64,000 nucleotides of DNA from Candidatus Cloacimonadales bacterium (GCA_963663475.2 CAXXJV010000001.1:1248001-1312000), one strand, 5' to 3'. Positions 1-64,000 are shown, numbered from the stretch's first letter. The notes: generated from the sequence alone by a model not told the origin. Numbers and translations are program-made.

Positions 1-14
1 TATTCTAGCAAAAG

Positions 15-80
15 ATAATCAAACTAATGATAAATTTTTATATTTTACTAATTTTCTTCCACCAGACTTGAACTTGAGCC
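15..80 (-). mobile_element. End of ISL3-like MITE (module C)
   Basis: Reverse complement of 37260-37327; ends CCACCAGACTTGAACTTGAGCC. Confidence 0.7.
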
Positions 81-96
81 AGAAAGAATAGCCAGC

Positions 97-600
97 TTAA
101 GGAGGAAAATCTCCCAATCTATTAAAAATATTGATATCATTATAGCTATTTTTGAATAAACCTTGGTTAGGTCTCTGAAAACATTTGTGCAAGCTGGCTA
201 AAAAATCTATATCCTTGGTAGTCTTCTCATTAGATTTTCTCTTAGGCTGGCTTGTGCTTGAATGTTTGTAGTCATTTTTCGCATTTCTTTTTTCTATAAT
301 TGCAAGACGGCTAGTCTCTCTATAATATTCTCGGATAAATTGAATCCAATCAGATTTAGTATTTCCTTCTCTTTTTTTTCTTTGTTTTAGAGCTTGTCTT
401 TGGGCATTGTTAAGCTTTCTATAAGCTATTTTTAGTTCTTGCATTATATTCCCAAACTTATGATGATTTTTCCCTATCTTAGGAGAATTTTTTTTACGGA
501 GGCCATAGGCTGGTTGCTTAGAATATTTTACAATAGAATAGCCATCTCTTCTAGCTTTAGCTTTTAATCCGTGGGGTAATTTAAATCCTAAAACAACCAT
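97..600 (-). CDS. Small, very basic hypothetical protein (167 aa)
   Basis: Open ORF, K/R-rich, strong GGAGG RBS upstream (CCTCC at about 609-613 on +). Confidence 0.7.
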   Translation of the reverse strand: MVVLGFKLPHGLKAKARRDGYSIVKYSKQPAYGLRKKNSPKIGKNHHKFGNIMQELKIAYRKLNNAQRQALKQRKKREGNTKSDWIQFIREYYRETSRLAIIEKRNAKNDYKHSSTSQPKRKSNEKTTKDIDFLASLHKCFQRPNQGLFKNSYNDINIFNRLGDFPP

Positions 601-742
601 TGCTTTATCCTCCTTTTCTTAGATTTTGTAGAAATATTTACAAGCTCTCATAATACTTAAGAGTCCATTTTTCCCAAAATGGTCCTTTTTTTGAAAAAAA
701 TTTTAAAATTGTCTAAATATACTAGAGGATACCTATTTCATT

Positions 743-791
743 CTTTACACTCTTTCGATGAAAGTGGGGTTTTCATCGAAAGAGTGTAAAG
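743..791. repeat. Perfect 21-bp-stem palindrome (module E)
   Basis: CTTTACACTCTTTCGATGAAA-7nt-TTTCATCGAAAGAGTGTAAAG; homologous copy at 44662-44722. Confidence 0.9.
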
Positions 792-856
792 GAAGGATAA
801 GGAATGGTATAAGCATTTTAATCAGAAAAAGAGACAAATATTGTCTGTTTTGAATT

Positions 857-1045
857 GGTTCTCGTTCAAGTCTGGTGGTAAATAAGAGACTTTCATTATA
901 GCATATTGCTTGAATAATAGAAATTTACAAGTAAGATTATATGAAGAGTGACGGGAGTTGCTCACGGAGTAGCGACTTCCGACACCTTCACCCGAAGTCC
1001 CTTGCCTACGGCTGAGGAACTCCGGTCTCCAACAAAAAGCAGGCT
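857..1045 (+). repeat. Module C terminus followed by GC-rich structured module D
   Basis: Starts GGTTCTCGTTCAAGTCTGGTGG; near-identical reverse-complement copies at 44438-44570 and 44749-44919. Confidence 0.85.
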
Positions 1046-1061
1046 CAAGTCAAGTCAGAGA

Positions 1062-1172
1062 TAAGTCTTAAATTCCCAAAGGGGATAAATAGTTTAGCCC
1101 GGGGTAAATTCCTGAAGGGAATGCAAGCCCGGGTTATGAATTATATAAAAAGCATAACCCTGTAAGGGTTTG
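1062..1172 (+). repeat. REP-like arm (module A)
   Basis: CCCAAAGGGG / GCCCGGGGTAAATTCCTGAAGGGAATGCAAGCCCGGG / ACCCTGTAAGGGT hairpins; near-identical to the reverse complement of 36965-37037. Confidence 0.85.
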
Positions 1173-1255
1173 ATAAAAAAAATATATATATTAAAAAATT
1201 TATATTGACAACTTTAAAGTGCAAACCAAAATTTGGAAAATCAGAGGAGGTTCTG

Positions 1256-1909
1256 ATGAAGTATGTCATTTTGAAGTTTAATGATGTAAAGTTAGATGTT
1301 AGGGATATAGCCAAGGTTAGGGGTTATTTTGCTAAGAATTTTTCAGATAATACGCTATTACATAACCATCTTCCTAAGGGGAAGTATAGCTACAAATTCC
1401 CTAAAATTCAATACCGTTTATTTGATGGTAACCCTGCTCTTGTAGCAATGGAAGAAGGAATTGAAGTGCTTAAGGAAGTATTTTTTCTTTCAGATGAGAT
1501 GACGATTGGTAATCGTGTATTCCAACTCAATGAGAAGGAAATAATTTCCTTTGATGTAGAATTACGTCAACAAAAAGACCCAGTCTATTACAAGTTTGTT
1601 TCACCCTACATGGCTTTAAATCAAGAGAATTACAAAAGATATCAAAGAGCAGACTTTTATGATAAAGCTGAAATATTAGCTGAAATTATTAAAAATAACT
1701 TAAAGACTATCTCTAAAGGCTTTTCTTATGAAATACCAGATTTTGATAGTATTAAAATTCAAGCTAATCTCAAACCTAAATTAGTGAATTTCAAAAATGT
1801 TAAAATGCTTTGCTTTACTGGTGATTTTAAAGCAACATTTCTTATTCCAGATTATTGGGGACTTGGGAAACAGACTGCAAGAGGTTTCGGAGTAGTTAAA
1901 CAAATTTAA
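1256..1909 (+). CDS. cas6: CRISPR endoribonuclease Cas6 (Cas6b type)
   Basis: LHNH...KIQY motif, C-terminal G-loop GLGKQTARGFG; GAGGAGG RBS before ATG 1256 (ORF track starts at TTG 1205). Confidence 0.92.
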   Translation: MKYVILKFNDVKLDVRDIAKVRGYFAKNFSDNTLLHNHLPKGKYSYKFPKIQYRLFDGNPALVAMEEGIEVLKEVFFLSDEMTIGNRVFQLNEKEIISFDVELRQQKDPVYYKFVSPYMALNQENYKRYQRADFYDKAEILAEIIKNNLKTISKGFSYEIPDFDSIKIQANLKPKLVNFKNVKMLCFTGDFKATFLIPDYWGLGKQTARGFGVVKQI

Positions 1910-1930
1910 CAAATTAATGTAGGAGGTTCT

Positions 1931-3805
1931 ATGATAAATAAGATGTTTTCTATGATGAAGTATATTTCAGAAGAGAATCTATCTAAATATGTTGAGACAG
2001 ATCCATATGGCCTAGATTTATCTGATAGAAAAGAAGATGTTATTGTTTTAGATTTTACTGTAGATGATCAAGAAAATATCCAATATTCTGGTTCAACAGT
2101 TGTGCAATATTCTAAAAAAAATAACCTTAGATGGTTTTTTTATGCAGGAGCCCCAGGTACACAAGCACACAAAGTACCTACTCTACTAACGAGTATGTAC
2201 GATGTTATCAAGTGTCCTTGGAAGAAATCAGAGACTAGCTCAGAAAAAATTAAACAGCTTTTTGAAAATGAGGATATTGAGCCTGGAAGTAAGCTAATCA
2301 TGAAATTATTTAACTGCTTTAAAAAGTTAGATTCTTATCCAATCATTCATAATTTAAGTACTTCATTTGAGAACAATTTTCCAAAAATAGCAGAGGATAT
2401 TTTAAGTAAAGTAGAAGATAATCTCAAAGATAGCTTTGTTTTAACTATTAGAATGAATAATCAATTTATTGGAGAATCAAGTTATTTTACTGATATTTTG
2501 GCGAGTTGGAGGAAAGATCGCTATGAAAAATATTATGTAAAAAGTAAGTTAATTGGTAAAAATCAAACATGTTCGGTTTGTAAGATATCGAAACCTGAAG
2601 TCTGGGGATTTGTTAGTACTTTCAATTTTTATGCTGCAAAAACTGAACTAGCTCCTTTAGCTGGAGGTTTTGATAAAAATCGAAGTTTTAAAAACTATCC
2701 AGTATGCCCAGAATGCGCAAAAAAGTTGGATGAGGCAAAATACCTGTTAACAAACCATATGAGTTATAAGTTTTGTGGATTTAATTATTTTCTCATACCC
2801 GAATTTCTGCTAGATAAAGATAAAAACTATGAGGTAATGGAATATTTTTATGATGAATCTAAAATTGGTCAGTTCGAATTGAAATATGGGAGGAATCACA
2901 TTGTTTCAAATGACAAAGAAGAAATATTAGATATTGTTGCTAAATCTGATAATACTCTGAACTATTCATTAGTTTTCTACTATAAAGATAAAGAGAAATT
3001 TTCGATTCTCTTAAATATAGATGGAGTATTTCCTTCTCAGTTCCAAGAAATATTTGAAGCTAAAAGGAAAGCAGATTCTTTCGAAATTTTTCATAACCTG
3101 AAAGGTCTTTATGAAAGAAATCAAGAGGCCGATTTAAAATTTATGTTTGAGAATCTCAAAGTATTTGTGCCAATAAAAAGTAGAATCTATGGAGACTATA
3201 GTAAGTCGTTTTTAGAATTAGTCGGTAGGATATTTAGACAGAAGCAAATTTCCTATAAGTTCATAATTGAAAGATTTATGTCTATCTTCAGGAGAAAATG
3301 GACTAATGAAGAATATCTTCTTTACGATATAGAAAAAATGATTAATATAATTTATTTCTTACACTATTTGAAATTAATAGATTTAAATAAACAAAATATT
3401 TCGGAGGTAAATATGGATGAGCTATATGGAAAATTTTTAGAAGACCACCAAGAATTTTTAAACAATGATGCAAAAAGAGGGACTTTCTTAATGGGAGTAT
3501 TAACCCAAAAACTCTTAAATATTCAGTATAAAGAGAGAAAGGCAACTCCTTTCAGGAAGCAATTAAATTCGCTAAAGCTATCACCAGCCTACATAAGAAA
3601 GCTATATCCCCAGATAATTGAAAAACTTGAACAATATGATAAAAACTATTATAGAGAACTAGAAACAACTATTTCAGACATATTACTAAGAGCCAAGTTA
3701 GAACAGTTATCTAACGATGAAATTTCATTTTATTTTGTAACAGGCATGACTTTAGAAAAGAAATTCAAAAAAGAGAATGAAGATAAATCACAAGAGGAGG
3801 AATAA
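1931..3805 (+). CDS. cas8b: Type I-B large subunit Cas8b (Csh1/TM1802-like)
   Basis: CxxC...NYPVCPEC zinc motif, FY(F)VTGM C-terminus, position between cas6 and cas7. Confidence 0.9.
   Translation: MINKMFSMMKYISEENLSKYVETDPYGLDLSDRKEDVIVLDFTVDDQENIQYSGSTVVQYSKKNNLRWFFYAGAPGTQAHKVPTLLTSMYDVIKCPWKKSETSSEKIKQLFENEDIEPGSKLIMKLFNCFKKLDSYPIIHNLSTSFENNFPKIAEDILSKVEDNLKDSFVLTIRMNNQFIGESSYFTDILASWRKDRYEKYYVKSKLIGKNQTCSVCKISKPEVWGFVSTFNFYAAKTELAPLAGGFDKNRSFKNYPVCPECAKKLDEAKYLLTNHMSYKFCGFNYFLIPEFLLDKDKNYEVMEYFYDESKIGQFELKYGRNHIVSNDKEEILDIVAKSDNTLNYSLVFYYKDKEKFSILLNIDGVFPSQFQEIFEAKRKADSFEIFHNLKGLYERNQEADLKFMFENLKVFVPIKSRIYGDYSKSFLELVGRIFRQKQISYKFIIERFMSIFRRKWTNEEYLLYDIEKMINIIYFLHYLKLIDLNKQNISEVNMDELYGKFLEDHQEFLNNDAKRGTFLMGVLTQKLLNIQYKERKATPFRKQLNSLKLSPAYIRKLYPQIIEKLEQYDKNYYRELETTISDILLRAKLEQLSNDEISFYFVTGMTLEKKFKKENEDKSQEEE
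3413..3805 (+). CDS. cas11: Probable Cas11 small subunit translated internally from cas8b (130 aa)
   Basis: GGAGG at 3403-3407 and in-frame ATG at 3413 (MDELYGKF...). Confidence 0.75.
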   Translation: MDELYGKFLEDHQEFLNNDAKRGTFLMGVLTQKLLNIQYKERKATPFRKQLNSLKLSPAYIRKLYPQIIEKLEQYDKNYYRELETTISDILLRAKLEQLSNDEISFYFVTGMTLEKKFKKENEDKSQEEE

Positions 3806-3807
3806 TC

Positions 3808-4695
3808 ATGATTAATACCAGAAGAGAGATCTTATTTTTATACGATGTAGTTAATGCGAATCCTAATGGAGATCCTGCAGATGAAAACAAGCCAAGAATA
3901 GACGAGGAATCCAAAAGAAATATAGTCACTGATGTTAGATTAAAAAGAACTGTTAGAGATTATCTAATTGATTATATGGGGCATAATGGTTCGAATGAAC
4001 AAGGGTATGATATTTTTGTAAGAACTACTAAATCAGAAAAGGGTATTAAAACAGGTATTGAGAGAGCAGGAGATTTTCAAAATGATAAAGAAACTATTTT
4101 ACAAAAGTGTATTGATATTAGATTATTTGGTGGTGTTTTACCATTAGATAAATCTTCTATAACCTTTACTGGACCAGTACAGTTCAAAATGGGGCAATCA
4201 CTTCATACTGTTGAAATGAAACTTATCAAAGGAACTGGAGCTTTTGCCTCAAAATCTGGAGCTGCCCAACAAACTTTCCGTGAAGAGTATATCCTGCCTT
4301 ATTCATTAATTGCCTTCTATGGGATAGTCAATGAGAATGCAGCTAAAGAAACTCATTTAACTGATGCTGATGTTGATATATTAAAAGAAGCTATGTGGAA
4401 TGGAACTAAAAATTTAATATCGAGATCAAAAATGGAACACAATCCCCGTTTACTGCTTAATATTGTTTATAAAGAAGCAAATTTCTTCATTGGTGAGCTA
4501 GATAAATATGTTGATTTAGTGAGTGAAAAAAGAGAAGAGCAGTTAAGAGATCCTAATGATTTTGAATTAGATTTTTCCAGACTTTCTCAAAAGATTAATG
4601 AGTTTTCAGATAGAATAGAAAAGATTGAGATAATCAAAGATTCTCGCTTAAAAATAAAAGGTATTGATTTCGAATATACTTCTATAAGCCTTTAA
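3808..4695 (+). CDS. cas7: Cas7 (Csh2/Cas7b)
   Basis: NPNGDP..NKPRID, VTDVRLKRTVRDY, DIRLFGG, TGPVQF motifs. Confidence 0.95.
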   Translation: MINTRREILFLYDVVNANPNGDPADENKPRIDEESKRNIVTDVRLKRTVRDYLIDYMGHNGSNEQGYDIFVRTTKSEKGIKTGIERAGDFQNDKETILQKCIDIRLFGGVLPLDKSSITFTGPVQFKMGQSLHTVEMKLIKGTGAFASKSGAAQQTFREEYILPYSLIAFYGIVNENAAKETHLTDADVDILKEAMWNGTKNLISRSKMEHNPRLLLNIVYKEANFFIGELDKYVDLVSEKREEQLRDPNDFELDFSRLSQKINEFSDRIEKIEIIKDSRLKIKGIDFEYTSISL

Positions 4696-4705
4696 GAGGT
4701 GAGAT

Positions 4706-5416
4706 ATGAATAAAATATTAGTCTTTGATATATTTGGCGAATATGCTCATTTTAGAAAGTATTTCACTAATATGTCACCAACTACTTTTTTAATACCACC
4801 TAGGACTGTTATTGCTGGTATTATTGGAGCTATAATCGGTTTTAATAAGGATGAAAATCCTGAAAGATTTAAACTTAAAGATAGCTTAATAGCTGTTGGT
4901 TTAAAAAAGGAAGTTAATAAAGTAATTATCCAGATAAATGGAGTTAAGGCAAATTCGTTATCTCAACTTACTATGCCTTTAGGGCAAAAGAGACAGATAA
5001 ATTATGAATTTGTTAAACAACCTCTTTATAGGATTTATTTTAGTCATAATGACCCTTTAGTATATAGCAAAATGAAAGAGATGCTAAGTGAGCATAAATC
5101 TTTTTACTCTATAGCGCTGGGTTCAGCCCAATGCTTAGCAAATTATAAGTATATTGGAGAATTCAATATTACTTCTCTTTCTGATAAGGATTTGCATGAA
5201 ATTCATTCAGCAATTCCCATTTCAGATCTCATAGAAATAGATTTTTCTAGTAACAATAAAGTTCAGAAAAGTACTATGCCTAATGAAATGTTGAATGATA
5301 GAAGTGTAACTAATTACGCAGAGTTTATTTATAGTATTAGTGGGATACCGATTCTTGCTAAAGCAAAAAATATATACTCCATAGATCAATTAGGAGAATC
5401 AATCTGTGCTATGTAG
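4706..5416 (+). CDS. cas5: Cas5 (I-B/Hmari type)
   Basis: FDIFGEYAHFRK...PPRT..GIIGAIIG N-terminal motif. Confidence 0.93.
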   Translation: MNKILVFDIFGEYAHFRKYFTNMSPTTFLIPPRTVIAGIIGAIIGFNKDENPERFKLKDSLIAVGLKKEVNKVIIQINGVKANSLSQLTMPLGQKRQINYEFVKQPLYRIYFSHNDPLVYSKMKEMLSEHKSFYSIALGSAQCLANYKYIGEFNITSLSDKDLHEIHSAIPISDLIEIDFSSNNKVQKSTMPNEMLNDRSVTNYAEFIYSISGIPILAKAKNIYSIDQLGESICAM

Positions 5417-7685
5417 AATCTTATCTCATCCCGATACTGACTTAATAGATCATCTGAATTTAGTAAGGAAGATTGGCCTACAAAAATTCGATGAAGATAA
5501 AGTCTATCCTGAATATAGAGATATAATGGAGTGCGCCTTATTCATGCATGATTTGGGTAAGGCACACCCATTTTTCCAAGATAAAATCCAGGGCAAAGTC
5601 TATAAAGCTTACAGTCATGCACCAATCTCTGCCCAATGGCTTTACTTTCTATTAAGAGAGAAAAATATAGATAGTATTAAAAGTTTTTTTGCATTTTATA
5701 TTGTCTATTGCCATCATGGCAAGCTGAGATCTCCTAGAAAATCTTGTACTTTTCTAACGAGTGAAACTGAGTCAAAAGAAATCTATTATGATTATATTAA
5801 TGAGATTTATAAGGATTTCTTACCTTACAAAGATTTCTTTTCAGTAGATAATTTTCTAACTTTAAAGGAGAAATACTCTCTCTTAGAGAACATTAGTAAG
5901 AAAGACTATAAGCTAATTACAGAAGAAGATTACCTGAAAGTAAACTATCTATTTTCTATCTTGATCTATGCTGATAAAAAGGCTTCTATTTTAAAACAAA
6001 ATGCAGATTTAGAAAGACTAACTTTTTCAACATGGCAAGCTGACCTTGTTGATAACTATAAAGTAGCTAAATTTTCTAATATTGGTCAGGAAAACTTACT
6101 TAATAATTTGAGAGAAGAAGCCTATCAAATCACGAGCAATAAGGCCAATGAAATTAATAGCCAAATTAATTCTATAAATCTACCAACTGGTATGGGTAAA
6201 ACTCTCAACGTGATTAACGTAGCTCTGAAAATTAAGAAGAATTTTAGCAAAAAAAGGATTATCTATGCGCTTCCTTTCACCAGTATTATAGAACAAAATG
6301 CTGAAGTACTTGAAGAAATTCTCTTAGCTTCTCAAATTGAACCTGATAATACAAAACTTTTGAAACAACATCATCTAGTAGAATTTTCCTACAAAAGCAC
6401 TAATTCATGGGATGAAGGACAAGGTAAATTTTTGATCGAAAACTGGGAATCAGAGTTTATTATAACCACATTTTATCAAATCTTAAATACTTTGATTACT
6501 TCAGTAAATAAGCAACTAATAAAGTTTAATAATTTGACTGATAGCATTATAATTCTTGATGAAGTTCAAAACATTCCTACAAAATATTGGCTTCTGGCTA
6601 ATAATATTTTACAACAATGTGCAGAAAAATTTAGGATACATTTTATTCTAACTACTGCTACAATGCCACTTATCTTTTCCAAAGACAAAAAGGAAATTGT
6701 TGAGCTTGTTGAAAACTACCAAACTTTTTATCAGAATGTTAACAGAATAGATTTGGATTGCTCTAATCTCGATAGAAGAATTAATATGGATGAACTTATT
6801 GAACTAATCCTGAGCGATGAAGAAGAGGATTTATCTCAGTTAATCATTCTTAATAGTGTTAAAGCATCTTTAGACCTATATCAAAAATTAAGTAATCTAA
6901 ATCTAGATAAAGATATACTTTACCTTTCTACTAACATTATTCCTCACCATAGAGCAGAAATTATAAAGTCTGTAAAAGATAATCCTGTTAATAAAATACT
7001 TATTTCTACTCAACTCATCGAGGCTGGAGTAGATATTGACTTTGACGTAGTATATCGTGATTTAGCTCCTCTTGACTCTATTTTTCAGGCTTGCGGAAGA
7101 TGCAATCGCCACAATAATAGAAAGCAAAAGTCTCAAGTAATCATGTTTGAATTGCTTAGTGCTAACAAAAAAGCTTTTTGGAGCTTTATTTATGATAAAG
7201 CTCAAATTTCTGCGACTAAAGATATTCTATTAACTAATATTATTCCTGAAAGTTCTTTCGAAAATATTTCTCAACAGTTCTACCAAAGGATATATGATTA
7301 TTTGGATAATTCAGCATCAGAAAGATTATTAGATTCTATTAATAAACTAGATTATGATATGCTAAATGATTCTGATAATGGTTTTACTTTAATAAAAGAT
7401 ATTCCTACATGTTCTTTTTACATCTATTACAACACAGAAGCTTGTGACCTTCATAAGGATTTCCTAGATATTACTAATTCCGAATTTAGTGATCCGTTTG
7501 AAAAAAGTGTCAAAATGAAAGCTATTAGTAGGAAAATGTCAAAATACATAGTCAATCTTCCTAAAAGATATGCCTTTAATAATGAAGACAAACTCTTCAT
7601 TATTGATAAAGATAATTTAGAAATTTACTATGACTCAAAAACTGGTTTTAAGCGAGAAAACGAACAAGAGGACCTAATACTATAA
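5406..7685 (+). CDS. cas3: Cas3 HD nuclease-helicase
   Basis: HD domain (HDLGK, HHG, ADK), LPTGMGKT, DEVQ, STQLIEAGVDIDFD, QACGRCNR. Confidence 0.95.
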   Translation: MLCRILSHPDTDLIDHLNLVRKIGLQKFDEDKVYPEYRDIMECALFMHDLGKAHPFFQDKIQGKVYKAYSHAPISAQWLYFLLREKNIDSIKSFFAFYIVYCHHGKLRSPRKSCTFLTSETESKEIYYDYINEIYKDFLPYKDFFSVDNFLTLKEKYSLLENISKKDYKLITEEDYLKVNYLFSILIYADKKASILKQNADLERLTFSTWQADLVDNYKVAKFSNIGQENLLNNLREEAYQITSNKANEINSQINSINLPTGMGKTLNVINVALKIKKNFSKKRIIYALPFTSIIEQNAEVLEEILLASQIEPDNTKLLKQHHLVEFSYKSTNSWDEGQGKFLIENWESEFIITTFYQILNTLITSVNKQLIKFNNLTDSIIILDEVQNIPTKYWLLANNILQQCAEKFRIHFILTTATMPLIFSKDKKEIVELVENYQTFYQNVNRIDLDCSNLDRRINMDELIELILSDEEEDLSQLIILNSVKASLDLYQKLSNLNLDKDILYLSTNIIPHHRAEIIKSVKDNPVNKILISTQLIEAGVDIDFDVVYRDLAPLDSIFQACGRCNRHNNRKQKSQVIMFELLSANKKAFWSFIYDKAQISATKDILLTNIIPESSFENISQQFYQRIYDYLDNSASERLLDSINKLDYDMLNDSDNGFTLIKDIPTCSFYIYYNTEACDLHKDFLDITNSEFSDPFEKSVKMKAISRKMSKYIVNLPKRYAFNNEDKLFIIDKDNLEIYYDSKTGFKRENEQEDLIL

Positions 7686-8668
7686 TGCAATTATTCTTAA
7701 ACACCTATGGTACTTTTTTACAAAAGAAAGATGGTATGTTTCAGATAAAACTGGATGACACAAAAAAGATTATTTCACCCAAAAAAATATCTTCTATTGT
7801 TATTTCTAATTCAGCTACTATCTCAACTGATGCAGTTCAATTAGCCTTGGACAATAACATTGATATCGTTTTTTTAGATAATTTTGGTAACCCTATTGGA
7901 AGAGTCTGGTTTCCAAAACTTGGTTCTACAACCTATATCAGAAGAAGATTATTAGAAATTGATATGACTGATCAAGGACTTGACATTGTCAAGAAATGGA
8001 TTACTACTAAAGCTAAAAATCAACTTGCTTTCATTCAAAAACTCCTTTCCAAAAGAGACCGTTCTGACCAAGAATTTACTAAGATTATCGATTCAATTAA
8101 AACAAGTTTAACTAAAATTGAAAATGTCCATGCTCCTTTAAGTACCTCGGATAATACTATTATGGCTTATGAAGGTAATATTTCTAAACTCTATTTCAAG
8201 GCTCTTTCCCTCTTAATACCGACAAAATATTCTTTTCAAGGTAGATCTTCTCGCCCTGCAATTGACCCTTTTAATGCCGTTCTTAATTACTCATATGGTG
8301 TCTTATACTCCAAAATTGAAAAAGCTCTTCTTATTGCTGGTTTAGACCCCTATATTGGCCTTTTACATAAAGATAATTACAATAAAAAATCTCTTGTGTT
8401 TGATTTCATTGAGCCCTATCGAATTTACTGCGATGAACCTGTTTTCTATATGTTTTCAAGACATAAACTTCCGACCGATGGCTTTATAAACTCTGGTAAG
8501 GGTATCTTACTTAGTGACGAATGTAAAAAAAGAATTATTCTTGACTTGACTAATTTCTTTGATGAAACTATTAGATACAGAAGTAAAAATACTAAAAGAG
8601 TTGATACAATACTTGCTGATGCCCATGCCTTTGCTAATTGGCTTATCGGTAAAAGAGAGGATTATTAA
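7685..8668 (+). CDS. cas1: Cas1 integrase
   Basis: EG...YF, NAVLNYSYGVL, GLDPYIGLLH, SLVFDFIEPYR. Confidence 0.96.
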   Translation: MQLFLNTYGTFLQKKDGMFQIKLDDTKKIISPKKISSIVISNSATISTDAVQLALDNNIDIVFLDNFGNPIGRVWFPKLGSTTYIRRRLLEIDMTDQGLDIVKKWITTKAKNQLAFIQKLLSKRDRSDQEFTKIIDSIKTSLTKIENVHAPLSTSDNTIMAYEGNISKLYFKALSLLIPTKYSFQGRSSRPAIDPFNAVLNYSYGVLYSKIEKALLIAGLDPYIGLLHKDNYNKKSLVFDFIEPYRIYCDEPVFYMFSRHKLPTDGFINSGKGILLSDECKKRIILDLTNFFDETIRYRSKNTKRVDTILADAHAFANWLIGKREDY

Positions 8669-8958
8669 TGCTAACATGGATTCTCTATGATATAGAAAAC
8701 AATAAAAATAGAAATAAAATAGCAAAATTATGCCTTAAGACAGGGCTCTATAGAGTTCAATTATCCTGCTTCTTAGGAGATATTAATTCAACTGAACTAA
8801 AAGAACTTTCCATGCACATTGAAGAATTAATTAATATCGATAATGATAAGGTTTATATCTTCCCAATCTCTAAAGATGATTTTGATAAAATTATTCTCTT
8901 AGGTAATGCTTTTGATAAAGACTTAGTTACTGATGAAATTAAGGCACTTTTCTTATGA
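8668..8958 (+). CDS. cas2: Cas2
   Basis: YDI...R.KIAKLC...GLYRVQLSCF; 96 aa after cas1. Confidence 0.95.
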   Translation: MLTWILYDIENNKNRNKIAKLCLKTGLYRVQLSCFLGDINSTELKELSMHIEELINIDNDKVYIFPISKDDFDKIILLGNAFDKDLVTDEIKALFL

Positions 8959-9545
8959 ATCAATTCACTTATATCAGAACCACGGACATGATTGAATATC
9001 AGTTTTGTCCTAGATTTATCTATTATATGAATGTCTTACATATTGACCGTCATGAAGAAAAAAGATTTCTAGTTAATAAAGGTAGAGATATTCACGAGTT
9101 AAAAATGGTTAGAAATAAAGATTATTTGAGAAAATCAATCGGCTGTATTGAGAAAGATATTGATGTGTATCTGACATCTCCAAAACTCCACCTGGTAGGA
9201 AGAATGGATGAAGTACTCACTCTTGCCGATAAGAGCAAAGCACCCCTTGATTATAAGTTTGCGACCTATGAAGATAAGTTGTTTAAGACGCTAAAAACAC
9301 AACAAATAGCCTACGCCCTGCTTATTGAAGAAAACTACCAATGCCCTGTAAATATGGCTTTTTTGGTTTATGTTAGATCAAAAAACCTTTTGAAAGAAAT
9401 TCCAATCACCCCAAAAGATAAAGATAATACTATCAAAACTATTAATGATATTTTCGATATTATCTATAAATGTCACTTCCCACCCGCAACAAAGAATAAA
9501 CTTAAATGCCAAGATTGTACCTATAAAAACCTTTGCTTCTCATAA
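8955..9545 (+). CDS. cas4: Cas4
   Basis: FCPR, GRMD, DYK, QQIAY, C..C.YKNLC Fe-S cysteines. Confidence 0.94.
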   Translation: MNQFTYIRTTDMIEYQFCPRFIYYMNVLHIDRHEEKRFLVNKGRDIHELKMVRNKDYLRKSIGCIEKDIDVYLTSPKLHLVGRMDEVLTLADKSKAPLDYKFATYEDKLFKTLKTQQIAYALLIEENYQCPVNMAFLVYVRSKNLLKEIPITPKDKDNTIKTINDIFDIIYKCHFPPATKNKLKCQDCTYKNLCFS

Positions 9546-9809
9546 AAAATCTTGACAATAAAATTAACTAAACTATATTTGATAAGTACATAGTGTGTAT
9601 GTTTTAGACATTTTTCTGTTCTCTGAAACAGTTTTATGAAAATAATTAGCTAATTATTTACTAAAACCTTATTATATAATATCTTATAAATATTCTGAGA
9701 GGTGTAATATTATGGTTTTTATCCTATTTTCGGCTTTCTGTCTTAAATTATCTAGCACTGACTTTTTGTGCTATCTTAATGAAAATCATTTAATTAGCAA
9801 ACATGACGT
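9546..9809 (+). promoter_or_regulatory. CRISPR leader with candidate sigma70 promoter
   Basis: AT-rich non-coding stretch before the first repeat; TTGACA (9552)-16 nt-TATATT. Confidence 0.75.
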
Positions 9810-12800
9810 GTCTAAAACCTGAATCCATTAAACCAAGGATTGAAACGCAAACAGGCATGCCTATCAAAGAAGGTTTTATTGGGTCTAAAACCTGAATCCA
9901 TTAAACCAAGGATTGAAACGACTGTAGAACTGTAGAAAGTGCAGTGTTAGAAGATGTCTAAAACCTGAATCCATTAAACCAAGGATTGAAACAGAAGTAT
10001 CTTTTTATTTTGGATCTTCTCAAGAGTCTGTCTAAAACCTGAATCCATTAAACCAAGGATTGAAACAACCCCTCTACACCAACCCCGATATGGTCTCTGA
10101 GGTCTAAAACCTGAATCCATTAAACCAAGGATTGAAACCGATGTATTAGATTCTTGGGGCTTTGGTAGATCATGTCTAAAACCTGAATCCATTAAACCAA
10201 GGATTGAAACATTCCTGTCTATCTGTTACATTTACCTTTGCTATTGCGTCTAAAACCTGAATCCATTAAACCAAGGATTGAAACTGTAACAGAACAAAAT
10301 ATACATATATCAGTATATGGTGTCTAAAACCTGAATCCATTAAACCAAGGATTGAAACTTACTCAGCAGGTTGAGTATCTGTCTGAAGATATGAGTGTCT
10401 AAAACCTGAATCCATTAAACCAAGGATTGAAACATCTTGACTTGATAGAAAGAATAAAGGAGTCATAAAAGTCTAAAACCTGAATCCATTAAACCAAGGA
10501 TTGAAACATTATCCTAAAGAAATTTATATTGTTAAGTCTGACGGGTCTAAAACCTGAATCCATTAAACCAAGGATTGAAACTTACTCAACAGGTTGAGTA
10601 TTTATCCGAAGATATGAGTCTAAAACCTGAATCCATTAAACCAAGGATTGAAACGTATTATGTTGCTGAAGGAAAATCAATTAATCAGATGTCTAAAACC
10701 TGAATCCATTAAACCAAGGATTGAAACTCAGAAAGGGCAAGCAAATCAGCCTGGCTTACCTTGTCTAAAACCTGAATCCATTAAACCAAGGATTGAAACC
10801 ATTAGTTGCACCATCTTTAACACCATACTTCCATTGGTCTAAAACCTGAATCCATTAAACCAAGGATTGAAACCACCTAAAAGATTGAATACTTGATTCA
10901 TATTTTCTCGTCTAAAACCTGAATCCATTAAACCAAGGATTGAAACTTGAGGGTGTAATTAAAAACACAAACAATCTCTTAGGTCTAAAACCTGAATCCA
11001 TTAAACCAAGGATTGAAACAATTCTATTTGCTCGCCTGTTGATTCTTCTATTTCTGTCTAAAACCTGAATCCATTAAACCAAGGATTGAAACTCAGAAGA
11101 CTTACCATCTGTCTGAACATCTAGAAGCTGTCTAAAACCTGAATCCATTAAACCAAGGATTGAAACTTCTACTAGATCCATTAGTTCTTTGTATTCAATA
11201 ATGTCTAAAACCTGAATCCATTAAACCAAGGATTGAAACCTTGAGACTCAACAATAGCAATCGCCAACAGTAGGTCTAAAACCTGAATCCATTAAACCAA
11301 GGATTGAAACTACTCTAGAATTGATGTTTTTTCTATCTCTACATCTGTCTAAAACCTGAATCCATTAAACCAAGGATTGAAACCCGATTAGAATATTAAA
11401 ATATGAATATATTGAGCAAGTCTAAAACCTGAATCCATTAAACCAAGGATTGAAACTGTTACACCAGGCTTGATGAATAGTGTTGTGTCTTTGTCTAAAA
11501 CCTGAATCCATTAAACCAAGGATTGAAACATAGAAATATTAGCTTTGCTCTTGTATAGAGTCTGAGTCTAAAACCTGAATCCATTAAACCAAGGATTGAA
11601 ACCTCTAAACTGAACTCAGAAAGTTGATTAGGAGAGAGTCTAAAACCTGAATCCATTAAACCAAGGATTGAAACTGGATTTCAACATCTCAATTGTAGAT
11701 GCAAAATTAGTCTAAAACCTGAATCCATTAAACCAAGGATTGAAACATAGGCAAAAAGAGAGCAGACCAAATAAAAGGAGATGTCTAAAACCTGAATCCA
11801 TTAAACCAAGGATTGAAACCCACACTACTATAGGGGTTGTTTTACTGGAAATAAGTCTAAAACCTGAATCCATTAAACCAAGGATTGAAACTCCATTGGG
11901 TCTCAGGTAATATAGCTTATACTACTGTCTAAAACCTGAATCCATTAAACCAAGGATTGAAACGGAGCTCAAGAAACATTATGCTGAAGGTTCTGCAGGT
12001 CTAAAACCTGAATCCATTAAACCAAGGATTGAAACTAATAAGCTGATAGCATTGCAGCTGCTGTTGGAACGGTCTAAAACCTGAATCCATTAAACCAAGG
12101 ATTGAAACTCAGAAAGAGTGTTAAGTGCTGTTTGGCTTGCTTTAGTCTAAAACCTGAATCCATTAAACCAAGGATTGAAACCTGGTATAGTAGATAGGGT
12201 ATTAGATATCAAGAATGTCTAAAACCTGAATCCATTAAACCAAGGATTGAAACATAGATCAATTCGAGTCTAAAATCGAATATAAACCTGTCTAAAACCT
12301 GAATCCATTAAACCAAGGATTGAAACGGCTGAAATATTCTAGACGTATAAAATTCATTATCAGTCTAAAACCTGAATCCATTAAACCAAGGATTGAAACG
12401 AAATTGCAATAGCTCCAAAACCTGAAGTAGTGATAGTCTAAAACCTGAATCCATTAAACCAAGGATTGAAACAAATATCTAATTTGTCCCCAAGTGCGAA
12501 CGCCAAAATGTCTAAAACCTGAATCCATTAAACCAAGGATTGAAACTTATATCTATCTATAAATAACTGAGCATGTCCTAAGTCTAAAACCTGAATCCAT
12601 TAAACCAAGGATTGAAACTTAATAGTAGTAATATCAGAAGCATCTGCTTTTCCGTCTAAAACCTGAATCCATTAAACCAAGGATTGAAACCTGGGTTAAG
12701 CTTTAACACCAACGGCACATTAACTGTCTAAAACCTGAATCCATTAAACCAAGGATTGAAACAGCTCAGGCTGATAAGAAAAAAGCTACTCAAGAGTGGT

Positions 12801-15800
12801 CTAAAACCTGAATCCATTAAACCAAGGATTGAAACTGAGCTTTCTTATGCTTGGGCAAAACAACTTACTGAAGTCTAAAACCTGAATCCATTAAACCAAG
12901 GATTGAAACCCGTCATACTCTTTAAGCGAGAAAACCCCATTAATTACGTCTAAAACCTGAATCCATTAAACCAAGGATTGAAACAGGTACTATGGCCTGG
13001 GCTGAGCTTAGAAAAATCAGTCTAAAACCTGAATCCATTAAACCAAGGATTGAAACGGTGGTGGCATTATGATCAATGCTGAAGGTAATGAGGTCTAAAA
13101 CCTGAATCCATTAAACCAAGGATTGAAACTTGCATCAGCCCAGCCATTTTGGCCAGCCACTGGTTTTGTCTAAAACCTGAATCCATTAAACCAAGGATTG
13201 AAACAGAGCTATGCAGGTGCTATATCCAATATGAAAGATGCGTCTAAAACCTGAATTCATTAAACCAAGGATTGAAACACAAAGAGGCAATATCTAAAAT
13301 AATTAAAGACTATTGTCTAAAACCTGAATCCATTAAACCAAGGATTGAAACATAGTTTCAGCAATGATATTTTCAGCTTTTTCGATGTCTAAAACCTGAA
13401 TCCATTAAACCAAGGATTGAAACTTGTTCACTTCCCAAGTAGAGAATGCAGGATAAGAGGTCTAAAACCTGAATCCATTAAACCAAGGATTGAAACATGT
13501 AAAGCAATAAAAATTTATGTAAATAAACACTGTCTAAAACCTGAATCCATTAAACCAAGGATTGAAACACTAACGGGGATTCATAACCCTGGTAAGTGAT
13601 TGAGTCTAAAACCTGAATCCATTAAACCAAGGATTGAAACCAGAGCATGATTTTAGAGACGCTTTTTTGAGGTCAGGTCTAAAACCTGAATCCATTAAAC
13701 CAAGGATTGAAACGGATAGGTATTATAATATTGCCTTAGAGAACTTTAAGTCTAAAACCTGAATCCATTAAACCAAGGATTGAAACCCACCAAAGACAGA
13801 AACAAAGTGGTGAGTGATACTGTCTAAAACCTGAATCCATTAAACCAAGGATTGAAACATGAGTACGTAAAGTATAAAAGACAAATAGACATTGGTCTAA
13901 AACCTGAATCCATTAAACCAAGGATTGAAACATAATATTTTGCATTGTTACTCCTTAAAGTGTACCGTCTAAAACCTGAATCCATTAAACCAAGGATTGA
14001 AACACGTAGCATTGAAAGAAGTGGTATCGTAAATTTTACGTCTAAAACCTGAATCCATTAAACCAAGGATTGAAACATAAACAGGTTAGAATAGAATCTC
14101 TTACCCCTCTTTTGTCTAAAACCTGAATCCATTAAACCAAGGATTGAAACTAGATATACACCTCGGCATCTTCCGCCTTGTTTTCAAGTCTAAAACCTGA
14201 ATCCATTAAACCAAGGATTGAAACTTGGCTTGCTCTAGGTTATTAATAGAATCTTCTTTGGTCTAAAACCTGAATCCATTAAACCAAGGATTGAAACAGA
14301 AAAAGGAGACTTCACCATCAAAGAAGGTTGTCGTGTCTAAAACCTGAATCCATTAAACCAAGGATTGAAACATAAACAGGTTAGAATAGAATCTCTTACC
14401 CCTCTTTTGTCTAAAACCTGAATCCATTAAACCAAGGATTGAAACTCATATCTTCATCATTTAACCATTGTTTGCTTTTGGTCTAAAACCTGAATCCATT
14501 AAACCAAGGATTGAAACCTTATGATGATACATAATCCATGGGCCATTGCAGGGGTCTAAAACCTGAATCCATTAAACCAAGGATTGAAACAGCTCAGGCT
14601 GATAAGAAAAAAGCTACTCAAGAGTGGTCTAAAACCTGAATCCATTAAACCAAGGATTGAAACTTAATAGTAGTAATCTCAGAAGCATCAGCCTTTCCTG
14701 TCTAAAACCTGAATCCATTAAACCAAGGATTGAAACTAAAGCTGTAGTTACTGACTACTTATATCAAGTATGTCTAAAACCTGAATCCATTAAACCAAGG
14801 ATTGAAACAGGTGTTTCTGCTGATAGAAATGCTTACCTAGAGCAAGTCTAAAACCTGAATCCATTAAACCAAGGATTGAAACGTTCTTCCCTCTAATCCT
14901 ATCTTAGTGGCTGTAAGTGTCTAAAACCTGAATCCATTAAACCAAGGATTGAAACTTGGTAGGTTCTCTGTGTTAACCCAAACTTTGAGAGGTCTAAAAC
15001 CTGAATCCATTAAACCAAGGATTGAAACCTGGCCTTACTTGGGTAGCTGACCATACTACCGAGTGTCTAAAACCTGAATCCATTAAACCAAGGATTGAAA
15101 CTACACCGAAGTTTTAACCAGACAGGTAATAGAAGAAGTCTAAAACCTGAATCCATTAAACCAAGGATTGAAACTGTACGATGATTTTAACAATATGTCG
15201 TTGTCTGAAAGTCTAAAACCTGAATCCATTAAACCAAGGATTGAAACATATAAGGCCCAAATCTTATATTTAGCCAATTCTGGTCTAAAACCTGAATCCA
15301 TTAAACCAAGGATTGAAACCTGGAACGGCTTAAAAGAAGATGAAAAACGTGGAGTAGTCTAAAACCTGAATCCATTAAACCAAGGATTGAAACTTCACAG
15401 GTATAGAAGATTTATCAAAACTTACACTTGTCTAAAACCTGAATCCATTAAACCAAGGATTGAAACTGTACGATGATTTTAACAATATGTCGTTGTCTGA
15501 AAGTCTAAAACCTGAATCCATTAAACCAAGGATTGAAACCTCTCTGAAAAGCAGGCACTCTTAAAATCTGTTGAAGTCTAAAACCTGAATCCATTAAACC
15601 AAGGATTGAAACTCTGCCAGATACAAGGGAAGGACAATCAGTTATAATGTCTAAAACCTGAATCCATTAAACCAAGGATTGAAACGCGTTAATCGAGAAG
15701 TGTATAAAGGGAGAGAACAAGTCTAAAACCTGAATCCATTAAACCAAGGATTGAAACACATGACCAAGGAAATGGCTATGGCAAACGCTCTTAGTCTAAA

Positions 15801-16194
15801 ACCTGAATCCATTAAACCAAGGATTGAAACTAAGGAGAAAACCCACTGTTAAGCCTATATGTTGTGTCTAAAACCTGAATCCATTAAACCAAGGATTGAA
15901 ACACTAAAAAAAATCATATTATTATTAATTATCAACTAGTCTAAAACCTGAATCCATTAAACCAAGGATTGAAACCAGATTAAAGGCAATAGAACTTTAT
16001 AGTATTGTTAAGTCTAAAACCTGAATCCATTAAACCAAGGATTGAAACGACTAGGAGGCCTAATGCAAAAATGTACTAAATCAGGTCTAAAACCTGAATC
16101 CATTAAACCAAGGATTGAAACCAGTTATATGATTATAAATAATAAAAAAATAATGCTGTCTAAAACCTGAATCCATTAAACCAAGGATTGAAAC
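9810..16194 (+). CRISPR. CRISPR array: 88 repeats GTCTAAAACCTGAATCCATTAAACCAAGGATTGAAAC, spacers about 34-38 bp
   Basis: Counted by eye. One repeat variant (C>T at 13257). A further 36-bp spacer (16195-16230) ends at a possible degenerate repeat GTCAAACGAACCAT. The ATTGAAAC 3' end supports + orientation. Confidence 0.99.
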
Positions 16195-16364
16195 TTGACT
16201 TTGATGGGATTGGGTGTTGTTTTCTAATGGGTCAAACGAACCATGCTTATTATTTGACATCCCTTTGGGATTTAAAAATTATTTATCACATTTCCCATTC
16301 TACTTTGGAGAGAGTCTAATATAATACCTACATGTTTGTATATGATGAGAATCAGGTATACATA

Positions 16365-17417
16365 TTTTTATTAAACCCTTACAGGGTTACACTTTTTGTG
16401 TACACCATAACCCAGGGTTGCAATCCCTTCAGGATTTTACCCTGGGCTAATCTATTAATCCCCTCTGGGGATAAAAGACCTATCCTTGGGGATTGATAGG
16501 ATTTCCAAATAATAATAACAGATGGGGTAAACCCCAATAATGCAGTAGACCTTTGTGAATAGCAGAATATTCTTCAGCAAACTAAGATCCATAATTTCTC
16601 CGAATATATAAATTATATTTGTCAAAATTCTGTAAGCTATTTTGCTAGAATAATCTGCACTTTTCACTTGTTATGCGTAGCTTTAGCGAAGTATTACTAA
16701 AGCTCTACTTTTTATTAAACCCTTACAGGGTTACACTTTTTGTGTACATCATAACCCAGGGTTGCAATCCCTTCAGGATTTTACCCTGGGCTAATCTATT
16801 AATCCCCTCTGGGGATAAAAGACCTATCCTTGGGGATTGATAGGATTTCCAAATAATAATAACAGATGGGGTAAACCCCAATAATGCAGTAGACCTTTGT
16901 GAATAGCAGAATATTCTTCAGCAAACTAAGATCCATAATTTCTGCGAATATATAAATTATATTTGTCAAAATTCTGTAAGCTATTTTGCTAGAATAATCT
17001 GCACTTTTCACTTGTGATGCGTAGCTTTAGCGAAGTATTACTAAAGCTCTACTTTTTATTAAACCCTTACAGGGTTACACTTTTTGTGTACATCATAACC
17101 CAGGGTTGCAATCCCTTCAGGATTTTACCCTGGGCTAATCTATTAATCCCCTCTGGGGATAAAAGACCTATCCTTGGGGATTGATAGGATTTCCAAATAA
17201 TAATAACAGATGGGGTAAACCCCAATAATGCAGAAGACCTTTGTGAATAGCAGAATATTCTTCAGCAAACTAAGATCCATAATTTCTCCGAATATATAAA
17301 TTATATTTGTCAAAATTCTGTAAGCTATTTTGCTAGAATAATCTGCACTATTCACCTGTGATGCGTAGCTTTTGTGAATAGAATTCTAGCCACAAAAACC
17401 TACTAGACTATTTGGAT
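16365..17417. repeat. Three tandem 344-bp units, each a REP arm plus an IS982-like MITE
   Basis: Units start at 16365, 16709 and 17053 and differ by a few SNPs. Confidence 0.95.
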
Positions 17418-17447
17418 TAAATTTTTACTTCTTGAAGTATGAACTAA

Positions 17448-19052
17448 TTATCTTAAATATTCTTTTGCTTTATTAATAATTTCTTGATCAGTGCCTAGCA
17501 ACTCAGCTATCATAAGTCCAGCTTGGGGAGTTTCTCTTTTACCAGTGATTTTTATAAGATTATACTTCATTTTTTTATGCAGTGCTTTTAGTCTATTATC
17601 TGGATTAATTTGATTTTGGTCTCTAATTTCCTTAAAGTCATCTTCAGTAATTCCAGGGATAGTAAAGTGGGCCACACCTTCAATTTCTAGAGGTGAATTA
17701 AAGTGAGTAGCACAGAAGGAGAAGTTATTTTTAGTATTTAGGCTTTCAAACATAGCTTTGGATAGGGCATTTCCTTCTTTAGGATTAGTACCTCTGGCAA
17801 ATTCATCTAAGATGAAGAGTCCTTTTCCCTGTCTTCCATAATAAGAGTTTATCCTAACCAATTCTTTACCAAAAGAGCTTAAATCGATAGATTTTTGATT
17901 AGCTTCATCCCCAGTAACTAGGATGTAATCGAAGAGAGGTATGATGCATTTATAAGCAGGAAGGGGGAAACCATGTTGAGCAAGATAGGAGAATTGTCCT
18001 AAAGTAGTAAGGGCTGTAGATTTACCAGCCATATTAGCACCAACAAGGATGTTCATTTTTTTATCTAAGATAAGGTCAATTTTTTGATATTTAATAGAGA
18101 CTCTTTTTAGGGCATCATAGACAGGGATATTTACAGCTTGGATAATTTGGACCTTATATTCTTGGGTTAAGCTAGGTAAACAACAGTCATACTTAAGTGC
18201 AAAAAGAGATTTTCCCAGCATATCATCAAAGATAGCTACAATTTCCAATGATTTAGTTAGATTTTCTTGATATTTTTCTAGCTGCTTGGAAAGTTGGGAA
18301 ATAACCTGATTACTGATTTCTTCTTGTTTAATAAAGAGGTTATTTAACTTATATTCATAATTCCTAACTGTCTCAGGATATTTTATATAATAGATTGTGT
18401 TAGCAAAGTTTTCTTCTTGAATACCAAAATAATCACTTTCCTCAATTTTAGTTTTTAAATCAACCTTCATATTAGAAACAATTATTTTTTCTTCTATTTT
18501 GCTTAGTTTTAGCTGATCCATTATCTTCTGTCTAAACAACTGCTGTTCAATTTTCTTTTTGCGGGAAAGAGAGGCAATTTCTTCTCTAATAGCTTGCAGG
18601 TCTGAGGAATAAGCAGAAGATATTTTGAAGGTTGGAACTTCTTGACCCTCAGGGTCTAAGATATTAAATACTCTCCTTAAGTGAGGAAAATCTTCTACTA
18701 ATTTAAAATTATCCTTAGCAAGTTGAAGTCTTAATCTTTCATAGAAATAACAAAATTGTTTAATCTCGAAAAGTTCATGAATTTGGATATCTTTTCCTAA
18801 ACGTTTAATGCTGTAAGAAATATCTTTAAGGTGAAGCAATTCATTTTTAAGCTTGTCTTGCAAAACTGTATTATCACCTACCTTTTCAATCACTTGGCCT
18901 AGTGATTGAAAGTAAGCAGTCAGCTTATCTTCTTGACCAGGGAGGCAGGGTTGGAGATTTTTCCTATACTTTCTTCCTAATTCTGAAAAAGTTTCAACTC
19001 TATCTAATATCTCTTTTAAATCAAGAGCTTCAAAAGACCATTTATCTAACAT
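17448..19052 (-). CDS. kamC: MutS-domain-V ATPase, probable lysine 5,6-aminomutase reactivase KamC-like
   Basis: GANMAGKS Walker A, LSSFGKE, LDEFARGTNPKEG, ATHF; no MutS mismatch-binding or Smr domain; N-terminus resembles KamC from memory. Confidence 0.65.
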   Translation of the reverse strand: MLDKWSFEALDLKEILDRVETFSELGRKYRKNLQPCLPGQEDKLTAYFQSLGQVIEKVGDNTVLQDKLKNELLHLKDISYSIKRLGKDIQIHELFEIKQFCYFYERLRLQLAKDNFKLVEDFPHLRRVFNILDPEGQEVPTFKISSAYSSDLQAIREEIASLSRKKKIEQQLFRQKIMDQLKLSKIEEKIIVSNMKVDLKTKIEESDYFGIQEENFANTIYYIKYPETVRNYEYKLNNLFIKQEEISNQVISQLSKQLEKYQENLTKSLEIVAIFDDMLGKSLFALKYDCCLPSLTQEYKVQIIQAVNIPVYDALKRVSIKYQKIDLILDKKMNILVGANMAGKSTALTTLGQFSYLAQHGFPLPAYKCIIPLFDYILVTGDEANQKSIDLSSFGKELVRINSYYGRQGKGLFILDEFARGTNPKEGNALSKAMFESLNTKNNFSFCATHFNSPLEIEGVAHFTIPGITEDDFKEIRDQNQINPDNRLKALHKKMKYNLIKITGKRETPQAGLMIAELLGTDQEIINKAKEYLR

Positions 19053-19229
19053 TTATACCTCGAATTTCCTCATTTCTTACATTCAATAATTAGCTGAAAT
19101 ACTGGCAAGCTTTTTTTAGGCTTTCTAGCAAGTAGACCAGACTTCCTCAACCCTAGGTAAGGGACTTCGGACGAACATAATATAAGAACTAGACAAAAAA
19201 GGAAAAATAAAAAAAATAAAAAAAATACC

Positions 19230-19253
19230 AACACTTGCTGGTTTTCATTCGTC
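19230..19253 (+). promoter_or_regulatory. Candidate ECF autoregulatory promoter AAC-N17-CGTC
   Basis: AAC 19230-19232 and CGTC 19250-19253, directly upstream of the ECF gene. Confidence 0.55.
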
Positions 19254-19276
19254 TTAGTTTATGAAAAGGAGATAAA

Positions 19277-19765
19277 ATGGATAAAATTGAAGAAATAATT
19301 AGTGAATACTCTGATTTGATAGCAGATTATGCTTTGTCAATTGCGCATGACAAAGATCTTGCAGATGATATTATGCAAGACTGTTATCTTAAGATTATCA
19401 ATAATAATCTTCTTTTAGCCCGTTTAACCCCTAATCAAATTAGAAGCTGGCTTTTCACTGTGATAAAAAACATTCTTATTGATAAGAAAAGAAAAAAAAG
19501 AATCGAAAACATACCCTTAGAAATAGCTACAAGCTATGAGGATAATCTTGTTCTGACTAGTCAGGTTGAGATCTTGCTAGATTATTTACCTGAAGATGAA
19601 AGAAACATAATTTATAATAAGTATTGGTTGGGGATGAATTCTCAAGAAATTGCAGGTGAAATGAACATGTCTGCCTCTACTGTAAGGTGGAAACTGCAAA
19701 AAGCTCTGAGTAGTCTAAGACAAAAGGTAGGTGACTCTTTATGGAAACAAGACTATTATCTTTAG
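19277..19765 (+). CDS. ECF RNA polymerase sigma factor
   Basis: ADDIMQDCYLK...RSWLFTVIKN..ID (region 2) and LPEDER...EIA..MNMSASTVRWKL (region 4). Confidence 0.92.
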   Translation: MDKIEEIISEYSDLIADYALSIAHDKDLADDIMQDCYLKIINNNLLLARLTPNQIRSWLFTVIKNILIDKKRKKRIENIPLEIATSYEDNLVLTSQVEILLDYLPEDERNIIYNKYWLGMNSQEIAGEMNMSASTVRWKLQKALSSLRQKVGDSLWKQDYYL

Positions 19766-19884
19766 GCGAGTGGATTATCATGCATTTGATACCATTCACA
19801 AGGACAGAAAACGCGGAAGAATTATCAGAAGATGACTTAGAAGAACTAGAAAAAATAAGAGAAGAAAACCATATTTGGAGATAA
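19741..19884 (+). CDS. Unannotated 47-aa acidic peptide
   Basis: METRLLSLGEWIIMHLIPFTRTENAEELSEDDLEELEKIREENHIWR; AGGTG upstream; overlaps the sigma 3' end. Confidence 0.55.
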   Translation: METRLLSLGEWIIMHLIPFTRTENAEELSEDDLEELEKIREENHIWR

Positions 19885-20047
19885 TCCCAAATAATGCATT
19901 AGATCTTTGCGAATAGCACTATCTTCTTTTGCAAAAGTAAGCTACATAATTTTCATGAATATATATATTATATGCTTTCAAATTCTGTAACTTATTTTGC
20001 TAAAAGAACCTAGCACTCTTCATCAAAGTTCAAATGCCTATTCGTGA
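19885..20047. mobile_element. IS982-like MITE (module B) with TAA flanks
   Basis: TCCCAAATAATGCATTAG...AATGCCTATTCGTGA; TAA on both sides; similar to 37985-38148. Confidence 0.8.
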
Positions 20048-20062
20048 TAAAGGAGAAGAAAA

Positions 20063-21268
20063 ATGAAAAGAATAGAAAATATTGGTGCTGTGGATTTAAG
20101 ATTTGCTGACAAAGAGACTTTGGAAAATATATCACAAATTTCAAATACTGGAATAGTAATTTACTCGCAAAGAGTAAAGAACTTAATGTCAAACATTGCT
20201 ATTTCCAATACAGGCATGGTAGAAGAAGTTCCTGAAGACTATAAGTTGGAAGTAGGTAACCTGGATATTAATAAAGCAATGCTTGAGGCTATGGAAAGTC
20301 CTTTAAAAAGTGTTATCTTAGGTGTGATAACAATTGATCATGATGTTACTGCTGAATTAGTTCAAAATAAGATTGAAGGCATTTTTAATATTGGCGTTAT
20401 TAATGCTCCTAAAGATCTTGTGGGATTAGTTAAAAACAAGGTAGTCAAAAATATAGGGGTAATAAGAGAAACTTCCAAAGATAGACTTTCTATCCAAGGG
20501 AGCAAAGAGCTTACCAATAACTATTTGAAGAGCCTCAAGGATGATATTAATTTGGAAGTTATGGGAAGCCTCTCAATGTTAGAAGATATTGACCTAGATT
20601 TGTTCTCTCAGAAAGTAAAAGCAATTTCCCTTATGGGGTCTGCAACAGTTCGTGAGAAATATCAAACAGTTTTTGAGAGCATTGCTAAAGTTCAAGGCTC
20701 TTTGAAAATTGTTCCAGATAATTGCAAGATTCTTAGATCACTAACCCAACTTGATTCAATCCAAGTTAGAAGAATGGGCAAAGAAAATATCTATTCTCAT
20801 GGTTCAATAATCTTCAAAGAAGATGTGACTCCTGCTGACCTAGAGCAAGGAATGGGTAAAATCCTTAAGTGTAAAAGAATTTTAGCTCATGAGAAGTTAG
20901 TGGATAGTCTTATTGAAATTATTGATTCAGATATTCCTATTACCTCTTATGCTGGTAAGCTGGTAATAAATAGTGGAGAAAAGACCTTCACCCAACTAGA
21001 ACTGCAATATGCTAAAGAAGCTTACTTTATAATTAATAAGGGAGTGCTTAACTTTGAAGACAAAATTGATCCTGATTTATTCTATGAAAAAATCGATATT
21101 CTAGAAAATTATGGTCAAATCTTAGCACCTGAATCACTATATGGTCTAGTAGAACTTAAAACTAGTCTTAATAAAGGTGAACTAATTAATACCTCTAAAA
21201 AGACAGAAAAGGCTGAAAAAGAAAAAGATACTGATACTATCTCTAATATGGGTATGTTGAAGTTGTAA
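20063..21268 (+). CDS. Hypothetical protein with internal N/M/Q-x-G-hydrophobic repeats (possible beta-solenoid)
   Basis: 401-aa ORF with AGGAG RBS; repeated NTGIV/NIGVI/MGSL/NKGV motifs. Confidence 0.8.
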   Translation: MKRIENIGAVDLRFADKETLENISQISNTGIVIYSQRVKNLMSNIAISNTGMVEEVPEDYKLEVGNLDINKAMLEAMESPLKSVILGVITIDHDVTAELVQNKIEGIFNIGVINAPKDLVGLVKNKVVKNIGVIRETSKDRLSIQGSKELTNNYLKSLKDDINLEVMGSLSMLEDIDLDLFSQKVKAISLMGSATVREKYQTVFESIAKVQGSLKIVPDNCKILRSLTQLDSIQVRRMGKENIYSHGSIIFKEDVTPADLEQGMGKILKCKRILAHEKLVDSLIEIIDSDIPITSYAGKLVINSGEKTFTQLELQYAKEAYFIINKGVLNFEDKIDPDLFYEKIDILENYGQILAPESLYGLVELKTSLNKGELINTSKKTEKAEKEKDTDTISNMGMLKL

Positions 21269-21284
21269 AAGATGAATAATAAGA

Positions 21285-21322
21285 TGCCTTTGCTAGTTTT
21301 TTTGAGCTAGTGAAGGCTTTTT
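21285..21322. terminator. Hairpin between convergent genes
   Basis: GCCTTTGCTAG...CTAGTGAAGGC followed by a T run. Confidence 0.6.
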
Positions 21323-22272
21323 TAACTATCAAAAATGCCTTCTGTGTCTTGAACAACTTTGATTTTCTTCTGTTTAACTAAATCTTTAAAAACCTGCATT
21401 TCAACATTTGTTTTACCTCTCTTATTCAATTTCTGAGCCTTTTTTAATTCGTCAGGAATCTCATTAACAGAATGTGATACCACATACTTAGGAAGGATAG
21501 GGAACTCTAATATTTTGATTCGCTTGCCTTCAACTATTTGGAACTTAATAATAAAAACCCTCAGTTCATCAGCAAAATTTCGATAAATAATAAGGAATCT
21601 ATAATCGTATTCTGATAAAAAATCAACTGTTATCTTTCTGATAGTTTTTATTTCTATATCCTTAATACAATCATTAATAATACAATCAGATAAAGATTCG
21701 GAAAATTCTGTTAAAGTATTTTCATTTAGAGCTTTTACAAATTTACCTAGAAAATAATAAATACTATTATGAAGCTTTGTTCCAGAAATTGAACTGGTAA
21801 AAACATGGTCTTTCATCTTTTTGAACAATATGATTTCTTGAGTTAATCTGTATATCTTAGCTTGGATTCTTTTCTTTTTGACCTTGTATGCTTTCGCCAA
21901 GTCACTAATCTTAAAATGTTCATTATAATACTTGTGGAGTAATTCTTGATCTGTCTTTTTGATAAAGTCATAAGAAAAGAAATCAAGATTATTTACCTGG
22001 TCTTCACTTTCATCTAGTTTCATGCTTTCTAAATGATCAGGTTCAAAGATTACTTCCTTATTCTTCTGAGATATTTTATATTTAGTAAAACAGAAATTTT
22101 TAGTTACTGTATATAACCAGTTATCCAGTTTCTCGGGATCAATCTTGTCTCTGTTTACAAACAACTGAATCGCTGAAAGCTGAGCAATATCCTGAGCTGT
22201 ATCATGATTATTTATGTATTTAACAGCTACTCTATAAGCATACTTCAATACTTGGTCATAATTAAAATCCAT
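21322..22272 (-). CDS. ECF-like sigma factor with long C-terminal extension
   Basis: AQDIAQLSAIQ...NWLYTVTKN region 2, degenerate region 4, then about 160 extra aa. Confidence 0.8.
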   Translation of the reverse strand: MDFNYDQVLKYAYRVAVKYINNHDTAQDIAQLSAIQLFVNRDKIDPEKLDNWLYTVTKNFCFTKYKISQKNKEVIFEPDHLESMKLDESEDQVNNLDFFSYDFIKKTDQELLHKYYNEHFKISDLAKAYKVKKKRIQAKIYRLTQEIILFKKMKDHVFTSSISGTKLHNSIYYFLGKFVKALNENTLTEFSESLSDCIINDCIKDIEIKTIRKITVDFLSEYDYRFLIIYRNFADELRVFIIKFQIVEGKRIKILEFPILPKYVVSHSVNEIPDELKKAQKLNKRGKTNVEMQVFKDLVKQKKIKVVQDTEGIFDS

Positions 22273-22380
22273 TTAACTGTACCTCTGTAATTCTATGCAT
22301 CTCCTACAGATACAAGATTTTCAACGAAAATATCATCCTTTTTTACTCTAATATATATATAATCTATTTAGGAGCTCTTT

Positions 22381-22584
22381 ATGAAAAGAATGATGTTAAT
22401 TCTTACTATTATCATTTTTTGTAGTGCTGTATTTTCAAGTCAAGTGGATTTTTCGCAATATCGACAAATATACGTTTATGAACTTGAAGGTATTGATTAC
22501 CAGGTGGTTTTGAGAGATGAAAATAATGAGCCTATTCTCGTAATTATCGATGGTGAAATTCTTTATGTAGAATATTTGCAATAG
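22381..22584 (+). CDS. Small secreted protein (67 aa)
   Basis: GGAG RBS; signal peptide MKRMMLILTIIIFCSAVFS. Confidence 0.7.
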   Translation: MKRMMLILTIIIFCSAVFSSQVDFSQYRQIYVYELEGIDYQVVLRDENNEPILVIIDGEILYVEYLQ

Positions 22585-22746
22585 TCAAGAATAGATGCCT
22601 TAATGCTACAATTTTGCATATAAGTTGATAATTAAATATAGTAGTGTATAAAATGAAATGAGTGTGAACTATGGTTAGATTTTATCTCATGTATAAACAA
22701 ATCAATAATAAGTACATGAAGAATACTTTAAAAAAAAGGAGGAAAA

Positions 22747-25700
22747 ATGACCAGAAAATTATTTGTAATTATTTTAGTTGTATTAAGTTGTAGTTTGTTC
22801 TCTGCAAATAGAACATTTTCTATTAGTGAAGATTTGCTAGATGATATGAGGAATTCTGGAGATATTGTTTTTAGAAAAGCTGTAGGAATCAATTCAAATC
22901 CCTTGCCCCTCAATCTAGTTGAATCTATAACAGATTATGACAGATCAGTAGTTGGGAGTTATTACTCTAATTTACAAGCTTATGCTTTAGAAACTTATAA
23001 AGCTTTTTTTAATTATGAAAATGGTGAGTATATAACAGATGTTGATAAGTTAGAAGAAGTTGTTAACCATCTGGCTTACGGTATCAATTTTACAGGAGAG
23101 CTAGGAGCGGATTATCCTAGTCTTCATAAGCTTGTGACCTTAGATGATGCTTCTGGTACTATAAGATGGCCAATAGATATTGAAACAATTTTTACTACTG
23201 ATTTAAATGGTGCTAATGACTACGACTTTTTCACAATCGATTCTGGTTATAATGAGAGAAACATCTTACAATACACCTTAGGTTACATTGCATTCATTTA
23301 TGATATGGTCTATTATCAAATTGATGAAATGCCTAATTCTATAGTAATAAGAGAAACAATCGAGGCAAAAATTGATAATATCTCTACTCTTTTATACACC
23401 AAAATGAGTAATTATGGTCCAACTTCAACCTGGGATCTGGAATTTCAACCATTGTGGTATTCTTATGGTGATGGACAAAGGCAGGATTTAGGATTTATTA
23501 CTTTGAACTCCTTAGGTTATTTAAGGTTAGTTATTGGAGAAGAGCCTGATGAAGGGATTTTGAGTTGGGTATTAAACAAAATTGATTCTACTTATCCTGT
23601 TGAACCAAGTTTTTATGATGGTTTTAGTACAATTGTGGGTGATAAAACTGATATGCTTAGTTATCTAACTGATAATGCTGGCTTTTTCTCTTCTGGTATT
23701 GACTACTCATCTCAAACACTAAAAGGGTCTCCTGAAATTTTCTTTTCTGCTCTCAAAAGATCCTACGGTAATAGTTTCAATATCTGGGATAGCCCTAAAA
23801 TGTCTTCTTGGATAGAAGAAATAATCATAAATCTTGGCCCTAACAGAACTATTATTCCATGGTCAGAGGCTTGGACAATACCCCTTAGTACACGCCTTCC
23901 CGGCGGAATGTACTCTTATTACCATAATAATACCAATAATTCTGAAGTTAGGAACAAAGTCAAATGGTTTGTTAATGAGTATTTTTCTTACACAAATATT
24001 TGGCCTGATAATTCTCTCTTCAGTACTTTTTTACCTTTTGGTATATGTTATGAACCTGGAGTTCCATCATTGAATGGTCAATTAGCTCTACCAATTCACA
24101 TTGATAATGGTTATCATACAGATTCTGATTTTACTCTGATTGGCAACGAAGCATCTTCAGGAAGTTACTTCGATAGTGCTTTTCTTGCTGTAAATCATAA
24201 TAATAGTTTTTATATGGAGAGATCACATTATCAGAATGAAAAAGGTAATTATCTTTTCTGGTATGATAATGATTATTTCATTATCGACTGTGGTTACCAA
24301 TTAAGAACTAAATGGGGTGCATATGAAACTACTGAAACTGATAGCACAGTAACTCATGATGGTAAGAATTTTAATAATCGGTGTGCATGGAACAGATCAA
24401 GATACGCTATGAATACAGTTCTGGTCAATCCAGAAATTCAAGATGAACAACTATATTTTGAGGAATTCTGGAAATTCGAGGAAAACAACCTACCGTACCC
24501 TGTATTTAATAACAATATTCAGACTTTTGATAGTAAATTTAGTATGAGACCGTCAAGTCTCTCTTTTTGGGATGATTATAATAATTCAAATACAGTAACA
24601 GATCCTATAGAAAAATCTTTCTTTTTGGATTATAACACATATAAACATCTTCAAACAGTCAATACTTTCGGTACACTTGATACTTCAACTAGTCCTAATT
24701 CTTTTACGGAAGATGGTCGCTATACTTATACTAGAGATTTCTATAAACACGATAATGGGACAGTGGTTATTCTTGATAATATTAAAGATAATTACCGAAC
24801 TAGCATGAATAACTACCGAAATCAGTTCCATATTAATAGATCAGTGAGTGTAGATTATTATGATGATCTGTTTTCTTTATCAAGGGGAGATAATATTATA
24901 CATGGTGCTTTTAGTGGTTTATCATCGACAATCGATTATAAATTTGATTATGAAGGCTCAACTGAATTTCCTCATGGAGTACTAACTACAACAGATTACC
25001 CTACCACTACCTCACCGTCAGGTTACTCACATGAAAGAATAAGGCTCGAAAGTTCAGATGTATATGACGAAACTTATCTTACAGTTTTGTATCCTGAAGA
25101 GAATTCAAATATTGTTAATACAACTTCCGACAAATCTAGTAGTTATTATACCTACAAAATTGAAAAATCATCAAATGGCATTGATTATCATTCTATCACT
25201 GATAAAAGTTGGCAAAATGTATGGAGTTCTGCTGAAGTTAGAATATCAACAGATGCTTCATATTCTTTAGTAAGTTATACAGACTACAATCATTCAGAAT
25301 TAGATGAAATGATTATTAAGGAAGGAGATAAATTATCTATTAATAATATTATACTTTTTGAAAGTCATGACTCAAATGATTTTGAAGAGGTCAGTGTTAA
25401 ATTTAAGACTGATAATCTCATCTCAATAATGGTTAAAACGGATGAAATATGTAATAACCCAAAACTTAAGATTCTTAGAACTATGAATAATGAAGAATAT
25501 ACTTGTTTGGATGTAACTAATAAATACGGAACAGGCCACGAAGACATTAATGGTACTAATACAAACACACTATCTGCAATCTATTATGATGATAATTATT
25601 TCTATGTGAATTATGATACATCCGAGCTTCCATCAAACGCATTAAGAGTTTTAAGAAATGAAACGATTACGCTAACTGAGGGAAATATTTCATTAACTAA

Positions 25701-27726
25701 TCAGTTATGCTGGAACAATGTAACGATTAATGTCCCGGCAAATAGAACTTTATTTATAAATGGTTTTATATTTGATAAAAGATGTAGTAATGTTTCAATA
25801 AATATAGAAGGCACAATAAATTTGAGTAGTGAAATTGATTTTGGTACATCCTGTGCTTCTATTTATATAACTAACAATGGAATATGTAACATTGAAAATG
25901 CAACAATTAAAAAAGGAGAAGAATTCTCTATATTTTTCTGTGGTGATAACTTATCTGTAATTAACTCAGTGTTTAGTAATATGAGAAGAGCATTATTTAT
26001 AAATTCTAATGCCAATATAGTGACTATACAGGGTAATGAATTCAATGATTGTCCCAGAGCTATTGAAAGTATGGAGGGAGCAATTTTTGATATTCACAAC
26101 AATACATTTAATCAATGTTCGATTGGTATTGATGTTCGCACCGGATATAATAATAATAATTTAGATTATTCAGTTTCAGATAATGACTTTCTGAACTGTT
26201 CAACTGGAATTAAATTTTCAGGGAATGGTACCATAAATCAAGAGATAAATAATTGCACTTTTTATACATTAGATGCAGGGATAAAAATAGATGAAACCAA
26301 GCTAACAATTAGCAACTGTGAGTTTGAATCATACCGTAATTCTTTAGATAACGGGCAGAATATTGGTATTGATATTTACAAGGGTCGTTCTTCTTATAAT
26401 GATGATACCCGACCTAATTATGATATAAAATCTTGCGTTTTTATAAATAATCTGGTAGGAATTAGATTGAATGAATCTACCAGTAGAATTAAAGATTGTA
26501 TTTTTACAGAAACAAACAACAGAGGTATACTTCTTACTAATAATTCTAATGCTTGGCTAGAATTAGATGCAAATAATGTCTTTAAGAACGCGGAGGCACA
26601 TCTAGCATTTTTATTATCATCAAGTATTAATAATGATGCTTATCTTAAGTATGGACATAATGATTTTTATGACACTGCAATAAATGATATCAATTTTCAA
26701 GTTGATAATTCATCAACATTACTGACTGGCTCATTAGATTTGAATGGTAATTGGTGGGGCTCAGATTTCGGATTTGTACCGGAAGGGGCTGTATGGAATG
26801 ATTATATAGAGATATCAAACTTACAGTGGATAGATATAATTGCAGATTATTATAGAATGGATGTCAATCCGAATAATCCATTTTTTGCTAACCCTGATAA
26901 CAGATTTGATATTGCTTTTAATTGTTTAAATGATAATAGCTATACACAAGCATTAGGGTATTTTAGAGCAATAATTGAAGATCTAAATGAAAATGAAGAA
27001 AATAATTGGACTAAGAGTCTTACGATGATTTATGATTTATCGCAATCCCTAAACAGCGATAGCAATGAGTTAAAACTTTTCTATATCAGTTTCAGGGATA
27101 ATCTTCCTGATTTTCTATCACCTGAACAGCAAGATCATTATACCTATATAGTAAATAATATCTTAAAGAATCTTAGCATTGATATAAAAAACTATTCTGA
27201 AGCTGAACAGATTTTACTGGATAGAATTAATTATCCGATTTCAGAATCAGATGCAATTTTTGCTCAAATGGAATTAGAATACTTGTACTTTATCATCGAT
27301 CAGGGTGGAGAAAAAGGATACGATATGAAATTATCTAAACTAATGCCTGAAAGTATGCTTGAATTAGAAGAGATGCATAGGAATCATTGGACTGATATCT
27401 ATCAAATATTTGGTATGGAGGATTCTGAAACAAATAATGTTGTCCCTCAAACATTACAACTTCATCAAAATTATCCTAACCCATTCAATCCGGAAACAAC
27501 AATTAGCTTTGATATAGCAGATGAGTCGGTTGTGAAGTTACAGATTTACAACATCAAAGGACAGCGTGTTAAGACACTTGTGAATAATAAGTTAAGTCCA
27601 GGAATTCATTCAGTAGTTTGGAACGGAACAAACGAAAATTATAAAAGAGTATCTTCAGGAATCTATTTCTATAGAATTTCAACAGGTAAGGAGAATTTAA
27701 TTAATAAAATGATTCTCATGAAATAG
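22747..27726 (+). CDS. Large secreted protein: heparinase II/III-like region, right-handed beta-helix, FlgD-Ig/T9SS-like C-terminal domain
   Basis: Signal peptide; SHYQNEKGNYLFWYDNDYFIIDCGY resembles the heparinase-type H-x-H-x-D...D-x-G motif; N/C-x-F...GI repeats; NYPNPFNPETT...KMILMK. Confidence 0.75.
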   Translation: MTRKLFVIILVVLSCSLFSANRTFSISEDLLDDMRNSGDIVFRKAVGINSNPLPLNLVESITDYDRSVVGSYYSNLQAYALETYKAFFNYENGEYITDVDKLEEVVNHLAYGINFTGELGADYPSLHKLVTLDDASGTIRWPIDIETIFTTDLNGANDYDFFTIDSGYNERNILQYTLGYIAFIYDMVYYQIDEMPNSIVIRETIEAKIDNISTLLYTKMSNYGPTSTWDLEFQPLWYSYGDGQRQDLGFITLNSLGYLRLVIGEEPDEGILSWVLNKIDSTYPVEPSFYDGFSTIVGDKTDMLSYLTDNAGFFSSGIDYSSQTLKGSPEIFFSALKRSYGNSFNIWDSPKMSSWIEEIIINLGPNRTIIPWSEAWTIPLSTRLPGGMYSYYHNNTNNSEVRNKVKWFVNEYFSYTNIWPDNSLFSTFLPFGICYEPGVPSLNGQLALPIHIDNGYHTDSDFTLIGNEASSGSYFDSAFLAVNHNNSFYMERSHYQNEKGNYLFWYDNDYFIIDCGYQLRTKWGAYETTETDSTVTHDGKNFNNRCAWNRSRYAMNTVLVNPEIQDEQLYFEEFWKFEENNLPYPVFNNNIQTFDSKFSMRPSSLSFWDDYNNSNTVTDPIEKSFFLDYNTYKHLQTVNTFGTLDTSTSPNSFTEDGRYTYTRDFYKHDNGTVVILDNIKDNYRTSMNNYRNQFHINRSVSVDYYDDLFSLSRGDNIIHGAFSGLSSTIDYKFDYEGSTEFPHGVLTTTDYPTTTSPSGYSHERIRLESSDVYDETYLTVLYPEENSNIVNTTSDKSSSYYTYKIEKSSNGIDYHSITDKSWQNVWSSAEVRISTDASYSLVSYTDYNHSELDEMIIKEGDKLSINNIILFESHDSNDFEEVSVKFKTDNLISIMVKTDEICNNPKLKILRTMNNEEYTCLDVTNKYGTGHEDINGTNTNTLSAIYYDDNYFYVNYDTSELPSNALRVLRNETITLTEGNISLTNQLCWNNVTINVPANRTLFINGFIFDKRCSNVSINIEGTINLSSEIDFGTSCASIYITNNGICNIENATIKKGEEFSIFFCGDNLSVINSVFSNMRRALFINSNANIVTIQGNEFNDCPRAIESMEGAIFDIHNNTFNQCSIGIDVRTGYNNNNLDYSVSDNDFLNCSTGIKFSGNGTINQEINNCTFYTLDAGIKIDETKLTISNCEFESYRNSLDNGQNIGIDIYKGRSSYNDDTRPNYDIKSCVFINNLVGIRLNESTSRIKDCIFTETNNRGILLTNNSNAWLELDANNVFKNAEAHLAFLLSSSINNDAYLKYGHNDFYDTAINDINFQVDNSSTLLTGSLDLNGNWWGSDFGFVPEGAVWNDYIEISNLQWIDIIADYYRMDVNPNNPFFANPDNRFDIAFNCLNDNSYTQALGYFRAIIEDLNENEENNWTKSLTMIYDLSQSLNSDSNELKLFYISFRDNLPDFLSPEQQDHYTYIVNNILKNLSIDIKNYSEAEQILLDRINYPISESDAIFAQMELEYLYFIIDQGGEKGYDMKLSKLMPESMLELEEMHRNHWTDIYQIFGMEDSETNNVVPQTLQLHQNYPNPFNPETTISFDIADESVVKLQIYNIKGQRVKTLVNNKLSPGIHSVVWNGTNENYKRVSSGIYFYRISTGKENLINKMILMK

Positions 27727-27750
27727 GAAACATGGATTAATGTAATATGG

Positions 27751-27776
27751 TACAGAGGGAGAATTCTCTCTCTGTA
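27751..27776 (+). terminator. Stem-loop after the sorting-domain gene
   Basis: TACAGAGGGAGA-ATT-CTCTCTCTGTA. Confidence 0.55.
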
Positions 27777-27826
27777 TTGAACTTAAACTTAAAGATATTG
27801 AGTGTAATATAGAAAAGGGAGTAAAA

Positions 27827-29602
27827 ATGAAGTTATTATTTGTGACTGTGCTATGTGTTTGTAGTGTTATTTTATGTGGTCAGGGGCTACAAGCTCCTGG
27901 TTTAGGGACAGAAGATGACCCGTATTTAATAAGCGAATTTGCTCATTTACTTTGGTTATCTGAGACTGAAGAGGTTTGGGATAGCTATTTTCTTCAAACT
28001 GCTGATATTGATGCTTCTGAGTCTATTAACTTAAATGATGGCTCTGGTTGGAATCCTATAGGGCATCCGTATTATGATGAGGAATCAGGATGGATAACTC
28101 CTTTTTTTTCTGGGGAGTATGATGGGGACAATAATGAAATTTGCAATCTTTATATTAATCACGATTATGGGGAATATATGGGGGTTTTTTGGCGGATAAA
28201 AGGTGGTAGCATCAGAGATCTATCTTTATTGAATTTTAATTTTACTGGAGGAGGTGGAGGACTACTATCAGCGAGTATTAGTTCGAATAGTTCTATCAAC
28301 AATGTTTCCGTTTCAGGAGAAATTACGAGTTATGGACCATGTGGGGGATTAGCATCTTATGTTCAAGATTCTATTATAGAATATTGTTCTTCAGAAGCAG
28401 TAATCAATTTAGTGGAAACAACATCTGATATTCAAAGAACTGGAGGTTTTATAGGAAGAGTTGCAGGTGGACTTATTCAAAACTGTGATAGTCGTTTAGA
28501 ATTGTCTAGCGTGAATGATGCTAGCTTTGTCGGTGGATTTATAGGTATGAACGATGGAGAGATTTTTCTTTGCCAAAGTGAATCATATATTGTGCTAAAT
28601 GGAGGTTCTTATATTGGAGGCTTTGTAGGAAGTAATGGTTATGATATTGTAGATTGTCACTCCTTTACAGAGATAGAATCATTAAATAATGAAACGCTAG
28701 AGTATGTTGGGGGATTTGCAGGGAGTATGAGAGGTAGTGATGCTGATAATCCAGATCCTCAATTCCCTGAAATAGCTGGTTGTAGTGCCAAAGGGTTTAT
28801 AACTGGCTCAGATTGTACTGGGGGGTTTATAGGTTCTGCACTGTTTTGTTTTATTTCTAATAGCTACACTATGGTTGATATCAATGCCCAGGAGAACAAT
28901 AATCCAATGATTAATCTTTTTGCCGGTGATTTTTATGTTCAACTTAATGGAGGTATTAATAGATCATATACAGCTAACCGAATTATAGGTTCAGATAGGG
29001 ATGCAGGTTTTACAATTCCTTTTGGGGGAGAATTCTGGGTAGGATATGATAATTATGTAGATTATGAAGTGGCAGAGATTAGTCCTGAAGTTTTAATTCA
29101 TGCTGATGGTATGACCACTGCTCAAATGAAAGATGTCGCAACTTATACTCAAGTTTATGACTATCTTCCCTGGGATTTCGTTGGAGATCCCTATGCTGAT
29201 GTTGCAAATTGGGATGTCTGGGATATTAACCCTGAAATTAATGACGGTTATCCTTACTTAACTTATAATATTATTGCAACTGATAATGAAGATTTAGAAG
29301 ATAGCATAGAACTTAATACAGTTTCTGAAGTTACTATACATTCATTATATCCTAATCCTTTTAATCCAACAACTACGATTTCATATAATCTTAAGCAAGC
29401 TGGTATTGTAGATGTCGAAATTTATAATATTAAAGGGCAAAAAGTCTATACAAAAGACTTAGCTCAGCAATCAGCCGGTTCTCATAATTTTACTTGGGAT
29501 GGAGTAAATAATCGAAATAGTAGAGTTGCTTCAGGCTTATATTTATTTAGAATTAAGACAGATAAAGGTGTTAGTAACACAAAAGGCATTCTCATGAAAT
29601 AG
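27827..29602 (+). CDS. Secreted GLUG-motif protein with sorting domain
   Basis: GTEDDPYLIS, GGFIG/GGFVG repeats, INDGYPYL, YPNPFNPTTT...ILMK. Confidence 0.85.
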   Translation: MKLLFVTVLCVCSVILCGQGLQAPGLGTEDDPYLISEFAHLLWLSETEEVWDSYFLQTADIDASESINLNDGSGWNPIGHPYYDEESGWITPFFSGEYDGDNNEICNLYINHDYGEYMGVFWRIKGGSIRDLSLLNFNFTGGGGGLLSASISSNSSINNVSVSGEITSYGPCGGLASYVQDSIIEYCSSEAVINLVETTSDIQRTGGFIGRVAGGLIQNCDSRLELSSVNDASFVGGFIGMNDGEIFLCQSESYIVLNGGSYIGGFVGSNGYDIVDCHSFTEIESLNNETLEYVGGFAGSMRGSDADNPDPQFPEIAGCSAKGFITGSDCTGGFIGSALFCFISNSYTMVDINAQENNNPMINLFAGDFYVQLNGGINRSYTANRIIGSDRDAGFTIPFGGEFWVGYDNYVDYEVAEISPEVLIHADGMTTAQMKDVATYTQVYDYLPWDFVGDPYADVANWDVWDINPEINDGYPYLTYNIIATDNEDLEDSIELNTVSEVTIHSLYPNPFNPTTTISYNLKQAGIVDVEIYNIKGQKVYTKDLAQQSAGSHNFTWDGVNNRNSRVASGLYLFRIKTDKGVSNTKGILMK

Positions 29603-29620
29603 AAATTTCCTTTACAAATA

Positions 29621-29649
29621 ACTCTCCTTCTTAATTTAAGAAGGAGAGT
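29621..29649. terminator. Stem-loop
   Basis: ACTCTCCTTCTTAA-T-TTAAGAAGGAGAGT. Confidence 0.6.
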
Positions 29650-29677
29650 CTTAATATTTTAAAAAAGAGGTAGGCAG

Positions 29678-31807
29678 ATGTTAAAAAAATGTTTATTTAT
29701 GATATTAATAAGTATAATAAGTTTACTTTCACTTTGGTCCATAGAGGTGGGTGGTCACCTTACAGAAGACACAGTTTGGTCTCCGGACAACAACCCTTAT
29801 GAGGTTACTGAAATACTATATATTGATGCAGGGGTAACCCTCACAATTTTACCAGGAACTGAAGTAAAAATTAGTGGAGCTTCTTTAACATCTGGGCAGG
29901 ATTTTGATGCTAATTTTTGGATGTACTCAGGTGTTTCAGTTGCAAAATGGATCTGGGTTCATGGTAATATTATTGCTGAAGGAAGAGCTGAAGAACCAAT
30001 AATATTTACCAGATTACAAGAAGATAATACTTATCACTGGGGGACTATCTATTTTGATGAAGATGCAGGTATGCCCCGTTTTAGACATTGCAAATTCGAG
30101 TATTCTGCTGGGATAGGTATTGCTATCAATTGGCAAGTCTGGGGAGCTGTAAGCTTGTATTCAAGCTCAGGTATTTTTACTGATAATCTCTTTATTAACA
30201 ACTGCAGAGCTATCAATTTTGTGCTAGGTTATGTTAATAATGTTATAATAAAGGATAATACCTTTACTTATGATCAAAATTTACAAGCTGATTTAATAGA
30301 TTACTATCTTGCAGGATCTTACATTCATGTCAAATCAATTTATGGTATTGAAAGTCCCCAGCAAATACCCGCACTTATTGCTAATAACTATTTTTATAGT
30401 AATCAAATGATTAACTCAATACTAGGTTCCTACTATGTTAATAACACTAATATGGGTTCTACTGTTGATATTTACAACGGAGCTGATGAGTGTACTTATG
30501 AAAATTATATTTATAAGAACAGTTTTAGCACTTGGCTGACAGGTACATCAATTAATGCTTCTAGGGCTGATGAAATCTATATTAAAGCTAATACTTTTTT
30601 GAGTGGAGGCTGTGCACTTGATATTAATTATAGCTATTTGGAACTCGTTGATAATAGTTTTAGGGGGGGGAGTGTTTGCTTAGGACTTCACAGTTCAGGT
30701 AAAATGTACAACAATATTATGGATAGGGTAGCACTAAGTATGGGACCAGACTTCGAAGTTTTTCAGAATGTTATAAAGAAATTTGATACAGATGTTAATA
30801 ACTATGCTTTTCAAGCCTATCCAAAACTAAAGAGAAATAATATCTTTTATAATAACAACCAGCTTTTTTATGCAACATCAGATTCTGTTTTTATCAATAG
30901 TGTTTTTCTAGGTAATCGAAACATGTATAACAACACACCCACAGACCGCACAGAAACATTTCGTAACTGTATAGTAGATTTTTCATTAGAATACCCTTTT
31001 ATAGATGGTGGAGGTAACCTAGTTGTAGATTCTTTACAAGCTGAAGAAATTTTCCTTGATTTAGAGAATGAAGATTTTAGACTTTCTGCTAATAGTATTG
31101 CTATTGATGCTGGCTACGATAATACATGGGATTTCCATAATCCTTTTGATATGAATTATGGTCTTCGTCAATGGGATGGAGATGGAGATGGTACTAGTAC
31201 AATAGATATAGGAGTATATGAATATGGATCTCCTCAATTAGGTAAGATAGCAGGCTATATTACTTCCACAGAAGATAGTTCACCTGTTGATTATGTCTTA
31301 ATCAAAATTGATAATCAAGCAAATATATTTACTTTTGCTGATAGTGCAGGCTATTTTGAAATTCAACTTCCTGAAGGAAACTATGATCTGTATGCCAAGA
31401 GAGTATTTTATGATGATACAATTATCTATAATATTGATGTCCATAATGAAACTACTAGCCAGGTTAACTTTAATATGATAAATACTTTACCACCTGTCTC
31501 GAATGACATTAGTTCTTCCAACTCTATAGCTAATGAAATCATTTCCACAAGTTACCCAAATCCATTTAACCCAACTACAACTATCAGTTTTGAGCTACCA
31601 TCTGACGGAAATGTTGATGTATCTATCTACAACTTAAAAGGTCAGAAAGTAAAGAGCTTACAAAACGAATTTCTAAGAGCAGGAAATCATTCTTTAACAT
31701 GGGATGGTGAGGATGACGGTGGTAAAACTATCTCTTCAGGTATTTATTTCTATAGAATAAAAACACCTAAGTTATCAACCACCCAGAAAATTATCTTGAT
31801 GAAATAG
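29678..31807 (+). CDS. Secreted beta-helix protein with carboxypeptidase-regulatory-like and sorting domains
   Basis: TLTILPGTEV, PIIFT..WG, DFRLSANSIAIDAG, IDIGVYE, YPNPFNP C-terminal domain. Confidence 0.85.
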   Translation: MLKKCLFMILISIISLLSLWSIEVGGHLTEDTVWSPDNNPYEVTEILYIDAGVTLTILPGTEVKISGASLTSGQDFDANFWMYSGVSVAKWIWVHGNIIAEGRAEEPIIFTRLQEDNTYHWGTIYFDEDAGMPRFRHCKFEYSAGIGIAINWQVWGAVSLYSSSGIFTDNLFINNCRAINFVLGYVNNVIIKDNTFTYDQNLQADLIDYYLAGSYIHVKSIYGIESPQQIPALIANNYFYSNQMINSILGSYYVNNTNMGSTVDIYNGADECTYENYIYKNSFSTWLTGTSINASRADEIYIKANTFLSGGCALDINYSYLELVDNSFRGGSVCLGLHSSGKMYNNIMDRVALSMGPDFEVFQNVIKKFDTDVNNYAFQAYPKLKRNNIFYNNNQLFYATSDSVFINSVFLGNRNMYNNTPTDRTETFRNCIVDFSLEYPFIDGGGNLVVDSLQAEEIFLDLENEDFRLSANSIAIDAGYDNTWDFHNPFDMNYGLRQWDGDGDGTSTIDIGVYEYGSPQLGKIAGYITSTEDSSPVDYVLIKIDNQANIFTFADSAGYFEIQLPEGNYDLYAKRVFYDDTIIYNIDVHNETTSQVNFNMINTLPPVSNDISSSNSIANEIISTSYPNPFNPTTTISFELPSDGNVDVSIYNLKGQKVKSLQNEFLRAGNHSLTWDGEDDGGKTISSGIYFYRIKTPKLSTTQKIILMK

Positions 31808-31828
31808 TGTCATATAGGAGAAAAACAC

Positions 31829-32755
31829 ATGTTTAAACAGAAGATATTACTTTGTAGTTTACTACTTTTAGCATCACTTAATGCTTATGAGCTTATCTTT
31901 GAAGATAGTTTTGAATCATATCAAGACTTTAGTCAGCAATTTGATCCGTGGGTCCTAAGAGATGTTGATTTATTCCCTACTTGGGGACTACATGATTACT
32001 ATTTCTACTCACAACAATCACCCATGGCTTTTATAATTTTTAATCCCAGCATGACAAGTCCACCTACAGAAGAGGAGTATTTTGTCCCCTCAGATGGAGA
32101 TAAATACATTGTGTCTTTTAGTGCAACATACCCTCCAAATGATGACTGGTTGATATCTCCCCTTATGTTTATCGAGGATGATACTACAGTCTCATTTATG
32201 GCAAAATCGATAGTGGAAGATTATGGTTTAGAGAGATTTAATGTTTTTGTTTCATTAGGCTCGACAGACCCTGAGGATTTTACTCTCATATCAGGTGATC
32301 CTTATGTTGAAGCTCCTGCTGAATGGACAAATTTTTCTTATAGTTTGGATAATTATAGTGGCGAGATGGCTAGAATTGCAATCCAATGTGTTTCAGATAA
32401 CTCTTTTATGTTTATGGTTGATGATTTTAAGGTAACAGCCCCTAATATCACTAGTAATAGTTCTGATGTCAGTCTTGCTACTTTTGAATTGCTTGGAAAT
32501 TACCCAAACCCCTTTAACCCAGAAACTACCATTCAATTTACAACAGCAAAAGAGTCTGCTGTGAAGGTGCAAGTTTATAATACACGCGGACAGCTGGTTA
32601 AAACATTAGTTAATAAAAGATTGAAACCTGGAAAGCACTCAGTTGTTTGGAATGGTAGGAATGAGAACAAGGAAAAAGTATCTTCAGGTATTTATTTGTA
32701 TAAAGTTTCTTCTGGTAAAGAAAATCGTGTAAATAAAATGATACTCATGAAATAG
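31829..32755 (+). CDS. Cleaved-adhesin/choice-of-anchor-J-like protein with sorting domain
   Basis: NDDWLISP, YGLERF.V.VS, IAIQCVS..FMFMVDDF; NYPNPFNPETT. Confidence 0.85.
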   Translation: MFKQKILLCSLLLLASLNAYELIFEDSFESYQDFSQQFDPWVLRDVDLFPTWGLHDYYFYSQQSPMAFIIFNPSMTSPPTEEEYFVPSDGDKYIVSFSATYPPNDDWLISPLMFIEDDTTVSFMAKSIVEDYGLERFNVFVSLGSTDPEDFTLISGDPYVEAPAEWTNFSYSLDNYSGEMARIAIQCVSDNSFMFMVDDFKVTAPNITSNSSDVSLATFELLGNYPNPFNPETTIQFTTAKESAVKVQVYNTRGQLVKTLVNKRLKPGKHSVVWNGRNENKEKVSSGIYLYKVSSGKENRVNKMILMK

Positions 32756-32903
32756 TTGACAGAAAAGTACAAAAATAGTAATAGATTACAGAGGGAGGAT
32801 TACTCTCTCTATAATTAAATTAAATTTAAAGATATGGATATAGTTAAGAAAGGGGCTAAAGTTCTCCTGCTCCATTCTGCTTTAGATACGTTTATTGGTT
32901 TAT

Positions 32904-32963
32904 TCTTGATTGTCACTCTCTCAAAAAAGTATTGGAAATTTATAGAGAGAGTAACAATCAAGA
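32904..32963. repeat. 19-bp inverted repeat (one mismatch)
   Basis: TCTTGATTGTCACTCTCTC...GAGAGAGTAACAATCAAGA. Confidence 0.75.
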
Positions 32964-33047
32964 GATAGTTAAGAGTGATAAGTAATATTCATTGACAAAT
33001 AAATTCATCAAACAAAAATAATATCACTAAACATTTGGAGAATATAT

Positions 33048-35603
33048 ATGTTAAGAAAAGTTATAGTCATATTCCTACTTGTTGTTATACAAGGTCTATT
33101 TTCATCAGTTCCGGAAAAATACATCAGTATAACAATACAATCCCCAGAAGATATTTCCAGTCTAACTAAATTAGTATCAATAGATAACAGGCAAGATAAT
33201 ACTATCTATGCTTATGCTCTGCCAGAGCAACTAGAAAGATTACAGGAATTAGGTATCATATATGAGTTACAAACACTTCCAATGGATGAACGAGCAACTC
33301 TTACTATGGCTACAAATATAGAAGAAATGTTTAATTGGGATAGATATCCTATTTATGAAGTTTACTTAGAAATGATGAGTAATTTTGCCAGTGATTACCC
33401 TAATCTCTGTCTTCTAGAGAATATAGGTTATTCCCAGAACAACAGACAGATACCTGTTGTAAAAATAACAAGTAATGTTAATCAAGAAACAGCAAAACCA
33501 GCTTTTTATTATTCAGGTCAAATGCATGGCGATGAAGTAGTTTCATATATATTATTACTTAGGTTAATTGATGAACTCCTAAGCAATTATGGAAGTGATC
33601 AAGAGATTACAGACTTGGTAAACACAACAGAGATTTGGATAAATCCTTTGGCTAATCCAGATGGAACCTATTATGGAGGCAATCATACAGTTAGTAATGC
33701 TAGAAGATATCTTGCCAATAATTTAGATGCCAACAGAAATTATATAGACTTTATTGATGGCTACCCAGGTACTGGTTCTTCGACTACGGTTTCTCAAGAG
33801 AACTTAGATCAAATAAGCTTCATGACTGGTAAAGGTATTGTTATGTCTGCCAACACTCATAGTGGTCAAGAAGTAGTCAACTATCCTTGGGATACAATTC
33901 CTGGACTACATCCAGATGATTTATGGTACCAGCAGATTAGTCGAGTTTATGCTGATGCGGTTCATGAAGATGCACCAGCTACTTATATGGATGGTTTTGA
34001 TGATGGTATTACTAATGGTTATGAGTGGTATGAAGCTAATGGGACCAGACAGGACTACGCTAATTATTATCTGGGGATTAGGGAGATAACTATAGAACAT
34101 TCAATGGTTAAACTTTTAGATGTTAATGAATTGAATAATCATTGGACTTATAATCGGGACGCCTTAATTCAGCTAATGAAGCAAGTTCATTATGGTATCA
34201 AAGGTAATATAAGTGATTATCAAGGTAATCCTTTAGTAGCTAGTGTGGAAATATTAAATCATGATATTGATGTAACAAAAGTCAAATCAAATGGAGATTT
34301 TGGAGATTATTATCGTCCAATATATCCTGGTACTTATGATGTTAAGATAAGTGCTGAAGGTTATGAAAGCCAAATCTTTACTAATGTTGTTGTTAGTCCT
34401 AATAGCTCAGTTACTTTGGATGCTGTTTTCGGTCAAGAAGAACTAAGTCAAAATATTCAATTAAATTCAGGCTGGAACTTGATTAGTTATAATCTAGATT
34501 ATGAAGATTTATCTCCTACAAGCATTTTTTCAGATATTATAGATAATGTTCAAGAAATCAAAAATATGACACAGACTTATTCTCCTAATCTTCCTTACTA
34601 TTTCAATACTTTAGATAATCTTCTTCCACAAGAAGGCTATTGGGTTAATGTTAATGAAAATAGCTTGTTAGAACTAAGTGGGAATGCTTATGATCAGGCG
34701 AGTGTTATAGAATTAAACGCAGGTTGGAATTTAGTTGGTTTTTTACCACAAGTAAGCACTTCACCAGAAATTGCTTTGAGCTCAATTGGCGATAATTTAA
34801 TACAGGTAAAAGACCTTACTTCTATTTATAATCCTGCTATGCCAGATGTCTTTAATACAATGGATCTAATGTCTCCTAGTAAGGGGTATTGGATTGAAGT
34901 AGGAAATCCTTGCTCCTTAATTTATAATATTCAACCTGTTAGCAAAGTAGTAAGAGAAAATAATTCCCCTTGGGATATAAGCATTTACCCAAACAATAGT
35001 GCTATAGTCTATGCAGAATTTGAAACAGATGAATTTCAAATTGATTATGACAATGACTATATAGGTGTCTTCTCAGCAGGAGAATCCTTAGGAGCTGGAC
35101 TACTTAGTTATTATGAAGATCATGCAGGCAATGAAAAAGACATAGTAGCGCTTGTTGTTCAGATGCCAAGTAATCAAGCAAATTATAACTTTGTTTATTA
35201 CAGAGGCCAAGAAAATCAAAGTCTTACTTTAAATCAAGAAATAACCTTGCAAGCAGGTCAAGTTTATGGACAGCTACCTGATCAGCTAATAAGTCTAGAA
35301 TATCAGGCAACAGAGAATAGTAACGATAATGTAGAGCAAGTTAACTCTATTACCCTTTATGCTAAGTCTAATCCTTTTTCAAATATTTTGAATATTGGTC
35401 TAAATGCAAAAAATGAACAAGATCTTGAGCTAAGTCTTTATAATCTAAAAGGTCAGAAAGTAGCTTCAAAAAAACTTAGATTAAATTCTGGGCAAATGAC
35501 TGATATTTCCTTTAATACTCATAAGTTAGCCTCAGGTATCTACTTCCTAAGAACAAAAGGTTGTAGAAAAACATCAACACTTAAGCTTATAAAAATTAAG
35601 TAA
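33048..35603 (+). CDS. M14 zinc carboxypeptidase with degenerate sorting domain
   Basis: HGDE, NPDG, DANRNY, HSG..VVNYPWD, GITNGYEWY; GWNL repeats; NPF...YNLKGQKV...ASGIYF. Confidence 0.92.
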   Translation: MLRKVIVIFLLVVIQGLFSSVPEKYISITIQSPEDISSLTKLVSIDNRQDNTIYAYALPEQLERLQELGIIYELQTLPMDERATLTMATNIEEMFNWDRYPIYEVYLEMMSNFASDYPNLCLLENIGYSQNNRQIPVVKITSNVNQETAKPAFYYSGQMHGDEVVSYILLLRLIDELLSNYGSDQEITDLVNTTEIWINPLANPDGTYYGGNHTVSNARRYLANNLDANRNYIDFIDGYPGTGSSTTVSQENLDQISFMTGKGIVMSANTHSGQEVVNYPWDTIPGLHPDDLWYQQISRVYADAVHEDAPATYMDGFDDGITNGYEWYEANGTRQDYANYYLGIREITIEHSMVKLLDVNELNNHWTYNRDALIQLMKQVHYGIKGNISDYQGNPLVASVEILNHDIDVTKVKSNGDFGDYYRPIYPGTYDVKISAEGYESQIFTNVVVSPNSSVTLDAVFGQEELSQNIQLNSGWNLISYNLDYEDLSPTSIFSDIIDNVQEIKNMTQTYSPNLPYYFNTLDNLLPQEGYWVNVNENSLLELSGNAYDQASVIELNAGWNLVGFLPQVSTSPEIALSSIGDNLIQVKDLTSIYNPAMPDVFNTMDLMSPSKGYWIEVGNPCSLIYNIQPVSKVVRENNSPWDISIYPNNSAIVYAEFETDEFQIDYDNDYIGVFSAGESLGAGLLSYYEDHAGNEKDIVALVVQMPSNQANYNFVYYRGQENQSLTLNQEITLQAGQVYGQLPDQLISLEYQATENSNDNVEQVNSITLYAKSNPFSNILNIGLNAKNEQDLELSLYNLKGQKVASKKLRLNSGQMTDISFNTHKLASGIYFLRTKGCRKTSTLKLIKIK

Positions 35604-35740
35604 AATTTGGGAAATCTCTTAGATTATTGGATTTTATTACAGAATTTCAGGTAAGTTCTTGGAAATTTCTTTATATATGCTCTTTCTTATAGTTGATTGA
35701 AAGAATATAAAAATAAAAGTTAAAAAAAATAATTTTTTTC

Positions 35741-35890
35741 TTGCCAAAATAAAATTAATATTAATAATGTACTTAGACTTAGATGAGTTATCAAATGATT
35801 TTTTATCTAAGCTGAAATTAAACCTACAGACCCTACATAGAATGCCCTCCGACAGCGGGGTTACCACCCGGTAACTTCGCTGTTTTTTTT
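35741..35890 (+). promoter_or_regulatory. Candidate leader RNA/attenuator with intrinsic terminator upstream of the PHP gene
   Basis: TTGCCA-like -35 and AT-rich -10; 13-bp stem CAGCGGGGTTACC/GGTAACTTCGCTG followed by a T run before the RBS. Confidence 0.6.
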
Positions 35891-35914
35891 ATTATTTTTT
35901 AAGGAGATTTTAAA

Positions 35915-36664
35915 ATGAAGAAAGATTATCATATTCACACCCATATCAGTAAGGATAGCAAACTCAATCCAGATGAATTAATCCTAAAAGCTATAGACTG
36001 TAATTATGCAGAAATTGCCTTTACTGATCACTTAGAATTTCTCTTTCCCCAATGGTCTTTTCATCAAGAATACTCATTTGTGGATTATTTAGACTTTTTT
36101 ACTAACTTACAAGAAAAGTATTCATCACAAATTAAGATTTTACGAGGTGTGGAAATAGGGGAGTATCAAGAAACAAAAGAGCAAGTGTTAGACTACTTTG
36201 CAGGTCTAAGACCAGATATTATACTTGGATCAGTTCATACTATCCTACCAGATAAAGATATCTCTCTTCCTTTTGCTAAACCACTATCTAAACAAGATAT
36301 TATTAGCTACTACAAAGCAAATTTAAAACTAGTGGAAAAGTGCCAGATAGATGTTTTAGCTCATTTAGGTATTTTCGCTCGTTACCTCCAACATAATATA
36401 AAAGAAGGATTACCAATCTGTAAAGATATTTTCCAAGTTATGAAGGAGAAAGAAATAGCCTTGGAAATAAACTATTCTGGCTTGAGAAAGGTAACTAAAC
36501 AAATAATACCCCATCTTGAAGTTCTTGAATTATATGCTAACGAAGGTGGTGAATTGATATCTCTAGGGTCAGATAGTCACCAAGTAAGTGATTTTGATGA
36601 TAATTATGAAAAAACTTGGGCTATTCTTAAAGATAATGGTTTTGGGATGTTTGAAAACAAATAA
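35915..36664 (+). CDS. PHP-family phosphatase (HisJ-type histidinol phosphatase-like)
   Basis: DYHIHT, FTDH, GVEIG, GSVH, LAHL, EIN, GSDSH. Confidence 0.88.
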   Translation: MKKDYHIHTHISKDSKLNPDELILKAIDCNYAEIAFTDHLEFLFPQWSFHQEYSFVDYLDFFTNLQEKYSSQIKILRGVEIGEYQETKEQVLDYFAGLRPDIILGSVHTILPDKDISLPFAKPLSKQDIISYYKANLKLVEKCQIDVLAHLGIFARYLQHNIKEGLPICKDIFQVMKEKEIALEINYSGLRKVTKQIIPHLEVLELYANEGGELISLGSDSHQVSDFDDNYEKTWAILKDNGFGMFENK

Positions 36665-36696
36665 TGCAGTAGACCTTTGCGAATAGCAGAATATTC

Positions 36697-37165
36697 GGCT
36701 CAAGTTCAAGTCTGGTGGGAATAACATAGGGAAATGAGAATATTTCATTACTATATTGATTCATCAAAAATCCCTGAAAGGGATAAAATAATTTAGCCCA
36801 GGGTAAGATGCTGAAAGTATCGCAACCCTGGGTAATGATGGCTAACCCGAAGATATTACCCTGTAAGGGTTTAATAAAAAGATAAATAATGTATTATAAT
36901 AAGTCTATGGTATATATGATGTTATTTAACCCTTTCAGGGTTCAGGCTTTGTTTTACATCCAGTACCCGGGGTTGCATTCCCTTCAGGAATTTACCCCGG
37001 GCTAAACTATTTATCCCCTTTGGGGATTTAAGACTCATCCCTTCAGGATTTAGGACTTCTCATCAAACAAAACATACTATTGACAGTATATTCTTACTTG
37101 TAACATTCTGTCATTCAATTAATATGCTATACTATAAGTCTCTTTTTATCCACCAAACTTGAACC
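36697..37165. mobile_element. ISL3-like MITE (C) carrying an inverted REP pair; 8-bp TSD GAATATTC
   Basis: TIRs GGCTCAAGTTCAAGTCTGGTGG / CCACCAAACTTGAACC; TSD at 36689-36696 and 37166-37173. Confidence 0.85.
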
Positions 37166-37259
37166 GAATATTCTTCTGCAAAAGTAACTTACTTAATTCT
37201 CCCGAATATATGTATATTATATGCCTTCAAATTCTGCAAGCTATTTTGCTAAAATAATT

Positions 37260-37785
37260 GGCTCTTGTTCAAGTCTGGTGGAAGAAAATTAGTAAAAATA
37301 CAAAATTTTATAATTAGTTTGATTATCCAAAACATCCCTGTAAGGGATTAGTAATTTAGCCTAGGGTAAGCTACCACAGGGAGCGTCACCCTAGGTACAA
37401 TGACCTAAACAAAACCGTAACCCTGTAAGGGTTTCATATAATTCTAACATGTTATTATAATAAGTATCTTGCTGATTTTATATGGAATGGAAGCATCCTT
37501 GCTTCCACATTTTTCTTATGGTAAGGATGCCATAAGTCCATAATTAAACCCTTTCAGGGTTACCAACTTTAGATGCATCAAAACCCAGGGTGGCAATCCC
37601 TTCAGGATTTTACCCTGGGCTAATTTATTCATCCCCTCTGGGGATATAAGACCTATCCTTTCAGGATTAAGTCTTATTCAGCAAAAACCAAGAACCAATA
37701 TAACAATATAATCCGTAAACTACTGTAATACAATATCTAGTTCAAAATAATACTAAATTATTTCCACTAGACTTGAACTTGAACT
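37260..37785. mobile_element. ISL3-like MITE (C) carrying an inverted REP pair; 8-bp TSD AAATAATT
   Basis: TIRs GGCTCTTGTTCAAGTCTGGTGGAA / TTCCACTAGACTTGAACTTGAACT; TSD at 37252-37259 and 37786-37793. Confidence 0.85.
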
Positions 37786-37916
37786 AAATAATTTAGCACT
37801 CTTCACCTGTGATGCTTAGCTTTAGCCAAGTATTACTAAAAACTCTACTCCACTATCTGGGTTAAACTTTAACCAAAATTATTTTTCACATTTCCCACTC
37901 TACTTTGGAGAGAGGC

Positions 37917-37949
37917 AAAAAAAGGAAAGGTTCAGCTGAACCTTTCCTT
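37917..37949 (-). terminator. Intrinsic terminator (minus strand)
   Basis: A run then AAGGAAAGGTTCAGCTGAACCTTTCCTT. Confidence 0.7.
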
Positions 37950-37984
37950 GGGGATGAATTTCAATTAGGAGAAATTGAGTTTTA

Positions 37985-38148
37985 ACCCAAATAATGCAGT
38001 AGACCTTTGCGAATAGCAGAATATTCTTCTGCAAAAGTAAGCTACATAATTTTGAGGAATATATATATTATATGCCTTCAAATTCTGTAACTTATTTTGC
38101 TAAAAGAATCTAGCACTCTTCATCAAAGTTCTAATGCACCATTCGGGT
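37985..38148. mobile_element. Intact IS982-like MITE (B), 164 bp, TTA flanks
   Basis: ACCCAAATAATGCAGTAGACCTTTG...CAAAGTTCTAATGCACCATTCGGGT imperfect TIRs. Confidence 0.85.
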
Positions 38149-39552
38149 TTAAGCTAACATTTTTATACTTTTTTTAATTAATTTACTGTCCATTGCATTC
38201 ATCATCCAATCTTCTGCTACCATCTTATTAAGCATTGATATTGAAGGGAAGGAATGCATCATCATCATGATATCTAGGAGACTCTTCTTATATTGAATGG
38301 CCATAGTCCACTCGTGAATTAACTCACTAGCTGCCTCTCCAACTATAGAAGCTCCAAAAATCTTACCTCGTGCATTAGTCAAGATCTTGATAAAACCTTG
38401 AGGGTGACCATCTGCAACAGTTCTTCCATAAGATTTATATTCTTTTTTTACTACTTGATATTTAATTCCCTTAGCCTTAGCTTCTTTTTCAGTTAAGCCA
38501 ACTTGGGCAACTTCTGGTTTAGTAAAAACTGACCAAGGTACTACATAGTTAGATCTTTTAAGTTTTGGAAGGGCCATAGGACTGAGGAAATGCATTAAGG
38601 AAAGCATTCCTTGGTGCATAGCTGCATGAGAAAATAAGTTATGTCCATTACAATCTCCAACAGCATAAATATGCTTCTTATTGGTCCTACCATATTCATC
38701 AACAATAATACCCTTACGGTTGTAAGCTATCTTTGCATTATCCAATTGCAAGTTAGCTAGTAGAGGTTGGCGTCCTGTAGCAACTAAGATTTCTTGTGAT
38801 TCTAGTACTCTTTTATCTGTGTAAGTATAAATGATACCATCTTTGTGTTCAACCTTAGTTATTTTTTCATTATTGAAGACTCCTATATCTTCCTTTACTA
38901 AACACTCTTCTAAATACTTACCTGCCTCAGCATCACCGGCTGGAACAAGATGAGCATCTTGATGTACAAGATTTACTTTTGTACCTAACCGGCTAAATGC
39001 TTGAGCCATTTCTGTGCCTATTGCACCACCACCGATTATTGTTAAACTTTTTGGCATTTCTTCCAGTTCAAACATGTTCATGTTAGTAAGCTTGGGAACT
39101 TCTGCAAGTCCTGGAATAGGGGGGATGAAGGGCTGGGTTCCTGTAGCAATAAAGATTGCTTTAGCAGTGTATCTCTTTCCATCGACCTCTACTATCTTAT
39201 CATCTAAGAAATGAGCATGACCTTTGCCAATTACTAAATCAACCTTTTCAAATACCTTCATGAACTTTTTATTATTAATGCCAGATATCTTGTCGCGTAC
39301 TACTGACATTGGGTCCTTACTACGTTCATATAAATCTGCTTCAATTCCATAAAATTGTAGGTTCTTTGCCAAACTGTTTACCTCTGCAGCTTTTAACAAA
39401 GCTTTACTGGGAATACAACCTACATTTAGACATTCACCACCAACTTTATGTTTCTCAATAGCTAAGACATCTAAACCCATGGCTGAAGCCATAGCAGAAA
39501 CTGACATTCCTGCTGGCCCCATACCAATAACTATTATATCTTTCTTAATCAT
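38149..39552 (-). CDS. Class I pyridine nucleotide-disulfide oxidoreductase (MerA/LpdA-like)
   Basis: IGMGPAG, GGECLNVGCIPSK, IGGGAIGTE; no C-terminal Cys-Cys of MerA. Confidence 0.9.
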   Translation of the reverse strand: MIKKDIIVIGMGPAGMSVSAMASAMGLDVLAIEKHKVGGECLNVGCIPSKALLKAAEVNSLAKNLQFYGIEADLYERSKDPMSVVRDKISGINNKKFMKVFEKVDLVIGKGHAHFLDDKIVEVDGKRYTAKAIFIATGTQPFIPPIPGLAEVPKLTNMNMFELEEMPKSLTIIGGGAIGTEMAQAFSRLGTKVNLVHQDAHLVPAGDAEAGKYLEECLVKEDIGVFNNEKITKVEHKDGIIYTYTDKRVLESQEILVATGRQPLLANLQLDNAKIAYNRKGIIVDEYGRTNKKHIYAVGDCNGHNLFSHAAMHQGMLSLMHFLSPMALPKLKRSNYVVPWSVFTKPEVAQVGLTEKEAKAKGIKYQVVKKEYKSYGRTVADGHPQGFIKILTNARGKIFGASIVGEAASELIHEWTMAIQYKKSLLDIMMMMHSFPSISMLNKMVAEDWMMNAMDSKLIKKSIKMLA

Positions 39553-39596
39553 TTATTTCCACTCTCTCTTGTAATCTTGTGATATTGCTTAAATGA

Positions 39597-39953
39597 CTAA
39601 GATTTATTTATCAGTAACTTATCAATAGTCTCTTGGAAAGATTTTTTAGGTAAAGCTCCAGCTGCCATTGAAGGCTGTCCTTCTGTTGGAATAAATAATA
39701 TTGATGGAATTGATCTTATTCCAAACATTGCAGAAAGTTCTTGCTGTTCTTCAGTGTTTATTTTATAGATATCTACTTTCCCTTCATACTCTTTAGATAA
39801 TTCTTCTAAAATAGGTGCTACCATCTTACAAGGTCCACACCAATCAGCGTAAAAGTCAATCACTGCAGGTCTTTTCCCTTCAAACTTCCATTCTTTATTG
39901 TCTTCATAGTTAAATATTTTTTCTTTAAAACTTTGTAATGTTAAGTGTTCCAT
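39597..39953 (-). CDS. trxA: Thioredoxin
   Basis: DFYADWCGPCK. Confidence 0.95.
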   Translation of the reverse strand: MEHLTLQSFKEKIFNYEDNKEWKFEGKRPAVIDFYADWCGPCKMVAPILEELSKEYEGKVDIYKINTEEQQELSAMFGIRSIPSILFIPTEGQPSMAAGALPKKSFQETIDKLLINKS

Positions 39954-40170
39954 AATTACCTCTTTATTTTGTTTTTCTATAGTATAAAGTATTTGTTAAA
40001 ACATGCAAATAGTTTTTTAAATCTTTTTTATCCCATGATTAGTTAACAGTGTTATATTAAATTAAGAAAAGGAAAGTAAAAGCTTGACAAAACTTTATTC
40101 CATACAATAAAATGGCTTATATTAATTAGTAACATAAAGTAGATTAAATAACTCTTTAAAGGGGATTAAA

Positions 40171-41271
40171 ATGAAGAGGACAATCTTAATTTTATTATTT
40201 GTATGTCTGATAGGAATTATGTTAACAGGATGTGACAATAACAAGGAAGGACAGAAGGCTAGAGAAAACTTAAAAGTTGGTTTTTTATTTGTAGGTCCTA
40301 TCGGAGATGGGGGGTGGAACTATGCTCATAACAAAGGTTTGTTAGAAATAGAAGAGATTCCATACATTCAAGAAATACTCTATAGAGAAAATGCTTCAGA
40401 CACTGAAAGTAGTTTAATTGCTATTGAAGAATTGATTAAGGAGGGGGTAAACTTAATCTTTGCAACTTCCTATAATCATAAGGAAGCAACACTGCAAATG
40501 GCCAAGAAATATCCTGATGTTATCTTTGAATCCTGTTCTACTTTCCTTAAAGAAGCTAATATTGGTTCTTATTTTGGTAAAATATACCAAGGTTGGTATT
40601 TAGCTGGAATATTAGCAGGAATGAAGACAGATTCCAATAAGATTGGTATCATAGTAGCACATGCTAATCCAGAGTGTAAAAGAATTACCAATGCTTTTTC
40701 CTTAGGAATAAAGTCTATTAATCCACAAGCTCATGTTTATGTTGAGTGGATCCATTCCTGGTATAATCCTGTAAGAGAAAATGCAATTGCTAACAAGATG
40801 ATTGATATGGGATGCGATATTATTGCCCATAATAGTGATTCTAATGAGTCTCAGAAAGTTGCTGATAACAGAAATGTTTATTCTATTGGTTATAACACTG
40901 ATATGAAGACTTTTGCTCCTCGGAAAAATTTAGTTAGTGTAGTTTGGAACTGGGGTGATTTTTATGAAGCAAAGGTAGAAGAAGTATATGAGGGAAGATG
41001 GCAAGCAAGCAAGATATGGGCTGAGCTAGATTCTGGCTTATTTGGTTTAACAGAGCTTGATAGTCATTTTGAAGATTCTCAGATAAGTATCTTAGAAGAA
41101 AAGATAGAAGAGATTAAGGCAAAGGAATTAGTTATTTTCTCAGGCCAAATTTGGGATAATGAGGGCCAAGTCCGAGTTAAATCTGGACAATCACTTACTG
41201 ATGAAGAATTATTAACAATAGACTGGTTAGTCGATAATATTACAGTACTAAATCCTATTGCTAAAGATTAA
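40171..41271 (+). CDS. BMP-family ABC substrate-binding lipoprotein
   Basis: LTGC lipobox; VGPIGDGGWNYAH; SWYNP; WNWG. Confidence 0.92.
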   Translation: MKRTILILLFVCLIGIMLTGCDNNKEGQKARENLKVGFLFVGPIGDGGWNYAHNKGLLEIEEIPYIQEILYRENASDTESSLIAIEELIKEGVNLIFATSYNHKEATLQMAKKYPDVIFESCSTFLKEANIGSYFGKIYQGWYLAGILAGMKTDSNKIGIIVAHANPECKRITNAFSLGIKSINPQAHVYVEWIHSWYNPVRENAIANKMIDMGCDIIAHNSDSNESQKVADNRNVYSIGYNTDMKTFAPRKNLVSVVWNWGDFYEAKVEEVYEGRWQASKIWAELDSGLFGLTELDSHFEDSQISILEEKIEEIKAKELVIFSGQIWDNEGQVRVKSGQSLTDEELLTIDWLVDNITVLNPIAKD

Positions 41272-41431
41272 GCCAATAATGCAGTAGATCTTTGTGACTA
41301 GTACTATATTCTTCTGCAAAAGTAACTTCATGATTTCTTCGAATATATATAATATATGCGTCAAAATTCTGTAAGCTATTTTGCAAGAATAATCTGCACT
41401 CTTCACTAAAGCTCTACTACACCATTCGGGA
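41271..41431. mobile_element. IS982-like MITE (B), TTA flanks
   Basis: AGCCAATAATGCAGTAG...CTACTACACCATTCGGGA; TTA at 41268-41270 and 41432-41434. Confidence 0.8.
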
Positions 41432-41523
41432 TTAAGCAAAAGATAAATATTGACTTTTTTAGCTGGCTAAATCTTATTGAAGAAAAAATAAGATTAATAA
41501 ATTTAATCAAAAAAAGGGATATA

Positions 41524-42873
41524 ATGAAAATTACTAAATTAATATCTATCTTTCTAGTCTTCTTATTTATTGTTGCATGTTCTTCTAAGAAACCCAAAAA
41601 TGTTATTATAATGATTTCAGATGGAGCAGGATTTAATCATATTCTTGCTACAGATTATTATCAGTATGGTCAAAGTGGAAAACAGGTATATCAAAACTTT
41701 CCTGTAAAACTAGCCATGGCAACTTATTCTCTAGATGCTGAAGGATATGATTCAGACTTAGCTTGGAATGATAGTCTCTATATAGATAGTAAGTGGACAG
41801 ATTCAGCTGCTTCTGCAAGTGCATTATCTACAGGATATAAAACTATCAATGGCTATTTAGGAGTTAATGCTCAAAAAGAAAAGCTAGAACATTTTTCACA
41901 GTTTATTCATGGTAAAGGTAAGAAAATTGGAACAGTTACTACAGTTGTAGCTTGCCATGGTACACCAGCAGGCTTTACTATTCATAGTCCTTTTAGAAAA
42001 AATTACCCTGACATTTTTCAATCAATGATTCTTGATTCTAAGTTGTCAGTCATGTTTGGAGCTGGACTAGATGAATCTGATAATCTGCCAGATCATAAGA
42101 AATACTATTATGTAGGCAATAAAGCTTTTTGGAAGCAACTTGAAGCTGGTAACACTGCTTATGATTTAGATGGAGATTGGCAAGTAGATAAAAGTGTAGC
42201 TGATATAGATGGGGATGGTCAGCCTGATCCTTGGCAAATTATTAGAAATAAGGATGAATTCCTTAATATCACCAAAGATAATGCTCCCAAAAGACTTTTA
42301 GGAATCTTCAAGTCTAGAGCAAATGCCCAATATGACCGTAAGGGGGACAAACATCTGCCTCCTTTCCAAATTCCCTTAAGAGAAAATATCCCAAGCTTGA
42401 GTGAAATGTCTTCTGCTGCTTTAAATATTTTAGATAATGAGCAGGGCTTTTGGTTACTCATTGAAGGTGGGGCAGTAGATAAAGCTTCCCATGCTAATTG
42501 GAAGGGAAGAACAATTGAAGAACAGATTGATTTTAATCATGCTGTGGAAAGAACTGTGGAATGGATTGAAAACAATAGCTCATGGGATGAAACTCTACTT
42601 ATTGTTACTGCAGACCATGAAACAGGCCATATCTCTGGTCAAGCTAATATGTTACAAGAAATTGTTGCTCCTATTAAGCAAAGTTCAGCTGGTCTTATGC
42701 CTGAATTTTATTTTTTATCATCTGAACATACTAATTCATTAGTTCCATTTTTCGCTAAAGGAGTAGGTTCTGATACATTTATAGAGAGAGCAGATAAAGA
42801 AGATAAGGTGAGAGGAAAATATCTCCACTCAACAGATGTAGCTAAAAGCTTGTTTGATTTGTTCCAAGACTAA
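41524..42873 (+). CDS. phoA: Alkaline phosphatase (lipoprotein)
   Basis: NVIIMISDG, TDSAAS catalytic Ser, HGTPA, EGGAVDKASH, TADHETG. Confidence 0.93.
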   Translation: MKITKLISIFLVFLFIVACSSKKPKNVIIMISDGAGFNHILATDYYQYGQSGKQVYQNFPVKLAMATYSLDAEGYDSDLAWNDSLYIDSKWTDSAASASALSTGYKTINGYLGVNAQKEKLEHFSQFIHGKGKKIGTVTTVVACHGTPAGFTIHSPFRKNYPDIFQSMILDSKLSVMFGAGLDESDNLPDHKKYYYVGNKAFWKQLEAGNTAYDLDGDWQVDKSVADIDGDGQPDPWQIIRNKDEFLNITKDNAPKRLLGIFKSRANAQYDRKGDKHLPPFQIPLRENIPSLSEMSSAALNILDNEQGFWLLIEGGAVDKASHANWKGRTIEEQIDFNHAVERTVEWIENNSSWDETLLIVTADHETGHISGQANMLQEIVAPIKQSSAGLMPEFYFLSSEHTNSLVPFFAKGVGSDTFIERADKEDKVRGKYLHSTDVAKSLFDLFQD

Positions 42874-42902
42874 TAATTCTAGAAAAAATTATCCCTCTTT
42901 CC

Positions 42903-42999
42903 ACCCAAATAATGCAGTAGAACTTTGTGAATAGCACTCTTCACATGTGATACCTAGCTTTAGCGAAGTATTACTAAAGTTCTACTAGACTATCTGGGT
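42903..42999. mobile_element. Internally deleted MITE B
   Basis: ACCCAAATAATGCAGTAG...CTACTAGACTATCTGGGT. Confidence 0.75.
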
Positions 43000-43038
43000 T
43001 CAAAATTATTTATTCGAAAGAGGGATTTTTATATTTTC

Positions 43039-44136
43039 TTATCTTAGTTTTTTTCTGTCATTACCAATTTTATCAACTGCTTTAAGAGCAAAAAATACTT
43101 GTTCAGGAGTGACACTAAACGCTTCATTATGAATAGTTTCTCCTTCTGCACAAGCTCTCTCAGCTACTTGCATAAGCTCTTGGTCAGAAACTTTATCAAG
43201 ACCAATATCAGCTAAAGTTGTTGGTAATCCGATGGATTCACAGAAGCTAAAGACTCTATGAATTTCTTCACTTGACTTATCTGTGAGTATAAGTGAGGTT
43301 AAAGTTCCTATAGCTACCTTTTCTCCATGGAAATAGGCATGACTAGCTTCAAGTACTGTTAATCCATTATGGACAGCGTGAGCAGTTGCTAAACCACCAC
43401 TTTCAAAGCCAAGTCCACTGAGTAAAGTATTAGCTTCAATAATATGCTCTAAGGCAGGTGTAACAGTCTTAGCATCACAAGCAATCTTAGCATCTAGACC
43501 ATACTCTAAAAGGGTGTTAAAGCATAATTCTGCTAGAGCAAAAGCAGTCATTGAACCATAATTACCTGTCATATTACTCGCATAGCTTTTTTTACAGCTT
43601 TGCGCTTCAAACCAGGTTGCTAAGGCATCACCCATTCCTGCAACTAAAAATCTACTAGGGGCATTAGCTACTATTTTTGAATCTAGGATTACTAAATCAG
43701 GATTCTTAGGTAGAACAAGATATCTTTTAAATTCTCCAGAATTTGTATAAATCACTGAAAGAGCACTACAAGGAGCATCGGTAGAAGCTAATGTGGGAAC
43801 AATCGCAACAGGAACATTCATAGCATGAGCCACTGCTTTAGCTGTATCAAGAGCCTTACCACCTCCAATACCAATAATAACATTTATCTCATCTTTTTTA
43901 GCAATATCTACTAATCTATCAATTTCTTCATCAGAACATTCACCTTCGAATTTGTTCCAGTTCACTGATATTTCTTTATCAACATAAGCTTTAAAGTTGC
44001 TTAGTAAAGTGTCATATACAAATGGATCGCAAATAGCAAAAGCTTTTGAGCCAAATCTTGCTACTTCAGAACCTAGTTTTTTTAATGTATCTGGTCCTTG
44101 TACATAACGACCTGGGAAAAGGGTTGTTGTTATCAT
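43039..44136 (-). CDS. gldA: Glycerol dehydrogenase
   Basis: PGRYVQG, GGGKALDTAK, ASTDAPCSALSVIY, GFESGGLATAHAVHNG, HGEKVA. Confidence 0.95.
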   Translation of the reverse strand: MITTTLFPGRYVQGPDTLKKLGSEVARFGSKAFAICDPFVYDTLLSNFKAYVDKEISVNWNKFEGECSDEEIDRLVDIAKKDEINVIIGIGGGKALDTAKAVAHAMNVPVAIVPTLASTDAPCSALSVIYTNSGEFKRYLVLPKNPDLVILDSKIVANAPSRFLVAGMGDALATWFEAQSCKKSYASNMTGNYGSMTAFALAELCFNTLLEYGLDAKIACDAKTVTPALEHIIEANTLLSGLGFESGGLATAHAVHNGLTVLEASHAYFHGEKVAIGTLTSLILTDKSSEEIHRVFSFCESIGLPTTLADIGLDKVSDQELMQVAERACAEGETIHNEAFSVTPEQVFFALKAVDKIGNDRKKLR

Positions 44137-44281
44137 ACTTATCTCCTTTCAATTTATTTTTTAAAGATCTTTACTATCTATTAAATAATAGGATAAATCT
44201 AAGTTTAAGAATTTTAATTATATACTAATTGATTAAGTCATTAAACCAAATTATTTCGATAAAATAATATCAAAATATTTA

Positions 44282-44919
44282 ACCCAAATGGTGCAGTAGC
44301 CCTATTCACTAAAGCTCTACTACACTATCTGGGATAATATAGGAAAATGAGAATATTTCATTACTATATTGATTCATCAAAAATCCCTGAAAGGGATAAA
44401 ATAATTTAGCCCAGTGTAAGATGCTGAAAGTATCGCAAGCCTGCTTTTTGTTGGAGACCAGACTTCCTCAACCGTAGGCAAGGGACTTCGGGTGAAGAGT
44501 GTCGGAAGTCGCTACTCCGTGAGCAACTCCCGTCACTCTTCATATAATCTTACTTGTAACTTTCTATTATCCATAATAATGCAGTAGCTCCTTAAGAATA
44601 GTACTATTTTAATTCACAAACATTACTGAGAAAAACTATATTCTCCTCTATTCTTCCATAATCCTTCCTTTACAGTCTTTCGATGAAACTGGGACTTTCA
44701 TCGAAAGACTGTAAAGGAAGGAATAAGGATGATAAGGGTATTGATAAGGCCAGACTTCCTCAAGCGTAGGTAAGGGACTTCGGGTGAATAGTGTCGGAAG
44801 TCGCTACTCCGTGAGCAACTCCCGTCACTCTTCATATAATCTTACTTGTAACTTTCTATTATTCATGCAATATGCTATAATGAAAGTCTCTTATTTACCA
44901 CCAGCCTTGAACAAGAACC
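44282..44919. repeat. Mosaic of modules: minimal B, C/REP fragment, D, E, D, C end
   Basis: 44282-44334 B TIRs only; 44334-44437 matches 36721-36825; D at 44438-44545 and 44749-44830; E at 44662-44722; C TIR ends at 44919. Confidence 0.85.
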
Positions 44920-44968
44920 AAAAAAATGCTAGGGTTAATAACTTAATAGAAATTCACCCTAGCATTTA
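44920..44968 (-). terminator. ffh terminator
   Basis: AAATGCTAGGGT...ACCCTAGCATTT preceded by an A run. Confidence 0.65.
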
Positions 44969-44984
44969 CTAAGAATAGAAAAGA

Positions 44985-46352
44985 TTATAGTTTCGGCATT
45001 CCTGGGATATCAGGCATTCCACCTTTGCCTCCCATTTTAGCCATTTTCTTCATCATTTTAGGATTATTCATCTTTTTAATCATATCTTTCATTTGATTAA
45101 ATTGTTTGAGTAATTTATTTACTTCTTGTACAGATCTTCCAGAGCCTTCAGCTATTCTTAAGCGTCGGCTACCATTGATGATTTTTGGATCAGACCTTTC
45201 TTTTAGTGTCATAGAATAGATAATTGCTTCAATATGGACAAGTTCCTTGCCAGACATATTTACATTAGCTAGAGCCTTGGAATTCATTCCAGGTATCATT
45301 TTTAGCAGTCCTTCAAGTGGTCCCATTTTTTTGATTTGCTGGAGTTGTTTAAGAAAGTCATCAAGGTCAAATTGATTTTTCTTTAATTTTTTAGCAAGCT
45401 TTTCAGCTTCTTCTTCATTCATTGTTGTTTCAGCTTTTTCAATAAGAGTAAGGACATCTCCCATACCTAGGATTCTGGATGCCATTCTATCAGCATAAAA
45501 AACTTCTAAGTCGCTAGGTCTTTCTCCAATACCTACATAAGCAATTGGTTTCTCAGTTATAGCCTTGATGGAAAGGGCAGCACCACCGCGTGAATCACCA
45601 TCAAGTTTGGTTAAAATAACTCCTGAAAAATCTAATTTATCATGAAATTCTTTAGCAACATTAACAGCATCTTGACCAGTCATAGCATCAGCTACAAAGA
45701 AGATATAATCTGGTTTAAGGAAATCTTTTAATCTTGCTACTTCATCCATCATCTCAGCGTCAATATGCAGACGTCCAGCTGTATCAAAAATTACAGCATT
45801 GTGATTTTGTTGATTAGCTATTGCCAGAGCATCTTTAGCAATTTTCACCACATCCTTACTTTCTAGGTTGGAATGTACTGGAACTCCAATTTCTTTACCT
45901 AAAACTTCTAATTGATGAATAGCAGCGGGGCGATAAACATCGCAAGCAACCATAGCGGGGAAGATGTTCTTTTGTTTGCGGAAGTGGGTAGCTAATTTGG
46001 AACAAGCTGTAGTTTTACCAGAACCTTGAAGTCCAACTAACATAATTTTGTTAATCTTATTATCATGAAGTTTTACTTCAAAACCATCAGTGTCCATTAG
46101 TTTAGTTAATTCATCATTAACAATTTTAACCACTTGTTGACCAGGTGTTAGAGACTTCATAACCTCTTGGCCTAGACACTGTTCTTCAATATCTTTGACG
46201 AACTTTTTAACAATTTTATAATTAACATCAGCTTCTAAAAGAGCCATTCTAATCTCACGTAAAGAATCTTTAATATTCTTTTCTGTGAGTTTTCCTTTTC
46301 CTTTTAGATTTTTAAATACTTTATCTAGTCTACTTGATAAGTCGTTAAACAT
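44985..46352 (-). CDS. ffh: Signal recognition particle protein
   Basis: GLQGSGKTT, DTAGR, TKLDGDSRGG, Met-rich M domain. Confidence 0.98.
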   Translation of the reverse strand: MFNDLSSRLDKVFKNLKGKGKLTEKNIKDSLREIRMALLEADVNYKIVKKFVKDIEEQCLGQEVMKSLTPGQQVVKIVNDELTKLMDTDGFEVKLHDNKINKIMLVGLQGSGKTTACSKLATHFRKQKNIFPAMVACDVYRPAAIHQLEVLGKEIGVPVHSNLESKDVVKIAKDALAIANQQNHNAVIFDTAGRLHIDAEMMDEVARLKDFLKPDYIFFVADAMTGQDAVNVAKEFHDKLDFSGVILTKLDGDSRGGAALSIKAITEKPIAYVGIGERPSDLEVFYADRMASRILGMGDVLTLIEKAETTMNEEEAEKLAKKLKKNQFDLDDFLKQLQQIKKMGPLEGLLKMIPGMNSKALANVNMSGKELVHIEAIIYSMTLKERSDPKIINGSRRLRIAEGSGRSVQEVNKLLKQFNQMKDMIKKMNNPKMMKKMAKMGGKGGMPDIPGMPKL

Positions 46353-46362
46353 AATTTCTCCA

Positions 46363-47004
46363 TTATTTTAAAGAATTAATAGCTGAAGTATAGTCATTAG
46401 ATTTAAAAATAAAAGAACCTGCTACCAAAATATCTACTCCAGCTTCAATTAATTTTGGAGCATTTTGATTATTGACTCCGCCATCAATTTCAATTTTAAA
46501 AGTTAAATTCTTTTCTTTTCTTATTCTACTTAATTCTTTTATTTTAGAATAAGTATTTGAGATAAATGATTGTCCTCCATAACCTGGATTAACTGACATA
46601 ATTAGCACAAAATCTAAATCACTTAAAACTTCTTCTATCAATGATATTGAGTCTCCCGGATTCAAAGCAAGTCCTGCTTTAATACCTAATTCTTTTATTT
46701 TATATATTTCTCTATGGAGGTGATGAACTGTTGAAGGATGAAAAGAAATCATAGCAACACGTAAATTAGCTAAAAATTTGTAATAATCAGAAGGATTTGT
46801 AACCATTAGGTGGACATCTAATGGAATAGTGCTAATAGTGTTTATTCTTTCGATAATAGGATTACCGAAGGTTAAGTTAGGTACATAATGTCCATCCATA
46901 ACATCAATATGGAGTAAATCGGAACCAGCTTTAATAACAGCTGTTAGATCTTGCTGTAAGTTAGCAAAATCAGCAGATAGTATTGAAGGTGATACTTTAA
47001 CCAT
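46363..47004 (-). CDS. rpe: Ribulose-phosphate 3-epimerase
   Basis: SPSILSADF, HIDVMDGHYVPNLTFG, MSVNPG, IDGG. Confidence 0.97.
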   Translation of the reverse strand: MVKVSPSILSADFANLQQDLTAVIKAGSDLLHIDVMDGHYVPNLTFGNPIIERINTISTIPLDVHLMVTNPSDYYKFLANLRVAMISFHPSTVHHLHREIYKIKELGIKAGLALNPGDSISLIEEVLSDLDFVLIMSVNPGYGGQSFISNTYSKIKELSRIRKEKNLTFKIEIDGGVNNQNAPKLIEAGVDILVAGSFIFKSNDYTSAINSLK

Positions 47005-47302
47005 TTTTTTTCTCACTTAGTAAAAAGACAAGGTTAGTAATTTGCGAACTAATATCTCTTGCTACAACCTTGTTTAGTTTTTTTATTAATGCACTCTTCA
47101 TTAAGACAAACTCTTGTAGCCAAACACTAGAATCTACCCCAACATAGAGAGTTTTATTTTGATATTTTAAAACAGAAGAATGCTCTGCCATAAAGGAACC
47201 AACAACAGTCTTCCATGACAGAGCAATAACTATTAAATCATGATATCTATCTCCTCCAATGTTAAAAAGCACAGAGGAGATAGAATTCTTAATATTTTTC
47301 AA
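46997..47302 (-). CDS. DUF721/DciA-like protein
   Basis: W..VVG..MA.H......TLYVGVDSSVWLQE. Confidence 0.75.
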   Translation of the reverse strand: MKNIKNSISSVLFNIGGDRYHDLIVIALSWKTVVGSFMAEHSSVLKYQNKTLYVGVDSSVWLQEFVLMKSALIKKLNKVVARDISSQITNLVFLLSEKKNG

Positions 47303-47305
47303 TTA

Positions 47306-47692
47306 TTATACACTTTTTTTCAAGGCTAAAGAAAATCCAGCCCATGATAAAAGAGAGACAGCCACCAGTGTTAAATATGCGGTTCCCAATGCATTTGAAC
47401 CATTATCAAATGGCATCATCAACATTGCAGGTACAAAAGCAATAACTATTATCATTAAATAACCTAACACTTTAAAGTTAGTAGTCTTCTTAATGTTAAT
47501 TAAATAATAAGCTACTAAACCAGCTAATACTACAACTATAGTTACCAAAGTTATTAGTAAAAGACCAGTGAATGTATGTTCATTACTCATCAAATTTCTA
47601 AAATCAAAATTTGATCGTACATAAGAAGGTATAAAGATACCTATTATTACTAATAAATACCCGACCACTTTGAGAACCATCTTATTAACCAT
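47306..47692 (-). CDS. Hypothetical membrane protein (about 4 TM)
   Basis: Four hydrophobic segments; in-operon position. Confidence 0.75.
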   Translation of the reverse strand: MVNKMVLKVVGYLLVIIGIFIPSYVRSNFDFRNLMSNEHTFTGLLLITLVTIVVVLAGLVAYYLINIKKTTNFKVLGYLMIIVIAFVPAMLMMPFDNGSNALGTAYLTLVAVSLLSWAGFSLALKKSV

Positions 47693-47701
47693 GGAAAACT
47701 C

Positions 47702-48151
47702 CTATATCTCTTCTTTAACTACTGATACTACAACAGTAGCAGTTAAATCTGATCCAAAGCTGATTTCAACTTGTGAATCACCAATCTCTTTAATATGTTT
47801 TTCGATATGAACGTTGTTTTTATTAATTTCAACACCTTTTTCTTTAATAGCTTCCACAATATCAAATTCTGATACTGAACCATAAAGATTACCGTTTTCA
47901 TCAGCTTTTCTATTGAAAGTTAGAGTCATATTGCTAAGTTGAGCTAATTTAGCTTTGTTTTCTTCTAACTTAATATTTCTTACTTTTTCTGCATCAGCCT
48001 TGATAGCTTCAATTTTCTTTAAAGCATCTTTAGTAGCCATTACTGCAAAATTTTGTGGTAAAAGATAATTTCTTCCATAACCGTTTTTAACTGTAACTAC
48101 ATCACCGGCCATACCTAAATCTTTTACATCTTTAATTAATATTAATTTCAT
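47702..48151 (-). CDS. rplI: 50S ribosomal protein L9
   Basis: LGMAGDVVTVKNGYGRNYLLP, LYGSV. Confidence 0.98.
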   Translation of the reverse strand: MKLILIKDVKDLGMAGDVVTVKNGYGRNYLLPQNFAVMATKDALKKIEAIKADAEKVRNIKLEENKAKLAQLSNMTLTFNRKADENGNLYGSVSEFDIVEAIKEKGVEINKNNVHIEKHIKEIGDSQVEISFGSDLTATVVVSVVKEEI

Positions 48152-48984
48152 TTTTTTACTCCATTTTTTAAGTTAAACCAAATATCAATTAATCCCACTA
48201 TACAACTAACAAGTATAAAAATGTGAAAATTAAGTAATATTATAATGTAAGTTAATATTCTTAATAAAGTATTATTAAATGTTGAACCTAAGAGCCAAAG
48301 CCAAACTATCGGAAAGCCCTGGATAGCTAATAATAAGACAAATGTAATAGTTATAGGTAATCCTATAAAACGGGTCTGTTGAAATATCGCTAAAGCAAAA
48401 CCCAACATCATTACATATATCAAACTATCAGGAAGTTTATAGGCTATAGTATGAAATTTCATAATTACATTTTTCCTTGTGAAAATCATACCTGTTACCA
48501 AGGCAAATATCATGGGAATTATCCAGAAGAGCTCAATATTATTAAAATATGAATCTATCATTTTTAAATATTCAGTTTCTAAGTTTTCATAATTCTCAAA
48601 AAGTGCTCTGTTAGCATCTAATTGACTGATAATTAGGTCTTTTGACGCTAATAAACTATCAGCAAATAGATACTTTCTCAGAAAACCATAACATAATTGG
48701 AAGAGAGCATAGAAAGAAAAAGCATTTCTATAACCACTTGAGACATAGATCTGGCTGAAAAGATAAGTTGCTAATCCAATTCCTATCAGAACATCAGCTA
48801 TTCTTAACATATCCATTTGCATGACTAAAGCAGATACTATTACTACTATTCCAAATATGCCAAAGCCGATATTTACATCTTTGGCCTTTTTTCTTAGTAA
48901 ATCACATATATTAACTGTCCAAAAGATCAAACCCCAGAAAGGGGAAATTATAGAGACTAAACTTGATACTACAGCAAGTAACAC
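48148..48984 (-). CDS. DUF2232/YybS-like membrane protein
   Basis: Multi-TM, QG and GLIDIWFNL motifs, rpsR-rplI position. Confidence 0.75.
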   Translation of the reverse strand: MLLAVVSSLVSIISPFWGLIFWTVNICDLLRKKAKDVNIGFGIFGIVVIVSALVMQMDMLRIADVLIGIGLATYLFSQIYVSSGYRNAFSFYALFQLCYGFLRKYLFADSLLASKDLIISQLDANRALFENYENLETEYLKMIDSYFNNIELFWIIPMIFALVTGMIFTRKNVIMKFHTIAYKLPDSLIYVMMLGFALAIFQQTRFIGLPITITFVLLLAIQGFPIVWLWLLGSTFNNTLLRILTYIIILLNFHIFILVSCIVGLIDIWFNLKNGVKK

Positions 48985-48986
48985 TT

Positions 48987-49220
48987 TTAGTCAGCGATGT
49001 ATGGCATTAAAGCCATGTGACGTGCTTTTTTAATTTCGTTTGAAAGTTTTCTTTGATGCTTTGCACATGTTCCAGTTAATCTTGCAGGTTCAATTTTACC
49101 TACTTCTGAAATGAACTGTTTTAAAACATCTGTATTTTTATAATTTATTTCCAAATCTTGATTCTTGCAGAATCTACAGAATTTTTTCTTACCATATTTT
49201 CTTTTTTTATCGTAAAGCAT
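48987..49220 (-). CDS. rpsR: 30S ribosomal protein S18
   Basis: [24 protein letters not shown]. Confidence 0.98.
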
Positions 49221-49234
49221 GTTTTCTCCTTTAA

Positions 49235-49729
49235 TTAAAACGGTACGTCGTCGTTAACAAAATCAGGCTCAGGACGACTAGTCTGCTGGCTTCTTTCGTT
49301 GTTATTTTGATTATAGTTATTTTGCTGACCAGAATTACTTTGTTGGTTGTAATTATTGTCATCATAACTATTTCCGTCCGTCTTATTTGTTTCTAAACTC
49401 TGAATTTTTGTAACGTGAATATCAGTTATTCTTCTATTTTGTCCATCTTGTGTTGTATAAGAATGCTGTTGTAAGCGACCTTCAACAAGAACAGGACTGC
49501 CTTTTTTTAAAGTATTATTAAGTCTTTCAGCTTGAGGACCCCAGATGTTTATATCCATAAACACGGCACGATCAACCCATTGATTAGCCTGTTTATCCCA
49601 ATACCCATCATCAATAGCAATATTGCAACGTAGAACAGCAGCTCCACTCGGGGTGTACCTTAATTCACCATCTCTTGTTAATCTACCAGAGACAATAAGT
49701 GAATTTAGCTTTGGAAATCTTAAATCCAT
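49235..49729 (-). CDS. ssb: Single-stranded DNA-binding protein
   Basis: [22 protein letters not shown] tail. Confidence 0.97.
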
Positions 49730-49737
49730 AATAACCT

Positions 49738-50025
49738 CTAATCTAAAACAAGAAGGTTATGTCTGATTACATTTTCATCAATTCGATAATTATCTTCAAG
49801 AACTTTCACTTCGTCGGCATCCATTGTGAAATAGTAGATATAATAATATCCCTCTGTAGCTTTATTAATAGGGTAAGCAAGAACTCTTTTTCCCATATCA
49901 TCAGCTTTTACAATTTCGCCACCATTATTTGTGATTATATTTGAGTATTTTGCAATAATCTCTTTAATCGCATCTGGTGCAAGTTTAGCATTAAGAATAA
50001 TCATACTCTCGTAATTTCTAACCAT
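49738..50025 (-). CDS. rpsF: 30S ribosomal protein S6
   Basis: YESMII, GKRVLAYPI, VIRH. Confidence 0.97.
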   Translation of the reverse strand: MVRNYESMIILNAKLAPDAIKEIIAKYSNIITNNGGEIVKADDMGKRVLAYPINKATEGYYYIYYFTMDADEVKVLEDNYRIDENVIRHNLLVLD

Positions 50026-50041
50026 TTATTCCTCCCTATGG

Positions 50042-50617
50042 TCAGTTGATCCCGATTTTCTCGGAATAGGTAACATAATTTGCACTATTGTAGTTTAATA
50101 ATTCTTCAATACCATGAGAAATATAGGTATCAATTAATTCTACCATGTACTCATTTAGTTGGTTAATTTGTTTCATCTCCTGCTTGTCAAATTTATCAAG
50201 CACAAAGTCTCTCACATCTTTCGAATTAGGACGTCCAATTCCTATCCTAACTCTTCCATACTCATCACTATTTAGAGCATCTCTAATGGACTTTAATCCA
50301 TTATGCCCACCTGTACCACCTTTACCACGTATTCTTATCTTGCCAAAGGGTAAGTCTAAATCATCAACAATAACTAAAATTTCATTAATATTATTGAACT
50401 TAGTCATTGCACTCTGAATAGCAATACCACTTAGATTCATATAAGTAGTAGGTTTAATGATAATAGCATCAGAATATTTCGTAAAGTAATAATTCTTTGT
50501 CTTTGTAAAACTAAGATTATACTTTTTAGCAAAGTAGTCCACTGTAATAAAACCGATATTATGGCGGGTTTGAGAATATGACTTCCCAATATTACCTAAT
50601 CCCACAATCAACTTCAT
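50042..50617 (-). CDS. pth: Peptidyl-tRNA hydrolase
   Basis: VGLGN..Y..TRHNIGF, KPTTYMNLSG, GGHNGLKSI. Confidence 0.97.
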   Translation of the reverse strand: MKLIVGLGNIGKSYSQTRHNIGFITVDYFAKKYNLSFTKTKNYYFTKYSDAIIIKPTTYMNLSGIAIQSAMTKFNNINEILVIVDDLDLPFGKIRIRGKGGTGGHNGLKSIRDALNSDEYGRVRIGIGRPNSKDVRDFVLDKFDKQEMKQINQLNEYMVELIDTYISHGIEELLNYNSANYVTYSEKIGIN

Positions 50618-50619
50618 TA

Positions 50620-51231
50620 TTATTCAGCAGATTCCTCATTAGCAGCAGCTTCTTCTTGACCTTCTTCCACTTCCTCAGTTACTTTACTCTTATCATGAAC
50701 TACGATAATAGTAACGTCATCAGAATCTTTGATTTTTACATTAGGAATTACGATATCCTTAATGTGTAAAGAATCTCCGATTTCTAATCCTGAGATATCA
50801 ACCTGAACATCTTCAGGAATGTCTTTAGGTAAACATGCAATAGAAAGATTTCTAACGATGATATCAACAATACCACCCATCTTTGCACCTGCAGGTTCGC
50901 CAACATATTTGATAGGAAGAGATAAAGAAACTTCATGGCCTGGATTGAGAAGTAAGAAGTCAACATGTAAAATGTCACGTCTTACAGGGTGAATTTGCTT
51001 GTCTTTAAGAATGCAACGATGTTCTTTACCATCGATAACAATATTAAATACCGCTAATTCGCCAATACTCTTTTTGTAGGCTTTCATAAAATCAGGAGCA
51101 TTAAATTGGATTGGTAAACCCTCTTCTCCTTGACCATACATAATACCAGGAATATTGAATCCCTTTCTTAAGTCTTTACGGTCTGATTTTTTGCCTAGTG
51201 TTCTTTTTCCAGCTTCGATTTTGATAACCAT
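50620..51231 (-). CDS. rplY: 50S ribosomal protein L25/Ctc
   Basis: IPGIMYG, QIHPVRRDILHVDF, IPEDVQVDIS. Confidence 0.96.
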   Translation of the reverse strand: MVIKIEAGKRTLGKKSDRKDLRKGFNIPGIMYGQGEEGLPIQFNAPDFMKAYKKSIGELAVFNIVIDGKEHRCILKDKQIHPVRRDILHVDFLLLNPGHEVSLSLPIKYVGEPAGAKMGGIVDIIVRNLSIACLPKDIPEDVQVDISGLEIGDSLHIKDIVIPNVKIKDSDDVTIIVVHDKSKVTEEVEEGQEEAAANEESAE

Positions 51232-51255
51232 TGTTCCTCCACATTCGTTTCTGTT

Positions 51256-52203
51256 CTATCTAAAAAGAATACTTAATGATTCTTCAATATGTATTTTCTT
51301 AATTGCTATTGCTAACATTTCAGCAATAGATAACTGTTCAACTTTTGAACAGGCTCTTTTTGTCTCGTCTAAAGGCACTGTATTAGTAATAAATAATTTC
51401 TCAATAGGTGAGTCTTCTAATCTCTGGATTGCAGGACCAGAAAGAATACCATGTGAGCAGGCAGCAAAAATTCTAGTTGCTCCATTCTTTTGCAAAGCAT
51501 GAGCAACTTTTGTTAAACTACCACCTGTATCAATAATGTCGTCAAATAAGATAGCTGTCTTTCCTTCAACATTACCAATAATATTTAATAATTCTGCTGA
51601 ATCATTGTTGCCACTTCTTCTTTTATCACCAATAGCTAAATCACACTTTAACCTTTGAGCAAAAGCCCTAGCTCGATTAGCTCCACCTGAATCAGGAGAA
51701 ACAACCACAAGCTCGTTAGGATCTGCTATAGACTTAAAATGTCTAGCAAAGGTTGTCATAGAAAAAAGGTGGTCAACTGGGATGTTAAAGAATCCTTGAA
51801 TTTGATCTGCGTGCAAATCAATTGTGATGATTCTATGAGCTCCAGCTACTGTAAGTAAATCTGCTACTAATTTAGCTGTAACAGGCACTCTTGGTTGATC
51901 TTTTTTATCTGAGCGAGCATAGCCATAATAAGGAATTACACAAGTAATTCTTTGGGCTGAAGCTCTTTTAAAAGCATCAATCATGACTAATAATTCAACT
52001 AAGTTATCGTTAACTGGATAACAAGTTGGTTGAATTATAAAGACATCTGCACCTCTTACATTATCATTAATCTTAACAAAAGATTCATCATTAGCAAATT
52101 TAAAAACTTCTACATCTCCTAAGGGTATCCCGGCAAAATCAGCTACCTCTTTTGCTAATGGACGGTTTGCGTTTCCTGAAAATATCTTTAATCTTGAAAA
52201 CAT
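51256..52203 (-). CDS. prs: Ribose-phosphate pyrophosphokinase
   Basis: PYYGYARSDK, DLHADQIQGFF, VSPDSGG, DDIIDTGG; start trimmed to MFSRLKIFSG. Confidence 0.97.
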   Translation of the reverse strand: MFSRLKIFSGNANRPLAKEVADFAGIPLGDVEVFKFANDESFVKINDNVRGADVFIIQPTCYPVNDNLVELLVMIDAFKRASAQRITCVIPYYGYARSDKKDQPRVPVTAKLVADLLTVAGAHRIITIDLHADQIQGFFNIPVDHLFSMTTFARHFKSIADPNELVVVSPDSGGANRARAFAQRLKCDLAIGDKRRSGNNDSAELLNIIGNVEGKTAILFDDIIDTGGSLTKVAHALQKNGATRIFAACSHGILSGPAIQRLEDSPIEKLFITNTVPLDETKRACSKVEQLSIAEMLAIAIKKIHIEESLSILFR

Positions 52204-52217
52204 TTTTAACTTCCCAT

Positions 52218-53057
52218 TTATATTGTTTTTGTAATTTTCGTCCAATATCCTTGTTTTGTAAAATAATCATAAGATTGATTTAAAAGTTCAGCTGATGTAT
52301 ATATCCCATAACAGGTTGAACCTGAACCAGACATTTGGGCTTTGACAGCTCCTTTATCTTTTAGTTCATCTATTATTCTTCCAATTTCAGGATATTTAAT
52401 AATAATACCAGTTTGTAAGTCGTTAAATATTAGTTTTAAGTCTCTTGTTTCTAAAAATTTATTAAAATTATTATTTATTTTTCTTGTTTTAATTTCTTCA
52501 TAAGCTTCTTTACTAGAAATACCAAATTGAGGTTTTACTAAGAGAATATAATTTATCTGAATAGGATCAATTCTTTCAATAATTTCACCCCTATTGGAAC
52601 CGCAAGCAGATCCACCTTCTAGAAAGAAGTTTATATCACTTCCAAATTTTGCAGCAAGGCTATGCATGTCAGACTTAGTCATATTTAATGACCATAAGCT
52701 GTTTAAGGCTTTAATAGCATTGGCTGCGTTACTAGATCCTCCGCCTAAACCAGCAGCTAGAGGAATCTCTTTATTTAACTCAATTTTTACACCACTATTA
52801 ACACTATATTTATCTTTCAAATAAGTTGCAACTTTATGAATTAGATTCTTTTCTCCACAAAGTTGGTCTATATTTGACCAAACTTCAATTTCCTTACTTT
52901 TTGTCAAAGAATATTTTAGATTATCATGTAAATCAATCTCGCTGAATAGTGTTCTTATTTTATTATAGCCACTATTCAGCAGAGATTCAACATTTAATAC
53001 TAGGTTAATTTTTGCGTAAGAAAGAGAAAATATTTCTTGATTTTTTCTTATGTTCAT
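52218..53057 (-). CDS. ispE: 4-diphosphocytidyl-2-C-methyl-D-erythritol kinase
   Basis: AKINL, IPLAAGLGGGSSNAA, GSDI, MSGSGST; start uncertain, overlaps the wzc 3' end. Confidence 0.93.
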   Translation of the reverse strand: MNIRKNQEIFSLSYAKINLVLNVESLLNSGYNKIRTLFSEIDLHDNLKYSLTKSKEIEVWSNIDQLCGEKNLIHKVATYLKDKYSVNSGVKIELNKEIPLAAGLGGGSSNAANAIKALNSLWSLNMTKSDMHSLAAKFGSDINFFLEGGSACGSNRGEIIERIDPIQINYILLVKPQFGISSKEAYEEIKTRKINNNFNKFLETRDLKLIFNDLQTGIIIKYPEIGRIIDELKDKGAVKAQMSGSGSTCYGIYTSAELLNQSYDYFTKQGYWTKITKTI

Positions 53058-55509
53058 TTTGACCATAATAATAGTAATAGTAATAATAGTAATATTTATG
53101 TCTGTTATAGTACTTTTGTACTTTGATACCATTGACAATAAATCCATCTACTTTTTTATCTACATTAGCAAGTATTTCATTAGCTCTGGTTAAGACAGCT
53201 TTTTCTGTGAAAGCAACTCTTAAAACAAGTAATAATTTATCAACTTTTTTAGACATAATAATAGCATCAGTAACAGCAATTACAGGAGGTGAATCAAATA
53301 TAACATAATCATAGATGCTTTCTAATTCACGAATAAACTGATCCATACGTTCAGAAGATAAAAGCTCTGAAGGGTTTGGTGGAATAAATCCTGAAGTAAC
53401 AACATCAAGGTTAGGAATTCCAGATTTTTTAACTACATCTTCAACTAGTAAGGTATCATCAATCAAATAATCACTTGAACCATTATCCTTTTTTAAACCA
53501 AACTTTGTATGGATAGTTGGTCTTCTCATATCAATATCTACAATAACAACCTTATTGTTCATCTGAGCAAGTGTGATAGCAAGGTTTGAAGAGGTAGTTG
53601 ATTTACCTTCTTTAGGTGCAGATGAAGTAACTAAGATACTCATAGAACCAGGTTGCTTATTGGCAATAATATTTGTTCTTAATGAACGATAAGATTCTGC
53701 TATAGGTGATTTAGGTGAGTAATGGGATATTAGCTGGCCAGTTATGTGAGTAAGTGATTGCTGAAGCTTTGGCCTCTGTTCAGCAGAAGACTGGCTAATC
53801 ATATTATTCAATTCATCTAGTTCACCACTGGGTAGATCTATAAGCGGGATAGTACCGTAGATTGGACTATTGACTTGATTTTCAATATCTTCAACAGTTC
53901 TGAGTTTAGTATCTAAAGAATGAGCTAAGAAGGCTGAACCGATACCAAGTCCTAAACCAAGAATTACACCTATAAGATAATTCATCATTTTTTTAGGTTT
54001 AATTGGCTTGTTAGGAACTCCTGCTACTTCTAGGATTCGAACGTTACCTATTTGAGAAATTTCAGCAATCTTTGCATCTTCATATTTTTCAGTAATGATA
54101 GTATGAATCTTTTCATTGAAAAGCTTATCTCTAGTCAATTTTGAAAGTTCTAGCTCTTGGTCAGGAAGTCTATCCATTTCTTCTTGATAATACTGAACAG
54201 TTTCTCTTAAACCAACTAGTTTAGATGAAACTATTTCGTATTCACTTTCAACATTAGCTAATCTTTCAATTAGTTGTGACCTATATGAGAAAGGATCTTG
54301 CAAAGTATTTACTCTTACAGTCTCTGTAATTTTAGCTTTAAGTTCTCTTTTTAAATTGGAGAGCTCTTCATTTAAATTTACCAGTTCAGGATGGTCTTCT
54401 TGATAATTAGATTTAGATGATAGAACAATTAAGTATCTCTCTTTAGTAACAATTTCAGATATCAAGTTATTAATTAATGAATTGTTTAAAATATTATCTA
54501 TAGAAACAGTATCTCTTACACTAGCTTGAGGCTCATCATACCCAGCAATTAAGAAATCTTCATCTACTTCTTCTCCAAAGAGATTCTGGGCTTTTGCCTC
54601 TTCAAGTTGATCTTCATTACTTTTCTTAGCAGAAGAATCTTGATAGGCTCTAGTTAAGTCTCTGTCTTTAATATATAAATCATTAAGAATGATATTTTGA
54701 TTAGTTATCTTACGTTGAAGTATCTGAATTTCAGTGGCTTTAAGTAATGAATCGGTCATAGCTGTATGCATATCTGCTTCAAAAGTACCAGCCTGTTCAA
54801 CAAGTTTTTGTGAAGCAGGGGAAAGCTCAGATATTTGATTAGCTTTTTTAAAGTCTCGTAACTGTTGTTCTGAATTCTCTAAGAAAGATTTTGTTTCCTT
54901 AACTCTTTCTTCCAAGAACTCTCTTATCTGGGTAAATTCTAATCTAGCATAACGTGTTGTTTCTTCTTGGAAAGCAATTTCCAATGCATTTATAGCTTCA
55001 GCACATTCAGCAGGAGATTCAGATTCATAACTTAAAGTAAGGACATCTGTTTCCCTGATTGATTCAATTTTAAATCTTCCTTTCATCGCTCCTGCAATTG
55101 ATCTAATATATCTATCGTATAAGGGACTCGATTTGGCAATATTAGAAGAAGGTAAGGAGAATTGGTTGAAGTTATTTGACTGAACAAGTTTTTGGGCAGC
55201 ACTAACCATAACTGGTGTACTCTGTATAATTTGAATATTATTATTTAAGCTTGTTTTATTGTTTCCCATAGATCCTAGCATTAGGAGCTCAGAACCACCC
55301 TTATTTTCTTCTAAGAGAATTTTACCACCAGCTGAATAAATTCTTGGTTGTTTGGAAGTGTAGTAGTAGGAACCAATGGCAACAATGGCAAAAATAAAGA
55401 ATACTAAGAACTTGAATCTATAGATTATTGCCAAATAATCAGATATTTTAATTTCATCTTCAAAGATGTTACCGCTTTTTTGTTGATAGTTTGAGTTATT
55501 ATTATCCAT
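53005..55509 (-). CDS. wzc: Wzc-like polysaccharide co-polymerase / BY tyrosine autokinase
   Basis: 2 TM plus coiled coil; ESYRSLRTN, APKEGKST, DIDMRRP, IFDSPP; C-terminal Tyr cluster. Confidence 0.93.
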   Translation of the reverse strand: MDNNNSNYQQKSGNIFEDEIKISDYLAIIYRFKFLVFFIFAIVAIGSYYYTSKQPRIYSAGGKILLEENKGGSELLMLGSMGNNKTSLNNNIQIIQSTPVMVSAAQKLVQSNNFNQFSLPSSNIAKSSPLYDRYIRSIAGAMKGRFKIESIRETDVLTLSYESESPAECAEAINALEIAFQEETTRYARLEFTQIREFLEERVKETKSFLENSEQQLRDFKKANQISELSPASQKLVEQAGTFEADMHTAMTDSLLKATEIQILQRKITNQNIILNDLYIKDRDLTRAYQDSSAKKSNEDQLEEAKAQNLFGEEVDEDFLIAGYDEPQASVRDTVSIDNILNNSLINNLISEIVTKERYLIVLSSKSNYQEDHPELVNLNEELSNLKRELKAKITETVRVNTLQDPFSYRSQLIERLANVESEYEIVSSKLVGLRETVQYYQEEMDRLPDQELELSKLTRDKLFNEKIHTIITEKYEDAKIAEISQIGNVRILEVAGVPNKPIKPKKMMNYLIGVILGLGLGIGSAFLAHSLDTKLRTVEDIENQVNSPIYGTIPLIDLPSGELDELNNMISQSSAEQRPKLQQSLTHITGQLISHYSPKSPIAESYRSLRTNIIANKQPGSMSILVTSSAPKEGKSTTSSNLAITLAQMNNKVVIVDIDMRRPTIHTKFGLKKDNGSSDYLIDDTLLVEDVVKKSGIPNLDVVTSGFIPPNPSELLSSERMDQFIRELESIYDYVIFDSPPVIAVTDAIIMSKKVDKLLLVLRVAFTEKAVLTRANEILANVDKKVDGFIVNGIKVQKYYNRHKYYYYYYYYYYGQNEHKKKSRNIFSFLRKN

Positions 55510-55519
55510 GAATCCTCTC

Positions 55520-55999
55520 TTATAGTTTTAGAATTGTGATATAGACTGATAAGATGATACCTATTTCAGACATAAATTTAACAAAGTCTTTAAATTTACG
55601 ATAGAAGGTACCTCTTACAATTACAGTGTCACCAGGTTTTAGGGTAACATTATACTCTTTATCGCCACTATTAAGATAAGATTCTAAATCAATTGATATA
55701 GTTTCTTCTTGTTCTCCATAAGAGCGAACAATTCTAATATCTTGAAGGCGAGCATCATCAGATGGCCCCCCAGCCAAAGCTATTAAAGTTAAAATATCAG
55801 TATTATCCGGTACTAGATATAGGCCCGGACTCTTAACTTCGCCCCAAATGTAGGCATTGATTTTAAGCTGTTCTTGGTCTCCTCTGGCACCAGAAAATGA
55901 GTATGCTGATGCATTGTTAATACCAGAAGAAACAGTGTCTTGTGCAGCAATAGATAAACTAAACAAGACCAAAGTAATTATAATTAATAATCGTCTCAC
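55520..55999 (-). CDS. SLBB-domain (Wza-like) polysaccharide export protein
   Basis: IWGEVKSPGLY, LIALAGG, LKPGDTVIV. Confidence 0.85.
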   Translation of the reverse strand: MRRLLIIITLVLFSLSIAAQDTVSSGINNASAYSFSGARGDQEQLKINAYIWGEVKSPGLYLVPDNTDILTLIALAGGPSDDARLQDIRIVRSYGEQEETISIDLESYLNSGDKEYNVTLKPGDTVIVRGTFYRKFKDFVKFMSEIGIILSVYITILKL

Positions 56000-56067
56000 A
56001 AGAGCCCCTTTATATGTTTTTTTACAATTAATTATTAAATCTAATATAAGTCAAGATTATTCTTGCT

Positions 56068-56901
56068 TCAATCTCTATTTATTAGGAATGAACTAATTTC
56101 AGATTCTGAGCCATAATAGAAGCTTCTATTCTCATCTGAATCACCATAATAAAAATCATCTAATTCGTAATCATACTTGAATACATCAACTCGCCAGTAA
56201 TATTCTCCATCAGCAAGTTGTCCTCCATTATAGTTAGCAGAAGAATCATCTTGTAAGTTTTCATCAGGGGCATCTATAAGAATATCCTTAAACCAGATGA
56301 GGCCAGATTCATTACTGTATAATAAAACACGATAAAAGTCGTAATTATTCGAATCATTCCAGTCAAAGACAAGATTTGATGAGCTAGTTAGGGTTTGACC
56401 GTTGAAGGGTGAGATAGGGTAGACCTTTTCTGCTAGCCTGTAGTGAACAGTATCTGAACGAGTTGAATTACCAGCTCTATCAAAAACGTCTATAAAGAAA
56501 GAAAATTTGTTCTCATGAAGATAATCAGCTGATATGCTATTATCAATATAAGTATTATTTTCAGCAGTAATAGAATCCACCAGCACTATGTTATCAATAT
56601 CATTATTCATATAACGGTGAATAATAATTTTTTCTAAGTCATTATCATAGATAAGTGGTTCCCACATTAGGCGGAAACCTCTATTTCCACTGTCTGCATC
56701 AATACCATTGTTATCATCATCTAGAAAAATCTCATCATTATTATAGCTAATAGTACCGTCACCTGTATCTCCTAAATGGGGAACAAGTATAGGTTTGGTG
56801 GGTGCTATAGTATCTTTTTCTATTTCATCATCCCCGCTACATCCAAGCATACTAATAGCAAGTGCTAGAAGTAATCCTAGTAGTAAAAACTCTCTTCTCA
56901 T
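56068..56901 (-). CDS. Hypothetical lipoprotein with Fn3-like domains
   Basis: MLGC lipobox; DRAGN, YYWRV motifs. Confidence 0.8.
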   Translation of the reverse strand: MRREFLLLGLLLALAISMLGCSGDDEIEKDTIAPTKPILVPHLGDTGDGTISYNNDEIFLDDDNNGIDADSGNRGFRLMWEPLIYDNDLEKIIIHRYMNNDIDNIVLVDSITAENNTYIDNSISADYLHENKFSFFIDVFDRAGNSTRSDTVHYRLAEKVYPISPFNGQTLTSSSNLVFDWNDSNNYDFYRVLLYSNESGLIWFKDILIDAPDENLQDDSSANYNGGQLADGEYYWRVDVFKYDYELDDFYYGDSDENRSFYYGSESEISSFLINRD

Positions 56902-56910
56902 ATATTTCTC

Positions 56911-57918
56911 CTAAAAAGTAAAGCTTAGTCCGATTCTGTTAGTATTGCCTAAGTTATTAGTAACAAAGGCATAATCAATATTAAAGTTATAAATGCTAAG
57001 ACCTAGACCTGTTGAGTAGTCTCCTTGAGTATATCCAGCTCGGACAGCTACTCTGTTATCGTAGTTAAATTCTCCACCAAAGTGGACTGGTTCGTCATAG
57101 ACATAATCTTGGTCAATAGCAAGAATTAAGTTTGAATTAATAAAAGGAAGGGGTTGCTCAATAGCTACACCCATTTTAGTATTCATAAGAATTTGGTCAA
57201 CACGGTCTGAACGAGAATCCCATTTGATATCAGTATCACCAAGGTCCATAAAGTTAATTCCGTATTTAATCTTTCCTAGATAATCTCTATTGAAGACATA
57301 AGACATGTCTGTAGAAGCTAAGAGTGATAAGTCAAAGCCAGTACCAGTACCCATGTTTTTATATAGTTTTCTTCTAATAAACTTAAGATTACCACCTGCA
57401 TATAGGTCAATTGGCATTTCAAAGAACTTCCAACCTAGGTCAATATCAAAGTGAATATGCTTACTAAATCCTAACTGAAAGAGGTCATCTGTACTTTTAA
57501 AAGTACTAGAAGCCTGTCCTGGTAAATGCAAAGCAGGATTTGCTACTCTTTGGTCAACATTACTTCCCACAAGATATTCTTCTGAAAAATAAGGAATCTC
57601 ATCAATAGTCAAACGGGTCCAGTTAATACCAATAGTAGCATTGTTAGGTAGGGGTTGGCAAAAGACAACATTATCATAACTAGCAATATTATCATAAAGA
57701 AAAGCATGCATAGCAAAGATTTGTCCCTGCTTTATCTGACCAATTCCAGCAGTATTCCAGTAGATAGCATTAGCATCATCAGCAATAGCACTGTAGGCTC
57801 TACCCATAGAAATAGCTCTAACTCCACCACCAATAGCTAAAAAATCACCAGCATATCTTCCTGCAAAGAGATTGATTGCTACTAGAACTATGATTATTGT
57901 TATATATAATTTTTTCAT
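56911..57918 (-). CDS. PorV/PorQ-family outer-membrane beta-barrel
   Basis: FLAIGGGVRAISMG.AYSAIADDANAIYWN.AG; C-terminal aromatic (SFTF). Confidence 0.85.
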   Translation of the reverse strand: MKKLYITIIIVLVAINLFAGRYAGDFLAIGGGVRAISMGRAYSAIADDANAIYWNTAGIGQIKQGQIFAMHAFLYDNIASYDNVVFCQPLPNNATIGINWTRLTIDEIPYFSEEYLVGSNVDQRVANPALHLPGQASSTFKSTDDLFQLGFSKHIHFDIDLGWKFFEMPIDLYAGGNLKFIRRKLYKNMGTGTGFDLSLLASTDMSYVFNRDYLGKIKYGINFMDLGDTDIKWDSRSDRVDQILMNTKMGVAIEQPLPFINSNLILAIDQDYVYDEPVHFGGEFNYDNRVAVRAGYTQGDYSTGLGLSIYNFNIDYAFVTNNLGNTNRIGLSFTF

Positions 57919-57926
57919 TTCTGCTC

Positions 57927-60900
57927 CTATTTGATGATTGCCATTTTCTGGATTTTCTCAACTTTCTTACTGCCTCTTTTGGCTATTACTTTATAGAAAT
58001 AAACTCCGTTTGCTAGGTCGAAACCAGCTTTATCTTTACAGTTCCATCCGTAAACACTTCTCGGATATTCATGATATCCTACAGAGGTTGGTAGGTTATT
58101 AAACTCCATTACCTTTCTTCCAGAAACACTATAGACAATAATATCAACATTATCAGCATCATCTGTCAGGGTGTAAGTAAAACGAGTTCTTCCATCATTC
58201 TCAGGTTCTCTTGCCTGAGCAACAACGGGGTTAGGATAGTTAGCAATATTAATAATATCAAAGGTAGTATTAACCTTAAAAGTAACATCAAGAGAGTTAA
58301 AATTACCACTAACATCTGTACAGTCAACAACTAGAGTATATTCTCCTCTAGGTAGATCTAGATGATATTTGATAGGAATGTTATTAATATTATTATCGTT
58401 CTGGGTAATTATTAAATCTTCTTCCTCTACTTGCTGTCCATTCAAATATAAGGCAAATCTATTTTCATCAACATCAATACCATTAGCATCAGATAAGACT
58501 AATGAGATTGTACCTTTACCTGAAATATATCCACCTTGGGTAAATTCTTGTTCTTGGACATTTGGGTCTATTTGAGGTAAAATATCATCTTTATTTCTAA
58601 GGATAGTGAACTTTCCTAACTTACTAACTCTTCCTCTAATAGTGCCATCATCTGTAGAAGTAAATCCACCTTGGTGAATCCACTTTTGATATCTATCTTC
58701 CCATCTAAAGAGTTTTATCTGATTATTATTGGCATAATAGTTAGTTAGAGAGTCTAGTTTAGCATACTTAATTTTAAGATCTAGTTCTCCATTAAGTAAT
58801 AGTCCAGTGGAATCAGCAATTTCACTATTTAGGCATGAGATGTCATAGACTCTTGATTCATGTCCTGAATCTACAAAAACAGTTTGCACATCAGGTTGTT
58901 GATAAGGTGATAGATAGTCAGTATGAGTAATATTATAGAGCATTTCAGTATTGCTGTAGCCAGCAGGTATTACTAGCTCAGTAGTTTTATCTGGACTTGT
59001 AACTTGTCCACCAAGATTACCAATTACTTGGTAATTCATAATATTTTCTATAGTATGGGTATTATTTGTCTGAGTAATTTCACTAAAGCTATTAGGATAG
59101 TTTATCCGTAAAGTGAAACGATAATTTCCAGCAGTATAATCCTCAATTGGTATTAGCAGTTGAGTCTCATCATTCATTGCAAGACCAGGAAGAATATTTT
59201 CGTATATCTGAATATTGTTAGATGATTCTAAATCAAGTCTGTCTAACTGGTAATTTGCTTCTTGAGAGTCATAATTACCTCTATTTTTTATGATATATTT
59301 TAAAGTTGGTATTCCTGACATATTAATTAACTCACCTGAAATTACTGCTAAATCAGGTCCTAAGACAATGTAATTATGTTGATTTGATGTTATCATTTCT
59401 TGGTCGCTTGTAAGTACTTGGATAGTATAGGTAATTTCTCTATCTGCACTATGCTGAGGAATTGCTAGACTACTAATATATTGATTCTCACTACCTGCTA
59501 CTAATTCCATTGGAATGCTAGTCCTATTTTTACTAGATGCAGAACTATAATCTAAAGTTACACTTTCTATCTCATTTTCAGTGATAATATTACAACTTAC
59601 CCTAACAGAATCAAAAACGCTTGGTTGAGCTGGTGAATGACTTATGTTGGCAAAATTAGAGTCACCAACACCCACTGTTTTTTCTCCGAAATATACAGCT
59701 TGTGAATCAAAACTCTCTACTCTTATTCGGTAAAACTGACCTTGGTCTGCTTCCTCTGGAATAAGATGTGTATGGTTATACTGGCCAGCAATAACTGGTA
59801 GATAATAGGCAATATTCTGGATTAAACCATCTTTATCTATCACATATAGCTTAGCTTTTTCCAAGCCTGGTATATCAGTGTTCATGCTTACCCGAATAGT
59901 ATCTCCAGGAGCATAGATTTCTTTATCAGTTGTTACTTCAAGTCTTTTCTTAGGTTTATGGATTGGAATATTAGGATCACCTATTAAGACGCAACCTGCA
60001 GTTAGAGCTACCCTTGCAGAACCACTAGCTTTAACATAGAATTTTGCTTTAGTATAATTTAAAACATCTCCTAGGTTATCTAATTCTGTCCTAAAATAAC
60101 CATCTGCTAAAGCTGTGCCAAAGATTAAGTCCTGATTAAGATAACCTAAACCAGAAAAACCAACAGTAGCAATAGCTCCTTTCCCAGGTTCTGATACGAA
60201 AGCTTCACTAATACAAGAAGCACCAGGGTAGTCAAAAGAAGAAGCATAACAGGCTAGACTAGAAACAAAAGGATAGTAATCATTATTTAAAGTTCTGATA
60301 TCATTAAAGTTTAGAAGATTATAGTCGGCCCAGATTCTACCACCACCATGTCCCATAAACTGCAAGAAATTAGTTCCTTGGTCAATATTATCCTTAAGCC
60401 TGAAAGTTGAACCATAATAGTTTGGATTAACAGTTTGGGTGGTTGTATATACTCTAGAAACACGGTAATCATTATTGATCATTCTTCTCCGGATAATTTC
60501 TTCCTGTTGGGAGAAAATATCATTACCATCATCTATTTTTCCACCTGCAGTTAAGGTAACATGTGCAGATCCCAAACTTTCATAATCTGTTTCTTTTATA
60601 TGAGAGTAGCTTTTTTGAGCAATATCACTAATCTGTTCAGCTTCCCAAACATTGATTCGAGATACAGCTATCTCAGCTATATGATCATCTCCTATTATAC
60701 AACCATACCAGTTGTCACTTGGAGTTACCCCATGTTTCCATGTCCAGATTTTTCTATAAGGAATAACATTATAAACTGCTGTTGGGGAATTGTCTGTAGT
60801 ATTATAAGTTGCGTCTCCAGCTAAAAGAACAGATCTTAATCTGGGATTAGACCAATTGTGATAGGCATAAGAAAGGAAATCTTTAATTGCATCAGCTGAG

Positions 60901-62888
60901 ATTATTCCATTATTGAACTCATCATAGATATCTTGTACGTCAATAATTAAAGTATTGTGCCCCATCTCATCCCAAAGAGACTTATACATTGCTAAACCTT
61001 CATTAGCAATGAAATCATTTTTTGTGATAATTAAGCAATCATAGTTGTTCGAAGTAGATTTCAGGTCTGAAGTCTGATCAATTCTTACCTCTAATGGTAC
61101 TTTTTTATTGGCTTCAGTTATAGCTAGATAATGGGTATCTTCAGAATCAACAATATCTTGGAAGGTTACATTATAAGGAGCTTGTCCTAGCTCAAATGCA
61201 GGCTCTACTCTAATATTTTCCATTTTACTTGAGCCAATTTTATAGACTGATACATCTGTAGATTGAAATCCCCCAAGAACAAATTGATAGAGACCATATG
61301 CCTTGTTTTTAGGCTTCTTAAATTTAATCCAATCTAGGTCAGTCTTATATTCACGCCAATAGGTAAGATCTAAGTAATCAAGAGCTACTAACTCATTCTC
61401 TCCATTAGGAGTATCACCAGTAAGACTTATATAAAGAAAGTTTTCTCCATGATTTAAGAAAGAGTTGGGAATTAAATCCTTACTTGTAAAAACTTCCTCT
61501 GTCTGACCTGTCCATACTTTGGAATCTACAATACCTTGATTAAGTCTTACAATTGCATGGTGGTCATTTATTTCTGAATCACTATAAGTCAAACCAAAGA
61601 GTGAAACCTTTGCTTCTAACTTATTGATGTTTAAATCTGCAGGATATTGAAGATCAAAGGGGACAATTTCCAGATTAGGAGCTTTAATTTTTCTCCAAAA
61701 GTAGTTATCTTCCCGGTAATAATTCACATCATAACTATAACCACGACCGATTTTTTCGTAAAAACTCTGAACTTCAAAATGAACATTATGATCATAGCTG
61801 GTTGGTTCTATATAGTCTGCTGAATTAGACACCATAATACCGCCATTTTCCACAGCCATTCTCGCACCTAAACCATCAGTTAATCTTAATTTATAAACAT
61901 TTCTTGAACTATAAGCTGAAAAATAAGAAGTTTCTCCTGGATTTCTTTTTCCATAAAATTCAAAATAATCTTGTCTGTCAAATGAACCATCTTCTTCTCC
62001 AGCAAAATAAATTGGTTCAAGACCATCTTTACTCTCAAGCTGTAAATATTTAGGATTAATATTTCCTAAATCCCAACCTAGAGAAAGACCAGTTAATTCT
62101 TGATACTCTTCTAACTTCTCTTCTAAAAAATCATAGGTTATTTTGTAAAGGCCATCTTCTAAAACAACTAAATCGATAGCATTATGACTGTAGCTTTGTC
62201 TGGTGACATCACCATCATAAACTAAATCCTTTCTCCATTTTTTGGAAAATCTATTATTGATAAAGAAGTCATCCCCAAGTCTGTCTATATAATTATCTGA
62301 TATGTACCAGTCTCTTTTTTCACTTAGATCACCTTGGATAGTGATCTCAAATTCTATATATTCATGAACATATAGCTTTTTCTGAAACTCATTATACTGG
62401 AAAGGAAAAAGCTGAAAACTTGTAAAATGTCTATCACCAATAAAGGCAGGCTGCCCTTTAGTGATAATCTTTTGAGGATACAGTTCATTCTTAAGTTTTT
62501 GAGGATTAGGGTTAGATTCTTGATATTCAACCTCATTATTAGCAAGAATATTTACTATTGGAGATCTTTCTAAATTTAAATTTTTGTATTCTTTACTTGT
62601 TTTTTTAATAATTCTAAGATTAATATCTCCATCTTCAGGAATACCTACTGCATCAGCAAAGTAAGGAATAATTGCTTTTTCTTCCTCAAAAGTAAGTTCT
62701 GAATCAACAATATTAATTTTATCAGCTGGTGAATTGCTTGTTTTACTTCTTTCAATGGTATAATCAGGAACTTCAAATCCGATCCTAATGTAGGCTTCGT
62801 TCATGTCTAGGATTTTAAAATCATAGCCAAAAAGATACTGGGATAAGACTATAAATATAGCCGTTAATATTATTATTCTTTTAGTCAT
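57927..62888 (-). CDS. PorU-like C25 (gingipain-family) cysteine peptidase/sortase
   Basis: C25 propeptide-like N-terminus; QDIYDEFNNG, GHGG (His), LAC (Cys), IGDP; NYPNP...LANGVYFY C-terminal domain. Confidence 0.85.
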   Translation of the reverse strand: MTKRIIILTAIFIVLSQYLFGYDFKILDMNEAYIRIGFEVPDYTIERSKTSNSPADKINIVDSELTFEEEKAIIPYFADAVGIPEDGDINLRIIKKTSKEYKNLNLERSPIVNILANNEVEYQESNPNPQKLKNELYPQKIITKGQPAFIGDRHFTSFQLFPFQYNEFQKKLYVHEYIEFEITIQGDLSEKRDWYISDNYIDRLGDDFFINNRFSKKWRKDLVYDGDVTRQSYSHNAIDLVVLEDGLYKITYDFLEEKLEEYQELTGLSLGWDLGNINPKYLQLESKDGLEPIYFAGEEDGSFDRQDYFEFYGKRNPGETSYFSAYSSRNVYKLRLTDGLGARMAVENGGIMVSNSADYIEPTSYDHNVHFEVQSFYEKIGRGYSYDVNYYREDNYFWRKIKAPNLEIVPFDLQYPADLNINKLEAKVSLFGLTYSDSEINDHHAIVRLNQGIVDSKVWTGQTEEVFTSKDLIPNSFLNHGENFLYISLTGDTPNGENELVALDYLDLTYWREYKTDLDWIKFKKPKNKAYGLYQFVLGGFQSTDVSVYKIGSSKMENIRVEPAFELGQAPYNVTFQDIVDSEDTHYLAITEANKKVPLEVRIDQTSDLKSTSNNYDCLIITKNDFIANEGLAMYKSLWDEMGHNTLIIDVQDIYDEFNNGIISADAIKDFLSYAYHNWSNPRLRSVLLAGDATYNTTDNSPTAVYNVIPYRKIWTWKHGVTPSDNWYGCIIGDDHIAEIAVSRINVWEAEQISDIAQKSYSHIKETDYESLGSAHVTLTAGGKIDDGNDIFSQQEEIIRRRMINNDYRVSRVYTTTQTVNPNYYGSTFRLKDNIDQGTNFLQFMGHGGGRIWADYNLLNFNDIRTLNNDYYPFVSSLACYASSFDYPGASCISEAFVSEPGKGAIATVGFSGLGYLNQDLIFGTALADGYFRTELDNLGDVLNYTKAKFYVKASGSARVALTAGCVLIGDPNIPIHKPKKRLEVTTDKEIYAPGDTIRVSMNTDIPGLEKAKLYVIDKDGLIQNIAYYLPVIAGQYNHTHLIPEEADQGQFYRIRVESFDSQAVYFGEKTVGVGDSNFANISHSPAQPSVFDSVRVSCNIITENEIESVTLDYSSASSKNRTSIPMELVAGSENQYISSLAIPQHSADREITYTIQVLTSDQEMITSNQHNYIVLGPDLAVISGELINMSGIPTLKYIIKNRGNYDSQEANYQLDRLDLESSNNIQIYENILPGLAMNDETQLLIPIEDYTAGNYRFTLRINYPNSFSEITQTNNTHTIENIMNYQVIGNLGGQVTSPDKTTELVIPAGYSNTEMLYNITHTDYLSPYQQPDVQTVFVDSGHESRVYDISCLNSEIADSTGLLLNGELDLKIKYAKLDSLTNYYANNNQIKLFRWEDRYQKWIHQGGFTSTDDGTIRGRVSKLGKFTILRNKDDILPQIDPNVQEQEFTQGGYISGKGTISLVLSDANGIDVDENRFALYLNGQQVEEEDLIITQNDNNINNIPIKYHLDLPRGEYTLVVDCTDVSGNFNSLDVTFKVNTTFDIINIANYPNPVVAQAREPENDGRTRFTYTLTDDADNVDIIVYSVSGRKVMEFNNLPTSVGYHEYPRSVYGWNCKDKAGFDLANGVYFYKVIAKRGSKKVEKIQKMAIIK

Positions 62889-63031
62889 TTTATATCTCTC
62901 TCACTTTAGTTATATAGTTATTAAACAGTATTATAAATTACTATTATTATCAACTGAAAAATGTGATCATTATTCAGTTATTCAATACAAACATCATTTT
63001 ATTAAGAACAATAATAGTGATTTCCTCCTAA

Positions 63032-64000
63032 TTACTTTTGTGGCCTCATGCCAATATCTGTTCTAATAACTTTTCCTTGGAAGAAAATATTTTCGACTAA
63101 AGAATAAGCTCGGTGAATTAATTCATCTCTATCATAACCTAATGAGGTAATTCCTAATACTCTGCCTCCATTTGTCAATAATTTTCCTTCACTTTTTTTC
63201 ACACCAGCATAATAAACCTGGCTATCTTTATCTATATCATGGACTTCAATTACCTTATTTTTTTCATATTTACCTGGATATCCCTGGGAAGCACATACTA
63301 TATTTATGGCAAATTTATCCTGCCAACTTAGTTGAAGCTTATTTACTGACTTATCTGCTATTGCTTGACAAACTTCAACAAAATCTGTCTTTAACAAAGG
63401 CAATACAACCTGAGTTTCTGGATCTCCAAATCTGCAATTAAATTCAATTACTTTAGGTCCTTCTTTCGTGATCATTAACCCGCAATATAAGACACCTGAG
63501 AAGGGACAACCACTATCACTTAAAGCCTTCAAAATTGGCTTAAAGACATCTTTCTCAATATCATATCTATATTTTTCAGCTTCTATTATAGGGGCAATAG
63601 CTCCCATTCCTCCAGTGTTTGGTCCTTTGTCTCCTGCCTCTAACTGTTTGTGATCCATAGAAAATATAGTTGTTACAAAATTCTCACCATCACAAAAAGC
63701 AAAAACTGATGTTTCCCAACCCTCAAGAAACTCTTCTATTACTAACTTATCACCAGCCTGTCCAAATTTACTGTCTAACATAAACTCTTTAAGCTCTTTT
63801 TGGCCACTAGCTTGATCTTCTACTATTACAACCCCTTTACCTGCTGCCAATCCATCTGCCTTAAATACTAAAGGATAGTCACACTTACTAATATAGGCTA
63901 AAGCTTGCTCATAGTCTGAAAATACTTGATATTTCGCTGTTGGTACATTATATCTCTGCATCAAATCTTTAGCAAAAGCTTTACTAGACTCTATTCTAGA
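63032..64000 (-). CDS. purD: Phosphoribosylamine-glycine ligase (5' end beyond the window)
   Basis: KADGLAAGKGV, GPNTGGMGA, EFNCRFGDPETQ, TNGGRVL. Confidence 0.97.
   Translation of the reverse strand, partial: SRIESSKAFAKDLMQRYNVPTAKYQVFSDYEQALAYISKCDYPLVFKADGLAAGKGVVIVEDQASGQKELKEFMLDSKFGQAGDKLVIEEFLEGWETSVFAFCDGENFVTTIFSMDHKQLEAGDKGPNTGGMGAIAPIIEAEKYRYDIEKDVFKPILKALSDSGCPFSGVLYCGLMITKEGPKVIEFNCRFGDPETQVVLPLLKTDFVEVCQAIADKSVNKLQLSWQDKFAINIVCASQGYPGKYEKNKVIEVHDIDKDSQVYYAGVKKSEGKLLTNGGRVLGITSLGYDRDELIHRAYSLVENIFFQGKVIRTDIGMRPQK

Follow-up and report, generated by a model that had tools for sequence, protein, structure and literature searches.

In Porphyromonas, PorU is held on PorV through its uncleaved sorting domain. 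In the PEP-CTERM/exosortase (XrtA) system, protein sorting has a genetic link to Wzc-like proteins and to short export proteins. The portions of PMC3684754 cited here describe A-LPS as the acceptor of type IX secretion system (T9SS) cargo in P. gingivalis, report shorter A-LPS and O-LPS and reduced cell-associated gingipain in a wzzP mutant, and name WbaP and Wzx as critical among deletion mutants that included wza-wzc-wzb. Polysaccharide export (OPX) proteins are defined by the Poly_export (PES) domain, which is present in all three OPX classes according to the cited part of PMC9603273. Possible T9SS genes in Cloacimonadota are already in print (PMC11285876, cited in part).

We analysed a window of 64,000 nt, that is, the whole stretch CAXXJV010000001.1:1248001-1312000 of the Candidatus Cloacimonadales bacterium assembly GCA_963663475.2. 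Five open reading frames (ORFs) run along its minus strand from position 62888 to 53005, separated in this order by intergenic gaps of 8, 9, 68, and 10 bp. The ORF and domain calls agree with the original prediction of a five-gene PorU-PorV-lipoprotein-SLBB-Wzc cluster with gaps of 8–68 bp. The features of the window are:

57927..62888, minus strand: long PorU-like protein, 1653 aa (Pfam, NCBIfam, alignment)
56911..57918, minus strand: PorV-family outer-membrane barrel, 335 aa (NCBIfam, AlphaFold model, Foldseek)
56068..56901, minus strand: FN3/Ig-like lipoprotein, 277 aa (lipobox, model, Foldseek)
55520..55999, minus strand: mini-SLBB protein, 159 aa (Pfam, alignment, family profile)
53005..55509, minus strand: Wzc-type PCP-2a / bacterial tyrosine autokinase, 834 aa (Pfam, TIGR01007, motifs)
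50042..53147, minus strand: the housekeeping genes ispE, prs, L25, and pth, directly downstream of the cluster (Pfam/NCBIfam, synteny)
63032..64000, minus strand: 3' part of purD, directly upstream of the cluster (Pfam/NCBIfam, synteny)
22747..35603, plus strand: five tandem type-A sorting-domain genes (Pfam Por_Secre_tail, TIGR04183)

The ispE ORF runs into the 3' end of wzc. The surroundings consist of housekeeping genes and are devoid of glycosyltransferases, as had been predicted: no glycosyltransferase domain was found by Pfam in the window ORFs scanned (10 and 29 ORFs, of at least 100 aa upstream of 50 kb and at least 80 aa downstream of it), and flippase, polymerase, and sugar-synthesis genes were not found near the cluster among these ORFs.

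The 1653-aa protein is composed of a signal peptide, a Propeptide_C25-like N-terminus (Pfam, 9.8e-13), a PorU N-terminal region, a Peptidase_C25 domain (1.5e-69), about 550 aa of Ig-like domains, and a probable C-terminal sorting domain. In an alignment with P. gingivalis PorU (6za2) and gingipain R, His847 and Cys880 of the C25 domain fall on the GHG and Cys positions, which bears out the predicted PorU-like C25 enzyme with intact His/Cys. The PorU model NF033707 covers the protein at model positions 8–757 of 1095 only and gives 241.3 bits, below its cut-off of 420, and NF052324 ('PorU2') gives 168.5 bits against a cut-off of 450. The C-terminus scores 18.7 bits with TIGR04183 (cut-off 23) and 50.1 bits with a sorting-domain profile derived from the genome, and residues 1512–1651 align to the C-terminal domain of PorU 6za2. 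In a clustering of sorting domains, that of the 1653-aa protein groups with the domain of the canonical PorU of the same genome and is separate from the cargo domains. The canonical PorU is encoded at C1:408426-412349, about 0.9 Mb from the window, is about 350 aa shorter than the 1653-aa enzyme, and matches NF033707 over positions 5–1095 with 571.6 bits, above the cut-off. Elsewhere, the genome also encodes a second PorV/PorQ-family barrel, which at 223 bits beats the barrel of the window, and a PorZ-like gene, whose 143 bits fall short of the cut-off of 260. Because these three genes are encoded elsewhere, the window pair is not the core sorting pair, and the proposal that the cluster represents a core sorting system did not hold. 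Judged by its sequence, the pair is a divergent paralogue, an extra copy, and not the PorU of this organism.

The 335-aa barrel scores 89.2 bits with the PorV/PorQ family model NF033709, just below the cut-off of 90, 28.8 bits with the PorV equivalog NF033710 (cut-off 250), and 85.5 bits with NF052325 ('PorV2', cut-off 325). When a profile built from 24 orthologues of the barrel was compared with PDB sequences, F. johnsoniae PorV ranked first, with an E-value of only 0.036. The AlphaFold model of the barrel (pLDDT 82.3) has F. johnsoniae PorV as its top PDB matches in Foldseek (8gl6_F, E 4e-11, and 6h3i_F, E 2.6e-10; TM 0.69–0.70), and TM values of 0.41–0.53 to FadL, TodX, and TbuX. The predicted structure is thus that of a PorV-type (FadL-like) barrel, and the PorV-like barrel of the original prediction is upheld by fold, with sequence scores under the PorV/PorQ family and PorV equivalog cut-offs. 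The sequence LLALAISMLGC of the 277-aa protein reads as a lipobox, and its LGC at Cys21 is invariant in 27 of 27 aligned sequences. Pfam and NCBIfam searches assigned this lipoprotein to no family. Its model (pLDDT 89.4) contains two FN3/Ig-like domains, and its Foldseek matches, with E 3.7e-07 at best and TM 0.25–0.38, are to tandem FnIII domains.

The 159-aa protein has a signal peptide, one SLBB domain (Pfam SLBB, residues 50–95, 2.2e-11; SLBB_2, residues 49–128, 1.7e-09), and a conserved hydrophobic C-terminal helix. Pfam detected SLBB domains only, and Poly_export was not found. A WG..PG.Y.VP...AGGP core and the C-terminal helix are conserved between the 159-aa protein and 13 relatives from Cloacimonadota and other lineages, the helix in 14 of 14 sequences. 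The 834-aa protein contains Wzz (residues 18–107), GNVR (455–528), and AAA_31 P-loop (635–764) domains, and hydrophobic stretches can be read from its sequence near residues 32–51 and 507–531. Its Walker A (PKEGKST), A' (VVIVDIDMRRP), and B (YVIFDSPP) motifs are followed by a poly-tyrosine tail, YYNRHKYYYYYYYYYY, and the last 45 residues hold 10–15 tyrosines in all 58 Wzc orthologues compared. With 174.5 bits from the tyrosine autokinase model TIGR01007 (cut-off 108), the protein is by sequence a member of the PCP-2a / tyrosine autokinase family. Since the Wzc equivalog models give 216.5 bits against a cut-off of 1068, it is a family member and not an orthologue of E. coli Wzc. A separate, conventional Wza-Wzc cluster is located on contig 2 of the same genome.

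SprA, for which a genome search had been suggested, is present: TIGR04189 (cut-off 200) gives 204.7 bits for a single stretch and a total of 487.2 bits over one 2133-aa frame, and Pfam SprA_N matches with 9.2e-17. The search for PorK/GldK returned 15 matches, all restricted to the FGE-sulfatase part and the best reaching 75.2 bits against a cut-off of 350; one FGE-sulfatase-type match (960 aa) sits two genes before sprA. The GldL, GldM, and GldN models (TIGR03513, TIGR03517, TIGR03523) had no match in the genome, and no control genome exceeded a cut-off; likewise, GldM_1st (PF12081) had no match in four genomes of the genus in a search that lacked a positive control. It is conceivable that Wzc and the SLBB protein stand in for the missing PorL/M/K/N motor and ring and energise type IX secretion across the envelope in Cloacimonadota, in line with the unmatched Gld models and with Wzc being an ATP-binding protein of the inner membrane whose periplasmic domain is long. 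We give this explanation very little credence: because the motor searches had no positive control, the absence of GldL/M/N is not established, the module occurs in other phyla without Wzc, and the conserved poly-tyrosine tail suggests that Wzc behaves as an ordinary autokinase. We know of no precedent for Wzc or SLBB proteins energising type IX secretion.

An iterated profile of our own identified approximately 162 sorting-domain ORFs in the 3.30-Mb genome. Of these sorting domains, 143 of 162 fall into one dominant class, and no second cargo class calling for a second sortase was seen among the 162. The five tandem genes of the window encode proteins of 1659, 591, 709, 308, and 851 aa, the last of which is an M14 carboxypeptidase. 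Each of them scores above the TIGR04183 cut-off of 23 (31.1–49.5 bits), so the sorting-domain genes noted in the original prediction are present, and they probably encode T9SS cargo. As 162 ORFs per 3.30 Mb correspond to about three per 64 kb by chance, finding five in the window does not argue for linkage to the cluster.

Conservation of the cluster was examined in 61 Cloacimonadota genomes. The long PorU-like type is present in 56 of the 61 and canonical-type PorU in 55, and a member of the SLBB family was detected by its profile in 56. The presence and absence of the SLBB family and the long PorU-like protein are identical in 61/61 genomes, with the same 56 positive; the five negative genomes are reduced, belong to one genus, and also miss Wzc, and therefore represent one event only. 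The five-gene order is kept in 60 of the 63 Cloacimonadota loci with at least 3 kb downstream, and the cluster is intact in 44 of 56 sampled genomes. The expected conservation across the phylum therefore holds for most loci, and at least three lineages break or invert the linkage of porU/porV to wzc, the loss of which in relatives had been named as evidence against the idea. In the two f10 genomes examined the break falls after porV and before the lipoprotein gene; in the two f4 genomes examined it falls one gene further on, between the lipoprotein gene and SLBB. Genus g13 and loci L042/L050 have an inverted arrangement. Wherever SLBB was seen with enough flank in Cloacimonadota (60 loci), Wzc adjoins it, as it does in each of the eight split cases examined.

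These data bear on the possibility that the cluster consists of two unrelated units, in which the PorU-like protein, PorV-like barrel, and lipoprotein are a T9SS accessory, SLBB-Wzc is a polysaccharide export or regulation pair, and their adjacency is an inherited order in a frozen housekeeping stretch. Among loci with enough flank, purD is kept in 49 of 65 and ispE in 47 of 50. Since purD and ispE-prs-L25-pth are likewise conserved in their order, conservation of order within the phylum singles out no functional tie. Furthermore, in all the breaks examined, SLBB-Wzc remains on the ispE-prs side and PorU-PorV on the purD side. Against the two units being unrelated stand the shared presence and absence of the SLBB family and the long PorU-like protein, and the position of the SLBB gene in distant loci amid different genes, described below. 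We consider the explanation unlikely on balance, but one to be taken seriously.

Outside Cloacimonadota, metagenome loci were counted if the PorV-like gene had at least 600 bp of upstream and at least 1800 bp of downstream flank, which gave 45 loci. An SLBB gene follows the PorV-like gene in 14 of 19 loci with an adjacent PorU-like gene and in 3 of 26 loci without one. The metagenome PorU-like proteins encoded beside PorV-like genes are long (1562–1738 aa) and sub-threshold (295–386 bits) in 11 of 11 cases scanned. The string of long PorU, PorV, in some cases the lipoprotein, and SLBB thus recurs in metagenome contigs, with PorV-like proteins that share only 29–39% identity with the query set. 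Outside the phylum, the closest PorV-like relatives are labelled as several other candidate phyla, these labels being those of the relatives and not of the contigs. The genes around the module differ there, and include those for ProRS, RF2, and cytidine deaminase. Because the surrounding genes differ at a PorV identity of only about 30–37%, the linkage of SLBB to PorU/PorV is hard to explain by inherited order alone. Wzc was not found next to the module in any of the 13 PorU-adjacent loci outside the phylum with at least 5 kb downstream, which agrees with two separate units. Of the two neighbours, the 159-aa SLBB protein, and not Wzc, is the conserved partner of the pair of long PorU-like and PorV-like proteins.

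In three further loci (L133, L134, and L149), a PorV-like gene lies directly before a Wza-Wzc pair, and PorU was not found in them. L134 and L149 contain Poly_export with two SLBB domains, Wzc, and glycosyltransferases (Pfam), and L134 also a flippase-family gene. These loci link PorV-family barrels to polysaccharide export in a separate way.

The window barrel, SLBB protein, and Wzc could similarly form an export translocon like the class-3 OPX/porin/PCP systems of Myxococcus. The PorV-like barrel would then serve as the pore, and the PorU-like protein would be a surface protease that docks on it through its sorting domain and is no sortase for other cargo. Class-3 OPX proteins have no membrane-spanning part and partner with a beta-barrel porin and a Wzc-type PCP (PMC12819527 and PMC9603273, both cited in part), PorV-like genes occur directly before Wza-Wzc in the three loci above, and ordinary cargo is served by the canonical PorU encoded elsewhere. 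Nevertheless, the barrel best matches the type IX shuttle PorV (TM 0.70) and not a PgaA-type porin, the SLBB protein has no Poly_export domain by Pfam, sugar-synthesis genes were not found near the cluster in the ORFs scanned, no PCP was found next to the module in the loci inspected outside the phylum, and the C25 enzyme retains the PorU-specific N-terminal region (model positions 8–757). A dedicated export translocon is therefore decidedly improbable.

The window module is of PorU/PorV type, paralogous, and accompanied by new partners, and in Cloacimonadota its link to the adjacent Wzc is suggestive. As the best explanation, held tentatively and at a little under an even chance, we propose that the cluster encodes a second, divergent outer-membrane module of PorU/PorV type, made up of the long C25 enzyme, the PorV-family barrel, the FN3 lipoprotein, and the mini-SLBB protein, and situated in Cloacimonadota immediately upstream of the Wzc-type autokinase. 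Cargo would cross the outer membrane via SprA. The long PorU-like enzyme may be held on its own PorV-like barrel by an uncleaved sorting domain, by analogy with PorU on PorV in Porphyromonas, and could serve at that site as a second enzyme for C-terminal processing and attachment. In the weakest step, the SLBB protein, joined by Wzc in Cloacimonadota, would handle or deliver polysaccharide at the PorU-like/PorV-like site. The original idea of glycan anchoring of cargo through Wzc is putative. Several observations count against the proposed explanation: the breaks between PorU-PorV and SLBB-Wzc, the likewise conserved order of unrelated housekeeping genes, the single dominant class of sorting domains given a second sortase, the absence of Wzc from the module in the loci inspected outside the phylum, and the SLBB protein without Poly_export. 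In addition, the anchoring glycan of P. gingivalis is LPS made by the Wzx/Wzz/WaaL route, according to the cited portion of PMC3684754. A bolder version, which we regard as rather improbable, is that the PorU-like and PorV-like proteins, FN3 lipoprotein, and mini-SLBB protein are a distinct machine of several FCB candidate phyla, with a sortase at the outlet of a small polysaccharide conduit, to which Cloacimonadota added Wzc. If so, secreted proteins would be joined to exported polysaccharide instead of LPS, and the added autokinase would extend the conduit across the whole envelope and place it under phosphorylation control.

Among described systems, the window resembles Wza/Wzc (OPX/PCP-2a) export in that the gene for a secreted SLBB protein directly precedes that for a Wzc-type autokinase, with a barrel gene close by, and its three-part layout is like that of M. 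xanthus WzaB-WzpB-WzcB (PMC12819527, cited in part). Unlike OPX proteins as defined in the cited part of PMC9603273, the 159-aa protein has one SLBB and no Poly_export domain; the barrel is PorV/FadL-like and not PgaA-like; and, unlike in Wza/Wzc loci, glycosyltransferase, flippase, and polymerase genes were not detected near the cluster in the ORFs scanned. P. gingivalis WzzP is comparable as a polysaccharide co-polymerase family protein that affects how type IX cargo is held; as far as the cited portion of PMC3684754 goes, wzzP is not encoded beside porU-porV. WzzP also differs from the PCP-2a autokinase of the window in being a PCP-1 that lacks a kinase domain and tyrosine tail and acts on LPS. 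The window Wzc and SLBB proteins have sub-threshold matches to XrtA-associated models (TIGR03018, 152 bits against 230.65; TIGR03007, 122 against 278.85; TIGR03027, 43.6 against 180). In contrast to PEP-CTERM/exosortase systems, the cluster has no exosortase gene or PEP-CTERM signal, and the sorting signal is the type-A C-terminal domain. The window proteins also match both models of the NCBIfam PorU2/PorV2 pair (NF052324 and NF052325), a putative, non-canonical type IX sorting system for which our literature search found no paper, only unrelated matches among those listed. As both scores are far below the curated cut-offs, the window pair does not belong to PorU2/PorV2 as defined.

The PorU-PorV complex of Bacteroidota (with PorZ-PorQ; P. 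gingivalis, F. johnsoniae) shares with the window the adjacent genes for a C25 enzyme and a PorV-family barrel, the catalytic His/Cys, and probably a C-terminal sorting domain on the enzyme itself. As in Bacteroidota with T9SS, the genome has SprA and many type-A sorting-domain genes; it differs in that GldL/M/N-type genes were not found, with models for which no control genome exceeded a cut-off. The enzyme differs from Bacteroidota PorU in its length, exceeding the canonical PorU of its own genome, and in failing the NF033707 cut-off. An FN3 lipoprotein and mini-SLBB protein were not found described for the Bacteroidota PorU-PorV complex in our literature search, and it is with these two partners that the window pair is encoded.

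The five-gene cluster lies at window positions 62888–53005 as noted. Its open reading frames follow one another on the minus strand and are separated by gaps of 8, 9, 68, and 10 bp.

Genes of the cluster
ORF 1, minus strand, 1653 aa: long PorU-like protein with a Propeptide_C25-like N-terminus, a Peptidase_C25 domain (E 1.5e-69), and weak Ig-like domains after it
ORF 2, minus strand, 335 aa: PorV-like barrel (PorV/PorQ family model, 89.2 bits, cut-off 90)
ORF 3, minus strand, 277 aa: lipoprotein with a lipobox and no family match
ORF 4, minus strand, 159 aa: mini-SLBB protein that starts with a signal peptide, contains a single SLBB domain, and ends in a hydrophobic helix
ORF 5, minus strand, 834 aa: Wzc-type PCP-2a autokinase with Wzz, GNVR, and P-loop (TIGR01007, 174.5 bits, above 108)

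In alignments of the long PorU-like protein to P. gingivalis PorU (6za2) and gingipain R, His847 and Cys880 fall at the positions of the catalytic GHG and Cys, and the final 140 residues of the protein pair with the C-terminal domain of 6za2. Against the NF033707 PorU model, for which the cut-off is 420 bits, the protein scores 241.3 bits, and only model positions 8–757 are matched. The AlphaFold model of the PorV-like barrel, calculated from 24 orthologues (pLDDT 82.3), has its best predicted fold match in F. johnsoniae PorV (8gl6_F and 6h3i_F, TM 0.69–0.70), and the model reaches TM values of only 0.41–0.53 with FadL, TodX, and TbuX. The lipoprotein is predicted to be formed by two FN3-like domains (pLDDT 89.4). 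No Poly_export domain was found in a domain scan of the mini-SLBB protein. A word-based search with this protein returned only 19 matches, without informative taxon names, and the four-copy complex prediction of its mature form scored 0.30 against a mark of 0.42, which gives no support and is uninformative in either direction. In 13 of the 14 mini-SLBB sequences aligned (A5), the residue after the signal peptide, where cleavage probably occurs, is a glutamine (…AAQ, …FGQ, or …GQ). The glutamine fits what a study cited in PMC11285876 reportedly terms the "Q-rule" of signal peptidase I substrates.

Besides its Walker A, A', and B motifs, the Wzc sequence shows ten tyrosines in a row, and in all of its orthologues (58/58) the final 45 residues include 10–15 tyrosines. 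The tail (window 53005–53100; orthologues from loci L015–L093) has 7–14 tyrosines in uninterrupted succession, which give way to a basic stretch that ends in …FLRKN or …RKNKSxS; both the poly-tyrosine run and the basic end are kept throughout the phylum. To our knowledge, the run is unusually long among tyrosine autokinases. The PHP-domain gene at 35915–36664 was considered as a CpsB-type tyrosine phosphatase for Wzc and rejected, as its product belongs to the HisJ family of histidinol phosphatases (119.9 bits, cut-off 90.2).

The housekeeping setting of the cluster was confirmed, with purD upstream and ispE (whose ORF overlaps the wzc end), prs, L25, and pth downstream. The reported lack of glycosyltransferases nearby also held, as no such domain is present in the scanned ORFs of the window. 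Between 52 and 64 kb, promoter-like sites numbered 59 (52.9 in shuffled sequence) and terminator-like sites 4 (5.3 in shuffled sequence), which is uninformative, and no terminator-like site falls in the minus-strand intergenic gaps. Window positions 1205–16194 are occupied by a type I-B CRISPR-Cas locus (Cas6b, Cas8b/TM1802, Cas7, Cas5, Cas3, Cas1, and Cas4), in which an 87-repeat array of the Rfam family CRISPR-DR7 comes after the cas genes.

The window pair had been proposed as the core sorting pair of the lineage. This role has to be withdrawn, since a canonical PorU and a better PorV/PorQ barrel, of which the window proteins are paralogues, are encoded elsewhere in the genome.

Related genes elsewhere in the genome (C1, contig 1)
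C1:408426–412349, 1307 aa: canonical PorU, 571.6 bits across the whole PorU model (NCBIfam)
C1:1169258–1170280, 340 aa: PorV/PorQ-family barrel, 223 bits with the family model, best in the genome
C1:844407–845363, 318 aa: third barrel, from the paralogue search
C1:677756–680290, 844 aa: PorZ-like gene, 143 bits, below the cut-off of 260

The window proteins also score below the cut-offs of the NCBIfam "PorU2/PorV2" models. At C1:408426–413379 (L107:8426–13379), the canonical PorU gene is preceded by a sorting-domain gene and followed not by a PorV gene, but by one for a radical-SAM/SPASM protein (339 aa). At C1:1160553–1172688 (L109), the gene of the 340-aa barrel comes after those of a TonB-dependent receptor, ExbB, two ExbD, TonB, and a 1061-aa protein of no family, and is followed by a sorting-domain gene. 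A conventional Wza–Wzc cluster is located on contig 2 (C2:154126–163745; L110:9126–18745). It encodes a true Wza (Poly_export and SLBB, 246 aa), a second Wzc (891 aa), MotA/ExbB-like and MotB/OmpA-like proteins, an ATPase of the XrtA/PEP-CTERM type (143 bits, sub-threshold), a protein with SLBB and LytR_cpsA_psr domains, and a 921-aa protein of no family.

The genome, 3.30 Mb in two contigs and 99.2% complete, was placed in Cloacimonadota by the source names of its close relatives. The suggested genome search for SprA identified a frame of 2133 aa (summed score 487 bits against a cut-off of 200), which matches Pfam SprA_N too. Two genes before sprA (C1:1085725–1096117, L106), with coaX in between, is the gene of a protein of 960 aa. 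It contains eight CHB_HEX_C_1 repeats and ends in an FGE-sulfatase domain, as is typical of PorK/GldK and GldJ. In searches that ran without a positive control, the GldL, GldM, GldN, and PorP/SprF models had no match in the genome, and the GldK model matched FGE-sulfatase domains only. If a validated search confirms that GldL, GldM, GldN, and PorP are missing, Cloacimonadota would secrete by a type IX-like route that lacks the known motor.

An iterated profile seeded with the five window cargo genes identified 162 ORFs with a sorting domain at their end, so about three are expected per 64 kb. The five cargo genes are genuine: they stand in tandem at 22747–35603 and carry type-A sorting domains above the TIGR04183 cut-off. 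Their number in the window does not indicate linkage. Clustering assigned 143 of the 162 sorting domains to a single class, and a second class of cargo domain that would match the second sortase was not seen. The sorting domains of both PorU paralogues group together, apart from those of the cargo.

A PorV-like profile retrieved 80 loci from named Cloacimonadota assemblies, with PorV identities to the window protein of 48–87%.

Gene order at the Cloacimonadota loci with enough flank
PorU-like gene directly upstream of PorV-like gene: 70/70
Lipoprotein gene next: 65/65
SLBB and Wzc genes next: 60/63
purD upstream: 49/65
ispE downstream: 47/50

In the exceptional loci L042 and L050, the segment purD–PorU–PorV–lipoprotein is inverted relative to SLBB–Wzc–ispE–prs–L25–pth, about 4 kb apart, and in L094 SLBB–Wzc–ispE is on a separate short contig of the same genome. 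Positions of the PorU and SLBB genes were compared by hand in 61 genomes balanced over the phylum, including that of the window. The long PorU type (frames of 1512–1834 aa, 147–237 bits) is present in 56 of them and the canonical type (365–641 bits) in 55. The long PorU-like and SLBB genes share a contig and strand within about 7 kb in 44 of the 56 genomes, are on opposite strands in two (G030 and G051), and on separate contigs in ten. Five of these ten were inspected (G056, G033, G009, G063, and G062; the others are G044, G058, G025, G019, and G039). The split is true in G056 and G033 of family f10, between porV and the lipoprotein gene, and in G009 and G063 of family f4, between the lipoprotein and SLBB genes, whereas G062 has a mere assembly break within porV. 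The predicted linkage of porU/porV to wzc is thus real in most relatives, but broken in the inspected genomes of f10 and f4 and in the inverted loci. In all cases examined, ispE keeps SLBB–Wzc and purD keeps PorU–PorV. Because the housekeeping genes are conserved together with the cluster, gene order by itself is little proof within the phylum, and the cluster could be composed of two unrelated neighbouring units held together by inherited gene order.

The SLBB profile matches precisely the 56 genomes that hold the long PorU-like gene. The other five (G005, G008, G011, G020, and G026) contain neither PorU type, no mini-SLBB, and no Wzc orthologue; they belong to one genus and are single-contig genomes of 1.5–1.6 Mb, 97–99% complete. 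The joint loss of long PorU-like, SLBB, and Wzc in these reduced genomes is a single event, and it looks as if the genus shed its whole surface-sorting apparatus.

An exhaustive search gave 6656 PorV-like relatives at E ≤ 0.001, and the nearest clusters outside Cloacimonadota, at 30–39% identity, are labelled Gemmatimonadota, TA06, Edwardsbacteria, KSB1/Calditrichota, and Zixibacteria. A profile of seven remote PorV-like proteins, a broader first alignment having been too diverse, retrieved 80 metagenome loci; the taxon labels are those of the nearest PorV-like relatives and not of these contigs themselves.

Genes beside PorV-like at the 45 metagenome loci with at least 600 bp upstream and at least 1800 bp downstream
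PorU-like and SLBB: 14/45
PorU-like only: 5/45
SLBB only: 3/45
Neither PorU-like nor SLBB: 23/45

The adjacent PorU-like proteins that were scanned are all long (11/11, 1562–1738 aa) and sub-threshold (295–386 bits). In tblastn searches of loci with at least 5 kb downstream, Wzc was found within 6 kb of the PorV-like gene at 2 of 29 loci, and at none of the 13 PorU-adjacent ones. Therefore, the conserved unit consists of the long PorU-like protein, the PorV-like barrel, (the lipoprotein), and mini-SLBB, and, judged by these sequences, Wzc is an addition made in Cloacimonadota. With this recurrence, the reading of the cluster as two unrelated neighbours is rather unlikely. That Wzc–SLBB stands in for the undetected PorL/M/K/N is scarcely credible, given PorU-adjacent loci with SLBB and no nearby Wzc.

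The SLBB gene of PorU-bearing metagenome loci is followed by one for a secreted protein of about 380–430 aa, and then by unrelated housekeeping genes. This family of about 390 aa (alignment A4; L115:12346–13509, L129:12596–13801, L153:12614–13780, and others) is absent from the window's genome according to a profile search. It was considered as a kinase-less PCP and rejected: its body resembles an outer-membrane protein, a coiled coil with strong charge forms the C-terminus (…EEELRRLRREREQAEKELEELRQLLEEE), and it has no Pfam or NCBIfam match.

In L133, L134:9992–20134, and L149:3152–13400, the PorV-like gene is the first gene of a conventional polysaccharide locus (in L134 by Pfam), and no PorU-like gene was found there. 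L134 and L149 encode Wza (Poly_export and two SLBB domains), Wzc, and glycosyltransferases, to which L134 adds a flippase-family gene; L133 has tblastn matches to SLBB and Wzc only. This hints at a role of some PorV-like barrels in polysaccharide export. The cluster might accordingly be read as a class-3-like polysaccharide translocon, comparable to the system in the available part of PMC12819527, in which the PorV-like barrel is the pore and the long PorU-like protein a mere passenger. We find this improbable.

We favour a second sorting module. By analogy to the Bacteroidota system, as covered in part by PMC3684754 and PMC11285876, cargo would exit via SprA, its sorting domains would be held by PorV-type barrels, and PorU, remaining bound by its own uncleaved sorting domain, would cut the sorting domain and pass the cargo to an acceptor. 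The long PorU-like protein on its own barrel would then form a second processing and attachment station, and such a module very probably exists. Mini-SLBB, which recurs with the long PorU-like/PorV-like pair in distant lineages, is the leading candidate for tying the module to a polysaccharide. The channel of Wza is lined by SLBB domains. The link is favoured by the PorV-like genes that head Wza–Wzc loci elsewhere and by the autokinase PCP that always adjoins mini-SLBB in Cloacimonadota. Against it count the lack of sugar-synthesis genes near the cluster, the conventional Wza–Wzc cluster on contig 2, and the lack in mini-SLBB of Poly_export, which defines OPX proteins according to the available part of PMC9603273. 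The glycan part is accordingly doubtful on present analysis, and the combined statement of a second module with a glycan link falls slightly short of an even chance. The original prediction that cargo is attached to a Wzc-controlled polysaccharide is weakly supported.

Knowledge of type IX secretion and its attachment step comes almost only from Bacteroidota, and Cloacimonadota are uncultured, biopolymer-degrading bacteria. About 160 genes in a 3.3-Mb genome encode proteins with the sorting signal, and two encode PorU-type enzymes, yet GldL/M/N-type genes went undetected. Given a conserved second enzyme–barrel pair that has partners of its own, attachment of surface proteins in these bacteria may rely on another acceptor or on other helpers. 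The real, conserved cluster makes attachment chemistry beyond Bacteroidota a testable question, and the module is a defined four-to-five-gene target for metaproteomics and structural work. If the polysaccharide-export link is true, it would be a new route to a protein-decorated glycan coat.

T9SS genes in Cloacimonadota are mentioned in PMC11285876 and sorting-domain proteins in PMC8542988, and the cluster is not described in the available parts of these papers and PMC9426571, which treat T9SS in Cloacimonadota/Cloacimonetes. Supplements aside, we found no published account of the second long PorU/PorV pair or its SLBB partner, and no paper joining type IX secretion, PorU, and SLBB. Searches for "PorU2" gave only unrelated papers among the matches listed, and those for PorU, PorV, and Wzc gave P. 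gingivalis papers only. Anchoring in P. gingivalis uses an LPS as its acceptor. Synthesis of this LPS depends on WbaP, Wzx, and WzzP, and wza–wzc–wzb are not named as required among the mutants in the available part of PMC3684754. As far as that text goes, the P. gingivalis acceptor is made without a stated need for wza–wzc–wzb, a difference that counts against a polysaccharide link in Cloacimonadota.
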